From: Klebsormidium nitens
Taxonomy: Eukaryota; Plantae; Klebsormidiophyceae
Length of the DNA stretch: 64,000 nucleotides
NCBI GenBank assembly: GCA_000708835.1
Contig: DF237093.1
Location: 34,973 to 98,972 of the forward strand
Reading direction: 5' to 3'
The notes under the pieces are model-generated. The model was not told where the DNA came from. It was given only the letters and a program-made list of their open reading frames with translations, and searched no databases. Position numbers and translations under genes: made by a program. Of this stretch, positions 1 to 64,000 are shown one piece after another (positions within the stretch are counted from its first letter, which is position 1; each line of letters begins with the position of its first letter).

Positions 1-2977
1 CATGTCTTCGAGAAGCGGTTACTGACAATGAACAGATTAACGCCCACCTGCTCTCAAATTTTTATGTTATGAGCAAGAGCACGAGGAGAAGAAGTCGAGA
101 GCAACTGAAGTAAGGTTGGACCCCGTATGGAGAGGACATGTCCTGTAAAAGAAAGTATGCTTGGTAAAATGTAAGAAGCCCAAGGATGCTATAGCAAATC
201 TGACCGACGAACCGTCCCATAGGAACGGCGAAGATGCAGTCGAGCCACGGGCTGCCCTTGATGGCCAAAGACTGAAGAGCGTTGCCAGCGATAATTCTTG
301 CTTTCCGCCATTTCGAGCGACGTTTTGAGAAGTTTACATGTACGCTGAGCACCCGTTGCTGACAGCTTCCCCGCAGGACGGAAGGGAATGCAATCCAAGA
401 AACACCTTCGGTGCTCTAAAGTTCTCCCTAAGTGGGGCTTTGACAAATCGTCTCAATCCGCTGATTTTTAGAGGCCGAAAAAGCCCGCTCACCGTCTTGC
501 CATCCTCAGCCATAGTGATTAACATGGCCTGCTTGTGTAGCTCCGCCCCTCGCGGCGAGGAGACGCACGCCCGCTCCGGGTCGCTCAGATCTCGTGTGAA
601 CTTCCGGCCGTAAGCATCTTGGAACCCGGCCTCGGCAGACCTGCCGACCATGGCGGCCATCAGGGAGCTGCCGTACGCGACGAGCCCCCCGGGAAGATGG
701 TGCAACATCTGGAAAACAGAGACACGTCCTGAGAAGGAGACCGGTAGGAGTCCCCACCGTCAGGTGGAAGTTAGCATCGTGAACATCGGCTGACGTGGCT
801 GTTATTGGAGACGGTTTCTATCCGGCCGGAAGATAGACCACTTGAGGACTTTGCCCATCCAATCAAGGAGGTGCTCAGAGTTCGGTGGCTAATTTTTCTA
901 TCAGTATCAGCGAATCCTCGTTTTGGTGCATGAGAAGAAAGCCGAGCACGCAAGGGAGTTAGGGAAGCCCTGAGAGGCACGATACCCGACACGTCTCAAG
1001 CTTTCTTATGTACCTTGCCGATTGCTGCGGCCCTGCATACCCAGCATCAGAATACTAGATACTGAAACACTTTCAGAATCTCGACAAAAATCAAGTCACT
1101 CGCACATGACTACTTCAAGGCTCCAGCAATCATCTTCTTACTTCACGAGCGGCCTATCAACGACAAGCTGTCTAGTTTCCTGCTGAGATAGGGCTTCTAA
1201 CGTGCCATTTGAATGCGTACCTTCAGCTTCCAACGCACGGCCGGGCAGCTGACCAGGTTCCAGGGCGCCAGGAGCACCATGCGGCCCCGCACCCGCTCCG
1301 GGGCGCGCACCGCCAAGCCAGCCGCAAATAAGCAGCCGCACGAGTGGCCCATAAGACCGAATTTCTCGATGTTCAGCCGGTCCAGCAGCTCAAGCACACA
1401 GTCTGTCAATGGTAAAAGGCGTGTTTAATCGCTTACATTCTTGGGCGGAAAAGAAGAGTGTGCTGCTCAAAAGCTTTCCCCCGTGCGCAGATTGTTGGAT
1501 GTGAGTAGCCAGTTTGGCTGATACGGCATTCTAAGGTCCCTACCAATGTTCGTGGATTACGAAGCTTTAAAAGGGAGAAGAAAATACGACCCTGAAAGGT
1601 GGTCCCTAAGAAGTTCAGACGACTGTAACTGTCGACATCTCTCCAGAACGCGCTCGATAACCAGAGAACTTTTATAATCAGATCTTCAATCAGAATCAAA
1701 CAAGGAATAATCTTGAGCCATTCAGAAGAGCCGAACTTGGCGTTCAGCAAGGGTCCTGATTGGAAAATCTTGCATACTTTAACCCGTTCACGAATCTACA
1801 GCTTCAAGTGCACTGGGCTCAGAAACGCCCGCAACTATTGAGTAGATTCAGTTGGTTTGCCTCACCTGCAAAATTTAGCACATTCAAATTCTCCGGGACG
1901 ACCGGCGTCGTCTTGCCCCTCCCTGGTCGATCCACACAGATCAGGCGCAGGTGCAGCTTTAGCAGCCCTTCTTCCAGAAAGAGTCCATACAGCCGGTTCC
2001 CACCCATACCTGTGAACATGACAACTGGAGCGCCCTGCACCAGAAGCGACAGACGTTCGAAATATTCAATTGGGCCCCGTTACTCTTGATTCAGATTCTT
2101 TTGAAAGTGAGTTCCTTGTTTTTGAGTCTCCAAGAACCAGCATATCCAGCGGGAAAAAGCACACTTTCTGTGCAACGCCAAAACGTTGTGTAGATGAACA
2201 GGTGAGGCGAATTGACAGGGAGCAGAGCTGGGGGAGGAGAACTACGTTACGCAAAGGGCGGCGACCAGATGAGGAAGTGAACGTGTTGCGTGGACTGAGT
2301 CTCATCTTACGCTGGCTGGTCTGCAAGCGGTCATAGATAGTAAGCTGGAAGAGCTTTCCAAGAGACGACCATGCAGTTTCAGCTTTTCTTTAAGGAGATA
2401 TAGCCCCTACAGCAGCATACAGGAACCCGTATCACACAACCTGGGAAAATGGGCATGGTAAAATCGGGTCCAACACATTCCTGAAGAATTACTCAGTAGA
2501 CCTTGTCTGCATACAACTAAGCTTATCAAGATTACTTCAGACGAACCTGAACCAGCGGGTACGCACCAATGAATTGAGCGACAGTTGTCAAATCTCTACT
2601 GCAGTCAAGGAGATATATGTTGCTGATATTCACAAGGTGCCTGAGGCAGTGATGGATAGGGTGGTATACGATTACACTAAGCATAGAGCGCAGGCAATGC
2701 TAATAAAATAGTAGAGGAATGGCTACGTTAGCTCCTCTATTGCCCTTCTGCAGGCTGTGTGCAGGTGTCCCTGCTTCCTCCCCATTCCAACAGATTCTGG
2801 CAGGAGGTGCATGATACTATTCAAACGTCACACCTGGGGGTCGCCAACTTCCGAGTAACTGACGATTGTGCCGCTTTTTGACAGTTGCTGCACCTGGCAC
2901 ATGCGGGGGGATTGGAGCAGCTTCCCAATCTCAGCAGCCATGCCAGAACCAGACGCGCCATCGGACGCCCCCGACAT
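1..2977 (-). CDS. Alpha/beta-hydrolase fold protein, multi-exon; the 3' end probably runs off the window start and the first exon is tentative
   Basis: Exon ~1819-2040 encodes PVVMFTGMGG...LRLICVDRPGRGKT. Exon ~1197-1409 encodes ELLDRLNIEKFGLMGHSCGCLFAAGLA (G-x-S-x-G nucleophile elbow). Further exons near 490-710 and 230-290. Tentative first exon 2977-2894 (MSGASDG...RMCQ|gt). Confidence 0.8.
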
Positions 2978-3808
2978 TGGAGACCTCCCAGAGAACTTCT
3001 AAACGATTCAAAGCATCTGGAGAGGAAAAGCAATCAAGGGAGACTTATGGAGGCTGGCAGACTGGCAATCTTTGAAAGATACGGCTAAGTTTTGAGCTGC
3101 AAATATGGTTGTGCACATGAACAGCTTAAAGAACCGCCTGGGAATTGCACTGCCGTCGTAGCCAGCAGGTCCCTGCTAATCCAGCACTTTGACAAACTCT
3201 TGTCACAAAAGCTTGCAGCTGTGCTGGGGCCAACAGAATTGAACAACGTCGTTACTGTTTTGATGGCAACCAGCAGACCCTAAATCATTGCGCAGCACAT
3301 GCGCACTGCGCCTCAGCATCGGCCTGAGTCCAGTTGCGTTGAGCAGTGTCCTCTACGCCGACGGCGACGGCGACGGCCCCAAAATCAGGTACACGTTTCT
3401 GCACTGAGCAACTCTGCGCAAGCAAGCATGCATGATGCAGTTCAGACTTCCAGTCGTTGGTAACGGAAGAGGACTTCGAAAGCTGATGCCTCTGACGTCA
3501 CAACCATCTGAATGGAAGCCTCATGGATTGCCCGCGTCCCATACGTCAGCACACGCTGAAGGGACCCCTTTCCCGCCCCCTGGGCAGGGGTCGGGCCCCG
3601 TCGACGAAGGCAGCTGGCCGTGCATGAGCTTGCTTGCAAGTTGCACAAACCCATTTATAGGCTTTCTGTTGCATTCCTGATTCATACAATCCTCCGTCTC
3701 ATCTCAAAGCGCCATTGTCACTGGCACTACTCGTGTCTCGTCCTTTCTTTCTTCCAGTTTCAGCTCACTGTCCTGCTGCAGCTCAATTCACACCATTTTC
3801 CGCTGACC

Positions 3809-4285
3809 ATGGGCGGCAAGGCCAAGAGCTACATTCGCGAGGGGGAGCCCCACCTCAAGCCCTTCATTGTCGTGCGGGGCGCAGACAAGGCGCTGGAGTT
3901 CTACCAGAAGGCGCTCGGCGCAGAAGAGCTCCATCGGCTGCGCTCGCCCACCGGAAAGGTGGTTCATGGGGCAATCCGCATCCAGGGCTGTCTCCTCATG
4001 ATTGCAGAGGAAGATGCTGAGAATGGGTTCAAGTCTCCTGAGCTCCTGGGCGGGTCAGCAGGAGGATTTGCTGTGTACTATGAGGACTGCGATGCGGCGT
4101 TCAAGAGGGCGGTGGAAGCGGGGGCAAACGTGGTTCATGAAGTGCACGATCATTTCCATGGGGAGCGGTGCGGGACGATCCAGGACCCCTTTGGGCACCA
4201 GTGGGCGATCACGACGCTGATTGAGGATCTGACGCCGGAGGAGGTGCAGAAAAAGATAGACGATATGATGGCACCGCCGTCGTAA
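3809..4285 (+). CDS. VOC/glyoxalase superfamily protein, PhnB-like, intronless, 158 aa
   Basis: ATG at 3809 (accATGg context), in frame with ORF 3620-4285. Motifs PFIVVRGADKALEFYQKALGAEE, HGAIRIQG, AFKRAVEAGA, GTIQDPFGHQWAI and EDLTPEE are typical of the bacterial PhnB-like VOC family. Confidence 0.9.
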   Translation: MGGKAKSYIREGEPHLKPFIVVRGADKALEFYQKALGAEELHRLRSPTGKVVHGAIRIQGCLLMIAEEDAENGFKSPELLGGSAGGFAVYYEDCDAAFKRAVEAGANVVHEVHDHFHGERCGTIQDPFGHQWAITTLIEDLTPEEVQKKIDDMMAPPS

Positions 4286-7200
4286 GTGGGGCCGTATTGA
4301 GTTTGTAAAGCTGAGAATGACAATGTTGAAGGGTTTGTTCTGTAATGTATACGTCTTGCTTAATAGCACAGCCCAGGAGCAGCTGCTGCCCAGCTGCTGA
4401 CTTGTTGAGCTTGTGAGTAGTGATAAAATTCCGTACAAGTTGCTGTAAGTGGTCTAGAAATTTTCACTTAAAACCTTAAGATTGCTTACTATATCATTAG
4501 TCTTGTCTTGTGAATATGAGAGTTGGGGTTGACAAACAATAGATGGACGTGGAAAATTTCGCTGACAAGATACTCTAAGAACATACTTTGAATAGTATAT
4601 GCACAGTTTCAGATCCTCTATATCTGCCCAATCTTCTTTCCCATACACTCCTGTCGGCTTGATTGAATGCTGGCTCCTTCCCGGACGCTGATCAGCACGC
4701 GGATTGCAAGGGCAGTGTGGATCTGGACCATCAGATTGGAAGAACTTGCGTCTGGGTTGGAGCTTGATGCTTTTGAAGCTCTTGAAAGTTGGTTCAAATG
4801 TATGATGAACATTTGACTGTCTGTCATTATGGAGGCATGAATCCTAAGTGATTCCATGTGATAACCCGTCGTGCATGGCCCACTCTGTTGAAATTCCAGG
4901 CATGGGCTGCAGCTACTTCTGCGCTATCCTAAACACACAATTGGTTCGTGTGCTCACAAGGACCACTGTCTGAGGGGTGCATATGGTGGGCTGTAATGCA
5001 TGGGGAATGATTGGCATGTGATCCATCTCGACGACAGTAAATCAATTTCGATAGCAAGCACTGCACGATCATGCAGCCCAGTGGGCTTGAATGAATAATG
5101 CATCGTAACTATCAAACAACTTCGAGATCAACTTGTGGAGCAAGGCGACCGAGCTAGGAGCAGCAGTGAAGAGATAGAATCAGTCGAAGTGAGAGCTATC
5201 TTGCACAAAGGACCTTGGAAGGTAGAGAGCAAATCCATGACAGTGCACGAGTCCAATGATTCTCGTGCCAAAATTATTGAAATTCCCCTGATTCAGTGCA
5301 GGCCGAGGAGCGCAGCCGGATGCGCCTCTGCGCATCTTGACCTCACGAGCCTCGATCAACGTTATCAATACAAAGTAGTTTATGTGCGGGCTCTGTCAAA
5401 GGAGACCAGTGGCTTAGCGATCAAATGCTCGGGTGCCTGGATATCAAATCTGGACAGCTCAGAATTGTCTTTTGACCTTAGACTGCATTTCCTGGGTGTG
5501 TACAGTAATATGTATGTGATGTTCCCGATTCCTAATTCAGCGCGTCGGCCCCTTCAGACCATCTCCCAAACGTTCTGGTAACATTGCGCGCCGCTCGACG
5601 GCGCAACTGGACACACGTGACGAGTTCACATGAGTCCGCAGCTCAAGCACGGAGACCTGGAGGTTTCCAGCAAAGTTGCTTTGCTTGGCCCTCGCTTGCT
5701 TGCGCCGAGTTCAAACCGGCAGGAGGAGCCGCTGATTAGACAGAACTCAACACCTTTCAGAAAGCGAAGCAAGCCATCGATCTATCGATCGTGAGCCAGC
5801 TGGCACCTTTTCTATGGTACATTCAGCAGGCCACACTGGCCCCCGTGGCTTTACACATTTTCGAATTCAAAAACATTCTCCTTGTGTTTCAGGGCGTTCC
5901 GCTTGACCCAACGAATCGCCAGTACTGGAACTCGTTCTCAAGCCGCTCCAAGCGCAGCGCTGCGTGGCGCGCACCTTTAGAGGGACGTTGGCGCACCGTG
6001 TCTTCAATGATGTCGGCGTGCGCGAAGGCGTGACTCTGGCCGACAGTGACAACGCTCGGTCTGATTGACGTTGGTGTTTTTGCAGGGGGACACTCGGCGG
6101 CACCCTGAGAGGAGGCGCTCTCACTGACGGTTGTCAGTTGGATAAGGGGCCCCTTGCACGCGCGCAAAAAGGTGGAGGGCTGGTCGTTCGCGGAGCATCA
6201 TACGGAAATCCGCCCGACTTACGAGGTCAAAATTGAGATGGACTTCGCAGAAGGCCTGACCTGGGTACTCGGGGAAGAACGGCTTGCCTGTATCCTCAAA
6301 ACCCTCTAACTTCTTACAGCTAATAGTCAGTCCCGATTTTGAAAGCGGCCGTGCTTGCGGGCAAGATCTGGATTTTTGCTGGAAACAAGAATCGAGGACC
6401 CAACTCGATGAATCAACCTATCTGCTTTTCTTGTTCGGAGCCGCTCTTAATTATCGACGCTATCAAGAGGTTCAATTTGGTTGTGAAGACATATTCAGCC
6501 CCGAACTGACTGAGCGGACTTCTAAGATACCGGTCTACGTGAGCTCCTTGAAAAACTGAATTAGAAGACAGCCGCCCAGCTTAATTACGGGACCGCTTTG
6601 GAAGGAAAACCCGACTTGTTAACACCGTGCCCATTCTCCTTCTTCAAAGCAACTCCTTCCGGCTTTGAAGGACATCCACCACACCTAGACGGCTGCAGAA
6701 ACGCAGAGCCGACAACTACGATAATCCATTAGTTGGATGAGGACTTTCTATGGTCAAGCTTACAACCCCCACCTGATTTACCTGAAAGCACATCAGAGCG
6801 GTTCAAAAGTTCATCACGTCTTGTGCAGTCGCGTTCTCACCAAGCCGCTCAGTTCCGCTTGTAGATCGGGGAGAAGTCTCTGGGGTCCGGGGCGGCCAGC
6901 ACCAGCTTTCCCTGACGACTTCCCTTGGAATCTTGCACCGGGCCATGCGAAGAAGCGCAGCTCGTTCGCTTGAATTGCGCGCGAGCACGTGCACTTCTTC
7001 AGTTGCAGAAGATCAGCAAGTCCTGCAGGAAATCAGAGACCTGATGGGCAGCTCACATCGCTTGACCCTCGTTCCCTTCGTATGGTCCACAAACCTGCGA
7101 AGCAATTCTTTTTGTGATTCCGGGGTTTCAGTGACGCATTACAGGGAGTTGTGTAGGCTCTCAAAATACCGCTCTCAGCTCTGGGCGACTTCACCGTGCA

Positions 7201-8600
7201 AGTTGGAGAAGAAAAGGGAATAAGGTCAGGTAACAGATTGCAGATTATCAGGTCATGTCTATTCCACTCTCGATGCTTGCGGCCTCAGGAATTCTTCATA
7301 CTAAGGCGTGCGGCGTGTCAGAAACTTTGCCAACAGATTGTACAAGTTCATTTGGCATGTTATGAAGCAGCCTTTTGGAATTACAGGGGTCGACAAGCAC
7401 AGAAACAAGGTAGATTGAGATGTCGAAGCTCGTTCCTGTCTTGACCGAATTTGGTTCTGCAGTAGACCAGATTGAAATGGTAGCAAGCAATCAAGCAGAG
7501 TGGAGTCATTGATTATATTCATCAGAGATTCTTAGATTGAGTCATGTACCGTCAATTGGAAAAGCTCGGAAGCTCGCTGCGCCTCTAAAAGCACAGACCT
7601 TCGAGCATGGCGCATCACAGGTCCTGTTCAAGTTGTACGAATAACCCTTCAATCATACATGGCTTGCAGATGCATTTACTCAAAGAAAACAGCATAATGA
7701 CTCATCGATTGGAAGATGAACTCACTTCGTTTAGCTGACATTTGAGTTAAACCCTCGAACCTGTTTGAGTAGATGTTGCTTACTGGTTTGCCAGCTTAGG
7801 GAGCAAGAGCGGCATCTGATGTCCACCAGTACTGAACCACTCTTGGAGGGCTGGCCTCTTTTGGGGACTGGCCTCCAGTGCGAAAATGACTTGTACTTGG
7901 AAGCGCGGGCCCGAGATAGAGCGGCTTCAGGAACAATGGCTCTACATAAAGCGCTTGACCGTATGAAACTGAATGCGACCGCCGATCTGACGTGGTTCTG
8001 ATACCTGAACTAATGGAACTGCAGGGAGGCGAGAACGGGGGCCGGGGTCAAGGTGTTCAATGTCGAAGGCCGGTCGGAATCCTCGTTGCATCAATCTGCT
8101 GCGCTTGTTTGTGAACTCTGGTACGTAATTCGTTGCCTTCAACGGACGGGCTTTCTGAGAAGGTTAGAAAGTATAACCTACAGGACTAGAGGACCATCCA
8201 AAATCTAAAAAGTCAGTTCCCGGGTCAGATGGGGGTCAGATTTGTTATTTTCCCTGGTGAGTGGAGGAGGGCGCCTCGGGGGCGCCTCCCCCCGGGCCTC
8301 CCTAGTGGGCGCTCATACAGTGAGGTGAGCAGGTGCAGGTCGGATGCACGCACGGCCGCGACTTTTGTTTGAACTTGAAACTGTCAAGCTTAAACATCTG
8401 AACGTACAGTTAGAAGTGAAGGCGGCTGGCCGCTGCATGCGTGGCCGGCGCCCGGCCGGCCGCGCAAGGTTACGTCCGCGGCGGCCGTATTGCGCCGCCT
8501 AGTGGGAGGGGTTGGGGTTTGAATTTTCAGACCGCCGTACGCGGGCCCGCCTGGCCGCCTGCTCGCGACTAGTGCGCGCATTTGTCCAGGGGTGCTTCGG

Positions 8601-8610
8601 TTTAGGGTTT
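8601..8610 (+). promoter_or_regulatory. Telo-box (TTTAGGGTTT) upstream of fusion gene copy 1
   Basis: Exact plant telomere-repeat motif ~210 nt upstream of ATG 8817, just downstream of a GC-rich tract. Confidence 0.4.
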
Positions 8611-8816
8611 GCTCATCATTCATCATTCATGCTTCGCCTCTGATATCTAGCTGAGCGTGAACAGGGGCGCTTCCAACACCTAGCAGGGCGCTTTTGATAT
8701 GCATCTTTCCAGCGCTTGTGAACATCCGTCTTTGATTGACACTGCCAGACGAGGATTTTGTTCATGAAGCTGTTTAGACGGGATTATTGGATTGTCGTTG
8801 AGCACTGACGGAAGGA

Positions 8817-11318
8817 ATGGTGCAGCTGGGGAAGTGTTTACGAGTCAAAGGAGTTGGCAAGTGAGTTTCTATTTTCTTCGCTCGTGATGAGATCCTCCAT
8901 TCTGCATGTTACAGAGCAGCTTGCAACCAATCCATTGAGATGCTTTGAGAGCATGGTAGGTGTTTACTGAAGGCCTTGTTGGAAAGGACTGCAGATCTGC
9001 ATCACTAACGAGGTTGGCATATTTGCCACGGTTTGTGCTAAGAGGATTGTGTCATTGATTTGGGTAGCCTCTCACAAACTTTGGGGGCAAGGCAACTCCT
9101 TCCATCAGTTCTGTGATCTATGGCTTGTTTAACAAGGACACTGACAATATACAAATGTTTTCATGATGCAGCGGCGTAACCAGTATTGATGGCTGTCAGG
9201 TAAGCGATTAGCAGCGGGTATGGCTCTTATTTTTACTCTTCAAAGCTAATGCACAGGCAGCATTGGGTATCGTCAGCTTTCTAAGTGAAACTGGTCAGAG
9301 TGTTCCCCAAGTTCTACATTCAGTCCGCTTATGGTCAAAGCACCTTGAGCCAGGTTCTCGAACAGAGCACTTTGAATGGGCTCTTCTAACGTAGGTCTGG
9401 TTCTTTTTACAGACATGCTCAGGAACTGGGGCCCATCTGTTTCTCGTGTCCGCAGGCGTTCTCCCCCAGGCCCAAGAAACCCGAAAAGTGTGCGGCCTGC
9501 GGCTGCCATGCCTCCTTTCACCAACGCCTCGACGGGTCAGGCGCATACACTAGTGCAGATGCAGGGGCCGGTGTGCCTGGACCGGTAGCTGCCAGCAGCC
9601 AACCCCCTGAGTTGGCCATACTTCCAAAGCGAGGGCAGGTCTCCGCAAGGGGAGTCGCTCGCGGTGGCGCACGGAAACAAAGGAGCGCTCGGGTGCCGAA
9701 GACAGGGGGCGTGAGAGCAGAGAAGGCAGGGGCGGAAGTGGAGAAAGCAGGCGGGGGGGATGCGGAGAAGCCTGCAGCTGCGAACCGACCAAAGCGGGGA
9801 CCTGGGTCGAGGGGGGGTAAGGTAGTGGTTCGAGGTGCCGGAAGAGGCCGGAAGTCTAAACAGCTCGTGAAGGCGGATGGAGGAGCTTCCGGAGGGAAGT
9901 CCGCCGAAAGCGTCGTTGTTGAAGAGTTTCGGAGAGGGTCTAAGATTGGCGAACAACTGCTCCGGAAGGTAACTTCTGTTAAGGGGCCCGCTTCGAAGAA
10001 GATGGAAGGAGATGCGTACATGGGCCCTGGATCCAGGATGTTGACGATTTCCCGGAAGGCTGCACGGCTGGGGCTGACGGTGGACCACGTGGCCCCCAAG
10101 GTCGGGAAGGGCGAGGTCGACGAGTTCACAATAACCGAAGCGGCGGCAAAGCTGGGGATGAATCTCGATGTCAGGATCCCGGGCGAAGAGAATGCGACGT
10201 CGCTGCAGAGAGCCAGGACGATCGCCGCAAAAGCAAAGGGGCTTGGGTTGGTTTTGCCGGAGAAACCGACTGAGGAAGGCGGAGTCGGGACTGCTGTGCC
10301 TGGGTTCGCAAAGGCAAGTGCGGCTATGTCTGGAAGTATCGTGGTCGGGACGGGCATTGTAGATCTGACAGCTGAGGGGGAGGCGCAGGGGGCAGGGACG
10401 AAGAGGAGAGCGGCTGAGGAGATTGCAGGGGATGAGAAGAAGGCTCGGCCAAACTTTGGGGGGCGAGTAGAGGCTTGGATGAAGGCTGCGTTGCAGAAGT
10501 CGTGGGAGCAGGAGGGGGGTAGTGCACAGCAGAGCGGGGAGGAGGGGGAAGCGGGGTCTTCTGCGGACTCGATGGATGCCCTAGGTCAGGAAGGCATGGG
10601 GCGTGGAGATGCGGACTTGGGGGTGGGGCTAAGCGGCCTGGTAGTCGGGCAGGTGGGGGTACGAACTGCGGGCAAGGCGGGTGCGGCCGTGACGGAACCC
10701 AAGAAGTTTGGGGACGGAATCCTCTTTGCGCGCAAGACCCTGGCCGACCTTCTAAGCGAGAAGGCATGGCTGGAGAAGGACTTGGCGTTCCAGGAAGTGG
10801 ACTTTCAAAACAAGCACCTGTTCTTCCTGCGCTCGAAGCTGACTGCCAAAGGCGTCATTGACATGTACGACGCGCGGTTGTCGACCAGGATAGTGGTGGC
10901 GTATCTGGGCGGGCATGAAAAGGATCTGGCGGCAGTCAAGCAGCCGGTGGGCACGGTGCGTGTTGTTACGCAGAGGCCTTTCCCTTGCGAAAAGAAGCCT
11001 CTTGTGGCCGAGTGGATTGAGAGCAAAAACGGGTCCAACGTCGCGGAGGTTAGTCATCTGCTTGCACTTCAAGAGTATCGAAACGGGTCAGTGTCAGTCC
11101 CGTTGTTGGCTTACGCATACATGCGCATATTGAAACCGGCAGATGTCAAGTACGTTGTCATAGTGACCCAGCAAAAGTTGGTGGAGCGGTATCTCATGAA
11201 GCACTTCCTGTTTCTAGGCTTTGAGTTCATCGAGCAGACAGGGAACGGAGAGTGTGTGCTGGCACTAGATCTGGAGAAGGCGGTGGGGTTGCTGTATGGG
11301 CCATGGAGGTTTACCTGA
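8817..11318 (+). CDS. ZF-HD-type zinc finger / GNAT-like acyltransferase fusion, copy 1; exons 8817-8860, 9172-9199, 9456-11318 (644 aa)
   Basis: All junctions are GT-AG and phase-consistent. Spliced N-terminus MVQLGKCLRVKGVGNGVTSIDGCQAFSPRPKKPEKCAACGCHASFHQR matches the ZF-HD finger pattern (YRECLKNHA...DGCGEFMP...CAACGCHRNFHR). C-terminal block DMYDAR...VGTVRVV...FPCE...AEVSHL...EYRNG...FLGFEFI is GNAT/LuxI-FeeM-like. Confidence 0.85.
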
Positions 11319-11547
11319 CTTGTACAGTAGGAGGCTCCTAGAAGGTTCCTCCACATTGGATAAGGAGAGAGACAATTTTTGAGTCACAGTCAAAAGACAT
11401 TGAAACTTCATCGAATAGATGTCAACGACGGTTGTTGCTGTTTCGAGCTTTAGCTATTCATATGTAACCGGTCGCGAAGATTTTCTGGTCTGCCGTTTAC
11501 AATGGTGCCATGCTCAGGATGGAGTGAAACGGTCCCTCTCGTGATAT

Positions 11548-11766
11548 NNNNNNNNNNNNNNNNNNNNNNNNNNNNNNNNNNNNNNNNNNNNNNNNNNNNN
11601 NNNNNNNNNNNNNNNNNNNNNNNNNNNNNNNNNNNNNNNNNNNNNNNNNNNNNNNNNNNNNNNNNNNNNNNNNNNNNNNNNNNNNNNNNNNNNNNNNNNN
11701 NNNNNNNNNNNNNNNNNNNNNNNNNNNNNNNNNNNNNNNNNNNNNNNNNNNNNNNNNNNNNNNNNN
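11548..11766. other. Assembly gap (219 N)
   Basis: Run of N in the sequence. Confidence 1.
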
Positions 11767-12504
11767 ACTCTCGTGATCATGCCATACTGCAAGGCCTCTG
11801 GCTACTATTGGTCTTCTCTGTGCAACTCGAGACACATGCATCATTGCAACCATCCTACAAACAATGCAAGTTTGTTGTGTCATACACTACAAGTCATCTA
11901 AAAGTGCACAACTCTGTAACCATTAAGTTCGGACCGTAGAGCTGTCTTTGGGCGCGGTCAGCCGCCTTGTGCAAGATGGGGCTGCCTGCACTCATGGCTG
12001 ACAATTAATTGCACCACACATGATATGCATCATTAAGTCACATGGTATAAGAGCCCGCATGGCATGCATTGCAATCTTACATACCCAATTGGCCTCCATA
12101 AGCGAGCCAACTATACTCATGTCACCCATGAGCTGGGTCATGCCAGGTATGCATCATCCCAAATTGCAGGCCTCCGCCATCGCGGCCATGCAAATCCTCA
12201 ACATGTAGACCGCAAACCTTGAGCACGTACTGCGCAGTATCTTGCAATGATACTGCATTATGAAACGCTTGAAACACATGGAGCGGTTGCAGCTCAACAT
12301 AGAAAGCATGCTGGGCCATGTGCGAAGCAAACAAGCTGATAAGCAACACGAGCAGACAAATTGGAAGGTTATCCATGAGGGAACACAACGAACGCCATGC
12401 AAGAACATGCTGGTTGGCTGTGTGTCGAGCTGAAGCAAACAACTTTACAATACGACATCAACACAAGCTGACTTCATGTGGAAAAGCTGTAATCTCCAGC
12501 GAGT

Positions 12505-14306
<1,802 letters not shown>

Positions 14307-15006
14307 GGCTTCCCAGCCACTGGCTACGAATCTGACCGCCTGCTTAGGACTTTGTCCCTCCTCGAAGGCGGCCGCTCTACAGCCTGCCGCGGCAAAGAAA
14401 GAGGGCAAATCAAGGAGCTTCCAAGCCTTTTCAAGCAGCCCCGAGCTCCAGTCAAGCAGCTAGTGTGAATTGGTACCAATATTTTGATCGAGGGTTGGAA
14501 CTTGAAATAAGTTTCTCGAAGTTTAACAGCGGGCATCATCGACGGATCAGAATTGCGCAGCCTCCCACATGAAGCAAGTCAGTACCACCGGGTCCCACCC
14601 AGTCCACCTGGATTGCGCAGACTGCTCGCTACCGTATCTAGGATAGGTCCTAGAGCTCTATGAGTCTATCCTTGTCTAGGGAGTCAGGGAAGACTGCAGT
14701 CTGTAGACGGGACGTGGTGTGGGCGGCCAGGACGGCTTCAGCTCCTCGGAGTCCAAGCAAGGACGCCCTGTATCAAGACGTTCAAAACTGCATCCTTATC
14801 CTGCGTCTGCACAGCTCTAGGATTGTCATTGTTCCAGGCATATAAAGCAAGCTCGAAAGTACCTACGTTGCTGAAGGGAGGTGCTGAAGGCAGGTGCTGT
14901 TTCTGTTGACGTTCCTTACAAGTACGGCCTTCTCCACCTTCTGAACAACAGGTGTTCAAGCAGTTCCTTTGTGTGCGTTGAAGTTCCTAGGTAAACTACC
15001 TGTAGG

Positions 15007-15016
15007 TTTAGGGTTT
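15007..15016 (+). promoter_or_regulatory. Telo-box in the RPS27A/SCE1 divergent intergenic region
   Basis: TTTAGGGTTT ~40 nt before the SCE1 ATG. A second AAACCCTAG lies at 13921 in RPS27A intron 2. Telo-boxes are common at plant translation-machinery genes. Confidence 0.45.
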
Positions 15017-15057
15017 TCCAAGCAGGTTCCTAGCAGTACTTTCACCTTGGATGTAAG

Positions 15058-18000
15058 ATGTCGGGCATCGCGCGGGGGCGATTAGCCGAGGAGAGGAAAG
15101 TCTGGAGAAAGAATCACCCTCATGTGAGTGCCCCAAGATTCAAACCAGGCCGCGGTAATCAAGCTCACTTCTGTTGCATTGCTCACTTACTTTGAGTATC
15201 TGTTGCAGTGTTTCAGCAGATTGTTGTTGGAAGCTGCGGTTTTATCAAGCCGGCAAACAGAGGCTTGCAATATTTACCCTCAGTTTTGTGCTTCATTGGC
15301 TCCTCGCTAGCACCAGGGACCTGAAGGAAGAAGTGGTCCTATGCTTTTCTGGACATGGCCTGCACACTGCTGTTTGTATTCAAGTGGGGCTCTGTTTGGA
15401 GAGGATTTGTGTTTGATGAAGCTTGCTGCAATTCAGTTTGGTTGTCTTGTCGGGTTTTCTATTCATTGTCTCTCCATGAGGTGCTGCTCTATAGTTGCCA
15501 GAAATAGGTGCTGTCATGTCAGCCGCGAAGCTGCGGTTCGAAGATTGACATGTGGGACTGCACTTCCCACAGATAAAGTTGATACTTTACAAGCCCGCCT
15601 TGAACAGTTCAGCTTGTGCTGGAAGCAGACTTCAAGGTCTTTCTTTCACTTCGACGGAATCCAAGTGCATGTTTCTGGACATGCCTTTCTTATGTTTTGT
15701 AGCCCCTTTCTGTTTCCCATTGACATAGGGAGATTAGTGGTTGTATCTGGTAAAATCAGGTTGAGTGGATCTGAAAGAATCTAAGTAGACTTAATTGTGA
15801 CGCTATGCTATCATAGCCTATAGCCCCTTCCTAATACCTGTCAAACCTCAAACTTTGGATTACATGGCTACTTGTCGGGAATCTGAACATTGAAAACTCA
15901 CTTATTTGCTCTTGCAGGGTTTTGTTGCCCGACCAGAGACCACCTCCGATGGGACGTTGAACCTTATGACGTGGCACTGCAGCATACCGGGCAAGAAGGA
16001 TGTGAGCTGCGGGAAGCCCCTTCCTTGATGCTGTTCCACCAACTGCATCTGTTTCTTTGGCACTCCGACCCAGTCCTTGCTAAGAGTCCAAGTGATCATA
16101 AGCCTGGTATATGTCTTTGTTAACTCAGGACATACAAGGCATATGCTACCACTTCCTCATGGTGGTGTTACGCTCTGCAGACGGACTGGGATGGGGGTTT
16201 CTATCCCCTCACGATGCTGTTCAGCGAGGACTATCCGAGCAAGCCGCCGAAGTGCAAGTTCCCAGTAGGCTTCTTCCATGTAAGCTGCGAAAATTTTACT
16301 CTGTCCCTCTGGCTCACTTTGTGTCACGGTTTCTTCTTATCACATCATTCAATGGTACTGACCGTAACTCAATGTGTACTCCATGCCTCGTTTCCGTCGG
16401 CTGAGTTGCGGATGCTTCTCATGGCGTTGGCGTAGTGCAATTGAGTCATCTTGAGGCGGTGGTGCTTTGATCTGAGTACTCATTCCCACCTGTAATGGCC
16501 GTGTGCTTTCTCAATTTCGATATGCTCAGTCAACATGTCCATTTCCAAATGTCCAGTCCCGTAATTGATCTATCTGGCCCTACCTATTCGAGTCGATTTG
16601 TTTGTTGAAGTTATGATGAGTTCGGGCCTAAGGTCTGCATTCAGATATTCCGCTATGAAAGGAGTGTTGTTGAGCGGTATCTTGAAGGCCGCTCCAGATG
16701 TCTCCCGACATCAGGCATCTAAAAGTGGTCGACGTAGGTCTGGACGAATGCAATTTCGGACTGGCAAGAGATTTATGGGGTTTTGGAAGGCCTTTTCGAT
16801 TCTTAGACGTAGAAGACTGCACAGTGTGGCAGACTGCGGATTGGGACCTAGCCGTCAGAGCTCCAAATCTTGATTGGTGCGGGAAAGCGGCATCGCGGCT
16901 TGCAGCGATAATCCTGTCACTCGAGTACCAAACTCCGCAGACTGCGAAACTAGAAGTCTACTGGGTCCGGAATCCAACAAGGCCTTCCGAGATGATGTAG
17001 ATTTCTCGCCTGTTCGAAAATAGATTTGTCCAAAATAAGTTCGATAACCATTACCTGATGACACTTGAAGAGACGGCATTACGGGGTAGCCCAGTTTTTT
17101 AACTTCCAACCTGAGCTTGACTCGGTCAGCTCTGTCAGCAAGCAATTAGTTTGCGAGGACCTTTGTGAACCTGTCCGATTTGGAAGCTGTTTGGGATCTG
17201 CAAGCATTGCAAGTCGGTATCGTGTCGCTGTTCGTTTCTCGTCTCATGCCATCTTTAATTAAGTTGTCATTCAAACGGAAAAGTAGCATTGAGCTCTTCC
17301 ATGTCATTCTGCAGCCGAACATCTACCCATCCGGTACCGTTTGCCTGAGCATCCTGAACGAGGATACGGTGAGCTCTCTGAGTTTGTAAGAAATCCTTCT
17401 ATCCGGCCGAAAACTGGGTAAAATGTTGGCGCGTTTCAAGGAGTCTGTTCAACGCTTCTTTTAATTCTTTCAAAATCGACGGTTACGTTGAGTACCGCAG
17501 CATTCATTCTTACGACGACTGTTGGCTCATGACAGCCCGGATCGAAGCGTGATCGAGAATTTGCTCGTCAAATGCCTTCTACTATTGCAGCTTGTCAGGT
17601 CCTCGGTCAAAAGTCGAACGTAATGACCCATAGGTGTGTACCTTTGATGGCCTCTAGAGCGCTTGCAGAAGAAGGCGAGGATTGCAATCGGATCCTTCAT
17701 ATGGTCGTCGAGAGGGCGTTTGATTCTCATCTCTTCTAGTCTTAGGACATGCTTTCTTCTCACTCACAGGGCTGGAAGCCGTCCATCACAGTCAAGCAAA
17801 TCCTGACCGGCATCCAAGAACTTCTTGATGCCCCCAACCCTTCGGATCCCGCACAGACGGATGCGTATCAGCTATTTGTACAGGTGAGACACTCTTTTTG
17901 TGGGGCACCGAACGTGAATGTGTTGACAAACTGGGAACGGACCTGCCTCTTGATCTGCCCTGTTTTGATTTTCTGGTTAGTCAGGAAAAAGCACCCGGGA

Positions 18001-18151
18001 CGCTTGGTTTTATGGTGCTGTGTTGGGCAGTGATGGACGCTGTCCGCTTTTTATTCTTGCCAGCTCAACGATGTCCATTTTTCCGCAGGACCGGAAGGAG
18101 TATGACCGAAGGGTCCGTCAACAAGCGCTGAAATACCCCCCAGCAATCTGA
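15058..18151 (+). CDS. SCE1: SUMO-conjugating enzyme (Ubc9/SCE1); exons 15058-15123, 15918-16001, 16181-16279, 17315-17368, 17770-17883, 18089-18151
   Basis: [22 protein letters not shown]|GFVARPET...|[33 protein letters not shown]|[18 protein letters not shown]|[29 protein letters not shown]...|[20 protein letters not shown]. Catalytic Cys present. Confidence 0.97.
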
Positions 18152-19150
18152 TTGGTCATGTACATAAAATGGTTCTGATCATTATATCGGGGGAGCAGCT
18201 GTAGGGTTCACTTTAGCACCGCTGCTATGCAGGGAAACAGTAAGCATGCATCTTGCATAGCGAAGGTATGGTTAGGGGAAGGACTCTCTTGGTCTGCGTC
18301 CACCATAACCAACTTCATGAATTGAAGGACGTAGCTGCCAAGAAGCGTTCTGAGTTTCTATATGCCTAAACCTAGTCACTACTTTTGAACTTGTCAAGCG
18401 GTTGCATGCCAGACACAAAAGATATTGAAGCCTGCATGCGAAACCCATGTGACGGCCGGGTTGTGATTGAGCAGCCGCCCATGTGCATGGCCTAACTTAT
18501 CATGCAATGGACGACAGGCCGGTGCGCGTTACATTGGAAACATGTATGCGGAGATCTGGACCGTCATTGTGGGCATTGGAGTTGCAGCATCGGCCCCTGA
18601 TGAAATGAAATTGAAATAATACATGGGCTGTCCAGCCTATCAAATGTACTTCAGAACCTCAGATGACTTAAATATCGAATGAGAATTGCCGGCCTCTATA
18701 TACAAGTTCGTCCCATATGCGACGTGGACCTGGCAGCTAGGGGGCCGCCGATTTCGTGTGCACGGCGCCTGCGCCCCCGCGAAGTGATGAAATATGATGT
18801 ATGCGAAAGAGTAGCTGTTATAGGCTACCGCGTTGAATTGTTCGTTTTGCTGGCTTAAAAACGCCCATGCACGGTAAGAAATGATCACTTAGGCTGTCTC
18901 AGAGGACCACGTTTGAGTGGGAAAACTATTGTGATTCAGGAGCTGATCATCCAATCATAAATCTACACCGCCACGAATCGTCCCGCCTGGTTGCGGACAA
19001 CAAGAATAAACACGATAAAAACAACACGACTCCACATGCAGACGAAGAATGCTCTCAAAATACCTTTGCATATTCACTTTATGGTCACATACAAGGTACG
19101 TTCATATTCTGGCTTGAGGTGTCCAATCACGTTGGTTCACTTACGGCCAT

Positions 19151-20658
19151 CTACGACCGGAGTCCCTCTTTCTCGTCCGCTGGCAGTTGCACACTCCAGC
19201 TCGGTATCTCCTCCTTGGACGCTCTTATCAACGCGCCCCACAAGCGTGCTATGTCTGCATCATTGTCGCATCTCTCCCGTTTTTCGGGTTGTCTCTCAAA
19301 GACTGCCGCTTCCATGTCATTCAAACCTGTCTGCATCAAACAAAGTATTCCTGAGCATTCCGAAGTCTAGTCTTGAGGTTCACTGAAACCTCAAAAAGCC
19401 TCATTCAAAGTAGCTGTCCAAGTTTGAAAGCCTCCGGCGTCATTTGTTCAGGTAATTCACCTCGAAGTAAACCTATCGTTTTGAATTAAGCTTCAGCCCT
19501 TGGACGACCTGCAAAAGCTGGTTTTAGCTTTTTGACATGAACTCCGGGTGGATCAGAATATATTGTAGCTAGAGGTCGATTGTCATCATAAGTGGAGGTC
19601 AGCTGGTTGCGCTACTTTCCATGAGCATTCCAGAGCTCCTAAAAAGACGTTGAGGGTTCACTTTAATGAGCCAATCTGTTCTGAGGCTCGCTTGATCCGG
19701 GGGACCGTCCCTGAGATCCACGTGAGCTTTCGAAGCTGAGGCCGAGTGCATAATGCCACCAGAGCCTGAAGAAGCTCACCTTCGACTCGAGGTTTAGATG
19801 CACACACTGTTTTCCCAAGGTCTCCTCCTTGCAGAGATCCGCCATGACTGCGCGATACCCAGGGAGCAGCTCGAGCTCGATGGCGTCATTCCACTCAAAG
19901 AGTTGAACAGAGCCGTTGGCTATAACGAGAAACAACCTCCTTCTGTGCACATCTATCAGCAGGACATTTTCTACTCCTGCCTTGTAGTACCCCATAGCCC
20001 GCCACACGACTCCGCCTATCGGCCCACGGCTCAAAGTGACGGTATTTTTGTTCTGAAAAGTCAAGACGTCAAACCTCTCATTGAAGGCACCCGTCTCTAT
20101 GATTGCCTTCGGGATCAAAGTAAGAGGCTGCGTCTCTGATTCAAACTTCGCATCCTGGAAGTCTCTTCGTTCTGCAATCCACACCTCTGGAAGTTGCAGA
20201 GCATCCTGCTTGTCCAAACTCAGTCTTGTTCCGCCTGCGAATGTGACGAGGTCAGCCGCTGACGAATCTATAAAAGCGTCAATGCTGCATACGAGCTTAG
20301 TCAGTGCGTGGCCTTGCTGTGGGGAATGGCCCCAAAGGCTTACAACGACAGGTTGATGCCCTCCTCCGGTGAACGCTACCTGTTGATATTGTTCGGTCAT
20401 TCCTTTCAGAAGCTCAAATGTAAATCCCCTGGGATCAAAGAAGACCTTTTCTCCAACCACAATAGGGGGTCTTCGTCCAGAATTTCCGGTTTCAAGTATG
20501 ACAACAGGCTGAATCAACTCTGGATGAAACAGGTAGATTGCCATCTGCACGCTGGTTGGCTTCTTGCAGATCAGAGGTCTACCTATTGCCAGTCCTTGCA
20601 TCATTGATCCGGGACCCCCAAAATCTGGAATTTCGTCCACTTCTTGGAAGGAGAGCAA
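19151..20658 (-). CDS. Uma2/DUF820-family (PD-(D/E)XK) nuclease-like protein; large exon ~20658-19780 plus probable terminal exon 19330-19151; start uncertain
   Basis: Pattern GHSPQQGHALTKL...TRLSL...LPEVWIA...IPKAIIET...YYKAGVENVLLIDVHRRRL...ELLPGYRAVMADL follows the Uma2 layout (H...PD...PxxxxEV...YxxxGVxxxWLIDP...LLPGF). Donor ESK|gtgagc and a phase-0 acceptor precede TGLNDMEAA...LRS*. Confidence 0.7.
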
Positions 20659-21114
20659 GGGCTGATTCCTGCCCCGGCCGCAGCGCCAGGGTTTGTGAGA
20701 CCATTTTTATCGGCTGCACGGGACAGAAGTATGCAGCTTTCAAGTATCAGAATAAAGAGAACAGTAAGCTTATGTTCGTCAACTTGAAGACGCGGTGACG
20801 CGGCCGCCGCGTTCCAGGCGGGCCGCGGCCGCGGGCAGCTTCCCAGCATGCAGCAGACCCGGGTTTGCGTGGTTTGCGGGCTTCCAGGGAAGGGTTAGCA
20901 CGAAACGGAGGGTGGTCAGGCTTGACTGGATTGTGCTCGCGATCAGAGTCTCACGTTGGAGCTGCTCTGGCGCAGACCTGCGATGATGAAACTTTGAAGT
21001 GGCGCTCTTGAAATTGATGGAGGGACTTGGTCCCTAACCATCAGGCGCGGTATGGTATTGAGAAGAGTTGCAGTGGCGTTTTTGTAGAATTATCTTCATT
21101 CTCCAGGGACTAAG

Positions 21115-24100
21115 ATGTTGGGGTTTCACAAGAGCATTGTGGAGGAGGTTGCGCAACAGGATGGGTTGGTGGTCATGGCAGCCGGCCTGGGCATGCATAA
21201 GGTGCGTGGCAGCTCCTCTCGTTGTACTGCAGTATGCTGCTTAAGCCCCGATTCTGGTTCGGATTGTTCTTTCTGGGGTTGATGCAAGCGAAGTTCTGAG
21301 TCAGGTGTCAAGAGTGCAACTAAGTAACTTTCTCAGAAAGTCCACCACTGATTGTGAGGGTTTTCCTGGCATTGATTGAGGATGTTAACTTTCCCCAGGA
21401 ATGATCAGCGTGTTTCCTGAGCTCAATTACGGTTTGCAAAGTCAAAACCGTGCCCTTAGTCTCTGGAACCCATTTTAAACTGTCCTGGTGTTGTTGGTGG
21501 ACAGGTCATTGCAGCCATCCTGACAGCGCACATCAGAAACCCCGAGAACAGGGAGAAGGTGGTGCTGCTCCTAAGCGTAAACCCCGAGCAGCGGCAGGTG
21601 CTACAAGAGGAATTGCGGTTACAGCATGAGCTTACAATAAAAAACCCTCCCCCGGACCCTCCCCAAACTTCTGAACAGCCAGCCACTCAAGCCCCTGACT
21701 CCACTCCAAACCCTGAGCCTTTCCAGGGGGTGACACCACAGCCTGGAGAAGCTTCCCAGTCTGGCTCCCCCTTGCTAGCAGGCCCCGCTACAAGTACCCC
21801 CCCTGCCACCACAGCTTCAAGTACCCCCCCACTTGGAAGCTTGGCTCTTTCTGTCCCTCCTCAGACTGCCCCCCTGCTCCGGGAAGTAGACAATCAATTT
21901 TCCAGCCATGAGCGGCTGGCACTGTATCGGGGGGGCGGGTGTCTGTTTGTCACGAGCAGGATTCTGATTGTTGACCTGTTGAACGAAAGGGTGCCCCTGG
22001 GCCAGGTGTCAGGCATAGTGGTCTGTAACGCACACAGGGTCACGGAGACATGTGCGGAGGCGTTCATCATGCGGCTCTTCCGAGCGGGCAACAAGAGAGG
22101 GTGAGTTAGGAAAGGGTGTTGATCCTGTAATGTTTGTTGCAACGAGCTGCCTGATTGTCTGCTTGTCTTCAACGTGCTCGCAGAACCTGCTTTGAAGCAT
22201 CTGTACTTGCGGTAAGTGGTTCTGCAATTCCAGACTCTGTTTAAAGTTTCCTTGTGTCCATGCGTTAATTCTGACGTCTGCAGACACCGAAATTTTACGG
22301 TTGGACCTCGTTTTAAATGCTGGCGCGTATTGTCATTCCCTCCTCCAGATTTAGGCAGCCCGGCTGACCTCATGTTTCATCAGACATGCTGAACTGTCAT
22401 TGAACCGTGTGCCAAGTCAGTTCTTAGGGCATCAAATGATTTCCCTCGACCTGTGCCTCCTCTCCCTGCAGTTTCATCCGTGCGTTTACGGACCGGCCCC
22501 AGGCGGTGGCGTCCGGTTTCAACAAGGTGGAGCGCATCATGAAGAGCCTGTTTCTGAAGCGGCTCTACCTCTGGCCGCGCTTCCAGATGCAAGTCAGCTC
22601 TGCGCTGGAGGCCAGCCCCCCCGAAGTGGTGGACATCAGGATGCCGCTCTCGCCCGCCATGGTGGCGATTCAAGAGGCAATCATCCAGGTAGGCTTGTTT
22701 TCTCATTTCCAGACCTGTTGAAACATAGAAGCTTTTCAACATTCTTAGATGTTTCGAAACATTGATCATGGTCATGAACTTTCCACTTTCAGTTTCCCAA
22801 AATGGTTGAGGCCCCGCTGCGTAGAGTTCTGCCTTGTTGTGCTGTGGGACTGCCGCCAACAAAGGCGAGCCACCCACGTTCGAGTGAGCTTCCCTTAATT
22901 CTTGACGTCAATCTCAGTTTCGGGTGGGCGTTCCTAACTTTTGAGTCTTCGAGATACTTGCTTTTAACCGCCTTCGTGAGACAAAATGAGACAAAGAAGA
23001 CCACCTCTTCACCCTGCTCGTGCTCGCTTTCACAGCCCACACCTCAGCACAGGATCTATCACATACGAGATCCTGTAATCACATACGAGATCTACAAGAA
23101 GACGTGGACATCGAAGTTGCTTACAAAAACAGCAGAAAACAGTCGACGTCCTTCACACTCTCTACCATGATCTACTCAAGTCGCTTTTCGCCCCCCTCAG
23201 GTAATGGACGCGTGCATGAAGGAGCTGAAGAAGATCAACAAGCTAGACGTGGAGGACCTGACGGTCGAGAATGGGCTGTTCAAGTCCTTCGACGAGATTG
23301 TCAGGCGGCAGCTCGACCCCATCTGGCACACCATTGGTCGGAAGGTGAGACGCTTTCGCCTCGTTCCCCGGCAATCCAGTACCGAAGCAGGGACCGTGCT
23401 TGTGCTGCGGACTCATGATTAAGGGGTCAGGAAGGAAGATAAAGCGTTTTAGAAAACGTTTTTCAGAAAACCCAATCCGAACATTCTAGCTAAGCCTACT
23501 TAACCTGCTGTCATTCGAGTACAGGAACTCACTTCCCGAGTTCATTCCAATCTAGGCCGTCACCGGCCCGTTGTTTCCAGCAACATCTCTTATTTTCACG
23601 ATTCTCGTCCCTTTATGGTGACCTTCTCTTCAGCAGTCAACCCTGTGTGTGTCAAGAGAAGGGGGAAGTGCTCGTTCTTTTAGTACACAAAGATGATTGA
23701 GTCCTTCACTTCCTCAGATGAGGAGATCTGGCAAAGATAAAAAGAACGGAAGGATGAATAACCATAAGACCTGGAATTGTAAGAGTTGGCGTGATTGTCT
23801 GGCGTTCCCCTGACCCTTGAGCCGTCCCTCCTCCAGACCAAGCAGCTGGTAGCCGACCTGAAGACGCTGCGCAAGCTGGCGGAGTTTCTCCTGCGCTACG
23901 ACGCCGTCACGTTCCTGCGCTATCTCGACACGCTGCGCCTTTCCGAGGGCATCCGCTCCGTCTGGCTCTTCGCCGAGCCCACGCACAAGATCTTCGAGTA
24001 CGCCAAGCGCCGCGTGTATCATGCCGTCAAAACAGGGCCCGACGGTTTGGCTGTCCAGCCCGCCCAAAAGAGAGGCCCTGTTGCGGCCAGTGTCGCTAAG

Positions 24101-27100
24101 AAGCGGAAGGGGCCGGGAGGGCAGCCGGCGGCTGTACAGGGCCTGGGGAATGCGAACGGGGCGGCTGCAGGGGCCGCTGCTGAAGGGGTTCCAACAAAGG
24201 TGGAGCTGGAGGTAGTCCTGGAGGAGATGCCCAAATGGAGGATTCTGCGAGTGAGGATCGGTGTTAGGGTTTTCGTTTACTCTGCACGGATGTCTCTCCT
24301 TCATGCACTCGTGGAAGTTAAGTGTCACTAGGCACTCACTTACCATATCTTCTCCTTTAGATTCTCCGTTTCGTTGCAGTTGAGACCAGACCCATTTGCT
24401 TTGAGGCAGAGCCTACGGACGATAATGCATGTTTGGATTCCTGCAACTCTTCCGTTTCAGGGGGTTTTCTACATCTCAAAGCGGTGGCCAAAACGTTTCG
24501 TCTGTAATGGTCGCTGCAGCTGCTCACGGCAAGTGGACCCTTCCTTGCTGCAGGAGATATTGGAAGAGATTCAAGAAGAGAAAGAAGAGCTCGCAAAACA
24601 GCGAGCCCTTGCCGCAGTCGCGGCCATGGAAACCCAGGAACGGACCGCCCAGTCACCCGCCCCGGACCCTCTAGAGGTGGGCCCCAGCTCCCGCGACCCG
24701 GCGGGACGTCTAGCCGATTCCGACTTCGCCACCAGCGGAGGCTTTGTCAGAACCACCCCCCCATTTGTGAACGAGGACGACGGACCGGTGCTAGTAGCGG
24801 CGAAAGACGAGCGCATGTGTCTGCAACTAGAGGCGTGCATCGTTCATGGGGGGGGGGCGGTGATGCGCGCGGAGTGGGACCGGTTCCTGCTGGCCAAGGC
24901 GGAAGTGCACAAGGCGCGGCAAAAGGGGAAGAAGAAGGCCGGGGGGGTGGAGCAGCAGGCGGCAAACGGGCAGCCAGGTGACTCATCCTTTCGTACTCCG
25001 TACTTTGTTTTAGCTTAAACTTTCAAGAAGGCTACGCTTGAGTACCGATGTCTAGAGAATACTGTGAGTTGGTGTATGGAGGACATGCGGGGCGTTCGAT
25101 GAGGATGCAGTCGGAGAAAGAACGTCCTACTTGCTTCTTCAGTGCAGCGAAGCTACTCCAACGAGAACATCGTTCTTCTCCCTGGGCTAGCCGTGCTTAT
25201 CCGCGGCATCCCTAGGTTTGTGAAGCCGGACTGTAGTATGTCTGTCGCAATTGTCGGGAGCGTGCGTGTTCGATTCAACAACTTCGAACCTCCAAGCTCG
25301 AAAGCTCGAACCCTCAAAACTCCGGATATCTCGCTTCTCTCGGGCAGACACTTGATGCGTTACTTTCAATCATTCCTTTACAGGCCCGTCAAATGCTGCT
25401 GCTAAAGCGCCCGCCGGCGCCTCCGGCACAGGCGAGCAAGAGGCTCTCCTTGCAGCGGCAAAGAAAGTCTTTTCCAGAGGGGGGTCTGACGCGCTGACCA
25501 TACCGGAATCAGGGTTTGAAGAGGAGAGGGGTTCAAAGGCCTGGGGCCGAGGGAGGGGGAAAGGAAAGGCGGGGAACAAAAGCGGGTCCGAAGGCAGCGG
25601 GGGGGACTCGGAAAGCGGAGGGAAGGAGGGGGGGCGCGGGAGGGGTCGGGTGAAAGGGAACCGGGGGAGGGGGAGAGGCGCCGCAGGCGAGAAAGGGCAA
25701 CGGACGCTTACTCAGATTGGGCGCAAGGAGTCGGGGGGACAAGGGGAAGCAGTTCTCGACGAGAGGGGGAAAGAAAAGGCAGGCGAAGAGACTGGGGGCG
25801 ATGAAGACGTCGTTGAAGTGGATGGCAGCACCTTCCGAGCCCGTCAGGGGACAGGGTCTGGACGGGTTAACTCTGTGGTTAGCGAAACCGCCTTGGATTC
25901 GACCGGGGGGACTGCGAAGAATGGAGACCAAGGGGATGGCGAACCGGACCGGAAAGGGAAGCGGAAAGCGGAGCCGGAAGTGGCGCCATCGCTGAGGAAG
26001 GGTGCGAAAAGGCGACGGAAAGCGCTGCCGGCGGTGCACTTCTACGCGCTGGAAAGCGAACAGCAGGTGCTCGAGGTGGTAAGGGCTGAGATTGTTGACA
26101 CGATCTATTCACCACCCTACTTCGACTTTTCTTGATTCCGTTGCCTAAGGGATCGATGACAGTTGGTTTAATGAATACTGCCATCAGATGCCTTCTCCGC
26201 CCCACTCTGACAAATGAGAGCCAAGGCGGCCGGCGCATCTTGCTTCCTGTTCCTTGTTTCTGGCGACCATGTCTAGCGATGGGAGAATCCTCATAGGCTC
26301 CCGAGACAAGTCGTTATAAAGTTGGCTGCAGAGACTTCTAGAAGGAAAGAGAACCGCCAGCTCCAAAGCCAGCCGTTGCGTGAGCCCCCCACTTCCCAAC
26401 TTTCTGAAAATCACATCCAAGCAGCAGCATACGTTACAGGAAACTTCATTGCTCACCCCCGACAGGCGCGGCCTTGTTACGTCATCTTGCATGACCATGA
26501 CATGCCTTTTGTGCGCAAGCTGGATTTGTACCCATCATAAAGCCTCAGAGTAACTCACTTTGGCAGTCTTATAATTCCTAGATCAGACTCTCCTTTCTGC
26601 CTCGCAGGTGCGGCCCGCTTAGGTCATCGTGCATGACTCTGACATAGCGTTTTGTGCCCTTTACCATCATAAGTTCTCAAGGTAACTCACCTTGGCAGTC
26701 TTACAATTTCTAGATTGGACTCGTCGACTCCCCCACAGGTGCGGCCCGCTTACATCATCGTGCATAACATTGACATGGCGTTTTGAGCACTGTACCTTCA
26801 TAAACCCTCAGCGAAACAGCTTGGCAGTCTTACAAATCTTATATCGGACTCGTCGAATTCCCCGCAGGTGCCGCCTGCTTACGTCATCGTGCACGACCTT
26901 GCCATGGGTTTTTGTGCACTGTACCATCATAAATCCTCAAAGTAAAGTTAGGGGGTGAGGGGTTCGGGCTTAAGGTTCGTATAGAGCCCTTGCATGGGTT
27001 AGCTTGGCAGTCTTACACTTCCTGAATCGGACTCATCAATCTGCCCGTAGGTGCGGCCCGCTTATGTCATTGTGCACGACCCCGACATGGCGTTTGTGCG

Positions 27101-30100
27101 CGAGCTGGAGCTGTACAAGGCGGAGCACCCGGAGCGGTCGCTCAAGGTGTACTTTCTGCTGTACGAGCAGTCGACGGAGGAGCGCAAGTTTGAAAGCTCC
27201 ATCCAGCGCGAGAACGCCGCATTCGAGGCGCTGATCAAGCAGAAGGCCATTATGACCGTGCCAGTGGACCAGGTGCAACATGTTGTCTGTATGAGAATCT
27301 TTTGTTCTTTACCAGAGTAGGTGACTTAAGTCCAGGTATGATATGTTGTTTGTATGAGATTCTTTTGTACTTTAGCAGGGGAGGTGGCTGACTCGCTTCT
27401 CACATCCACGCATCTCGTTGAGCAGCTTCTTGCCTCTGGCACGCTGTTCCTTTTCTGGTCGACCATCCGGCCAGACGATTGGAGGACGGATGCAGGGTTT
27501 GGGATCGGAGAAACCGAAATTGTGGGAGGGATCACACTGCTCCGGGCCGCGCTTCTGGGCGTCGAAGCACTCCGCCCCACCTGCGTTTACCCTCTTCTCC
27601 AATTTTGGATCAACTTACAAGAAAGATCCCGCCTGTAACAGCATTGCATTCCGCTTGGAACATATCCGATTTCTTGCAACAGCATCAGTTTCTGCTAGCA
27701 CCAACATCCGCTTCGACATTGTAACAACGGCAGTACAAACGTCAGATACCGCTTGTAACAGCATCCGGTTCCGCTTCTTACAGGACGGTCGACTTGCCGG
27801 GACGGCTGCCCCCCAGAGTGCGACGGGGGTCACGTTCTCGACGTCAGGCCCAGGCGGCACGGGCATCTCGACGCGCAAAGCGGGGGGACGGCAAAAGGAC
27901 CGCGCGATGCAGGCGAGTCTTGATTCTCCGTTGAGTCAGGCTCACGTCGACTTGTATCAGATCCCCTGGCCCAAAGAAGCCCAAAGGTGAAGTCTCAAGT
28001 CAACATGCGCTACACCCTTGCCAACCGTAAACCAACCCTACCCTTTTTCTGGGCAGTATCCAACTCAACGTAGCCCTGGTTTGTGAACGACGTAGTAAAC
28101 GCAGATATAAAAAAAATGCTTAGACAGATTTTCGTAAGTAACGTAAAGTCCAACACTTGTGTGATGCAGGTGGTGGTCGACATGCGCGAGTTCAACAGCA
28201 GCCTGCCATCCGTGCTGCACCAGCAGGGCATGAAGATCGTGCCCGTCACGCTCGAGGTAAGAACCTAGGCCGCGGATCCTACTCAAACCGCAGTCCGCAT
28301 CAGTGCGGACGGTGCATTTATGCGCGAAATGAGTTCTAATGTGGTCCTGAGTTATTTCGCTTGGTGCTGTTCAGAGCAGAAGGCTCGTTGTGTTGCCTAC
28401 CAATTGCGAGCAAAAGGCTCGTTTCGGTTTTTGAGAAAAAATTTGGCGATAATGTGTCTAGTATGAAAGACGGCGGAGAGAGCCTGGCAGGCTTCTGTGA
28501 GGCGTACCTGACAGCACATCTCGTGACAGGTTGCTTAAGGTCCGTCTTGATGATGGTGTTATTCGGCTTTCTGTCATCCGCTCTTGGTGGCGACACAGTT
28601 TGTCCCGGAAGGCGACAGAGTTTGTCCTGGAAGTGTGCGTGGAGCGCAAAAGCGGAGGCATTTGAGTTGACACCAGGTCTTCCAGCAGTCCGCTTTGAGT
28701 GCGCACTTTTTATGATGGTGTCACTAATTTCGAAATTTGTCCTCGTGTTGGCTAGGTGGGCGACTACATTCTGTCCCCCGAGGTGTGTGTGGAGCGCAAG
28801 AGTCTGGCGGACCTGTTCCAGTCGTTCGGCTCCGGTCGGCTGTACAACCAGGCGGAGGCCATGACGCGCTACTACAAGACGCCCGTGCTGCTTATCGAGT
28901 TTGACCAGGACAAGAGCTTCTCGCTCCAGGTGCGCGCGCTTTTCTTTGCGTACGTTTACACATCGAGGATGTTGAACGAGCCTACAAGAGAACATGTGTC
29001 ACTGATGCTTGACGACAAAAGACCGGAAGTCTCCCGGCGGGTGCTGAGACTCTCGTGAGGACCATGCCGGTTCATAGAAACTGAGCTTTTGAAAGTCAGC
29101 CGCTTCCGCACGTGGCAGATTGGGCCTCTAAACCAGTTACGCCACGTCTCCACGAGCGTTCTTGGAGTCGAGCGTTCTCTGAAGCGGCTCCTTTTTGTTT
29201 GCCTACCCACGTTCCATCAAATGTCCAACGTTCGGAGGCCGATGCTCTGCTATTTTTGAGTCCCTTTGTGTAACTCTCCAGAGCTAAGTCAACGACTTGG
29301 GCAGTGCATATATGCTCAAAAAAGGCATGAAACTGCCATTGACGCCTCCAGCCCTCGGCATTGTTCTGCTCATAACATGCACCCGACGTGTCTGATACGG
29401 GAAATGTTCGACTGGGTATCCCTTGGTGCTGCAATTGCTCACCTGAAGACTCAACGTCTGATCGCGAATAGTCAACTTTGGAATGCTGCGTAAGTGACAC
29501 GTGGCTTGTCCTTGTGCAGTCTGCGGGCGAGCTGACGGACGACATCTTCGGCACCAACATCATCTCCAAGCTGTCGCTCCTGGTCCTTCACTTTCCGCGG
29601 CTGCGCATCATCTGGTCGCGCAGGTACGCCTTGCCTAGTTTCCGCTTCTCCAGTCCCTTGTTCCATGTTGTCAATTCGAGATTTCGCGCTCTCCCGTGAC
29701 ATTCTGTCCCGTTTTTTGCTTTTTGAAGTGCTGCTTCTTTGCTCTCGTCCTGCGCTGTCTGGACCCTTCTCTGCTTGCGTTGCCCCTTGATCTGGAGGGT
29801 GTTTCAATGTTTCCAAAAAGCCGGGCTTTCAGAATTGTAGGGCTGAGGCTTATTTACCCAAATGTTCTTTTTTCTCGTTGTGACCAAATCCAAATGACCA
29901 TCCGAGGCTGCAAAGTCTGCTTCGTCTGCCTCGTATGCGACTTCATGCCTGCTCGTCCCTACATTCTGGGTCTGCGCTCACTTCAGCTGGGATCGAGGAT
30001 CCAGCACTTGCACGTCCGGAAGCGCGCAAACTCTTCCTCAACGCGTCTTCCAAAGCAATCTATCCCGTCCTTTCTTCCATCTGCAGCGTGCATGCCACGG

Positions 30101-31784
30101 CGGACATCTTCGCCGCCCTGAAGGCCAATCAGGAGGAGCCAGACGTCAAGAAGGCGATGGTGGTCGGCGTGCCCACCGAGGATGGCGTCATCGAGGGGGA
30201 CAGGCAGGGGGAGACGTACAACACCACGGCGCAGGAGGTGAGGCGCTCGAGAGAGTTTGCTGTAAACCAAGACGTTGGGTTAGGCTTGGGTTTTGACAAA
30301 CGACTGAACGACACAGGATTCGTGGGGCTTGTAATGCTAGCACCCGGCACAAGAGGTGAGACGGCCACAAATGTCTGCGGTAAACAAAGGCCTTGGGTTA
30401 AGTTTGGGGTTTGACGGTCGACTGAAAGGACACAGGATTAGTGGGGCTTGCGAAGGAAGACGCACACCGCTCAAGATGCGAGGCGCTCAAACCGGTTGAC
30501 GGCCAAGAGTTGTGGCCCAATCCAACGCAAAAGGCAACTCTTTAGGGTTACCCAGGGTATGGGTATTCTTTTTGTGTTAGTCAACTTTGGATGCACGCAA
30601 AGGGAGAGTCTCAGTTCACAGCTTAGGAGGGGAGGCGCCAGAAAGCATGCCAAGCTCTGGGCTTCAGGGTTCTTGAGTGTCGGCGTTTGAATTGAGGTCT
30701 GGATTCCCGCATTCTGAGCGCATGCCGGGAAGGACGTACAACCCCGTAGCAAGAAGTTCTACCGATTTGCCCAGCCACACGGTCGGTTACTTTGACTTCC
30801 TTCATGAAACTGCGGTTAACAGGGGACCGAAGTGCAGATAAGTGCCTTCGAGATCTTTCAAGCCACTGGTGGGAAAGTGGTTAGAGAACCAACGTCCGGC
30901 ACGTGAAGATTGACAATGACAAGGACGGCTTTTGAGAACTCTTCTGAAAGGGATTCCTGACATTACGGCTGACGTCTAGTTCCAAGAGTCCCTTTATAGG
31001 AGCAACTGAAGAGCTTCCCTCTCACAACTTCACGGAGTTTTGCCCAGGGCTGATCGGAGTACACCTTCCAGCACCAACACAGTTCCTTGAGGCTTCTGAC
31101 TGCCTTGAGTGCCTTGATTGATTTTGAGGCTTCTGACTGTTCTGTCCGTCGACGCCTTTCAATACTTTCCGCGGATTCCAATCTTGCAGGTATTGCGCCG
31201 TCTCCCTGGTGTGACGGACGCCAATTACCGCATGCTGATGGACGGAGTTAAGTGCCTGGCGGATCTCGCGGTGAGTATTGCAGAGCGCGTCGGGAGAAAG
31301 TTTACAAACGGCGACCGGCTACCCGAAACTTCACGTTTGCAGTCGCTTGGAAGAGCCAGGTAGTTCCAAAAACGAGCGACATCCGGTCATTATCTGTTAT
31401 CTGCATGTCGCCGCAAGGCACATGGGGCAGACGCCTTCTTAAGCGACGTTCCCTGGTCGCTCCTGTTCGCTTCCTCTCTCCAGCAGACTAGCTGCTTCTT
31501 GAACTGAAGAGATTGCAAGCCTGCGCCTCAGTAGTTTTTGGTTCGATGAGCCAGCTCACTTGGCAGATGGGAGATTTGTTCGTGTCGTTGTATCCCTTGA
31601 CGACCTTTCTGAAGCGTGATGCACTTCTGAAAGCATATCTTTACGGCTTTCTTATTTTGGACCGACGTCAAGGGCATTGAATCTGCAGGAGACGTCCATA
31701 GAGGACTTGAGCAAGTTGATGGACGGGCAGCGCCCTGCCAAGATGCTGCGCGAGTTTCTAGACGCGAAGTGCCCAACCGTGTAG
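21115..31784 (+). CDS. UVH1: DNA repair endonuclease XPF (ERCC4/RAD1/UVH1 orthologue), many exons
   Basis: MLGFHKSIVEEVAQQDGLVVMAAGLG; FVTSRILIVDLL; FQKLYLWPRF-type exon (SLFLKRLYLWPRFQ); YDAVTFLRYLDTLR; VVVDMREFNSSLPSVLH; VGDYILSPEVCVERKSLADLFQSFGSGRLYNQ (intact GDY..ERK nuclease motif); HhH region LRRLPGVTDANY; ends FLDAKCPTV*. Confidence 0.95.
26461..27110 (+). repeat. Tandem array of four degenerate copies of an XPF intron-end/exon-start unit preceding the functional exon
   Basis: (C/T)AG|G(T/C)GC(G/C)GCC(C/T)GCTTA..TCATCGTGCA(T/C)(G/A)AC units start at 26466, 26608, 26739 and 26868; the true exon starts at 27051. Each unit is followed by ...TTGGCAGTCTTA...GGACTC. Confidence 0.9.
30262..30450 (+). 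repeat. Intronic ~70-bp direct repeat (2 copies, 118 nt apart) in XPF
   Basis: GTAAAC...TTGGGTTA.G.TTGGG.TTTGAC...CGACTGAA.GACACAGGATT.GTGGGGCTTG at 30262 and 30380. Confidence 0.8.
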
Positions 31785-32433
31785 ATACGACCGTAAACTT
31801 CCAGGCATCAGAGATCAGGGCCCGCACCAACCGTCTCTATATGTGTGGACACACGATCAGGACCTGCAACTTGTGGTCTACCATGTATCAAACCCTATGG
31901 TGGAAGGGCAACGGCCGCATGTAGTTTACCTAGCGTCTTGACAAGCATTGCTTCTTCAAACTGAGATGGTCATGCACGTTTGCAGTTCCTTCAAGATCTA
32001 GCACGACAAGCATGCATGCCACGAAACTCGGCTTGCTAGCTAACTCAAGTTCATGGTTGTGATGCAGAGTCGGATGCGGTATGTGCATATCAACATGCAT
32101 ATGCACACTGACAGCATTGTATGTGATCAAAATGATGGTCTCTTTTTGAATACGCCGTAGCCAATTATAGGCCACAGGCTTCTAGCTCATGGCATACATG
32201 ATCAAGGTTGTCCGACCACAATCGTTTTCGTGCATGATGTACGTTTCATATATATGCATTCAATCGGTGTGGCTAATCTGTCGGATTGTAATTCAGAACC
32301 AAAGGACAGTCTCCGACAAGCAGGTTACCGTCATTGCACGGCCTCCAATTGCAATCCACCCTTTTGTTTGAAAGAAGCATCTGGGTCGATTGAGTGGGCT
32401 GTCAGGATCGAACTGTGATGCAGAGTCCGGACG

Positions 32434-34764
32434 TCATATAAGCAGGTTTCTATGTGCTTTCTCTAGGTTTACAGCGAGCACCGACCCTGTAGTACCAAAG
32501 TTTTCGATGAACTCAAAGCCCAGAAACGACAAGTGTTTGAAGAAATATCTCTCAACTTGCGTCTGGGTCACTGACAACAAAACACAATTTACACCCGCCG
32601 GCTTCAGAATCTTTAAGTAGATATAAGCGAACAAAGGGATCGTCACAGCCCCGTTCCGGTATTGAGGGAACGTATACAAGTAGCTGAGCTCCGCTACGTG
32701 CGTGCTGATGCTCCGCCCCTCGAGCCATTCTGTCACGGCTGGCCGCCGCTCACAGTCAAATGGCCGTTCCATGACCACGCGTATCGTCCCCAGCGGCTGC
32801 GAGAGTTCTACCCGCTCTTTCTCGTCCTTAGCCAGATACGCAATGACCTTCTTCGTTGACGACCTGGCATCCAGGGTATCCGAGACGGTTCTTTGATCGA
32901 GCTGCGATCGCAGGATCGTCAGGTGCTTATTCTCAGGGCCCACCTCTTTGAAAGCCAGGTCCTTCTCGCACGACTTCTTATTGCTCAAAAAGTCCGCCAG
33001 CATTTGTCGTGCAAAACCGATCCCGTCCCCAAACGCTGTATATTTACTCGCACTGCCAGTTCCCGCCTCTTCCCATCCGATTGTCCTCGTCTTCGACTCC
33101 TTCAGCCACTTCCCCTTTCTCGCACTGCCTGCTTGTTCTCCTTGCTGCATTGGCGCCCCTCTCACTTCAAACAACAGCAGCCCCGCACCTCTTCGCACCC
33201 CCCTAGGCTCGAACCCCGTTGTCCCCCGCCCCGACGGACTTTGGCCAGAGGTTCCTGGCGCGCTCTGCATCCAAGTGTGGCCAACGCGAGCCTTCTTCGC
33301 CGGCCCCGCCAGTTCTTCCCGTGTCCTCCTTTTCGCGCCGCTCCTAGTTGCCTCCCCCTCCGTCAGGTCCACCACACTGGCCCACTCGGAGCCTCTCCCC
33401 ACCACCGATGCTGCAAAGCCCCCCCGCCCGAACAAGGCGGAACCCCCCCCTCCGGCACCCATCACTTTGTCAGGCAACACCAGTCCCAGCTCTCCGGCCC
33501 TCTCCGCAATCGTCTTAACTTTCGGCACTCGCTTGCCCTTCTTCCCTCCGTCCTCATCATGACGACCGGCGCCCAGCTTCACTCCCCGTAGCGCGGCAAT
33601 CTGTGCAATTGTCAGCTCCTTGGGCTTCCCTTCGCCCGGATAGTTGGGCTCCACCGTGACGCCCAGCTGAGCGGCCGTCTCCGCGATCGTGAGATCGCCC
33701 TTTCTGCAGTACCTGCTTTTGCCGGCGGCCCCACCAGAAGTTGCCCCATCACTTGGGTCCAATCGGCCCGTACTCACGGCAGTAGCTGCGCCCCCCCATA
33801 CGGCGCCTGCCGTTTGCTCCGCACGGGTTTGCCTCTGACCAATACGCCCCCCCTTCCGACCTCTTTCCCCGCCGCTTTGATCTCCAACGGCCTGACTGCG
33901 TCTGGGAATGATTGGAACCTCGTCCACATTGACACCAACCAGAGGGATCCAGGGTGCAACGCCCCCAGGCACCACTCCAGTGTCAATGTCCAGTCGCTGG
34001 TGAAAGGAGGCATGGCATCCGCAGGCCTCGCACCTCTGGGGATTCTTGGGCTTAGGCGAGAACGCCTGTGAACAGCGGAGCCAAGGGGGAACTGCGTCAA
34101 CTGCTTGCAACTGACGATTGGACGTTAAATCCAGCATGGTTGAATTGAACCAGACAAGAGCCCCGCATCATGCAACAGCACATGGTGCTTCAGAGCAGCG
34201 ATTCCTAAGATGCTACTTGCCAAAAGCGCAAAGAAGAATGCAAGTCAGAAGCTAAGACTGAAACGCATTTGGAAGTGACCTGATAGCCCCATGCATTCGA
34301 TGATGTTTGGCACCAGAATAATGCAGCGTACCTGACACCCATCATAAACAGTGACGCCCCTGCAAGAGAAACAAGCTGTGAAGTCAAGACTTTGCTTACA
34401 GAAGTTGTCCAAACAGTTGTTGTGCACAAGCACTCTAGGAGCCCACCAAAGTTCAGCATCAAGGGCAAACTGCATCTTTAAAATATTGAAACAAGGCTGT
34501 ATGGTAAGCAGCAGCTTTCTTGAACCTACTCAACTAACAGCATCACATTGAACTCATTGGGCTGGTCCAGTGACGGCACACAGTGTTTGGTGCCATTGCC
34601 CTATCTGATTGCAGCAAGCAGAATAGCCAATCATCGTTCAGAATGGGCCTCTAGATAAACATTGAGAAACACACCAAAACGAGATAGCCAAAAAAAATGA
34701 TGCACGGATATTAGACTTACTTGCTGGCGCCTTTGTTGCGCAGACACTTCCCAAGCTGCGCCAT
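32434..34764 (-). CDS. ZF-HD-type zinc finger / GNAT-like acyltransferase fusion, copy 2; exons 34764-34721, 34359-34332, 34065-32434
   Basis: Spliced N-terminus MAQLGKCLRNKGASKGVTVYDGCQAFSPKPKNPQRCEACGCHASFHQR. Exon sizes (44 and 28 nt) and phases are identical to copy 1. C-terminal domain is collinear with copy 1 (FGDGI.FAR..LAD, EKDLAF.EV, GT.RVV..RPF.CE, YRNG, ILKPA, VERY..KH..FLGFEFIE, LEKA). Confidence 0.85.
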
Positions 34765-35056
34765 TTGTGCCAAAGCCTTGAGATCTCAACTGATCAGAGA
34801 CAACCAGGGACTTCCACCAGTCTTCTGCATGCAATGAGTGAATGCGAAGGACGAACCCACATAAAAGAGGAAACTAACGATCACACCAGGAAGTGCTGAT
34901 TGCAGTATGATAAAATGGTGGCCTGCTGTCGAGTTTGCCCTTCCAACTCAAACTCTAAGAGTTGAAGGTTAGGGTCTCTTGTCAGAGCTGCACTTTCAGG
35001 GCGCCATTTTGAATCTCCGAGCTGCTTAAAACAGACGAAGCAAAGTTGGCAAAAGC

Positions 35057-35065
35057 AAACCCTAA
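35057..35065 (-). promoter_or_regulatory. Telo-box (AAACCCTAA) upstream of fusion gene copy 2, in the region shared with MO25
   Basis: Reads TTAGGGTTT on the coding strand of copy 2, ~290 nt upstream of its ATG. Confidence 0.4.
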
Positions 35066-35566
35066 TTGTAGGTATAGTTTTAAAAATCTGCCGATCAGAG
35101 CAAATCAGTTTTGGTTGCACGGCTCAAACGCGGTAACTCCATCGACAGATATAATACAAGCATGAGGAAAGGGGGAGTAATCTTGTCGGCGAAGAACCAC
35201 CACCCCCCCTCGTAATGCCGATATTAAGGACAGCGCTCGCTCGCTTATGTAAACAACATTGTTCTCTTTTGTCTTCGAAATCCCGGGCAAGTGTACAACT
35301 TGGAGGTTGTGAGTCTATCAGAGCTGGTACTGTACATCTGGTCCTTGGCGCAAATCCTGCATGTTCAGCTTGGGAGGCTTTCACAGATGCTCTTCATTCT
35401 ATCGTGATCAGCATGGGACTGCATTGGTGGCAGACTGCTTAGCACCAGCAGCAAACAGGCTGGCTCTCTGCATTCGCCTTTGGCACATCTGTGGCCTCTG
35501 TTGTTTTGTGGACCTGCAGCCGCAGAATTAGACGAGCAAGGTGAGGAGTAATTGTCATCTGACACC

Positions 35567-38500
35567 ATGCTGAGATCTTCGAGCAAGCACTCGGGGTTTA
35601 CCGCTAAACTCTTCAAGTCCAAGGTAAAAACCCCCGAGGACCTGGTACATGCAACCAGCCATGGTCTGGCGCAGCTGCAAGCAAGGGGGGCCGACCCCAA
35701 GGTGAGGCAGCACGCGCCAGCATGGCCAGAAGCGGTGTCTTGTGCAGCCTTGAGAGCACATAAAGGAGCCAGCATTGTGTCTTCTACTTTCATGTGTGCA
35801 AAAGCTGAGGGTTTTGCAAATCAAGAGATGTTAGAATTTGAGATCAAGAGTTGATCAACTCAACCTTGAAATTGGAAAGCTGCCCAATCTATCCTCAAAC
35901 CACGTAAATCATCTGTCGCTTGGATGCGAGCATGTCGAATCCGTTGACCGTTTGCTGATATGGACAAATTCCTGGAAAGGTACCTCCATCTAGATCTCAC
36001 CAGAAACCGCCTAAGGACTCAACAAGGCCTTTGCCATGCCAATCAAACAACAACTTCATATCCTCTCATTGCGTCAAGCTCGTTCCTTGATCAGGGGCCG
36101 TATGATCCGCAGCTGCCTGCCAATCCTCGCATGACATTGAATGCATCTTGGCCCTGCCCCCTGGCACCTCTCCTGCTAATGATTGTCTGAAATGATCATT
36201 ATAAGCTCAAGTTACAATAAGAACGAAGTCACACTAGAAACCTAAAGTTTATCCGCACCCGCCTACCCTGAACCCCCTTACTAACCACCCGTCCCAATGT
36301 TTTCAGTTCAGCTTGTTACGATTGATCTGAAGACCAATTTGGTGCCAGGTGCTGGAGGAGCTGGAGGAACACCTGGAGCGTATGAAGGTGATCCTGTATG
36401 GAGAGGGAGAAGCTGAACCCGACGTGGCGGCCAGCGGGGCCCTCACAGTTGCTGCTACCCAGGAGGACTTCCTTCGGCTCCTCCTCAGCAGCTTTCCGCA
36501 CTTCAGCTTCGAGGTAGACGGTCGTTCCGCGGCCAGCTAGCACAACGGATGCAAGATATTCTTCAGCTTTAAGTTGACAATCCAAAAGCCTGTCTGTTCG
36601 ATGGTATGGGATTTATGGCATATGCGTGCCCGGATGCAATTTGCCTCTGCTTTGGTAAAAGTTGTGCAATCGCGAACATTCTCAGGCAAGAATCTCAGAA
36701 TGACAGAGGATGGTTGATGCAAACACTAGAAATGGTCGCCGTGTGTTGCAGGGTCGCAAGGATGTGGGCATGATTGTGACCAACCTGTTACGGCAGCAGG
36801 TGGGCCAGAACCGCTTCCTTGTTGCGGAGTATCTGGAGGGAAACCGCGACCTCATCGACCTGGTCATTGTTGGGTAAGCACGCCCTCCTCAATCAATTGC
36901 CCTTCCCCGTCCTGCCCCTCTACTCGATGCAACACCAGTTGCTGGGCTCTGTAACATTCACTGATGTTGATGTGCTATTCCGCTGTGCTCAATACTACTA
37001 GCCTGCAGGTGTTCTTCGTCGACCATTGACGTTGCCCTCACTTGGGGCTCAATCATACGTGAGATTGCGCGCCACCAAAGCCTGGCTCGGTGAGCGCACG
37101 CGTGCCTGCCCCTATGCACCTGCCCCCCTTTTTGCCTCTGTTAGCCTCGTTTGCTGTTGCCTGGCTCCTAGATGCTTTCCTGCGCTCCCCGGCAAGTTCT
37201 ACGAATGAGGTGTCCAAGTCTACTGAACAAGAGAATGTATGAATGACGATTCGCTATTGTCACAGATTTAAAAAGTTCCACGCTGTGCCCCGATCTTTAT
37301 TCCGTGCTCTGCCAACTGAGCCCGTGTACTACTTGTGGCAGATACATCCTGGCTTCCCCGGCTTTTTTCCAGCTCTTCACGTACATCGAGCTGCCTGCCT
37401 TTGAAATCGCCTCCGATGCCTTTGCCACCCTCAAGGTAAGCGCACTCTGCAGAGACGGATGCCCCCATCCGATCGGATTCCTTCAGTCTCACAGCTTCGA
37501 AAGACGTCAATGCTGTGCAAAACTGTTGATATTCCACAACACGAAACCATAAGCCTGGCATGTCATGGCGAACAATTCATCAGCTCCTTTGCCCTCCCGT
37601 CCAGCCGGTTCTTAGGTTGCGTCGACCGACACGTGGTTTTGAGACTTCTGCCCGTACTGCTGCTATGCTGCCAGAACACCGTGGGAAGAACCTGGAAGCA
37701 AGAATCCCCTCTTTTGCTCCCATTGCCTGCTGGTCTCTGAAGAGATTTCTGCTTGGACCGATTGTGATTGTGATTGTGATTGCTGTGCGGTTGCAGGAGC
37801 TCCTCACGCGGCACAGGTCACTGGTGGTCGACTTTCTCGCTGCCAATTACGCTGTGGCAAGTCCCCCCATCTTACCTTTGCACCCTTCCCGTAGCTCCTC
37901 TTGAACAGATCAAAGCGCCACGAGTCAAAAGCATTCGGACTGCATTGCTTGATCCTCTGTAAGTCTCCTTGTTGGTTGTTTTGAGCGGCTTGGAAGGCGC
38001 TGCACTGCGCCCTTGCGGCAGCCTGCGGTCCTCACTGGCGGCGGCCCTGCTGTGCGCCCCGCAGTTCTGGGAGCACTACGACAGCCTCCTGGCCTCTCCC
38101 AACTACCTCACGCGCCGCCAATCCGTCAAGGTCAGCATGCACACCTCCGCATTTCTTGGCAGCACTGGTTCGGCGAGGCAAGTCAGGAGCAGCTGTCTAC
38201 TGCGGAAGTCCTCACTAAATCGTCACTTCCTGGAAACAATCACCTTGTGGCGAGTCGGATCGCTGGGGCCCCGTTCCAAGTCTGCAGGGCTTACACCCCA
38301 ACGCCCGTCGTACATTTTGTCGTTGTAAAGATCGTCGAGTCCTTCTACGGTTTTTCGAAAACGCGGTGGTGTGTACGAGTCCCTTGAGAACGAAAGCTCT
38401 GATGCGCATCAAAAGATTGCGAGGGGTGCCCTCGCAAGGTCGGCATATGCAGGTTTTCGTTGTCACGTGGCTGTCGCGCACAAGTCGTCGTCAGGCCTCG

Positions 38501-40315
38501 TCTTTGCTCATCTCTCTCGGCTTTGGGTGCAGCTGCTGGGCGAGCTGCTGGCCGACAAGGCCCTCATGCCAGTACTGCAGCCCTACTTGGACGACCCCGC
38601 CAACCTCAAGCTTGTCATGACCCTACTCAAGGTCAGGCTATTCAGATTCCACCCCATGCACGTGCCGTGTACTCTACGAGACTCCTGATGTTCATCGATT
38701 GAATTGGATAGGTGATAAGCTGTCTGCTTACAGACAAGGTGACGAGGCCGCCAATTCCCAACTGCATGCTAGTATCGAATCTCAGTTTCATCGTTGTGTT
38801 AATGTTGTTTGTCAGTATCATTTCATTGATCCAGATTTGACATAAGAGCGGGCGTATTGACTTTTTCTTCACTTCGTTGACCTTCGTGTGATGCTCGTTT
38901 CCGGGAGGATTTGATCAACAAAGTGCGAGGTCTTCAAGGATTGCGCAATGGCTGTTAAAAGCTACCGAGTTTTCTTGGCAGTTGCCGTACCAACGTTTTG
39001 AAGATGCACAAGGTTCAAACATGATGATGACGGCGCCTGTCTTGAAACGCTAAAATGTCGTATGTATGCAGGACCCCAACAAGTCCATTCAGCTGGAAGC
39101 TTTCCAGGTCTTTAAGGTGAGCCACTGCTCCTCGTCTCGCCCCGTCTGAGCCTTACTCGCATGGCACGAGATCTGCGATTGCTGCTCTTTCTACGGTGCC
39201 GCCCCTGTCCTTGGAGGTTCCACCTTGCAGAGGACAACTTTGACAAGCGCAACAGTGAAAGACCCGCTTTTTAACCTCCCTGCGTCCTTGGTGTATCCAG
39301 TATCCCGTTAAGGGTCCCTGTAGGATTCACGAAAGCGTTTGAAAGTTGCAGCTGATGCCAACACCGAGTTGAGCTGATGGCCGAGTCGTTAGTGCAGGTG
39401 TTCGTGGCCAACCCGGAAAAGGCGGCGGCTATCATGGACATCTTGGCATCCAACCAAGCGAAGCTGCTAAAGTTCCTCGAAACCCTCAAGCCTGACAAAG
39501 GTGAGGTCCCCACTGCAAGTTCGGCGATAGCAAGCCCTTATGCAGGGGTTTCAATGGTCAGCCCTACTACGAAAGTAAGTCGTTGGCTCCAACGCTGGTG
39601 GCTGTAGCATCTGAAAAAAGCGTCTGACCCTGTGCAGATGATCAGCAATTGACGGAGGACAAGAATCAGGTACGAAAAGAGATCGAAGCGCTGCAGCCAC
39701 GCACATCTCGAAGAGGGTCCCAAGAGAGTCTGGGTGGCAGCCGACGAGAGTCGATGGGTGACATGGCCCCGGGCAGCAGTAGGCGAGGCAGCTCAGAACA
39801 GGTAGTCTCAGAGGAGCAGCACGAAAGGCTAGCCTCAGAGCTGGATAGGGTACAGGTAAGAGAGGGATAGATTCTTGGAATATCCTGTTGCGCTGTAATA
39901 GCATGTACATGTTGTGATGCCATGCATGTACGTGCGTACCATGTTGTACCATCACCGACACTCCTCTCCCCCGGATCTAACGCGACTCCAAAATGTAATT
40001 TACGTGCGGCTAGAATCGTACAAAGGCCACCATACAATCTCAATACGATATCAAGGCTTTTGCTTCGCATGTATTGTGGCCCAATGATGTGGAAACCAAA
40101 TTGCAGAGCCACATGGAAAATATGGATGCAATTCAGTATGGAGTCAACATGTGGCTCAAGACAAAATCACAATGCCTATGCATGCGGCGTTAACAAATGT
40201 CTCTATGTCTATTTAACTGCCGACTATTGACCCTTGTTCGACTGCTTATACATGTAATAGTTTATGCCCATGCTGCATTGCTATGTCGCCCTCTGCACAG
40301 GCTCCGCACCCATGA
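35567..40315 (+). CDS. MO25: MO25/CAB39-like scaffold protein, multi-exon
   Basis: LFKSKVKTPEDLVH; LERMKVILYGEGEAEP; RKDVGMIVTNLLRQQV; WGSIIREIARHQSLARYIL; FEIASDAFATLKELLTRH; SPNYLTRRQSVKLLGELL; KSIQLEAFQVFKVFVANP; NQAKLLKFL. The last exon (APHP*) is tentative. Confidence 0.92.
37760..37782 (+). repeat. (GATTGT)n microsatellite in a MO25 intron near an acceptor
   Basis: gattgtgattgtgattgtgattg. Confidence 0.85.
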
Positions 40316-40649
40316 CCGGCTCGGGACCGGCCCATGGAAGAGGAATGAACATGCAAGTGACTCACGCGTGCATATGTACCACCTCTACTTATAGGCGACC
40401 TGTCAGTGTCATGAACGGACCCAATATCCGCGTAATTGGCGAGAGCGACTCGAAAGAAACTGGATCGAATCAGCGGAAGCTTGCATGAGCTAAGAGAGCG
40501 ATCCGTCGTACGAGTTCCGTTGACGGCTGGACGGAACAGCGGAAATTGAGAGAAAGGGCGAATTTTGCAAAACGATCAACCTGTTCTTCTTTGGCAAATT
40601 ACCTCTGCTGGGGAGCAGAGAAGGTCAGCCAACCAGCAAAGCCGTCAAA

Positions 40650-43600
40650 ATGCTGCCCCGCTCAATGCTGCTAACGGCAGCTCTGCTTTTGTTTCTCTAC
40701 TTTTCGCCACTTCTCCGAAGCGGGGTCACATGGATCACTTGGCAACTGGCAGCTGCAATTGGGGTGCGTTAGCCGCAATGCTTACAACATCAGAGAAGCA
40801 GCGCTTGTATGGTCTGCTTGGCAGAGCCGTAAGTCTGGACGGGCCAGAAAGTTGAAAGACAATCAGCGGACTTGCACATGTTGGTCATTAGAGCAGTTGA
40901 GTTGATGACCGCCACCTTGTGCTCAACCTACTTTTCCTGCTCCCAAACCTTGTTTCACCACCTTGTTGCAGGCGCTTTCTATCTTGACGTATGCGCTACC
41001 ATACCTGGTCGTCAGTATCTTGCCACCTCAGAATCTCAAGAAGAAATATGATGCGGATTGGGCGTTTGTCACCGGAAGCTCTTCGGGCATCGGCCGGTAA
41101 GAGATTATAGACTTTCTCATATCAGTGTGCCTTTGTTGCGAGGATTGTGGAGCTTACCAAGTTAAGTGTATGTTGCAGAGGACTGATGAAGGCATTTGAT
41201 TGAGTGGTGGTACAGGGGTTTTGGAGCTCCAGGTCTGGGTCCTGAGACAGTGGGCCAAGTGAAAGTAAGAAGTTGGTCAACTCTGATTCAATGAAAAGTC
41301 AAGTTGGCGACCTTCTTAAGCCAGGGTTGGCCTTGAGCATTTCAAGCACACAACAGCATGTTCAGTGGCCAGGTTGTGCTGAATAGGAGAGGGACAGATA
41401 AGTACACTTGGGTGAAGATCTTGTTTGCTTCACTCAAAGCCTGGATAAAGCAAATCATTCCAATGCAGTGGCTTCCCCTCCGGTTGCTGATCCTTGAACG
41501 CTCTTGAACAGGGCACTGGCGGAAAGGCTAGCGCTGCAAGGCGTAAACATCGTGCTGGTGGCACTGGACGATCAGCTGCTTAAAGACACCCACGCTGCTC
41601 TCACCAACCAGTTCCCACAGCTCAAGGTGACTGAACTATCTGAATTTTCAGGTGCATAACCCCAAGCTTCGATAAGGTCCCTTGCAGTCAACTTGAGTGG
41701 AAGACTAAAAAGTGCATCAGCATCAATCGGTCAGCTCTATATCTGTTCTTGTGCTGGAGATATGTGTTGCCTGATGAATTACCAGTACCTGTTCTTGACA
41801 ATGCAAGTCTCTGCTTTTGATTAAGGCCCTGTACTATCCTGCAGTTCCGAGCGGTTGGCGCTGACCTCAGCGTCTCTGATGGAAGTTACATGACGGCCAT
41901 TGCTCAAGGTACTCCTCAGTGCTCGTTTCGTTTGGAACAAGGCCTTTCCGGCAAACCTCGACCCTGAAGTCGGAATTGTGTTGTCGATCCCTTGCGCAAA
42001 GCCCCTTTGAAGGACTCTAAAGATTCGTCATCAGAAGTCGTCTGTTGAGACCACGTTATTTCCCTGATAGACATGAGTACAGTTGAACAAACCGTGTCGA
42101 TAATCTTCTTGGCACATACTCGAGGGAAGTGGTATTGCGACCCAGAGTCTTTCGCAAGGAGACTTGAGGCGGAAACTTTTGCGTGTCCATTTTTAAGACG
42201 ACTAAAGAAACATTGTTTTGGTTCTCCTTTGGCAGCCGTGTTCTTCGAAGCCTGGCTGTCTATTAGCGAAACAGATCAAACTTCATATTTCCTGGTGCTA
42301 CCCGCTGCCGACTAAGAACAGCATTCCTTCTCATTACAGCCACCAAAGACATCCACGTGTCCCTGGTCTTCAACAACGCTGGCTACATGGTCACGGGCTT
42401 CTTCCGTCAGGTCAGAGAAACCTTATTCTTTTCTGTGCTAGAGCACTAAGTTCGGGTTTGTCGCGCGTGATTCCAGACCTTTTGATCGATTGATAAACTT
42501 GAAGGATCTGTACGACTGTCGTAAAGTCAAGTTTATATCTAAAAAACTCCTACATTTTGCTCGTTTTTGCCTCAAGACGACCCACCAAGCGCTTCAGCCC
42601 TGTGCTCGTACAGACCACCTCGCGTTGAATCTTTTTGAGTCCTTCGACCTTCGCTTGAGAAAGGCTCGTTATAACAGATCCGTTCTCACGAGCGCCCCAC
42701 CAACCAGGAATCGACTCTGTTCCTCCTCTTCCTGCTTGGTTACTGGGTCTTGGTCTCTTCTAAATTTCAAGCGCGAGATTCCCGAACTGTTCTTCAAAGA
42801 CTATACTTCGAAAGGTGGAGTGGATTGTGCATCTGAAATGCAAATTTCCGAGACCGTCCTTTTGCAGGTCCCGCTGAACAAGCACCTCGCCAACATCGAG
42901 TGCAACACAGTCTCTGCCGTGCGCATAACACACCACTTCTTCCAACGCATGGTCGACTCGAAGGTGAGGCAGCAAAGGATGCACCAGAACTATCAATATT
43001 CCGATAACTTGTTCAATTCCGTACAACAACCGTACTCGGATCCTCCGTTCTTGCTCTCTCTTCCAGGTCTTCCGTCGCCCCTTCGCAATTGCGTCCCTTC
43101 AGAGTCGGGTGTGCAAGCGAACGAGTGGGGACTGCCTGCAGCTCTACCAATGTCCTTGCCACGAGCGGATGCAATCGATTGACGTCCAAAGCTCAGTTGT
43201 CCTCGTTACGTAGCCAGCAATGACGGTTCCTCTCTAGGACTGTGCAGGAACAAGGGGTACGACTGCTTCTCAAATGAAGCTCTTTTGCCGCATACTTTCA
43301 GACATCATTTCTGCATGACGGCTGGGGAAGAAGAAGTGAACTCTACTTGACAAGTTCAGCGGCGAATTACGGCTTCAGCCGCTTGTAGATTTGCTGACTC
43401 AAGCCGGACGATAAATCCTTGTACTCTCGGGCTGCAGCGGAAAGGTGCGATCGTGTTCACCTCTTCGGTAGCGGGATACATCCCGTCCCCATTCGCAACC
43501 GGGTATGGCGCCACGAAGGTAGGCTGTCGGCCCTTGCTCATGAGATGCGCCCATGTAAATGGGCGCTCGCATATTGTCGATTTGAAGCAGCCTCCGTACA

Positions 43601-45414
43601 TGTTATTGTCGAACCGTGGAAAGTCGAAGTTAGGCGGTGTCGTCAGAAGAGTGAAGGCCTTGTCTAGATCTTGCCGGAGATGTCCTGAGAAGAAGAACTT
43701 GCCGTTGTTGTACGAGACTTGATTGCACTCAAAAACTTTGACCGCTTTCACCACCAGAAAATTGATCGGAAGCAGCCAGCGGCAATTCTGACAAATTCAA
43801 TTGATCGTGCCTGCGAAGTCACAGACCGCAAAGGACAAACGCCTATTTCTTCCACATATTGTCAACCTGATCCTAGGCCGTAGACGAAAAAAAGAAAAAT
43901 GATTGTTCCATTCCTTCCGTTCTTCAGATATTGTGGGCCAGACTGATTTTGTGCCGCCTTCATTTCGACCAAGTCGAAGAGATACTCTTTCCGCAGTGCC
44001 CGACGGTTATAGAGGATGCTTTGGCCAATTACCTGACGTGTTTATTCTGACTTGAAACCATCTTGATACCCTTTTCTCATAGCCGAGAATTGACCCTAAC
44101 CCTTCGTTTGCAGGCGTTCCTTTCGTCCTTTGCCGCATCCCTCGCGGTCGAGGCCCGGCATTACGGGGTGGACATCTGCGCGGTGCACCCGTCCCCAGTC
44201 AACAGCCGTTTCCTCGACAAAGCGGACAAGCTAGACAGGTGCGCCCTCACTTTCTGTTCTCGCTCCTACGTTGAGTTTTCACGTGAAGGAAGTGCCGTGT
44301 TGCAGCCGCAGGGTTGAAAAAGGTTGTTGCGGCAGATCCGGAGAATAAAGGCCGAAGCACGGAGGATGATAGCGGAGGATGATAGCACAAGCCTAAGGCA
44401 GCACCATATGACTTTTCCACCTGTCAATCTTTGACCAAAGTCTTTGGCCGGGCTTAGTCACGCACCTGTCTCATAAGCAGAGATGCTTCCTGTGACCACC
44501 GTTTCCTCGTCCGCTGATCATCTTCCATTGTGCCGAGATGCCCGTTTTGAATCCCTTTTGGAATACTATTTGCAGCCTAGAGTTTACGTCCCAATTCGCG
44601 TACCGTCCGGAGGACCTCCCGGACGACATCTTCCGGACAGTCGGACGGGCCGTCTGGCGGGACCTCGGCGGGTTTGCGCTCGTCGCCCGGGGGGTGACTA
44701 AACTGGTGAGCGAGCGGACGTTATGAAGCCCTTGAAACGGCGATTGGTCTTTCCGAAAGGTGCAGGCGCGTGTCGGCGTAGGAACTTTAGAATAGTGGTT
44801 TTACCTGTTCTTAGCCTTTCTTGAAGAGACTGCCTGATGTAGCGGTTTGCTGACCGACCGTCCGGGTGAGGCGTTAAAGGAAGGAGCCTTCAGATACTGG
44901 CGGCAAAAGAGTTTCATGAAACGCCTTGACATGAGACGTTCTGCTTTTACATATAAAGTCCTGTTCCGGATTCAATATCAGAGGTGCGTTGCGAAAAGCG
45001 GGTCCAAAAACTTGTCAATTCCATATCACAGCCTTGCTGTCCTTCTGCGGCACCTTCGATTTAAGCATGCATTTGCATTACTTCAGGTACGTCTGCTATC
45101 TGCAAAGGCATCAACTCTGAGCTCTTTTGTTCCGAACCTAATTTGGCGCCCGAGCATTGATTGACCGCTTGTTTCCATCCGCTGGGTTGACATCAACTTG
45201 AAGAGCGGTCTTTAATACAAGCGTCATTATTATGCTTCCTGGTTTTAAAACTCATCTCTGACCTTGTTCTTAGGGACGCTTCACTGACACGTACTTCATC
45301 TTTGCTTTTTGATTCCAGATTGACTACAACGCTCTTGCAACCATTTTCTCTTTGACTGCCCACAACATGAAGGATTGGAAGATGGCAACTCAGCGAAGTG
45401 GCCCGAAAAGTTGA
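40650..45414 (+). CDS. Short-chain dehydrogenase/reductase, 3-ketoacyl-CoA reductase / 17-beta-HSD-like, with N-terminal membrane anchor
   Basis: MLPRSMLLTAALLLFLYF...AAAIG|ALSILTYALPYLVV...QNLKKKYDADWAFVTGSSSGIGR; LVFNNAG; GAIVFTSSVAG; catalytic YGATK; DICAVHPSPV; ends ...SGPKS*. Confidence 0.9.
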
Positions 45415-46793
45415 CCAGAGGTCATCGCAACTTGCTTGCGTTTGGAGTCACCATAGGCATTAGATTTCGAGTTGACTGTAGGCAGCCTGGACAGCGCTGG
45501 GCCGAAGTCTCTGTTGTTGTCTAAGGGATGTACTAGTAGGACAGAGTTTTGCTTTTTAAGACTGAGAGCTCGACCCGGCGTCAAACGTGTTGCATTGAGA
45601 GTAATTTCAAGTCGAACTGCCGTAGTGTCCATACAAGCCTTGTTCGGAAATTGACATGGACTGAAGGCGTTGCAATTGATGTGGACTGCACTAAAATTTG
45701 CTGCATAATTGATTCAGAGTTCAGCCAGATCTAATTGCTGTTCTTGCCGCCATGCGATCATGCTAACGTCGAGCAAGGAAGTACTTGAGCCTAGCCGCTG
45801 CAACCCGTGAGTAATCGTCGCGGCCATATATGAATTCGGTTCAACGGTTACCTTTGTGATACGAAGAAGCCGGTAATCGAACTTAATGATTTACATGAGC
45901 GATCTGGGATGGTCTGAGTCTAGAACGAATCGGACAGTAGTGTTGCGCATCACGATCATAGCCTGTATACCCCAGTCATGCACGACTTGCAAGCCTGATG
46001 ATTACTATAAACACAAAAAACGCTCCGTTCGCGCAAGCCGGCCCTCCATGTTGGCTCCAAGCAAGTCACATTCACGAGAGCAATCTGGCCCTTGCGCCAG
46101 ATCCTTCCCTCATCGCAGCTGCTTTTAGGTTACATCTGACACGGTTGTCCTGATCTGTTGCACGGGAGCGTTCAAGATGGACACTTATCATGTGGGTGAG
46201 TTGGCTGGTCGACAGCGGAGTCGATTCAGGCTCTGCTTTTCCAAAGTTTCTAGTGCCAAATTCCGGCTCCAGACGGAACGTTTGGAGATGCTTTGATGGC
46301 GGACGCAAGTGGGTCTTTGATGTACTTGGACGGGAAAAGAAATTTACCGATGACAACCTGCAATCAGCGAGAGGCTCGAATTGAGTCACATGAGAGTGAG
46401 CCTTTCAATACGAATTGCTTCACAGAAGGTCGGATGTCCAGTCAATTTCAGAGTCCACAGATATTGATCTTTATATTCAGGTGTTGCTTCGATCGAAGGA
46501 AAGTTCAAAGTTCATGTGCTGAGCACAAGATGTTCCGTGGACAGCGAAGTAACTCTTCATGTGCACTTCACGTTTTTGAGTTGCTGAGACTTGTTACTTC
46601 TAACAAGTTTCTGGTGGCTTTGCCGGGTCGATCTGGTCTCAGGTACTCCAATACTCGAGCCCACCACTTACTATAAGATTGCGACAAGAAACAAAAGTAA
46701 CGCGCAAATGAAAACGAAAACAGAGCACACCAGTAATCTTCCACAACAATGGAGAAGATTGTCTTATCTTCTCGTTGGGGGTTTCAAAGTCGA

Positions 46794-47903
46794 TTAGAGC
46801 GGCCTCAGAGACATAGCGTAGTGACGTACCCCGGGCAGCATCGGCTTGACGATCTGGATCATCCAATCTTGATTGGTGCTCACGATGGCCGCCACCTGGC
46901 CCTTCATGTCCTTCTTGACGCCTTTCAACCCAGGGTGCTCCTCCAGAAATGTTGGTTCAAAGATGAGCCACGTGTTCCGTGGAAGGTTACTCCTGCAAGT
47001 GCAACAGTGTCAATAACCAGGAAACGTACTACCATGAAAGCTTTTAGCAAACAGAGACCGCCGAGTGACGCGGAAGTGACAGTTGCAACTGGAGTCGACA
47101 TAGTTCAGGCCCTGCGGGACCTGCCTGGCCTGGTTAGACATGAAAAATACCAGACGGGCTGTTGCTTGTAGATACCCAAACGATGCGTTAAGTACTGTCA
47201 GAGCCCATGAAGGAAAACGGGGGCTCAGATTGAGCGTTCTGGACCCCCTACAATCTAGATCCCTGCTTGACGTCCGGCCGCTGGCACCTCTGCTGCACAA
47301 TTGTCACTAACATGGTCCGTTGAAACCCATGATACCCTTTCATGAGTTCGATTGGAAATCAGCGGACATCAATTGCTGTACGCTCAAAGGATCCTAGACT
47401 TTAGGGGGTTTTCCCAAGCTTGATTTGAGTCTCCGTTCTCCTTCCACGGATTTTGTCACATCTCCAGTACTTGCTCCAATGCAGATGCTCTCAGGTATCC
47501 GTCCAACAGGTTACGGGTGGGCCTTCAACATTCACGTGGCCTGGATACCCCAAGGTTGTGATGACAGTATTGTTGAAACTTGACAAAGAGACTCTGGGTG
47601 GGCTTACCTTTCTGCCCTTTCAACCGCGTCCCTCAGCACCGTCTCTAGCTGTGGCCCATGTAATCTGTGGAACATAAGATGTTCAGTCCGTGAGTTGTGT
47701 GGGCAAAGCCCTCTTGAGCTGAGTGAATTTGGGGCAAAAGGGCCTTTGGAGCCTCATGATCAATGAGTATTGCTACAGTACTTTGGCACCGCAAGCCTCC
47801 TGAAAGAACACACCTATGGGCTGCATTTGCTGCGTTGTTTCGAGAATAGTTCGATGTCCACTTACAGCATCTTGTTTGCTTCCGTCACTGCAAACCAGTA
47901 CTC
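46794..47903 (-). CDS. Divergent Ycf54-like protein (core exons 47903-47866, 47664-47608, 46992-46794); N-terminal/transit exons upstream not resolved
   Basis: Phase-consistent splicing gives EYWFAVTEANKMLLHGPQLETVLRDAVERAERSNLPRNTWLIFEPTFLEEHPGLKGVKKDMKGQVAAIVSTNQDWMIQIVKPMLPGV, collinear with the Ycf54 pattern YYF.....KFLL....LEEVLRER......N...DFWLV..P.FL.......AA..STN..WI..LKLRL..V. Confidence 0.7.
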
Positions 47904-50536
47904 CTGTACAACAAGGAAGTCGCTCAGCCAGTCCGTAAGTGTCCGAAGAAAACTCTATGTCCCCCTCTACCTTGATACAACGCAAAGAGTTTTTGTGGAT
48001 AAGTAGATACGCCAGTGACAGGGGACTTGAATGGGGGAAGCAAAAAGGAAGAAGAGGCCAGCAGTGCAGAGCAAAGGAAACTTCGAGAGACTGAGGAGCG
48101 GAAGTCTTTTCACCTTTGGCACTTCAGGCTTCAACTCCCAGGCTGGTGGCTCAACATTGGAGTCGCTAGAGGACGCTCGTATTCTCACATTTAAGTTCCT
48201 TCTACCTACTCCTGATGCCAATTGCATTGGGAACTGCTCACTGGAACCTAATCCTGGCACACGCATCTTCCGCATCCTCAGATGCTTCCCTGATCCTTGT
48301 GATGCGCCTAGAAAGTCTCTGACACATGCTGCACCATTCTGACAGCGTTGACTTGGGACGGAGGTATCGTCTATCATTTGCGGCCGCGCACATTGCCCTG
48401 GCATTGCGTCCAGGGTGCCGGACCTCAGTGCCCTTGCCGCAGACATGTTGAATTATCAGCGGCCTGAGATCTGAGCCTTGAGGGGACTTTGCCCCACGCT
48501 TTGAGGAACCTTGACGGGCCTTCCCAACTTTCGCCTCGTGATGCTGAACAGCTTTGATTTTCATTGCGTGAGCCTGAGCCTAAGCCTGAGGCTGAGCAGC
48601 AGACAGGATTCAAGAGCAGCAGCGTGACACGTCAGCTGAAGAGGACTGCCAACTCATGAAGTTTGACAAAGTAAACCAATCAAGGTTGAAGAATGTAGAC
48701 TAGCTTGCAGCGGTTGAAGCAGCAAGTTTTGATCCTGCCAAACTCAGCATCCTAGTTGCCAGCGTGCAATCAGCTTCTCAGCCACCAAAGCAATGCCAGA
48801 AGGAGAAAGCCAACAAAAAGCGAAGCTCAAGGTTGAATTCATCTGCAACTATTGTAGCGGTGCAGCACACCCTTGAGTATAATTCGCAGGGTAGACGGGG
48901 ACAGAAGCGCACAGGACCGCTGGTGCTGGAGGCGCCGTCCGGCAAGGGGGTCCACCCAGTGCAGGAGCCACAGGTGAGCTGCACATCGTCTGTCAGCACT
49001 CACCAGTTGATGTTGGAAGAACGATCATGGAGGAGAAATGATTGGTGCTGACAAAGATTTGGCTCCTGTGCGCCACCAGTGATCTGCGGATTCACTAAGT
49101 CCCGCCATGCAGGTCAGTCTTGAATGCCTTAGTTCCATGAGGGGACTAGAATTGCCAATTGAGGGACATGTTTTCTCTAACTTTGGATGGCCAGTGCTTC
49201 TATCACCCTTCCAAGGCTCATACAGAGTCATGATGCATTCCGCATAAGAGGACGAGTAATCTTTGGGGGAGCTTTGGGGACCTTGTGGCTTTTCATTAAT
49301 TGAGGCCAAGCAGGAGCAGACTGTCCAAAACTGGGACAACTCTTCTGGACAAGTCCTCAAGAGAACATGACATGAGCATCATTTCCAGAAGTGCCTGCTT
49401 CTGGAGGATTCGAGTAACTTTTGTCATCCTGTCTCTTACTGATCGCTTGCAATCCAAGCCTTCCCAAATTCCTTTTGCCAAAGCACATCATCACATAAAG
49501 TATGAGCCTGTATGCGCGGATGCTCTGCTAAGTACAACATCAAGGATTGCGGAGTTGTCTTGCTGGTGTCACACAGATCACTTGGGACTCTATGATTCAT
49601 TGAGGAAAGATACCTCAACTCTGGAATCCAAGCCACCAGACAGTTACTGATCAAGATCCGAAAGCTTGCAATTGACATATGCCTTGATCCATATTAATAT
49701 TGCACTGTTTTGCAACAGGTGCATGCGCACGTCGTTCAGCGCTGCTGAGCAATCTTCTGAAGACGGCCAGATCGACTTGCTGTTGGCTCACAAAAAAGCC
49801 AGCTAACTTCTTAGAAATCAATGGAAGCACCTTGAGCAACGCCAGTATATTAGCTGCAGGTACATGACTATACTCGGCTCTTGATCCGTCCAATCGTCCA
49901 CAAACCTGAAATCGATGGTGAAAGCTCATGCTCAAAGTGGCCTGGAGAGATAGAAATCGTTGCCTGCTCTTTCCATCAAAGAACAGCGTTGACAGAGTCG
50001 AGGTTGATGACTTGTAGAACCTTTGAATCTGCTCTGCCTAGAGGGGCCTTATCAACTCAAGTGACATTGTTCGGATGGCTAGATTCATTCAACATAGGCC
50101 TTGCCTTTTTCCCTTGGTTTGAGTCGCTTCTCAGACGCCTCCACACTTGCTACAGCAGTCAAGGTTTATCAGCTTGCATCCTGGCTTGACGCTCCTCTTT
50201 CAGCTAGAGCGTTTGGGGAGATATAATGAGCACGCTTGTTCCAAATTTTGCTAGGAGATTCCTCAAAAGCTGGCTCAGAATTGCATCCTTACAAAGGCGA
50301 TTGTCTTCAGAGAGACGCCTAATCACTAGTGGCATGTCCCTCAGACTGCTTCTTGATTGTTATTCTTGTGAAATTGACAAACACGTCTCCCTGTTCTTTT
50401 AGGCCCTGGATCGTCGGTGACCCCGTCCTGCTCTGCCGCCCTCCCTGCACTGAAGATGAACACCAAGCCTGAGACTGTGAACTAGCAGCCGAACACGGCG
50501 CTGCCAGCTGTGTGTACTTCACAAAGTCATTGGCAC

Positions 50537-53387
50537 ATGGAGAAGGATTGGGAAGAAGAGCAGGAGCCTGCCGCCGACACAGGCAGGTGCAATGGAGACA
50601 TCAGCGAAAGTCCTTCAGCCAGCGATGTCGACAGCGGGTCTGCAGTATATGCACTTGTTGCTGAGTCTGAGAGGCTCTGGAGGCTAGCTCGTAGGCCCCC
50701 GACAAGAAGCCACTTCCAAGGATTCCGCAACCAGTCAGAAGAGACTCAGACCGGCAGAGTTGAGGGAAAGCTTGGATCAGAGGCTGGGCTCCAGGAGCAG
50801 CTTTCGGCAGACGGCCTGAGGACTCTTGATTCTGGGGAGGATGTTGCGGCGAATGAGAAGGAGGGCCCAGGCGTTAAGAGACGGGAGTCGGTGGAGCGGA
50901 TGAAGCAAGACGGCGGATGGTTTGTGGAGGGGAGCGACGGTCCTGAAGGGTGCTGGATCAACAAAGAACTGATGAGCGGGCGTCCCAGTGGCAGCGGCAA
51001 CTATGATGCACCGGTGCCACCGTTGCCGTATTGGGGGAGCGAGCAGCACGTAAATAACTTAGTGGCAGCCACATACAAGTTCCTGAGACCTTCATCGAGG
51101 TGCGCCTTTTCGCTGCCTTTCAGGCCCCGCAGGATGCCTCCCTATGCGTGCGAAGTGACGCCGTTGCTTTGCTCTCGGATTCCTTTGCACCAAATCTCAT
51201 CCCAAGTTTGTACCCAGCCCTCATTCAACCACCTGGCCGCCGAGCTTTAGAAGGTCGTAGCAGTGGCGTGAAAGTCCAACAAAAAAACGTGCATCGCGAG
51301 ACACGACGAAAAGGCAAAGCCTCGTTCTGGAAAAGAGGAAGTCTTTGATGACTCATAAACAGCGGGTTCTGTGCTTGACCGGGTGCTTTTCTGGCATTCT
51401 TTTCAACACTCGTCGTTCTGTTCAGCGGCCCCATCATTAAACTGCAACGTAGAAGCTCGAAGTCGCTTGCTGTACGAAGATCGAAACAACCGTCTATCTT
51501 CAGAAAAAGACAGGCCTCCTGGCTTTCGTTGGCAAAGGAGACGAAATCGTAAGTTACGTCCTTTGAGAAACGCCCGCATAAAAAACCTTTGGATGTTGTA
51601 ATTTGGAACTCGTGTTACTGTCAACCTGTCCGGATCGTGGCTGACGATCGTAAAGTTCACCTGCTGCAGGACCCACAGCTGTTTGACCGAGTGATCTCAA
51701 AGTTGAGCACGCTCAGTTTCAGGAACGGTTGCGACCAGTAAGTTTTGGGAACACAATGTCTCCTCTTACTAAATCTGAGGGATCATGATGGCATTAATAT
51801 AACCTGATTGAATGACTGCTTTGCCGATCAGCAGACAGCAAAGGGTTTACATGGCTAGATTTTGAGCATATGCGCAACTTGATCCCCGGGACTGTGAACG
51901 AAGTGGTCTGTCCCTAAAATTCCACTTATTGGCTTGCTTACTCTAGCTTCTTTCACTAAGACGTATTCTGACTCTGACTCGCGACTGTTTCATGGCTGCA
52001 AAATTAGTTGCCTCTTCCGGTCTGAAAAAAGCTCCCCTGATTGGGCCTACGGACCTTTAAGAACCAAGATACGAATCTTCTCTTTCTCGTGCACCTTTTG
52101 ACACTTGCAATAGCGGCTGTCCAGACCGTGTCCTGTCAAATGAAGGAGGCAGTCTGTCAGTCGTACACGCGTCCACTTCTCCACCCCTCCGTGTCCCCCG
52201 CAGGCTGCCGTTACGGACTCCATTGGAAGAGCGGATGGCTCTGTCAGACGCCAAGGACGCGTGGAACGGGGTGTTGCAGAATGTTGGGCACATGGTCGCT
52301 CTGGGCTGCCCCTCCGCCTTCAAGGCCCTCTTCCAAGAGTTAACGGACACTTGGCCGGCGCTCGGCGTCTCCACGAGCTGGACGGCCGTAATGCCGGAGG
52401 CAGCCATCGACATGTACCAACAAGGGGACTTCATGTTCGAGTACGAATACAGTAAGGACGGGGTCGAGTTCGTTGCTGACACAGTCTACGATGTGGTCAA
52501 GCGGTGCTGTGAGTTGTGGTAAGCCTAGCGCCGCGGAGAGCTGCTGTTGATCTCGCTGGAGTCTGCTTTTCTTTGGAAGACTTTCGCTCCTGGATTTTGT
52601 ACTTCGCTCGCTGAAGACGTCAAATACTGGTTTTCTCCTTTACGTCCGGTTGGAGGTGTCTCTTTGTTGCAGGATGCTTTCGATCCTGCTCTTCGTTCAA
52701 GTGGTTGGTTTCGACTTGTACATTCTTTCCTCGTCTGGAAATACTTTATATGCATCGAACAATCCTTTCACATCCTATCAGATCACTCTTCACGAATCAG
52801 GGGTTCACCAAGTCGACTGTCTTGTCCATAACGGCAAAACTCTGTAGAGGATCTCGGCAGATCGCAAGGTCTACTGTCAGGACCACACAAGACCGCTTTC
52901 TCCCAGCGTCACAAGCAATCTGGACATCAAAGGCACCTTTTCTCTGATTGAATTGACAGGACATTGAATCTCGGACGGCAATCGCTTACTTCATTTTTCT
53001 CGTTGAATAGGCGTCTTTCTCAACGTGGAGAACTTCGTATTTGATACGGGCTAAAACACGGAGCGCTTAGGAAGGCTGTTCGTCTGTTGCAGTGAACTCA
53101 TGCCGTGTCACGAGGGCCTGCGGCTCATCAAACTTGGACAGCTCAGGCAAGACGACTATCTTCTCCGCCAATTCGGCCCCGAGTTGGCAGTTCTGATTAC
53201 GGACATTCAGCCCCGGATCACCAGAGACATGTGCGGAGCGCACAACTTCGACAGCAGCGAGGCGTTACGAGACAACATCGCGAAGCTGCGCCAGTGCATC
53301 GCCCAGGGCCGCCTTCATGAGCTGGTGCAGGAGCTGAGAGGAGAACGGTTAGCGGACGACAGCTTTGAGTTACGACACTGGGATTGA
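50537..53387 (+). CDS. Hypothetical multi-exon protein, family not recognised; true start may lie further upstream (~49.4-50.5 kb)
   Basis: Codon-like, splice-bounded exons ~50537-51099 (acidic N-region...PPLPYWGSEQHVNNLVAATYKFLRPSS), ~51670-51737, ~52204-52518 and ~53092-53387 ending RHWD*. Confidence 0.65.
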
Positions 53388-54456
53388 CAGACCGACAAAG
53401 CCACGGATATTGGTGCGATACCGACAGGAAAGGTAGTAATTCTGACCGCATGTGAGATCCGCAATTGGACGATTTAGGGGGATTAGGATGAGCAAACATG
53501 ATCACGAACATAGAGTTGCAAGCGGTTTCCTTTGAGTTTTGGTGTAGTGACCATCTAAGCAAACGTGATAGGAAAGAAGGACGCCGCTCATAGCCTTCGA
53601 GGAACCGGGAAGAGCAGAGACCGGGAGAGATCAAAGAGATGGCTCAGATTCATTGACTTTCGTGATTGTATGTTCAACGCAAGGCCGTCATGGAAGTGGA
53701 TCAATAGCCGTGTTAAATGCCAAGAAGCATCTGACAATCAACAATCATTGGAGCTGACGAGCTAGGGAGATAGGATCTATTTCTGGAGCTAGCATTATGA
53801 CTTTCTGATCGATCTTTTCGGAATTTCTGAACGCTTCTTAAGATGTATAGCTCAATATGAAGTGATTGCCGCCAGCTTATAGGTGATCTTCGAGGTTCCT
53901 GATCATCAGTTTATGAATACTGCTTTATATCCGGTGGCATCGTGCGATCAATGAGTGGTAGCCAAATTGCATTATGCCGCGAGCGCGACTGCATGCTGCA
54001 GTGACAAGGCATATGCGCCGATCATTGTTCCAGAATTCCATGTTGCACCCAACGCCAACCATATGTACGTACGCTTCCACGCAAGATTCGATAGTTCGTT
54101 GTCCTTAGTAAGCCTAATTCCACATGCATCAGCATGCGCTGCTGCTTGCAGTTGCGGCCCTCTGCAGGTAGAGCACCGCGCTTTGAAAAGAGCGTACTCA
54201 TTTGGGCCAGCGCGGCTTATCCGGCACGAACGAGATATAAGTGCCAGGCCGGATGAGTGGTCGGGCGCATCCGGCGCCCCCTGCGCGTTTTGGGCGGTCC
54301 GCGGTTAAGGACGACATGTTATCTTGCCTCACTCTTGTAAAGCACTTCAAGGGTCTTTTTAGTAGCTGCTGATCCTCTTCAAAGTCGACTTCCTTAACAT
54401 TCTGTTACGAACCACGAACACGACAGAGATCCGCCGCTTTAAGAAGCACAGGCTTA

Positions 54457-56511
54457 CTACAGGGCAGGCCTTTTGCTTCCACACTCGCCGCAGAATTTGG
54501 AGGTCTCCTTTGGAAACGCGGCACCGCACTCGTCGCAAAATTTCGAAGCGTTTCCGTTGCTCGTCGTCCCGTTCTTCTTCGTACCTTCACCGGCCAGCTC
54601 TATCAACTCGCTTTTCTGCTCAGCAGCGGGAAGATTCCTCCCAACGGCAGCCATATTGAGGTTGTCATCCCGCCCGCTTGAGCCCCCCACAGCTTTCTGC
54701 TTTGTGCCCAAACCTTCAGACGACGCCCTCAAAGCACCGTCAACTTTTCCCGCCACCTTCATTCCCCCATTCGCCGAAGCCCTCAAACCCTCCGCCCCAA
54801 CCCGGCCGCCCTTCGCGCCGCCGATTTTGGGCGACGTGCTTTCCTCGGGGGACGCTTCCCTGGCACCCGGCGCCACGTGTTTTGTCCCGGAGATTGCACC
54901 CGGGGAGAGGTTGTTCGAGAGCGACGCGGCCGTGAGCGCTGTCCCGGCCGGCTTAGCGGGTTTCTCGGCGGTGCAGCTGCGGTTGTGGATCTTGAGCGCC
55001 TCCGGCTTGAAGCGCCGCCCGCAGTACGCGCAACTTTCCAGGACCTCCTTCTCCCAGTGCTCGTACATGCTGCGAAGGGAAAAGAAGCTTCACACTGCAG
55101 TGCCTCAGGTGCAGAGTGAGAGAAAGGGATTCAAAGCTGCCAAATACTTTTGATCACAGCGTAGTGCAAGAGTCTCTTGTGGATTCCTCAAAATGCGATC
55201 ATTGGCTTGGTGGGCGAAGGGCACTTTGGCGAGCGTGCAAGTCAAATGTTTTCGTGGCTTTCGATAACCCCTATGGAAAAGCAGTCGGATTCCCAAGGAG
55301 AGTGATTAAGGAAAGTGACTTTTTCAGGACCATCCGCATGCTGCAGTAGGTTGATTGATTAGACGAATAGACGTTTGTAAAAGTGCTCGTCCACCGACGG
55401 GGATTGCCAGGTTCTGACCCCGTCGTTTCAAACAACGAGCGAATAGGCGAAGTTTTCCCGATAGATTTTCACCGGACGTGAGCCGCAAAGCGCCAATTAG
55501 AAGCCCATGTTTCCAAAGAGATGCAGTTAAAAAGGGAACGTGCGTCCTTACGCTTCGTTGAAAGCGTCGATTTCTTTTGGCGAAGCCGGCCCGTTGAGGA
55601 TGGGCAGCTCTTTAGGCGGTTGCGGCAGCGGCCGGCGCTCCTTTTTTGGCTTCTTGTTCTCTTCGTTGAGCCACTTCTCCTGTTGTCAGTCAAAGAGGGC
55701 AGGATTCGCGAGGCATTTCGACGGTGCAAAACAAGATGGGGGCCAAATGAATGTGAGTGCTGCCACAGATAAGTGAGCGGTGACGATCAATTCGACAAAC
55801 AGGTTTGCCTTCAGAATATCAGGAGGGTCGAGTGGCCGTGAAGACTATCGTGTTGTATGTATATGGAATGCTCGCCCTTGCAAAGCGGCGCTTGATCTAG
55901 TGTGTCGTTGTATAAGGAGAGCTCCTTGAGCTAGCATGACAACTTTGACATCTCAGGAGGAATGAAATCAACAAAGTTTCTTTGAGTAATTTCACACTTC
56001 TGAGGTTCTTTCGAAGTTCGTCGGGTGCAAACTCTGGACTTACCTGGCATTGGGGCATGTGGATCGGCAGGCTGCAAAGAGGACGTACTTTCAATTCGAA
56101 TAATGACTGAAGGAGCATCTCTGGGCACTCATCTATCTGTTGGGAACATTCATACAAAAGATAGTGAGGCTGAGCCTGTTGCAAAGCTTTTCAAGTGCTA
56201 CCGGTGTGCACAGTCTCACGTGGGAGCTCACACGCAATTCAAATCTCTCAGATTTGGACTTGTTGCACTAACAATGCAGATCAAATCGATAACGCTGGAT
56301 CCGTGTGCCCTGCTGCGTGGCATCAGCTTTGAACACGGCTGTGCATATGCTCCAGCGCCCTCACCAACTTTGAGCAGATGGACAAATGACGCCAGCATCG
56401 ATCCATTTTTTGATGACCTGCTCACCTCTTCGTTCCAAATTCTCTGCCGCATAGGTAGCACGTCAACATGCGGGGCCGAGCAGCCGGGTTGCTGGCAACA
56501 GCGATATCCAT
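54457..56511 (-). CDS. ZNF474/ZC2HC1-like C2HC zinc-finger protein with C-terminal double zinc ribbon
   Basis: MDIAVASNPAARPRMLTCYLCGREFGTK|SLPIHMPQCQ|EKWLNEENKKPKKERRPLPQPP...EIDAFNEA|AMYEHWEKEVLESCAYCGRRFKPEALKIHNRSC; C-terminus KFCDECG...KFCGECGSKR. Confidence 0.8.
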
Positions 56512-57837
56512 GGTTTTTATATTGAGGCGGAAATGACTATTTTTTATCAAATAAGGGCCCAGATGCTCAGTATATCGGGACACCGAGATCTTGGTACTGT
56601 GACACACTATTGGCCTGTTAGTGAGTGGTTTACTGTCGGGCTCGGATGATTGGGGGCCGTTGAGCGGTTCAAGACTCCTGAGCCCCTGGCTCCTGAGGTC
56701 CTGACCCAGCGACCGCACCGTCACCTAGCTCTCTAGCTTCACTTTTGGACAGATTGGCAAAGACAAGATAGAAGTTTGTCCGTGGTGTTTTTGGGCACTG
56801 ACAAGAAGGTGTTCGCAAAGACGTCTGCTGGGCATTGGCGATTGAGGGAGGTAAGTGATGCAAAGGAGTTTTACTAACTGGCAGTGGGTCGGACTGGACC
56901 GTCCTGCTGGGCCTATCGGAATCAGACGGCCCTTCCTTACGTACCTAGTATGTCAGGATCATCAGAGCCAAGCGGAACGGACATCACAGAATCTCCTTGC
57001 TAAGTTGCTTAGCAGACATTTGATCCGACGGCAAGATTCGACGGGGATTCGACACTGTCGACAGGACATCCGATGACCAGATTGGCAGGATTTGGGTTTC
57101 CCTGAGCAGGCCCGACAACGAGCCGTCATTAGGGCGTCATTAATGAGTTTAAGCTCTCTCGCAAGCGCTCTACCTATTCTTGCTTAGCCAATCGTATGCG
57201 CAGACAGCCTGGACAGCAGGTTCTTAATCCGGCCCGTTCTTGATGCGTCAGTGTGTGCAAACATTGAAATCTGCGTCATACAATAAGTAGGTATATTGAA
57301 TGCTGGTCGGCGTCAACCAGTTGGAAAATCCACCGGACCGTCGTGTTATGGCAGTCTGACTCTAAGGATCAGCACGAGAAGATCGGAGGAGATCAGAAAA
57401 GCAGAGAGAGGCATCTGACTGGGAGTTTGTACTCTTTCATGCAATGATGGGTCTTGGCCTTTACCGGACGCCGTCCAGGATAAGTTTGCGCGCGTAGGAA
57501 ACTGGAAGTTGTTCAAAGCCGTCGATTGAAGCCATCGACGGTTATGAAAGTCATGGTAACGGTGGTGACTCGACAATGGTTAACAAGGATCTGTGCCTCA
57601 TCAACTAGGTGCGGTGAGTGCAGACTTTCAGAACAGCTCACCAGCCAGCTCTGACTCTGAGTCTGCCATGGCATCCACTCTTAGCCTATTTTCCAATTTT
57701 TGGCACATTGCCCTTAAAAAGTTCAAGCTGAGTCCATTGAAGGCGCAGGTCTGATCGTCTGAGGCGCCAATTGCAGGTCCTCCGATCTTGTTCTTCCTCC
57801 AGAGACAAGCATTTGGGACAAGTTTGCCTTTGTAGCT

Positions 57838-60800
57838 ATGGCGGAAGCGCGGGATACTTGGCGCTCTGGGAATGCGGGGCCTAGCCCGGAAGGCGCGGTT
57901 CCTGCCTTTAGGCCCAGCGCAATGAGGGCGGCTCCGGGTTTGAATATGCGACCTGGGCCTGGCAATGGGGTGCCTGCTGAGAAGAGGGAAGGAGAGGCAA
58001 AGGCAGAGCAGTCCGGGGAGGCGGAATTGAGTTCAGAGGAGAGGCAAAGGCAGGCAGAGGAGAGGGAAAGGGCGGAGCGGCAGAGGGAGGAAGAGGAGAA
58101 GCAGAGGCGGAGCGAGGAGCTCAAGAAGGGGCTGCATCCATTGCAGGTGGGCTGGTGGAGGTTTTCAAATCCGACAAATGGTGGCTACTTTTGTGGTTCC
58201 TGCATGGCATCTGGTGAAAAATAAGAACGTCGGAAAGCAATGAAATTGACAAAGAGCAAAGCTATTTTGATGTACGCTGGCCTGATCCGAAAGTCCAAAG
58301 GTGCATTCCTTCTGGTCGCCAGAAGCGGAGTGTGTGTGCTGATTTGCCCGTCTGCTCAACGGAAAACTCTTATAGAGCACACCATTCCTCAATCGTAATC
58401 ATACCTTTCCAATTTCGCCGTCGACTGTCCAGAAAAAAGTGGACATGTATCAGGGTTTCAGGGTGCCATCATTGAATTTGCCACCCACCACCGGCCACGG
58501 CATGCTTTTGCCAAACACGCTTCCATTGGACCTGAAGTGGTGTGGAACCGCACAGGGTTTTATCTCCCGACCTTCCTTTCATTGTTCCAGACTGCATCAC
58601 CAGATTGCAAGTGGCAACTCTCCCACCGTCATCTTAGTTGGTGTCTTTCTTTTCCACTTGTCTTCTTCGCATTTCCTGAAAAGACGCTAGGAGGGTTCCG
58701 AGAAACTGTGGCCCGTTATCCTCCGGCCGCCGAAGTTAACAATCGCTGCATTCTTGAGGTCCTGGCAATTGAGTTGGTCAGAGTCGCTACGACGAAGTGA
58801 CACGTTTCGACCTATAATGTGATCTGCCCCATTATTGTGCAGGACTGCTACGTCTTCTGGTTCTCAAAGAGGGGTTCTGGGCCAGCGGCGCAGCGTACAG
58901 CATACGAGGACACAATCAAAAGGATCTCGGAGTTCAGCACCGTAGAGGGCTTCTGGTGCACGTACTGCCACCTTCTGAAAGCGAACGCCCTGCCAAACTA
59001 CACCGATTATCATCTCTTCAAGAAAAGCATTAGGCCGCTGTGGGAGGTACGAGGTCACCGTAAGACTCATTGCCAGCTTGATGCGATGGTTATGTTTTTA
59101 AAAAGTACAAAAGGCTGGTGGGGTCGCGAACTTTGGGCGTTACGTTCAGAGTCGTCCGTCCTGGTTGAGACTCGTGCTCGCTGAAATAAGGTTCGTCATC
59201 TCCCAGTGGCACCTTGCTTGTGACCCCAGTAAATAGAAAATAGTGATTTTTGTCATATTGAGCCACCGTTTGGTGGCTGCTCCTTCAAACAATTTACCAC
59301 GTGAGCACAGGCTTTTGTGGACGACACTCCGCGCATAAAATTTTCTTTGAACTTGCTATTCCTGCCCGTCATACGCCCGACAAAGGGTGGCCATTTTTAT
59401 TTTCGTGCTACTTTTGATGAGGACCGGGATATCATCCACATGTTGAAACATGCATGGGATGTTATGGTCGGTGTAAACCACCTTCTCAAAGAATCTCTGT
59501 GTTGTTTGAAATAGCTTTATTGGTGAGGGAGTCCTGCGGCCAGTTTCAGTGCGATTGGGCTGGCATATTGTTTCAACAGGAGATTGACAGGATCGTTGGA
59601 GCTCAGGATTCCGAAAGAGCTGGGATGGTTTCATCCATCATCTTTGCACATTGCCAGTACAAAGCTGAAGGCCCACCTCTGGTAATGTCTGATTCGCTTG
59701 CTGTTTCTTCAGGACGATCGCAATCGGGCTGGGGGCAAGTGGATACTGCGGTTCAACAAGAAGCTGTCTGGTCGGTATTGGGAGGAACTGGTGAGCTCCG
59801 TACCCTGGATGCTCTTAACTCTAGCCTGTCGTTTTTGAGCAGAAAGTAAACCGCAAAGCTTTAAGAGTTTGAAGGCCTTTTTTGTGTACAGCCTCTGGGC
59901 AACATTGCACCTATCCGCAGTGGTTAGAAGCTCCGGTCTACATTCGTGAGTGCTCAACGCATTGGTGCACCATAGTATAAACTTCCCGAAAACATCACGG
60001 GCTGGTGGATCTTTGACCCGTATTAGCTCTTGCTTAGACGTATCTTTGGCCAGGTGCTTACGCGTGGAGCTGGGCAGCTTGAAAGTGTACTAGCGAAGTC
60101 AGGTGTTCGAATCGTCGAAGGATTTAAGCAAATCTCTTAAATTCATTATTTGGCCAGTAAGCGAACAGTCTCGTAAATGCGGACCACCCACTTTTCAAGA
60201 CGTGCGGTTCGACAACCACTCGTGTTTTCTCTCAGCTGTTGCCATCATGGCCTCACCCTCTTCTTGAAACGTAGTGACACATCTTCAGCACAGGGAATGA
60301 GCGCGCAACTTCAATCCCTTGTAAGGCTTCGGTGCGAAATTCTTCCACTGCGTGCTTATGATGACGTTCTTGCCATACATTCTAACTTCGTTGACGGCTC
60401 TAGACCCCTCGATTTTGGTATTCAGGGACCTTCTGACCAGACCTTCGTCGGTGCAAGCACGCTTCCGCCCTGGATCCGTCTCCAATTCCCTTCCAAATAC
60501 ACCCGAACTTTCCCCCGCAGGTGCTGGCCCTGATAGGCGACCAGGTGGACTATGCGGACTCAGTGTGTGGCGCCGTATTGAGCTTGCGTAGTGGGGAGGA
60601 CATCATCAGTGTCTGGAATCGGGATGCGTCCGATCAGCAGGTCAGCCCACTCCTTCCACGTCCGTTATAACGTGACCAGGAATTTCACGGGTTTGAGATT
60701 TGAGCGTGTGTATCGGTCGGCAGACGCCCAGCAAAGCTTCTGTTGAACTCTTTATTGAAGGTACGGGAGAAAGGGACGTAATCCGAAAACGAAAGTCTAG

Positions 60801-61760
60801 GCGGAGAGAAGAATGCAGAACAGATCTCGTCAGTATTACAGCATGGATCTCGTCTCGAATGTGAGCACTTACTCATTTTAGTCAAGAGCGTCGCAACCTA
60901 TGTGCACGGGGGACAACAGGGGTGGCCAGGTGTCCCCCTGTTGTTGCTCGGTCTGCATTTGGTGGGTGAATGGGTTCCTCTTCTCTTGTGCTGCCGAATT
61001 GACAATTACAAAGCGCCGCTCGTAATAGAGGCTTGTGGGGTATCGCTGAGCAACACAAAGCACGAAGCGTGATGGCAATTGAAACTTCATTTGGGATCCA
61101 CAACTCGATGAGAAGAGCTTTCAACTCAGTCTGCCACGAACAACACTTCACATTCTGGACCTGTGTCCGACCTGCGGCGGAGTTGGTCTTGGCAGCACGG
61201 CTTCTCTAGGTGATGGAGAACGCTGCAGAAGATACTCTGGCTGTATTTTCGAGAGCCCGAAAGTGCATGCTGGGGTGTCAGAGACGATTTATGTTGGCCG
61301 GGAAAGTTGTGCCTGGAAAACTTTTAGCTGGTCACCCATATCTGGAGTGACTCAGAAATTGCCGAGATTAGCCCAAGAAAGATCCTGGCATGTATGTCTG
61401 CTCCGCAGGCGACGATGCTACTGCGGGACTCCATCAAGAAGCATCTTCAGCTGCCCCCTAGTTACTTGATGGTACGTCCAACCCCTCCCATTATCCTCCT
61501 TAGCGACCTTGCCGTCTTTGCCTGTGTGTAAGAGCCTCTTCCACTTACCACTCTGCTCAATCGAACCGCTTTGGCTTCCAAAAATGGGGGTTACAGGTGA
61601 TAGTTGAAGGTTCGGATATGATTAAGGACCGGTGCTTCTCTTTGTAACACTCTACTTCGTAGCTGCTAACAAGTACCTTCTTCGCTTCCAGGAGTACAAA
61701 CCGCACGACGCCTCTCTTAAGGACCACTCGTCATTCAGGAACACTTGGTTGCGAGGATGA
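57838..61760 (+). CDS. nCBP: Novel cap-binding protein (eIF4E class II, nCBP/4EHP)
   Basis: EELKKGLHPLQ|..YVFWFSKR...FSTVEGFWCTYCHL...DYHLFKKSIRPLWE|DDRNRAGGKWILRF...RYWEEL|VLALIGDQ...VCGAVLSLRSGEDIISVWNR|...LQLPPSYLM|EYKPHDASLKDHSSFRNTWLRG*. The C-terminus is plant nCBP-like. Confidence 0.93.
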
Positions 61761-62929
61761 TGCGACCCCCATATCTTGCAGTTTTTAAACGAGGATCTGC
61801 TCAGTGTGGTCTCAAGTGGCTGTGAAGATTGCGCCTTGCAAACCTTCACGGCGCACCACCTTGTCTTTGTGTTGTGCCTTGCGTCACATGTATTCACACT
61901 TACATCTATACAATATGCTGTTGCATGCAAAATCATAATATGGCAAGACCGTACGGTGAGACGAAACTTCTGACCTGCTACAATACCATTCAACAAGGCG
62001 GTCTCACGCAATCAAAGACGGTAAATGGAATGCGATCCTCACAATACCACTTTGCTTGCGATCCTGCAATGCATGTCTTAACTTTGTAACTCCACATATG
62101 TTATCTCTAACATGTCACCTTGCCCAGACGGTTCGAGGCTAGCATGGCGTCAATATCACATGCCGCGAAACGCATCGCTGAGTTGCATGGGCATGTTCAT
62201 CAATTTGAGAAGTTTCGCTCTAGGTTGGCCAGCAACAAATCTCTACCCCAAAATGAGTCATTTGTTGCAAAGTTAAAGCTTGCCTCTCCATGAAACGGCT
62301 ACTATTTAAATATCGCGAATCATATGCTGCGTAGCTCTAGGCTTAGGTTCATATATGCCGTAATTCGTGGTTTAATTGTTGAAAGGGTCTCAATGACTTG
62401 AAGTATCAGAAGTATGCTCGTTTTGCTATTGTGGCCGACACCTTGAATATTTGCCAGCCTGTGTTGGCTATTGCCGACCTCGAGTCCGCAAAACCTTTGA
62501 TTGACAAACTTCGCCGACCTTGTATTGCCAAATTTCAGGCTTTCGGCGGCCGCTTATCGATGTCGACCTTCTTTAGTGACCTTCCACCTGGAATCAGCCC
62601 GAAATCCTGCTGCATGCTAAGCCCGTGGCGGCCGGCGGCTTCATACGGACATCATCATACCGTCCTTTGCCAACGGTTGTCACGAGGCCGTTATCGAAAT
62701 CATATATAATGTAGTGTTAATCTTCTAACCAAAAAGCTCCAAAAATTCTACTACGCCGTCGGACCTTTGATCTTGTGGCTGCATGGCCTTTTTAAAAACA
62801 GCTCGGATACAAATGCTATTTCTTTTCTGAAGAGATTGAATAATGGTCAATTCTCCGGTAAATTACGGGCCTCGGTAACTTTGGAAGGGCCGGCTCGAAA
62901 ATGTATGAAACATGCTCGAACCTGCCGGT

Positions 62930-64000
62930 CGGTCTTTGCCGGCTCCCACGCTCTACCGGCCTTAGCCAACTTGTGCTGCTAGAGTGCTAGCATTTGCCGA
63001 CCTTCTTTGCCAACCATCTTTTGCCGGCAAGTTGCGATCTAAGTTTGCCGGCCATTGGGCTACATTTACTATTTAGTGCCGACTTAATCTTCTAAGCCCT
63101 GCCGAATGCCGACCTTCCGATGCCGGCCTTCCGCCGCCGGCCTTCCGCTGTCGGCCTTTGCCGACCTTTCATGTCATGTCAGCCTTTGCCAGCCGTTGTC
63201 AGTGTGCATGCTGGCCAACCTTGAGTCCGTTGCCGGCCTTCCATTGCTGCAGCCTTTGCCGACCTTTTTGCCGGCCTTTGCTCCGCCTTTGAACAAGTTA
63301 TTTGATGAAGGAATCTTCTGTGGCTTTGCCGGCCTTCGAGACTCTCAAGTTGCCGGCCTTTGCCGACCTACTTCTGGGGAACCTTTTCAGACCTTTTTCG
63401 GCAGCCTTCAAGCCGACCTTTTTTGCTAACCTTTGCCGGCATTTGCTGTGCCGACCTTCCGCTGCCGGCCTTTGCCGCCTCCTTCTGCCAACCTAAGTTT
63501 GCCTGGATCGAGATGTTAGCCTTTGCTGACTTAGTTTGATAGCCTTTGCCGACATATTCAATGGCCTTTGCGAGTCGGCCTTCTTCTCAAATTGGTGACT
63601 TCGCCGGCGGCCTTTGCCAATTCTAGGTTTGCCGGCCTTTGCCGACCTTTTTGCAAGCCTTTGCCGACCTTTTATGCCGGCGTTTGCCGGCCCTTTGCCA
63701 GATGCCAACTTTCCGCTGCCGGCTTTCCGCTGCTGGCCTTTGCCAATCTTTTATGCCACCCTTAACCAGGCTTTGCCACGTGCTGGCCTTCCGCTGCCGG
63801 CCTTTTGCTGAGGGCCTTCAGTTGCCGACCGTTTATGGGCCAGCCTTTGCCGGCCTTTGTTTGTGCGAAAATTTTGCTAGGTACCGGCCTCCCGCTGCCA
63901 GCCTTTGCTGACCTTTCATGTCAGCCTTTGTCGGCCTTTGCTTGTGCCGACCTTCCGCTGCCGGCCTTCCGCTGCCAGCCTTTGCCAACCTTTCTGCCGG
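62930..64000 (+). repeat. Degenerate C/T-rich minisatellite, core GCCG(G/A)CCTTT and CCGCTGCCGGCCTT; continues past the window end
   Basis: Dozens of imperfect GCCGGCCTTT / GCCGACCTTT / GCCAACC units, with scattered precursors from ~62450. Confidence 0.9.

Follow-up and report, generated by a model that had tools for sequence, protein, structure and literature searches.

The window analysed, a 64,000-nucleotide stretch of the Klebsormidium nitens genome, carries two related genes, 23 kb apart, each of which encodes an N-terminal finger homologous to the ZF-HD dimerisation domain, a long linker, and a C-terminal domain of probable GNAT fold. Gene A (KFL_001440110) comprises three exons on the plus strand (8817-8860, 9172-9199, and 9456-11318), with a spliced product of 644 aa that is 100% identical to the NCBI model. 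Paralogue B (KFL_001440160, 567 aa) lies on the minus strand. The features of the locus are as follows:

8625..8816, plus strand: 5' leader of gene A; in four runs, RNA contigs begin at 8625-8638
8817..8860, plus strand: coding part of exon 1 of gene A, 44 nt, which runs from M1 into codon 15 as far as its second base; four RNA runs contain the 8860/9172 joint
8861..9171, plus strand: intron 1 of gene A, 311 nt, GT..AG, phase 2, from RNA contigs
9172..9199, plus strand: exon 2 of gene A, a micro-exon of 28 nt; both joints in four RNA runs
9200..9455, plus strand: intron 2 of gene A, 256 nt, GT..AG, phase 0; RNA joint reported as 9196/9453, cut at +3
9456..9527, plus strand: start of exon 3 of gene A, second half of the finger, C36-x2-C39-x-C41-H42-x3-H46 followed by Q47-R48
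9528..10733, plus strand: linker of gene A, residues 49-450, G/A-rich, with conserved short motifs and no detectable domain
10041..10259, plus strand: three copies of [LFR]TI[AST]xxAAxLG[LVM], residues 220-292, common to A, B, and the orthologue
10356..10445, plus strand: IVDLT and an acidic run (SUMO-interaction-motif-like), then KRR-x10-KKAR (bipartite-NLS-like), kept in A, B, and the orthologue
10734..11315, plus strand: predicted C-terminal GNAT-fold domain of gene A, FeeM-like, residues ~451-644, from Pfam, ESM Atlas, Foldseek, and VIA-align
11316..11318, plus strand: stop codon of gene A, from the open reading frame
11319..11500, plus strand: 3' UTR of gene A; contig ends range from 11421 to beyond 11500
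32434..34764, minus strand: paralogue B, exons 34764-34721, 34359-34332, and 34065-32434

The splicing of the two micro-exons to the long exon, which the earlier note had proposed, is borne out by RNA: both joints of gene A (8860/9172 and 9199/9456, each GT..AG) occur where predicted in contigs from four runs belonging to four studies, a single contig of 1275 nt covers the two of them, and both joints of paralogue B are likewise present in four RNA runs. Genes A and B are real, expressed nuclear genes of K. nitens. The gene A leader contains three upstream ATGs, at 8629, 8699, and 8764, and an in-frame TGA (8799-8801) precedes the start codon. Exon 1, conserved at the orthologous locus (L002) of another alga, holds the first cysteine of the finger, C7, together with K11 at the canonical histidine position, and exon 2, kept both at that locus and in paralogue B, has the DGC motif and Q24 at its end. 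Intron 1 is retained in contigs at ~10% of the spliced depth, read-through leading to a TGA directly after the donor. Downstream of gene A, an assembly gap begins at 11548.

The finger of gene A reads C7-x15-C23(DGC)-x12-C36-x2-C39-x-C41-H42-x3-H46, with exactly the spacing given in the earlier note. The 57-aa N-terminus matches the Pfam ZF-HD_dimer profile (PF04770; gathering cut-off, 27 bits) with 46.1 bits and E 6e-12, which excludes chance, and paralogue B scores 51.0 bits (E 1.8e-13), the matches of A and B covering positions 3-52 of the 55 in the profile. Exon 3 of gene A by itself reaches 20.4 bits, so both micro-exons are needed for the match. Further support comes from the ESM Atlas, where 34 of the 100 clusters closest in features are ZF-HD_dimer and the structural comparison gives a TM of 0.74 to a ZF-HD cluster. 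Searches with the finger in a 5.8-billion-protein collection, restricted by length, brought up the two K. nitens proteins and no others in the 312-992 aa bracket and yielded no candidates in the 110-350 aa bracket; against PDB sequences the finger gave chance matches only. On the other side, TIGR01566 (ZF_HD_prot_N) is matched with 29.6 and 37.4 bits (E 7e-7 and 2.6e-9), below its curated cut-off of 51.1. The ZF-dimer domain is described with conserved ligands, five cysteines and three histidines arranged as C-x3-H...C...C-x2-C-x-C-H-x3-H (PMC10415114). Seven of these eight are found in A, B, and the orthologue, the histidine of C-x3-H being replaced by lysine in all three (CLRVK or CLRNK). 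The ZF-HD identity claimed for the finger therefore stands at the level of PF04770, and its canonical form does not: sequence comparison indicates a divergent homologue of the ZF-HD/MIF ZF-dimer domain, and whether it folds around two zinc ions in the canonical way or dimerises as ZHD fingers do is uncertain, because one histidine ligand is absent and the TIGR01566 cut-off is failed.

No homeodomain could be detected, as the earlier note had seen from the sequence: Pfam Homeobox gave no match at E up to 10, and none appeared among the NCBIfam matches, from a copy that may or may not hold a ZF-HD homeobox model. The linker, long and disordered with conserved short motifs, has no domain match in Pfam, NCBIfam, or PDB sequences, the last search returning one unrelated hit at chance level. 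One copy of the TIxxAAxLG repeat in paralogue B shows weak Sigma70_r4 helix-turn-helix matches (E 0.013-0.019). From their consensus patterns only, the IVDLT/acidic stretch and the KRR-x10-KKAR stretch may function in SUMO interaction and nuclear import, respectively.

The C-terminal domain of ~195 aa can be assigned to the GNAT fold with moderate confidence, limited by a shallow alignment; the GNAT-like C-terminus proposed earlier is consistently supported by the fold matches, although the sequence scores stay below cut-off. FeeM is its best Pfam match, best structural match, and best ESM Atlas neighbour. In Pfam, the isolated domain scores 19.6 bits against FeeM (PF21926; E 8.4e-4; gathering cut-off, 27), the whole gene A protein 16.5 bits, and the domain against Acetyltransf_5 14.7 bits (E 0.049; cut-off, 22.4), FeeM and Acetyltransf_5 each being matched by three of the four homologues. 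A profile of the four C-domains found no match among PDB sequences at E<=10. In the ESM Atlas, the domain reaches a feature score of 0.95 and TM values of 0.65-0.75 to FeeM clusters. Two separately predicted AF2 models, built from the 4-sequence alignment and of low to moderate confidence (pLDDT 49, and 65 for paralogue B), both display the order β4-α3-β5-α4-β6-β7, and the PDB matches listed by Foldseek for them are all GNATs. By E-value, FeeM (2g0b) is the top match of the gene A model; for the paralogue B model, with 198 matches at E<=1e-3, it comes fourth by E-value yet has the best TM, 0.58-0.60. The structural alignment with FeeM (PDB 2G0B), LasI, EsaI, and TofI discloses a common GNAT core, β4-α3-β5-α4-β6, with TM 0.58-0.60 and VIA-align Z scores of 8.5-8.8 (FeeM, 8.8; LasI, 8.5; TofI and EsaI also high), at an identity of only 13-15% and with the Pfam cut-off not reached. 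The domain thus appears closest to FeeM/LuxI-type N-acyltransferases, a subfamily assignment made on weak scores. In GNATs, motif A (R/Q-x-x-G-x-G/A) occupies the β4-α3 loop and binds the pyrophosphate; here the loop (11076-11093), with the invariant Y565-R-N-G568, reads YRNG[SA]V at the expected place, preceded by an invariant E555 on the predicted β4 strand. Its spacing differs from that of motif A, and cofactor binding is therefore not assured.

Paralogue B shares with gene A the positions and phases of the introns, the finger, the linker motifs, and the GNAT-like C-domain, at an overall identity of 38%, and the orthologous locus has the same exon structure as gene A. Comparison of gene A with the orthologue gives dN/dS values of 0.07 for the finger, 0.135 for the C-domain, and 0.31 for the linker (dS ~0.5-0.6); the finger and the C-domain are under purifying selection, strong for the C-domain. 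A four-taxon tree is compatible with one homologue, P0003, as either the orthologue of gene A or a pre-duplication lineage; a common ubiquitin-S27a neighbour, together with the C-terminal tail, suggests the former.

These observations are best accounted for as a whole by a nuclear GNAT acyltransferase tethered through a ZF-dimer finger, a fusion of the Klebsormidium lineage, to which we give a probability of about 0.55. The three-part protein, N-terminal finger, long linker, and C-terminal GNAT-fold domain, would be carried into the nucleus by the NLS-like motif, where the finger would mediate homo- or hetero-oligomerisation with, or tethering to, other ZF-dimer proteins, and the GNAT domain would move an acyl group from acyl-CoA to the amine of a protein or small molecule. 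In this scheme the nuclear localisation is putative, as are dimerisation and catalysis together with their donor and acceptor, and acylation of ZHD factors or chromatin, as the earlier note envisaged, is speculation. Against it count the sub-cut-off sequence scores of the C-domain, the limited confidence of the AF2 models, the non-canonical β4-α3 loop, and the divergence of the finger, and also the typical donor of FeeM and LuxI enzymes, acyl-ACP, which is unexpected in the nucleus.

The foremost alternative retains the GNAT fold without transferase activity, as a ligand- or protein-binding module; the whole protein would be a long regulator of the MIF type, sequestering other ZF-dimer proteins or serving as their scaffold. 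The non-canonical YRNG[SA]V loop and the failure of every family match of the C-domain to reach its cut-off would fit such a protein, the conserved SIM-like, NLS-like, and HTH-like linker motifs suggest a regulatory scaffold, and MIFs act through ZHD binding (PMC10415114). The strong purifying selection on the C-domain speaks against it, as do the invariant glutamate on the predicted β4 and the invariant arginine and glycine in the cofactor loop, which fit retained catalysis and do not prove it; we regard this alternative as unlikely, at roughly half the weight of the tethered acyltransferase. Less probable still is a small-molecule synthase, in which the C-domain would make an N-acyl amino acid or lipid-like signal in the manner of FeeM, LuxI, and OlsB, the finger serving only to oligomerise and the protein being unconnected with ZHD factors or chromatin. 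The prominence of FeeM in sequence and structure, with LasI, TofI, and EsaI close behind, agrees with a synthase, as does the frequent fusion of bacterial FeeM domains to sensor domains (cNMP-binding, PilZ); however, the conserved bipartite-NLS-like and SIM-like motifs favour a nuclear protein, plant acyl-ACP donors are plastidial or mitochondrial, and the FeeM assignment draws on weak scores. Finally, the notion that the cysteines and histidines of the finger form their pattern by chance, or that the micro-exons are annotation artefacts and the gene consists of exon 3 alone, which could appeal to the long open reading frame of exon 3 and to the prokaryote-style gene call that missed the micro-exons on the orthologue contig (P0002), is refuted by the RNA joints of both paralogues in four independent studies and by the ZF-HD_dimer E-values, the micro-exons moreover being conserved with mostly synonymous changes, and is left with a negligible probability.

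The Klebsormidium proteins share with MIF microproteins a finger without homeodomain, but MIFs are about 100 aa in size, whereas the proteins described here comprise 567-644 aa, with conserved linker motifs and a conserved 195-aa C-domain under purifying selection. MIFs are described as microproteins, and any ZF-dimer-only protein has been classed as 'MIF' (PMC10415114). With land-plant ZHD/HD_PLINC factors the Klebsormidium proteins have in common the N-terminal ZF-dimer finger, with its DGC and CxxCxCHxxxH signature and a score above the PF04770 cut-off; they differ in lacking the homeodomain, in the lysine at the first histidine ligand, in the GNAT-fold C-terminus, and in the two introns that interrupt the finger, most ZHD genes reportedly being intronless (PMC5585987). 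Known FeeM/LuxI enzymes are bacterial acyl-ACP users that occur by themselves or in fusion with bacterial sensor domains; in contrast, the Klebsormidium proteins come from a eukaryote and possess NLS-like motifs as well as a zinc finger. The bacterial cNMP-binding+FeeM and PilZ+FeeM proteins of the ESM Atlas clusters also place a FeeM-type GNAT C-terminal to a regulatory or targeting domain, but with another N-terminal module, and no sequence-level relationship to them was found among 1.84 billion representatives.

Indeed, an exhaustive phmmer search with the C-domain against these 1.84 billion representative proteins recovered only P0001, P0003, and P0004, all Klebsormidium-type; at E<=1e-3, neither bacteria nor other eukaryotes yielded a relative. 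Likewise, pattern scans from the C-domain alignment found no relatives in viral contigs or JGI metagenome contigs. The fusion therefore looks lineage-specific, apparently confined to Klebsormidium and close relatives; it most likely arose inside that lineage and was duplicated there. For the same reason, the earlier proposal of a third ZF-HD class bearing on the origin of the family is not supported, and a claim of horizontal transfer from bacteria cannot be supported, no bacterial relative having been found. An ESM Atlas feature list for the C-domain includes a Nucleocytoviricota FeeM cluster, which prompted the idea of a giant virus. A giant-virus or transposon origin was rejected, given the lack of a relative in the viral contigs scanned, the conserved spliceosomal introns, and the housekeeping neighbour.

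As to novelty, searches of the literature on Klebsormidium ZF-HD/PLINC, on the gene identifiers, and on ZF-HD_dimer with acetyltransferase brought up no description of the architecture, in line with the earlier claim, although it may be listed in the supplements of PMC10415114, PMC5737466, and PMC4052687; the claim is weakened in that the gene models of A and B and the finger annotation are already public and that there is a general report of ZF-dimer proteins with further 'integrated domains' (PMC10415114). The fusion is a real variant of domain architecture, new and modestly interesting; it is lineage-restricted, and its significance is not dramatic. It indicates that an enzyme-like domain can be joined to the ZF-dimer finger, a natural case for a role of the finger without a homeodomain, and it would give a eukaryotic, probably nuclear protein a FeeM-type GNAT fold, an unusual fold in an unusual setting that invites an enzymatic test.

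A bolder proposal, which we consider doubtful, is that the Klebsormidium ZF-dimer finger targets an active acyltransferase and not a homeodomain, with few or no true finger+homeodomain proteins among the HD_PLINC genes there. Were it true, (i) the canonical ZF+HD fusion would be younger than the Klebsormidiophyceae split, (ii) the finger would first have served other effector domains as a general-purpose module for tethering or dimerisation, (iii) the published dating of PLINC, put by TAPscan at the ancestor common to Klebsormidiales and Phragmoplastophyta, would be revised, and (iv) a nuclear FeeM-type acyltransferase would be defined. TAPscan v4 counts four HD_PLINC genes in Klebsormidium under the rule 'HD_PLINC: ZF-HD_dimer should', for which the finger alone suffices, and genes A and B are for that reason probably counted as homeodomain factors. 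With at least two Klebsormidium ZF-HD_dimer proteins lacking a homeodomain, the dating of the ZF-HD family needs a protein-by-protein check.

The gene KFL_001440110 encodes, in 644 residues, an N-terminal ZF-HD_dimer (PF04770) zinc finger, a linker and a C-terminal GNAT-like domain, and its paralogue KFL_001440160 (567 residues) is found on the minus strand at a distance of 23 kb. The relevant features of the window are:

8799-8801, plus strand: in-frame TGA 5' of the KFL_001440110 ATG (sequence reading)
8817-8860, plus strand: exon 1 of KFL_001440110, with a GTGAGT donor at its end (sequence reading of 8400-11700)
9172-9199, plus strand: exon 2, a 28-nt micro-exon preceded by an AG acceptor and followed by a GTAAGC donor
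9456 to the stop at 11316-11318, plus strand: exon 3, starting after CGCAG (sequence reading)
10041-10259, within exon 3 (residues 220-292; residues 149-220 in the paralogue): three repeats of the 12-residue [LFR]TI[AST]xxAAxLG[LVM], kept in both paralogues and the orthologue
10356-10445, within exon 3: IVDLT with an acidic run, then KRR-x10-KKAR, both kept in the same three proteins
~12505-14400, minus strand: ubiquitin-ribosomal protein S27a fusion gene kfl00144_0120, adjoining KFL_001440110
34764-34721, 34359-34332 and 34065-32434, minus strand: exons of KFL_001440160, with the same intron positions and phases as KFL_001440110

Both genes have an established structure and are expressed. Splicing the three exons proposed in the earlier note yields exactly the public 644-residue protein, an NCBI hypothetical protein of Klebsormidium nitens with 100% identity to the exon-3 product (residues 420-620 searched). 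Both joints, 8860/9172 and 9199/9456 (the latter given by the RNA contigs as 9196/9453 with the cut at +3, which is equal), occur in contigs from four RNA runs, each belonging to a different study, and a single 1275-nt contig covers the two. The RNA contigs display GT..AG introns and a transcript start at ~8625-8638; both joints of the paralogue are found in the same four runs at similar depth.

The finger is read as a true but divergent ZF-dimer homologue, an observation far beyond chance. Once spliced, the 57-residue N-terminus matches the Pfam profile at 46.1 bits (E 6e-12; cut-off 27), compared with only 20.4 bits for exon 3 by itself; the paralogue finger scores 51 bits. Against the stricter TIGR01566 model (cut-off 51.1 bits), the scores of 29.6 and 37.4 bits fall under the cut-off. 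Among the 100 clusters that the ESM Atlas ranks closest by features, 34 are ZF-HD_dimer clusters (best score 0.86, with 195 features in common), and the structural TM to a ZF-HD cluster is 0.74. The Cys/His spacing is exactly that first reported from the sequence. The ZF-dimer domain conserves five Cys and three His (PMC10415114), whereas the Klebsormidium finger retains seven of these eight ligands, since Lys replaces the His of C-x3-H (CLRVK in KFL_001440110 and its orthologue, CLRNK in the paralogue).

The GNAT fold predicted for the C-terminus is supported by structure searches with two AF2 models, in agreement with the acyltransferase assignment of the earlier note. Scanned alone, residues 430-644 give 19.6 bits (E 8.4e-4; cut-off 27) for FeeM and 14.7 bits (cut-off 22.4) for Acetyltransf_5, below the curated thresholds for membership of either family; three of four homologues match both, and NCBIfam returns a weak match to a FeeM-like exosortase-associated acyltransferase. 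In the ESM Atlas the domain groups with FeeM/GNAT clusters, both on features (score 0.95, with 169-184 in common) and on structure (TM 0.65-0.75 across 161-187 residues). The model of the KFL_001440110 domain is poor (pLDDT 49) and retrieves GNAT folds only, FeeM (2g0b) first, with VIA-align Z of 8.8 to FeeM and 8.5 to LasI; its best AlphaFold-DB cluster matches are named GNAT or FeeM proteins. The separate paralogue model is better (pLDDT 65, pTM 0.63), with 198 PDB matches at E<=1e-3; all matches listed have the GNAT fold, FeeM showing the highest TM among them (0.58/0.60), and Swiss-Prot models matched comprise N-acetyltransferases and one LuxI. Placement of the C-domain in the FeeM/LuxI branch is a best guess. 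Both models preserve the core order β4-α3-β5-α4-β6-β7, with an invariant E555 on β4 and an invariant YRNG in the β4-α3 loop. The textbook GNAT motif in this loop is R/Q-x-x-G-x-G/A, whose spacing the YRNG loop does not match.

The paralogues are ~50% identical in the C-domain and 38% overall. The orthologue, from a Logan contig assembled for a different sample (L002), is 86-88% identical in the C-domain; the gene caller overlooked its micro-exons, which are there nonetheless and conserved, differing mostly by synonymous changes. A further sequence, the more distant third one (55-57% identical), is truncated by its contig end and has retained the ubiquitin-S27a neighbour found after KFL_001440110 as well. 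Two contigs from other samples carry such a gene after the homologue (S27a match at L001 1657-1893, ubiquitin match at L002 13547-13786), indicating conserved synteny; kfl00144_0120 itself serves as a qPCR reference gene (PMC9643330). Finger and C-domain are both under purifying selection, with Nei-Gojobori dN/dS between KFL_001440110 and the orthologue (dS ~0.5-0.6) of 0.07 and 0.135, respectively, and 0.31 for the linker.

The absence of a homeodomain, as originally described, is upheld by Pfam (no linker match in either paralogue, E up to 10), NCBIfam (just the finger and weak acyltransferase models) and PDB sequences (residues 49-445, a single chance-level match), these searches being run without a positive control for a ZF-HD-class homeodomain model. 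The linker repeats look like the initial helix plus turn of a helix-turn-helix, one paralogue repeat giving weak, sub-threshold Sigma70_r4 (sigma-70 region 4 HTH) matches (E 0.013-0.019), and could represent a degenerate DNA-binding or peptide-docking repeat. By pattern match, [IV]VDLT with its acidic run fits the PIAS-type SUMO-interaction consensus and KRR-x10-KKAR that of a classical bipartite nuclear localisation signal, which makes them putative motifs of these kinds.

Gene structure, expression, homology, fold, selection and distribution are established. Beyond these we infer as most likely, with a probability of about 0.55, a nuclear protein in which the finger would drive oligomerisation or tethering to other ZF-dimer proteins, while the GNAT domain would use acyl-CoA as donor for acylating an amine. 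A non-catalytic GNAT fold within a MIF-like scaffold is less likely; an N-acyl synthase that makes small molecules and has no connection with transcription is more doubtful still. An artefact is refuted and has a negligible probability.

An exhaustive phmmer search with the C-domain as query, covering 1.84 billion representative proteins, recovers only three Klebsormidium-type clusters, and scans of viral and metagenome contigs reveal no relatives; at HMMER sensitivity the C-domain, and with it the fusion, is confined to Klebsormidium-type algae. This distribution argues against the ancestral "third ZF-HD class" proposed earlier: the architecture stands, its evolutionary weight and novelty having been overstated. 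The gene models and finger annotation of both genes were already public, the KFL_001440110 entry being annotated with PF04770 and named "ZF-HD dimerization-type domain" in UniRef. A survey across all kingdoms terms every finger-only protein MIF and reports "integrated domains" in ~10% of ZF-dimer genes (PMC10415114), so finger-plus-domain proteins are not new as a concept; in the article texts covered, no account of a finger-GNAT protein or of these two genes was found. The architecture is real and moderately interesting.

The architecture serves mainly as a warning about counting the ZF-HD/PLINC factors of streptophyte algae by domain rules; it further offers a testable case of a ZF-dimer finger joined to an enzyme-like domain. 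The TAPscan v4 rule "HD_PLINC: ZF-HD_dimer should" is satisfied by the finger without demanding a homeodomain; Klebsormidium and Chlorokybus have 4 such genes each by this count, Chara 3 and Mesostigma 0 (PMC11712027, supplementary tables). Judging by their Pfam scores, both genes are very probably among the four of Klebsormidium, and streptophyte algal PLINC counts may therefore include non-homeodomain proteins. TAPscan v4 dates PLINC to the ancestor that Klebsormidiales and Phragmoplastophyta share, and another genome paper to the streptophyte base (PMC7027972).

In both genes the linker and C-domain occupy a single 1.6-1.9 kb exon (9456-11318; 32434-34065), the longest open reading frames of the 64-kb window, unlike the 48-residue finger, which is spread over three exons. 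The introns of KFL_001440110 (8861-9171 and 9200-9455) are retained in RNA contigs of several runs at ~10% of spliced depth; read-through of donor 1 meets a TGA at once, ending translation just past codon 15, so that these transcripts are unproductive. A 219-N assembly gap (11548-11766) lies directly past the 3' UTR. The 5' leader (8625-8816) contains three upstream ATGs (8629, 8699 and 8764) opening uORFs of 4, 22 and 14 codons, which may exert translational control.

Follow-up and report, generated by a model that had tools for sequence, protein, structure and literature searches.

Two paralogous genes in the window, a 64,000-nucleotide stretch of DNA from the terrestrial green alga Klebsormidium nitens, end in a domain (positions 10701-11318 in the first gene, copy 1) that we interpret, with moderate confidence, as a lineage-restricted and highly divergent GNAT-fold N-acyltransferase. 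FeeM would be its closest known type, LuxI and OlsB would be looser relatives, and to date Klebsormidium-type algae are the sole organisms in which the domain has been seen. Among transcription factors, ZF-HD proteins are classed as specific to plants, and Klebsormidium is a reference genome for green plants' move onto land. Here the partner of the ZF-HD finger is not a homeodomain but an enzyme domain, one whose type is otherwise known almost exclusively from prokaryotes. A literature search yielded no paper on KFL_001440110, the public entry for copy 1, or on an architecture combining ZF-HD and GNAT, a single match by name being a reference-gene study, and we regard the domain as a strongly divergent form of an established enzyme kind, set in a new architecture. 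If the domain is active, it would equip streptophyte algae with an acyltransferase targeted to proteins or, alternatively, with a way to make N-acyl amide lipids, and the finding would bear on the role of the ZF-HD finger before its fusion with the homeodomain.

The open frame of copy 1 that ends at 11318 is 100% identical to K. nitens KFL_001440110 (P0001, 644 aa), which is publicly annotated as a ZF-HD dimerisation-type protein by Pfam PF04770 only, the GNAT domain being unregistered. The paralog, copy 2 (P0004, 567 aa), lies on the minus strand at 34764-32434 and has a three-exon layout like that of copy 1, with 43% identity over 423 aa (tblastn) and 53% within the GNAT domain. The parts of the two genes are as follows.

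8817-8860, plus strand: copy 1 exon 1, with the start codon and the first part of the ZF-HD finger (P0001 residues 1-14)
9172-9199, plus strand: copy 1 exon 2 (28 nt), middle of the zinc finger, from protein mapping and an RNA joint
9456-11318, plus strand: copy 1 exon 3, intron-free, with the end of the finger (to ~9527), a linker of ~390 aa, the GNAT domain and the stop codon
34720-34764, minus strand: copy 2 exon 1, start of the ZF-HD finger, from P0004 mapping
34332-34358, minus strand: copy 2 exon 2, early part of the ZF-HD finger, from P0004 mapping
32434-34065, minus strand: copy 2 last exon, linker and GNAT domain, from P0004 mapping
32437-33042, minus strand: copy 2 GNAT domain

Logan RNA contigs from 4 runs (4 studies) joined 8860 to 9172 and 9199 to 9456, both across GT..AG boundaries, and showed no further splice joint within 9453-11540. 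The sequence-only reading had placed the domain in a single intron-free exon, and the exon mapping and the contigs of all four runs agree with it. One contig extended from exon 1 to 10479 and others covered 10545-11540. In every run the contigs were interrupted at a G-rich tract (~10470-10570), so that no single contig covers both the finger and the GNAT domain; the reading frame is continuous across the tract, and nothing suggests an intron there. The GNAT domain of copy 1 is transcribed and spliced as the C terminus of a protein with an N-terminal ZF-HD finger. Copy 1 and copy 2, which are neighbours, are both expressed.

Similarity between the paralogs is restricted to their coding parts, indicating that the duplication is old, and it predates the split from a second species that has both copies. 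The domain family available for comparison comprised five members: copy 1, copy 2, their respective orthologs in a single other sample (P0002 and P0003), and P0005, a fragment less closely related to the others. RPS27a, which comes next after copy 1 in the window, is present on the contig of P0005 too.

The domain had been described as lying behind a plant zinc finger, and the finger is genuine: ZF-HD_dimer (PF04770) scored 46.1 bits over residues 3-48 of copy 1 and 50.5 bits in copy 2, above the cut-off of 27. Both paralogs therefore resemble land-plant ZF-HD/MIF proteins in their N-terminal finger, but differ from land-plant ZF-HD proteins in lacking a homeodomain, in place of which they carry a repeat-bearing linker and the GNAT domain. 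The plant ZF-HD finger is described as mediating dimerisation with ZHD and MIF proteins (PMC3020774). Two conserved elements were recognized in the linker.

10041-10256, plus strand: copy 1, three repeats of ~14 aa, [LFR]TI[SAT]xxAAxLG[LMV]x[LV]
33475-33693, minus strand: copy 2, counterpart of these repeats
10356-10448, plus strand: copy 1, IVDLT-x-EGEA block followed by KRR-x10-KKAR, a bipartite-NLS-like pattern
33286-33375, minus strand: copy 2, counterpart of the NLS-like block

Conservation of the repeats extends to both paralogs in each of the two species, and the IVDLT-x-EGEA block with KRR-x10-KKAR is conserved in all four full-length proteins. Searches with the repeats gave only faint Pfam matches to Sigma70_r4 (E 0.16-0.22) and no usable ESM Atlas match; a LysM-like row in the shape search (TM 0.27) was discarded as not meaningful. 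Going by pattern recognition, KRR-x10-KKAR may be an NLS and the acidic block a SIM. Together, the finger, the linker repeats and the NLS-like block suggest a nuclear, partner-directed role.

We then delimited the C-terminal domain of copy 1 and its motifs, using residue numbers of the copy 1 domain.

10701-11315, plus strand: C-terminal domain, 205 aa, protein residues 440-644, translated from the last exon (stop codon 11316-11318)
10701-10778, plus strand: conserved N-terminal helix FGDGI.FAR..LAD, with invariant residues, preceding the GNAT core and helical in both structure models
10779-11315, plus strand: GNAT-fold core of copy 1, FeeM-like
10860-10877, plus strand: DMYDAR, containing invariant D54 and D57
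10947-10967, plus strand: VGTVRVV, containing invariant R87
10977-10991, plus strand: PFPCE, copy 1 motif
11040-11060, plus strand: VAEVSHL, containing invariant E116 and S118
11076-11087, plus strand: YRNG, in the place expected for the CoA P-loop
11211-11234, plus strand: FLGFEFIE, part of a motif-B-like ERY..KH..FLGFE.IE (11181-11234)

The six ordered motifs reported at 10701-11318 were all recovered, in order, in both copies; the alternative letters given for some of them are those of copy 2. None of the five family members deviates at D54, D57, R59, G84, T85, R87, E116, S118 or Y126-R-N-G129, and the greater part of FLGFE.IE is invariant as well. It had also been proposed that the Arg of an EiSR motif is replaced by His or Tyr. 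Both residues do occur after E-x-S, but Ser is found as well, and the position is not conserved.

The domain is the most constrained part of both genes, since dN/dS between orthologs (Nei-Gojobori) was lower there (0.14 for copy 1, 0.09 for copy 2) than in the linker (0.31 and 0.39). Purifying selection has thus acted strongly on it in each of these old paralogs, and together with the GNAT fold of the models this speaks against a chance block. The acetyl-CoA type of GNAT has a pyrophosphate-binding P-loop, Q/R-x-x-G-x-G/A, after strand beta-4. A regular-expression search did not find this loop in any of the five, which have an invariant Y-R-N-G-[SA]-V at this place. The missing canonical P-loop and the extreme sequence divergence from all known enzymes would be expected of a catalytically inactive GNAT-like module that senses acyl-CoA or binds proteins. 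We consider such a module very unlikely, because the Glu, Ser, Arg and Asp at positions of the FeeM/LuxI catalytic core are invariant throughout the family and the domain is so strongly constrained. Moreover, altered P-loops are described as typical of FeeM- and SbzI-type GNATs, and active FeeM- and LuxI-type enzymes likewise lack the P-loop (PMC11685415).

The sequence-only reading had named a non-GNAT fold as an outcome that would refute it, and two AlphaFold models were examined in this respect. AlphaFold2 on the copy 1 domain with a 4-sequence alignment reached pLDDT 65 and pTM 0.65 with one good model out of five, and a second run with copy 2 as the target reached pLDDT 56, so that both models, built from alignments of only 4-5 sequences, are modest in confidence. 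The strand-helix order of GNATs was seen in both, and we consider the predicted GNAT fold secure. A Foldseek search of the PDB ranked FeeM (2G0B) first, followed by Arabidopsis thaliana NAT9, the CoA-dependent AHL synthases BjaI and MesI, and generic GNATs. A second method that does not rely on Foldseek, in which every one of 48,161 PDB representatives was aligned, also placed FeeM (12.2) ahead of LasI (11.4), TofI (11.0), Elp3 (10.5), Naa60 (10.4) and EsaI (10.3), and the best 50 were all GNATs. The FeeM alignment covers residues 27-202 of the model and 3-188 of the chain, leaving the N-terminal helix outside the aligned part. FeeM (2G0B) came first in four fold comparisons, but its lead over generic GNATs (Naa60, Elp3, SpeG) is only ~0.2-1.7 Z units, near ties by the tool's standard. 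The models favor FeeM/LuxI consistently, though by a narrow margin.

Sequence profiles pointed in the same direction. With hmmscan at E ≤ 10, copy 1 matched only two Pfam families in this domain: FeeM (PF21926; E 7.4e-4, 19.8 bits, below the gathering cut-off of 27) and Acetyltransf_5 (PF13444; E 0.044, 14.9 bits, below the cut-off of 22.4). The fragment P0005 also matched FeeM below the cut-off of 27 (E 0.017, 15.3 bits), whereas copy 2 and P0003 did not match PF21926, the FeeM match being confined to the copy 1 lineage (three of five members). The sole NCBIfam match was the PEP-CTERM/exosortase-associated acyltransferase TIGR03694 (E 0.022, 14.2 bits against a cut-off of 112), and a PDB sequence-profile search with the domain returned no match at E ≤ 10. 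Language-model neighbors in the ESM Atlas were clusters at 0.94-0.95, most of them with PF21926 and nearly all bacterial, and PF21926 stood on 6 of 10 rows of the Atlas shape search. The HMM, solved-structure and Atlas lines are partly interdependent, and all converge on FeeM. Formal FeeM membership fails Pfam's own threshold. Nonetheless, the domain is very probably homologous to the FeeM/Acetyltransf_5 group.

The likeness to FeeM lies in its being the better-scoring of the two Pfam families matched and the commonest family among the Atlas neighbors, in the absence of the canonical CoA P-loop, and in an invariant Glu that is predicted to lie on the central strand of the Klebsormidium domain. 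In contrast, identity to FeeM is 11-16% and the score is below the gathering cut-off; the Klebsormidium protein is eukaryotic and encoded by an intron-bearing gene; its domain follows a long linker and a ZF-HD finger in one chain and has an extra conserved N-terminal helix; no carrier-protein gene is adjacent; and the donor is likely acyl-CoA. Acetyltransf_5/OlsB and TIGR03694, which belong to the same GNAT subgroup as FeeM, match weakly over the core strands, but the domain scores far under their curated cut-offs.

These comparisons bear on whether the domain could be an ordinary, vertically inherited and fast-evolving eukaryotic GNAT of the Naa or HAT kind, its likeness to FeeM being a by-product of the shared fold. 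Naa60, Elp3, the NatA/NatC catalytic subunits and A. thaliana NAT9/NAA60 lie within ~1-2 Z units of FeeM, and the nuclear-looking architecture, the native GC3 and the spliceosomal introns of the gene would all suit such an origin. However, Acetyltransf_1, _3, _7, _10 and the Nat families gave no Pfam match even at E ≤ 10, where FeeM and Acetyltransf_5 do appear, and there was no sequence-profile match to Naa60, the NatA/NatC catalytic subunits, Elp3 or Gcn5, whose Q/RxxGxG/A loop is missing from all five members. In addition, PF21926 clusters dominate the language-model and shape neighbors, and an exhaustive profile search of 1.84 billion proteins found no eukaryotic relative. We therefore judge an ordinary eukaryotic GNAT to be fairly unlikely. 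The evidence supports placing the domain nearest to the corner formed by FeeM, Acetyltransf_5, exosortase-associated acyltransferases and AHL synthases rather than among the usual plant GNATs of the Acetyltransf_1 type. Of the initial description as a bacterial LuxI/FeeM/OlsB-type enzyme unlike a typical plant GNAT, the GNAT fold and the proximity to FeeM hold; membership in LuxI does not, and the FeeM and Acetyltransf_5 scores stay below their cut-offs.

The domain was compared with LuxI proteins directly, since it could in principle be a LuxI-type AHL synthase that makes mimics of quorum signals. As a reference we used nine plasmid-borne AHL synthases, namely TraI of pTiC58 and a varied set of eight more, whose alignment has R25, W35, E44, D46, D49, R70, E101, R104 and G159 as invariants (TraI numbering). 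An unguided MAFFT alignment brought D54, D57, R87 and E116 of the domain into register with D46, D49, R70 and E101, the sole invariant columns and the resemblance noted from sequence alone, and D-x-x-D, G-x-x-R and E-x-S thus align with the LuxI family (PF00765; LasI 1RO5, TofI 3P2H, EsaI 1KZF, TraI of pTiC58). Yet at least four invariant columns were also obtained in 14 of 150 column-shuffled controls (9%; p ~0.09), so the line-up is not significant alone. Five of the nine LuxI invariants (R25, W35, E44, R104 and G159) have no counterpart in the domain, the position of R104 being taken by His, Tyr or Ser; Autoind_synth (PF00765) gave no Pfam match at E ≤ 10; and hhalign of the Klebsormidium profile against the nine-LuxI profile returned a probability of 0.1%. 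At the sequence level, the proposed AHL-synthase membership is largely refuted, and we regard this activity as extremely improbable.

To our FeeM-like reading we added a survey of distribution. A HMMER profile search of 1.84 billion representative proteins returned only Klebsormidium-type family members and P0006; the latter is a repetitive protein in which a 32-residue stretch was matched six times, and the match was judged spurious. A word-index protein search with the domain alone gave no match, and with the five-sequence profile (E ≤ 10) only P0005. Pattern scans of 185,579 prokaryotic (bacterial and archaeal) genomes, IMG/VR viral contigs and JGI metagenome contigs revealed no relative. 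Plasmid tblastn matches (E ≤ 10) were dismissed as noise: those in Klebsiella fall in an ISCR1 transposase region, that in Bacillus in no ORF, and that in Rhodococcus is intergenic. A giant-virus route was likewise set aside, as a fold search of BFVD gave generic GNAT matches only, despite one FeeM-like Atlas cluster being 55% Nucleocytoviricota. The distribution is patchy, the domain being seen in P0001-P0005 only and absent from the other eukaryotes searched.

A prokaryotic origin of the domain is plausible. GC3 of the domain was 0.70 (copy 1) and 0.64 (copy 2), and that of the linker 0.64 and 0.65, respectively, a native rather than foreign composition, and any transfer would be old. The one-lineage distribution fits an old transfer and extreme divergence equally, and no tree can be built without an alignable homolog outside the Klebsormidium family. 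Caution is in order, as phylogeny lends the story of a bacterial capture no support at present and an AHL synthase is contradicted by the tests for LuxI membership. The fuller scenario seems unlikely to us: that an ancient prokaryotic FeeM-type synthase was transferred into the Klebsormidium lineage and fused to an ancestral ZF-HD finger before the homeodomain joined, yielding a novel sort of long-chain acyltransferase directed at chromatin or transcription factors, or else an algal enzyme for N-acyl amino acid signals that could act on soil bacteria.

As a FeeM-type acyltransferase, the domain would join the acyl group of a thioester to a primary amine through an amide bond. FeeM and LuxI enzymes use a Glu as base. 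Glu116, which is Glu555 of the full-length protein, invariant in all five members and placed by the AlphaFold model on the predicted strand 114-122, may correspond to this catalytic Glu and serve as the base from the central strand. Of the two likely donors, acyl-CoA is more probable than acyl-ACP, because the protein has no organellar presequence and bears a nuclear-type basic motif; the missing acetyl-CoA P-loop would fit an enzyme of FeeM/LuxI type whose donor is not simply acetyl-CoA. As to the acceptor, we lean tentatively toward amino groups of proteins brought near by the finger and linker, since a dimerising finger, three conserved linker repeats and an NLS-like motif belong to the same chain as the enzyme. 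Acylation of free amino acids or amines to N-acyl amides is a possible but less favored alternative.

The latter acceptors would make the domain a small-molecule N-acyl amino acid synthase that, like FeeM, produces lipo-amino acids, a product also proposed from sequence alone, with the finger serving only to dimerise the enzyme. To our knowledge, every FeeM, OlsB or LuxI enzyme characterized so far has a free amino acid or an amino acid derivative as its acceptor (see also PMC11685415), and FeeM comes out on top by HMM, fold and language model. Against this, the domain is tethered to a finger of transcription-factor type with conserved repeats and an NLS-like block, shows no sign of a partner carrier protein, and itself falls short of the threshold for the FeeM family. 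We consider a small-molecule synthase possible but doubtful.

The coding sequence of the ZF-HD finger in copy 1 (KFL_001440110) is shared by three exons, the first two of which are very short, at 44 and 28 nt. This finger and the conserved elements of the linker that follows it, in copy 1 and in its paralog, copy 2, lie in the window as follows.

8817-9527, + strand: ZF-HD finger of copy 1
10041-10256, + strand: three tandem linker repeats of copy 1, [LFR]TI[SAT]xxAAxLG[LMV]x[LV]
33475-33693, minus strand: three tandem linker repeats of copy 2, same motif
10356-10448, + strand: conserved I/V-V-D-L-T-acidic block, then KRR-x10-KKAR, of copy 1
33286-33375, minus strand: the same conserved block and basic motif of copy 2

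The Klebsormidium finger reads C-L-R-V/N-K-G where land-plant ZF-HD fingers have the consensus C-L-K-N-H, with H as the first His. Despite this altered position, the finger scored well above the Pfam cut-off.

The linker repeat motif is kept across both paralogs and across species. Searches of Pfam and the Atlas assigned the repeats to no family; Pfam returned only faint matches to Sigma70_r4 (HTH). Together, the repeats may make up a module that binds nucleic acid or protein. By pattern recognition alone, the acidic block and the basic motif look like a SUMO-interaction motif and a bipartite nuclear localization signal, respectively.

RNA contigs from all four runs break in a G-rich, purine-rich tract at 10470-10570. 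Since the frame is continuous and no splice joint was seen there, the breaks probably reflect assembly or coverage effects rather than an intron. Both introns of copy 1 are covered by low-depth RNA contigs (8883-9201 and 9172-9482; depth of 3 to 7, versus 23 to 88 for the spliced form), which points to a minor unspliced transcript fraction or to DNA carry-over.

Downstream of copy 1, in tail-to-tail orientation, lies another gene.

12505-13200, minus strand: ubiquitin/ribosomal protein S27a gene

This neighbor is also present on the contigs of the two other species (L001:1657-1893 and L004:9547-9786), and synteny is therefore conserved. An assembly gap of 219 N (11548-11766) begins 230 nt past the copy 1 stop codon, within the 3' UTR or just past it.

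Follow-up and report, generated by a model that had tools for sequence, protein, structure and literature searches.

Inverted, separately selected copies of a ZF-HD-like finger/GNAT gene in Klebsormidium nitens

The window analysed here, a 64,000-nucleotide stretch of Klebsormidium nitens contig DF237093.1, holds two genes, copy A and copy B, which join an N-terminal ZF-HD-type finger to a C-terminal GNAT-fold domain. The second copy, B, is real, spliced and selected, and the architecture is maintained. Purifying selection acts on each copy separately. New here are the single-copy state of an outgroup and the inversion, against this outgroup, of the block between the two K. nitens copies. Our joint reading, which we hold with moderate confidence, is that a duplication with inversion left two genes that are both selected and that both act as acyltransferases on a nuclear acceptor. 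Public gene models exist for both copies, each domain is of a known kind, and the family is restricted to a single algal lineage.

Gene structure, transcripts and selection

Copy B (KFL_001440160) runs on the reverse strand from 34764 to 32434 and encodes 567 aa without an internal stop. Its first coding exon (34721..34764, 44 nt) supplies the first Cys of the finger, the second (34332..34359, 28 nt) carries the DGC part, and the third (32434..34065, 1632 nt) continues through the stop codon. The two GT-AG introns, of 361 and 266 nt and with phases 2 and 0, are removed exactly in contigs from three RNA-type sequencing runs of three studies, and the spliced junctions are absent from the DNA run. 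The RNA label of these runs is a guess; because the copy B introns are skipped in their contigs, the runs hold spliced transcripts. A 5′ untranslated region (34765..35032, reverse strand) is drawn as far as the RNA contigs reach. Copy A (KFL_001440110) lies on the forward strand at 8817-11318 and encodes 644 aa in coding exons at 8817..8860 (44 nt), 9172..9199 (28 nt) and 9456..11318, separated by GT-AG introns of 311 and 256 nt. The public gene models agree with both protein lengths.

A preliminary description of this DNA had reported the same 44-nt, 28-nt and long exons with the same phases on opposite strands, and the two genes indeed have this structure, 21.1 kb apart. A tblastn search of copy B against copy A gives an E value of 3e-100. 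The introns had been called dissimilar and are so (p 0.19 and 0.30 against shuffled sequences); the same statement about the linkers does not stand, as these are 32–36% identical where alignable. Identity between the copies amounts to 76% in the finger, 44% in the repeats, 59% in the SIM/NLS region and 54% in the GNAT domain. The domains are collinear as described, with an indel-free finger and a 1-aa indel in the GNAT domain. More than the one small indel of that description exists: indels of 1–3 aa fall between the repeats, and copy B lacks the 5-residue C-terminal tail of copy A.

Both genes occur, syntenic and with matching introns and neighbours, in a second Klebsormidium (Logan SRR23617307), so the duplication predates the split of the two species. 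Synonymous sites of A and B are nearly saturated (dS about 2), which makes the A-versus-B dN/dS of 0.18–0.26 unreliable; we therefore calculated dN/dS by the Nei-Gojobori method between the orthologues of the two species (dS 0.55–0.60 for the A and B pairs), with exons joined in local scripts for alignment. For copy B the ratio is 0.09 in the finger, 0.22 in the repeats, 0.10 in the GNAT domain and 0.23 overall, and for copy A it is 0.08, 0.18, 0.15 and 0.25, respectively. Linkers reach 0.28–0.52. Bootstrap intervals of pN/pS for the finger and GNAT domain top out at 0.23–0.29. By domain, dN/dS between orthologues thus comes to 0.08–0.15 in the finger and GNAT domain of each copy. Together with the high dS, the shared synteny and the splicing of copy B, these values confirm that the duplication is old and that both copies have been maintained. 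The open frame, splicing and dN/dS rule out copy B as a pseudogene.

Two other accounts of the similarity between the copies were considered and rejected: site patterns show no sign of gene conversion between A and B, and no further paralogous gene pair within the window points to a segmental duplication. Exon 1 measures 44 nt in both K. nitens copies and 41 nt in the second-species orthologues, the start lying one codon earlier in K. nitens. This parallel shift of the start codon (window 8817-8822 and 34759-34764; second-species contigs L001 5095-5100 and L002 9531-9536) also comes without a sign of conversion.

Copy B stands head-to-head with an MO25 gene, whose contig starts at 35177. About 145 nt separate the RNA contigs of the two genes (window 35032-35177), and they likely share a bidirectional promoter. 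Downstream of copy B, a 33-bp element at 32128-32166 is also present in the second species (L001 5-37) and recurs elsewhere in the genome, judged by loose ends in DNA contigs. An assembly gap directly follows copy A (11548-11767). We rejected a scaffold artefact at this gap, as an ungapped second-species contig reads glyoxalase, A, RPS27a.

Finger, linker motifs and candidate active site

The C-terminal half of the copy B finger (33994..34065, reverse strand) reads C-x2-C-x-C-H-x3-H and gives a partial PF04770 match at E 0.001, below the cut-off, in searches that took one exon, or a part of exon 3, at a time; PF04770 is precomputed on the record for both full-length proteins. The ZF-HD signature comprises five Cys and three His (PMC10415114). 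Seven of these eight residues are kept (C7, C23, C36, C39, C41, H42 and H46, that is, five Cys and two His), and the first signature His, in the N-H-A motif, is replaced by Lys in all four proteins. In common with ZF-HD/MIF proteins (PF04770; ZHD5, MIF1), A and B have an N-terminal Cys/His finger of the form C..DGC..C-x2-C-x-C-H-x3-H. They differ in the N-H-A position and in a finger spread over three exons, and they carry a GNAT domain instead of a homeodomain: a Pfam search gave no homeodomain match, and the C terminus folds as a GNAT. MIF proteins consist of a finger only, in about 100 aa, whereas A and B have 644 and 567 aa with a second domain.

Between the finger and the GNAT domain, copy B has three short helical repeats (33475..33693, reverse strand; aa 149-162, 175-188 and 208-221). 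These are single short helices with no compact fold in the structural model (pTM 0.29) and no match in the Atlas. A SIM-like motif, VVDLT (33361..33375, reverse strand), appears as IVDLT in copy A, is kept in both species and fits a described SIM class (PMC4086084). It is followed by a bipartite NLS-like basic motif (33286..33333, reverse strand; aa 269-284), which is retained in all three lineages.

The GNAT-fold domain occupies 32437..33033 (reverse strand; aa 369-567) in copy B and 10707-11315 in copy A. An AF2 model of the copy B domain has a moderate pLDDT of 69 and a pTM of 0.70. Its matches place it among GNAT folds, with 339 PDB matches at E<=0.001 and 175 chains at Z>=8, GNATs on top. 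The best Foldseek match is FeeM (2g0b, E 1.9e-6). VIA-align Z scores for FeeM (12.6, rmsd 2.9 over 158 residues), LasI (12.1), Naa60 (11.7) and TofI (11.6) are tied within about one unit. Atlas neighbours by features and shape are FeeM-type clusters, at TM 0.60–0.65. At the sequence level, the third exon of copy A scores 16.5 bits against PF21926 (FeeM), under the cut-off of 27 bits, and copy B has no PF21926 match; in all, three of five family members match (best E 0.0007). Matches to TIGR03694 likewise fall under the cut-off, and PDB sequence searches with the exons of the copies returned nothing real. The modelled C-terminal domain is thus a GNAT fold with a FeeM/LuxI lean rather than membership, because the Pfam and NCBIfam scores stay below cut-off.

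Five residues are invariant in all sequences found: D420, D423, R453, E483 and S485 in copy B, equivalent to D493, D496, R526, E555 and S557 in copy A. The active site of the LuxI-type synthase EsaI contains Asp45, Asp48, Arg68, Glu97, Ser99 and Arg100 (PMC5131480), and the catalytic Glu of FeeM is Glu95 (PMC4897644). By eye, from motif order and the position of Glu on strand 4, five of the EsaI residues have candidate counterparts; Arg100 is the exception, with His, Tyr or Ser in its place. The invariant Glu sits on a predicted strand of the copy B GNAT model (117-125). The LuxI-type enzymes LasI, TofI and EsaI resemble the family in fold (Z 11.6–12.1) and in the order and similar spacing of D-x-x-D, Arg and E-x-S. 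They differ at Arg100, and sequence alignment to a phage LuxI protein is not significant. FeeM synthases (PF21926; 2G0B) and PEP-CTERM acyltransferases (TIGR03694) provide the best fold match and appear to share the invariant strand-4 Glu, whereas A and B are eukaryotic and intron-containing, with a finger and a long linker fused to the enzyme and without a nearby carrier-protein gene. Naa60/Gcn5-type protein N-acetyltransferases share the fold and a strand-4 Glu before the CoA loop, and A and B carry an NLS-like motif. They show no match at the sequence level, and the CoA loop of A and B departs from theirs: an invariant YRNG follows strand 4, and the final G/A of R/Q-x-x-G-x-G/A is absent, one residue off consensus.

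Both copies are most likely active acyltransferases, a prediction made because the full set of candidate catalytic residues is kept in each. They would catalyse acyl transfer from a thioester donor to an amine, with the strand-4 Glu as general base. The acceptor would be nuclear, and probably a protein, because the NLS- and SIM-like motifs point there. An alternative is that A and B are small-molecule synthases of the FeeM/LuxI type, making N-acyl amino acids or acyl-homoserine lactones with differing specificity, and that the finger and motifs regulate or place the enzyme. FeeM, LasI and TofI among the top four fold matches, the FeeM hits in Pfam and in the Atlas, and the LuxI-like D-x-x-D and E-x-S motifs are consistent with such synthases, as is a non-canonical CoA loop of the kind found in carrier-protein-dependent GNATs (PMC11685415). 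We nevertheless consider them unlikely, as every Pfam score lies under the curated cut-off, identity is 8–13%, the FeeM Z score is tied with that of a protein acetyltransferase, no carrier-protein or biosynthetic gene adjoins either copy, and the NLS- and SIM-like motifs fit poorly.

The finger, for its part, most likely mediates protein-protein contact. Dimers of ZHD/MIF proteins require the ZF motifs, which also suffice on their own, and heterodimers arise readily (PMC3020774). Because these proteins dimerise through this motif, pairing of A and B through their fingers is at most a plausible guess by analogy. The preliminary description had gone further, to one active and one regulatory subunit, which the data do not support. 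Besides the ZHD/MIF precedent, an obligate A-B heterodimer with one catalytic and one regulatory member could draw on the seven metal ligands kept in both fingers at a dN/dS of 0.08–0.09 and on the longer stem branch of B (0.53 against 0.22 for A). This rate asymmetry is not significant, however (Tajima p 0.18), the candidate catalytic residues do not vary in either copy, and the GNAT domain of B is as constrained as that of A (0.10 against 0.15). The outgroup, moreover, manages with one copy, and the N-H-A His is missing from both fingers. Such an arrangement therefore appears very improbable, and an inactive subunit is unlikely.

The motif differences on which the idea of divergent functions had rested, DMYD versus DTLD and EVSH versus ELSY, are present in the sequence as claimed. 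The second, however, does not distinguish the paralogues: the B orthologue has EVSH, the A orthologue ELSH and the outgroup ELSS. The first is fixed (DKLD in the outgroup), and it differs only at two spacer positions between the invariant Asp residues. The substrates of A and B may still differ, because 54 A/B differences are fixed in about 200 GNAT residues and the stem of B is the longer. In our preferred reading, the copies would be partly redundant, or would differ in substrate or expression. A more speculative extension, which we regard as improbable, combines these elements into a lineage-specific, nuclear, SUMO-binding acyltransferase pair with a bacterial LuxI/FeeM-type active site, whose fingers form homo- and heterodimers and also bind fingers of ZHD/MIF-type or transposase proteins. 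If true, the finger would guide the enzyme into complexes of transcription factors, making the pair an enzymatic equivalent of the MIF microprotein system.

The inverted block and the origin of the pair

The outgroup is a distant relative, for which a contig of JGI 3300060284 was walked to 39.6 kb. Its order is an SDR gene, one finger/GNAT gene, RPS27a, the SUMO E2 gene, XPF and glyoxalase. The SDR gene corresponds to window 45.4 to 41 kb in reverse, the stretch from RPS27a to XPF to window 12.5 to 31.8 kb in forward orientation, and glyoxalase to window 4.3 to 3.85 kb in reverse. The flanks of the two loci are thus collinear, whereas the block of about 20 kb between A and B (RPS27a, SUMO E2-like and XPF/ERCC4 genes; 12400..31800) is inverted relative to them, with the copies, themselves inverted, at its ends. 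Because this block is inverted against a single-copy outgroup, the A/B pair marks two inversion breakpoints. The upstream side of the outgroup gene is that of B and its downstream side that of A. The five-residue tail is common to A and the outgroup, and its loss from B coincides with the new junction.

Staggered breaks are a described mechanism that leaves inverted duplications at the breakpoints of an inversion (Ranz et al. 2007, PMC1885836). The Klebsormidium locus resembles such duplications in that oppositely oriented copies bound a block inverted against a single-copy outgroup, and in that one copy keeps the old upstream side and the other the old downstream side. It differs in that both copies are selected here, in that MO25 and an XPF remnant blur the breakpoints, and in a polarity taken from one outgroup lineage. 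A duplication followed by recombination between the copies would yield the same arrangement. Two features show that more than one rearrangement occurred: the two-copy species alone have MO25 between B and the SDR gene, and copy A is preceded by an XPF remnant. This remnant is a decayed, inverted exon copy at 7863..7983 (reverse strand), 77% identical to 22502-22620. A longer one occupies the equivalent place in the second species (L002 8367-8982). In both species the remnants correspond to inverted 5′ exons of the XPF/ERCC4 gene (window 21.1–22.6 kb), and the promoter of copy A may derive from the duplicated XPF stretch.

We infer the direction of the rearrangement as follows. A single nuclear-type gene, with a ZF-HD-like finger, a low-complexity linker bearing an NLS-like motif and a C-terminal FeeM/LuxI-like GNAT domain, would have been duplicated in inverted orientation, together with the inversion of the 20-kb block, in the ancestor of K. 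nitens and the second Klebsormidium. Purifying selection would since have kept both copies. Judged by these sequences, a single-copy ancestry is probable. The opposite course is an ancestral two-copy state in which the outgroup inverted the block via the inverted copies and then lost one, or holds its second copy elsewhere. The duplication may predate the split from the outgroup lineage, because A, B and the outgroup form a nearly star-like tree in the GNAT domain (site patterns 22/14/18). The outgroup also shares the C-terminal tail and a GRVEAW motif with A (57% identity, against 51% with B). Divergence at four-fold sites is 0.55–0.69 for all pairs of A, B and the outgroup, and that between A and B (0.55–0.58) is not below the 0.49 seen at neighbouring genes in comparison with the outgroup. 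We nonetheless regard two-copy ancestry as a possibility of limited weight. It requires at least two events, no remnant copy is found in the 1.3 kb that separates XPF from glyoxalase in the outgroup and no second finger/GNAT copy within its 39.6 kb, and the profile search returned no B-like outgroup protein. The finger sequence, the three repeats and VDLT are, moreover, common to A and B and absent from the outgroup: in the finger A and B agree at 21/26 positions, as against 13/26 with the outgroup, and the linker scores 228 as against 82–110.

Outgroup exons 1 and 2 are not identifiable, with a best score below background. In the outgroup finger (L005 10070-10150), Arg replaces the first His of H-x3-H, and this finger may be degenerate by this sign. 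The SUMO E2 gene (SCE1/UBC9-like) inside the inverted block spans window 15055-18157. Its position beside SIM-bearing genes is probably chance, because this gene neighbourhood predates the SIM-like motif, which is missing from the outgroup protein. Degenerate tandem repeats with units of about 120–140 nt occupy XPF introns (26457-27101 and 30222-30450) and the end of the window (63100-64000).

Distribution and meaning of the family

Besides A and B, a profile search over 1.84 billion representatives turned up a single true relative, and two GNAT-bearing copies are thus known in K. nitens. The relative (P0005, P0007) belongs to the more distant alga (Logan SRR14092359, JGI 3300060284) and is 50–57% identical. 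Another profile match, P0006, was rejected as a tandem-repeat false match, and tblastn matches to plasmids are due to chance. A search with the finger only was insensitive, missing even copy B, and gives no count of finger paralogues. We found no paper that names either locus tag or the finger/GNAT architecture.

Restriction to one algal lineage, along with one Atlas cluster of FeeM-like proteins that is 55% viral, could suggest that A and B are domesticated genes of a mobile element or virus, with a finger that binds DNA or chromatin instead of dimerising. This origin seems improbable: there are only two copies, which bear introns and are stably syntenic and under purifying selection, no terminal repeats or transposase were found near them, scans of viral, metagenome and prokaryote contigs revealed no relative, and the viral fold matches are generic GNATs.

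The restricted distribution and a predicted function limit the general interest of the family. What had been an odd automatic gene model is, in the light of the selection data, a real two-gene family, conserved and spliced. The orthologues leave five invariant residues as targets for mutation and take EVSH/ELSY off the list of informative differences. The locus likely adds an algal example in which a whole gene was duplicated at the breakpoints of an inversion and neither copy was lost. In a streptophyte alga, the ZF-HD-type finger here appears as a movable module on an enzyme, which bears on the origin of the ZHD/MIF proteins of land plants.
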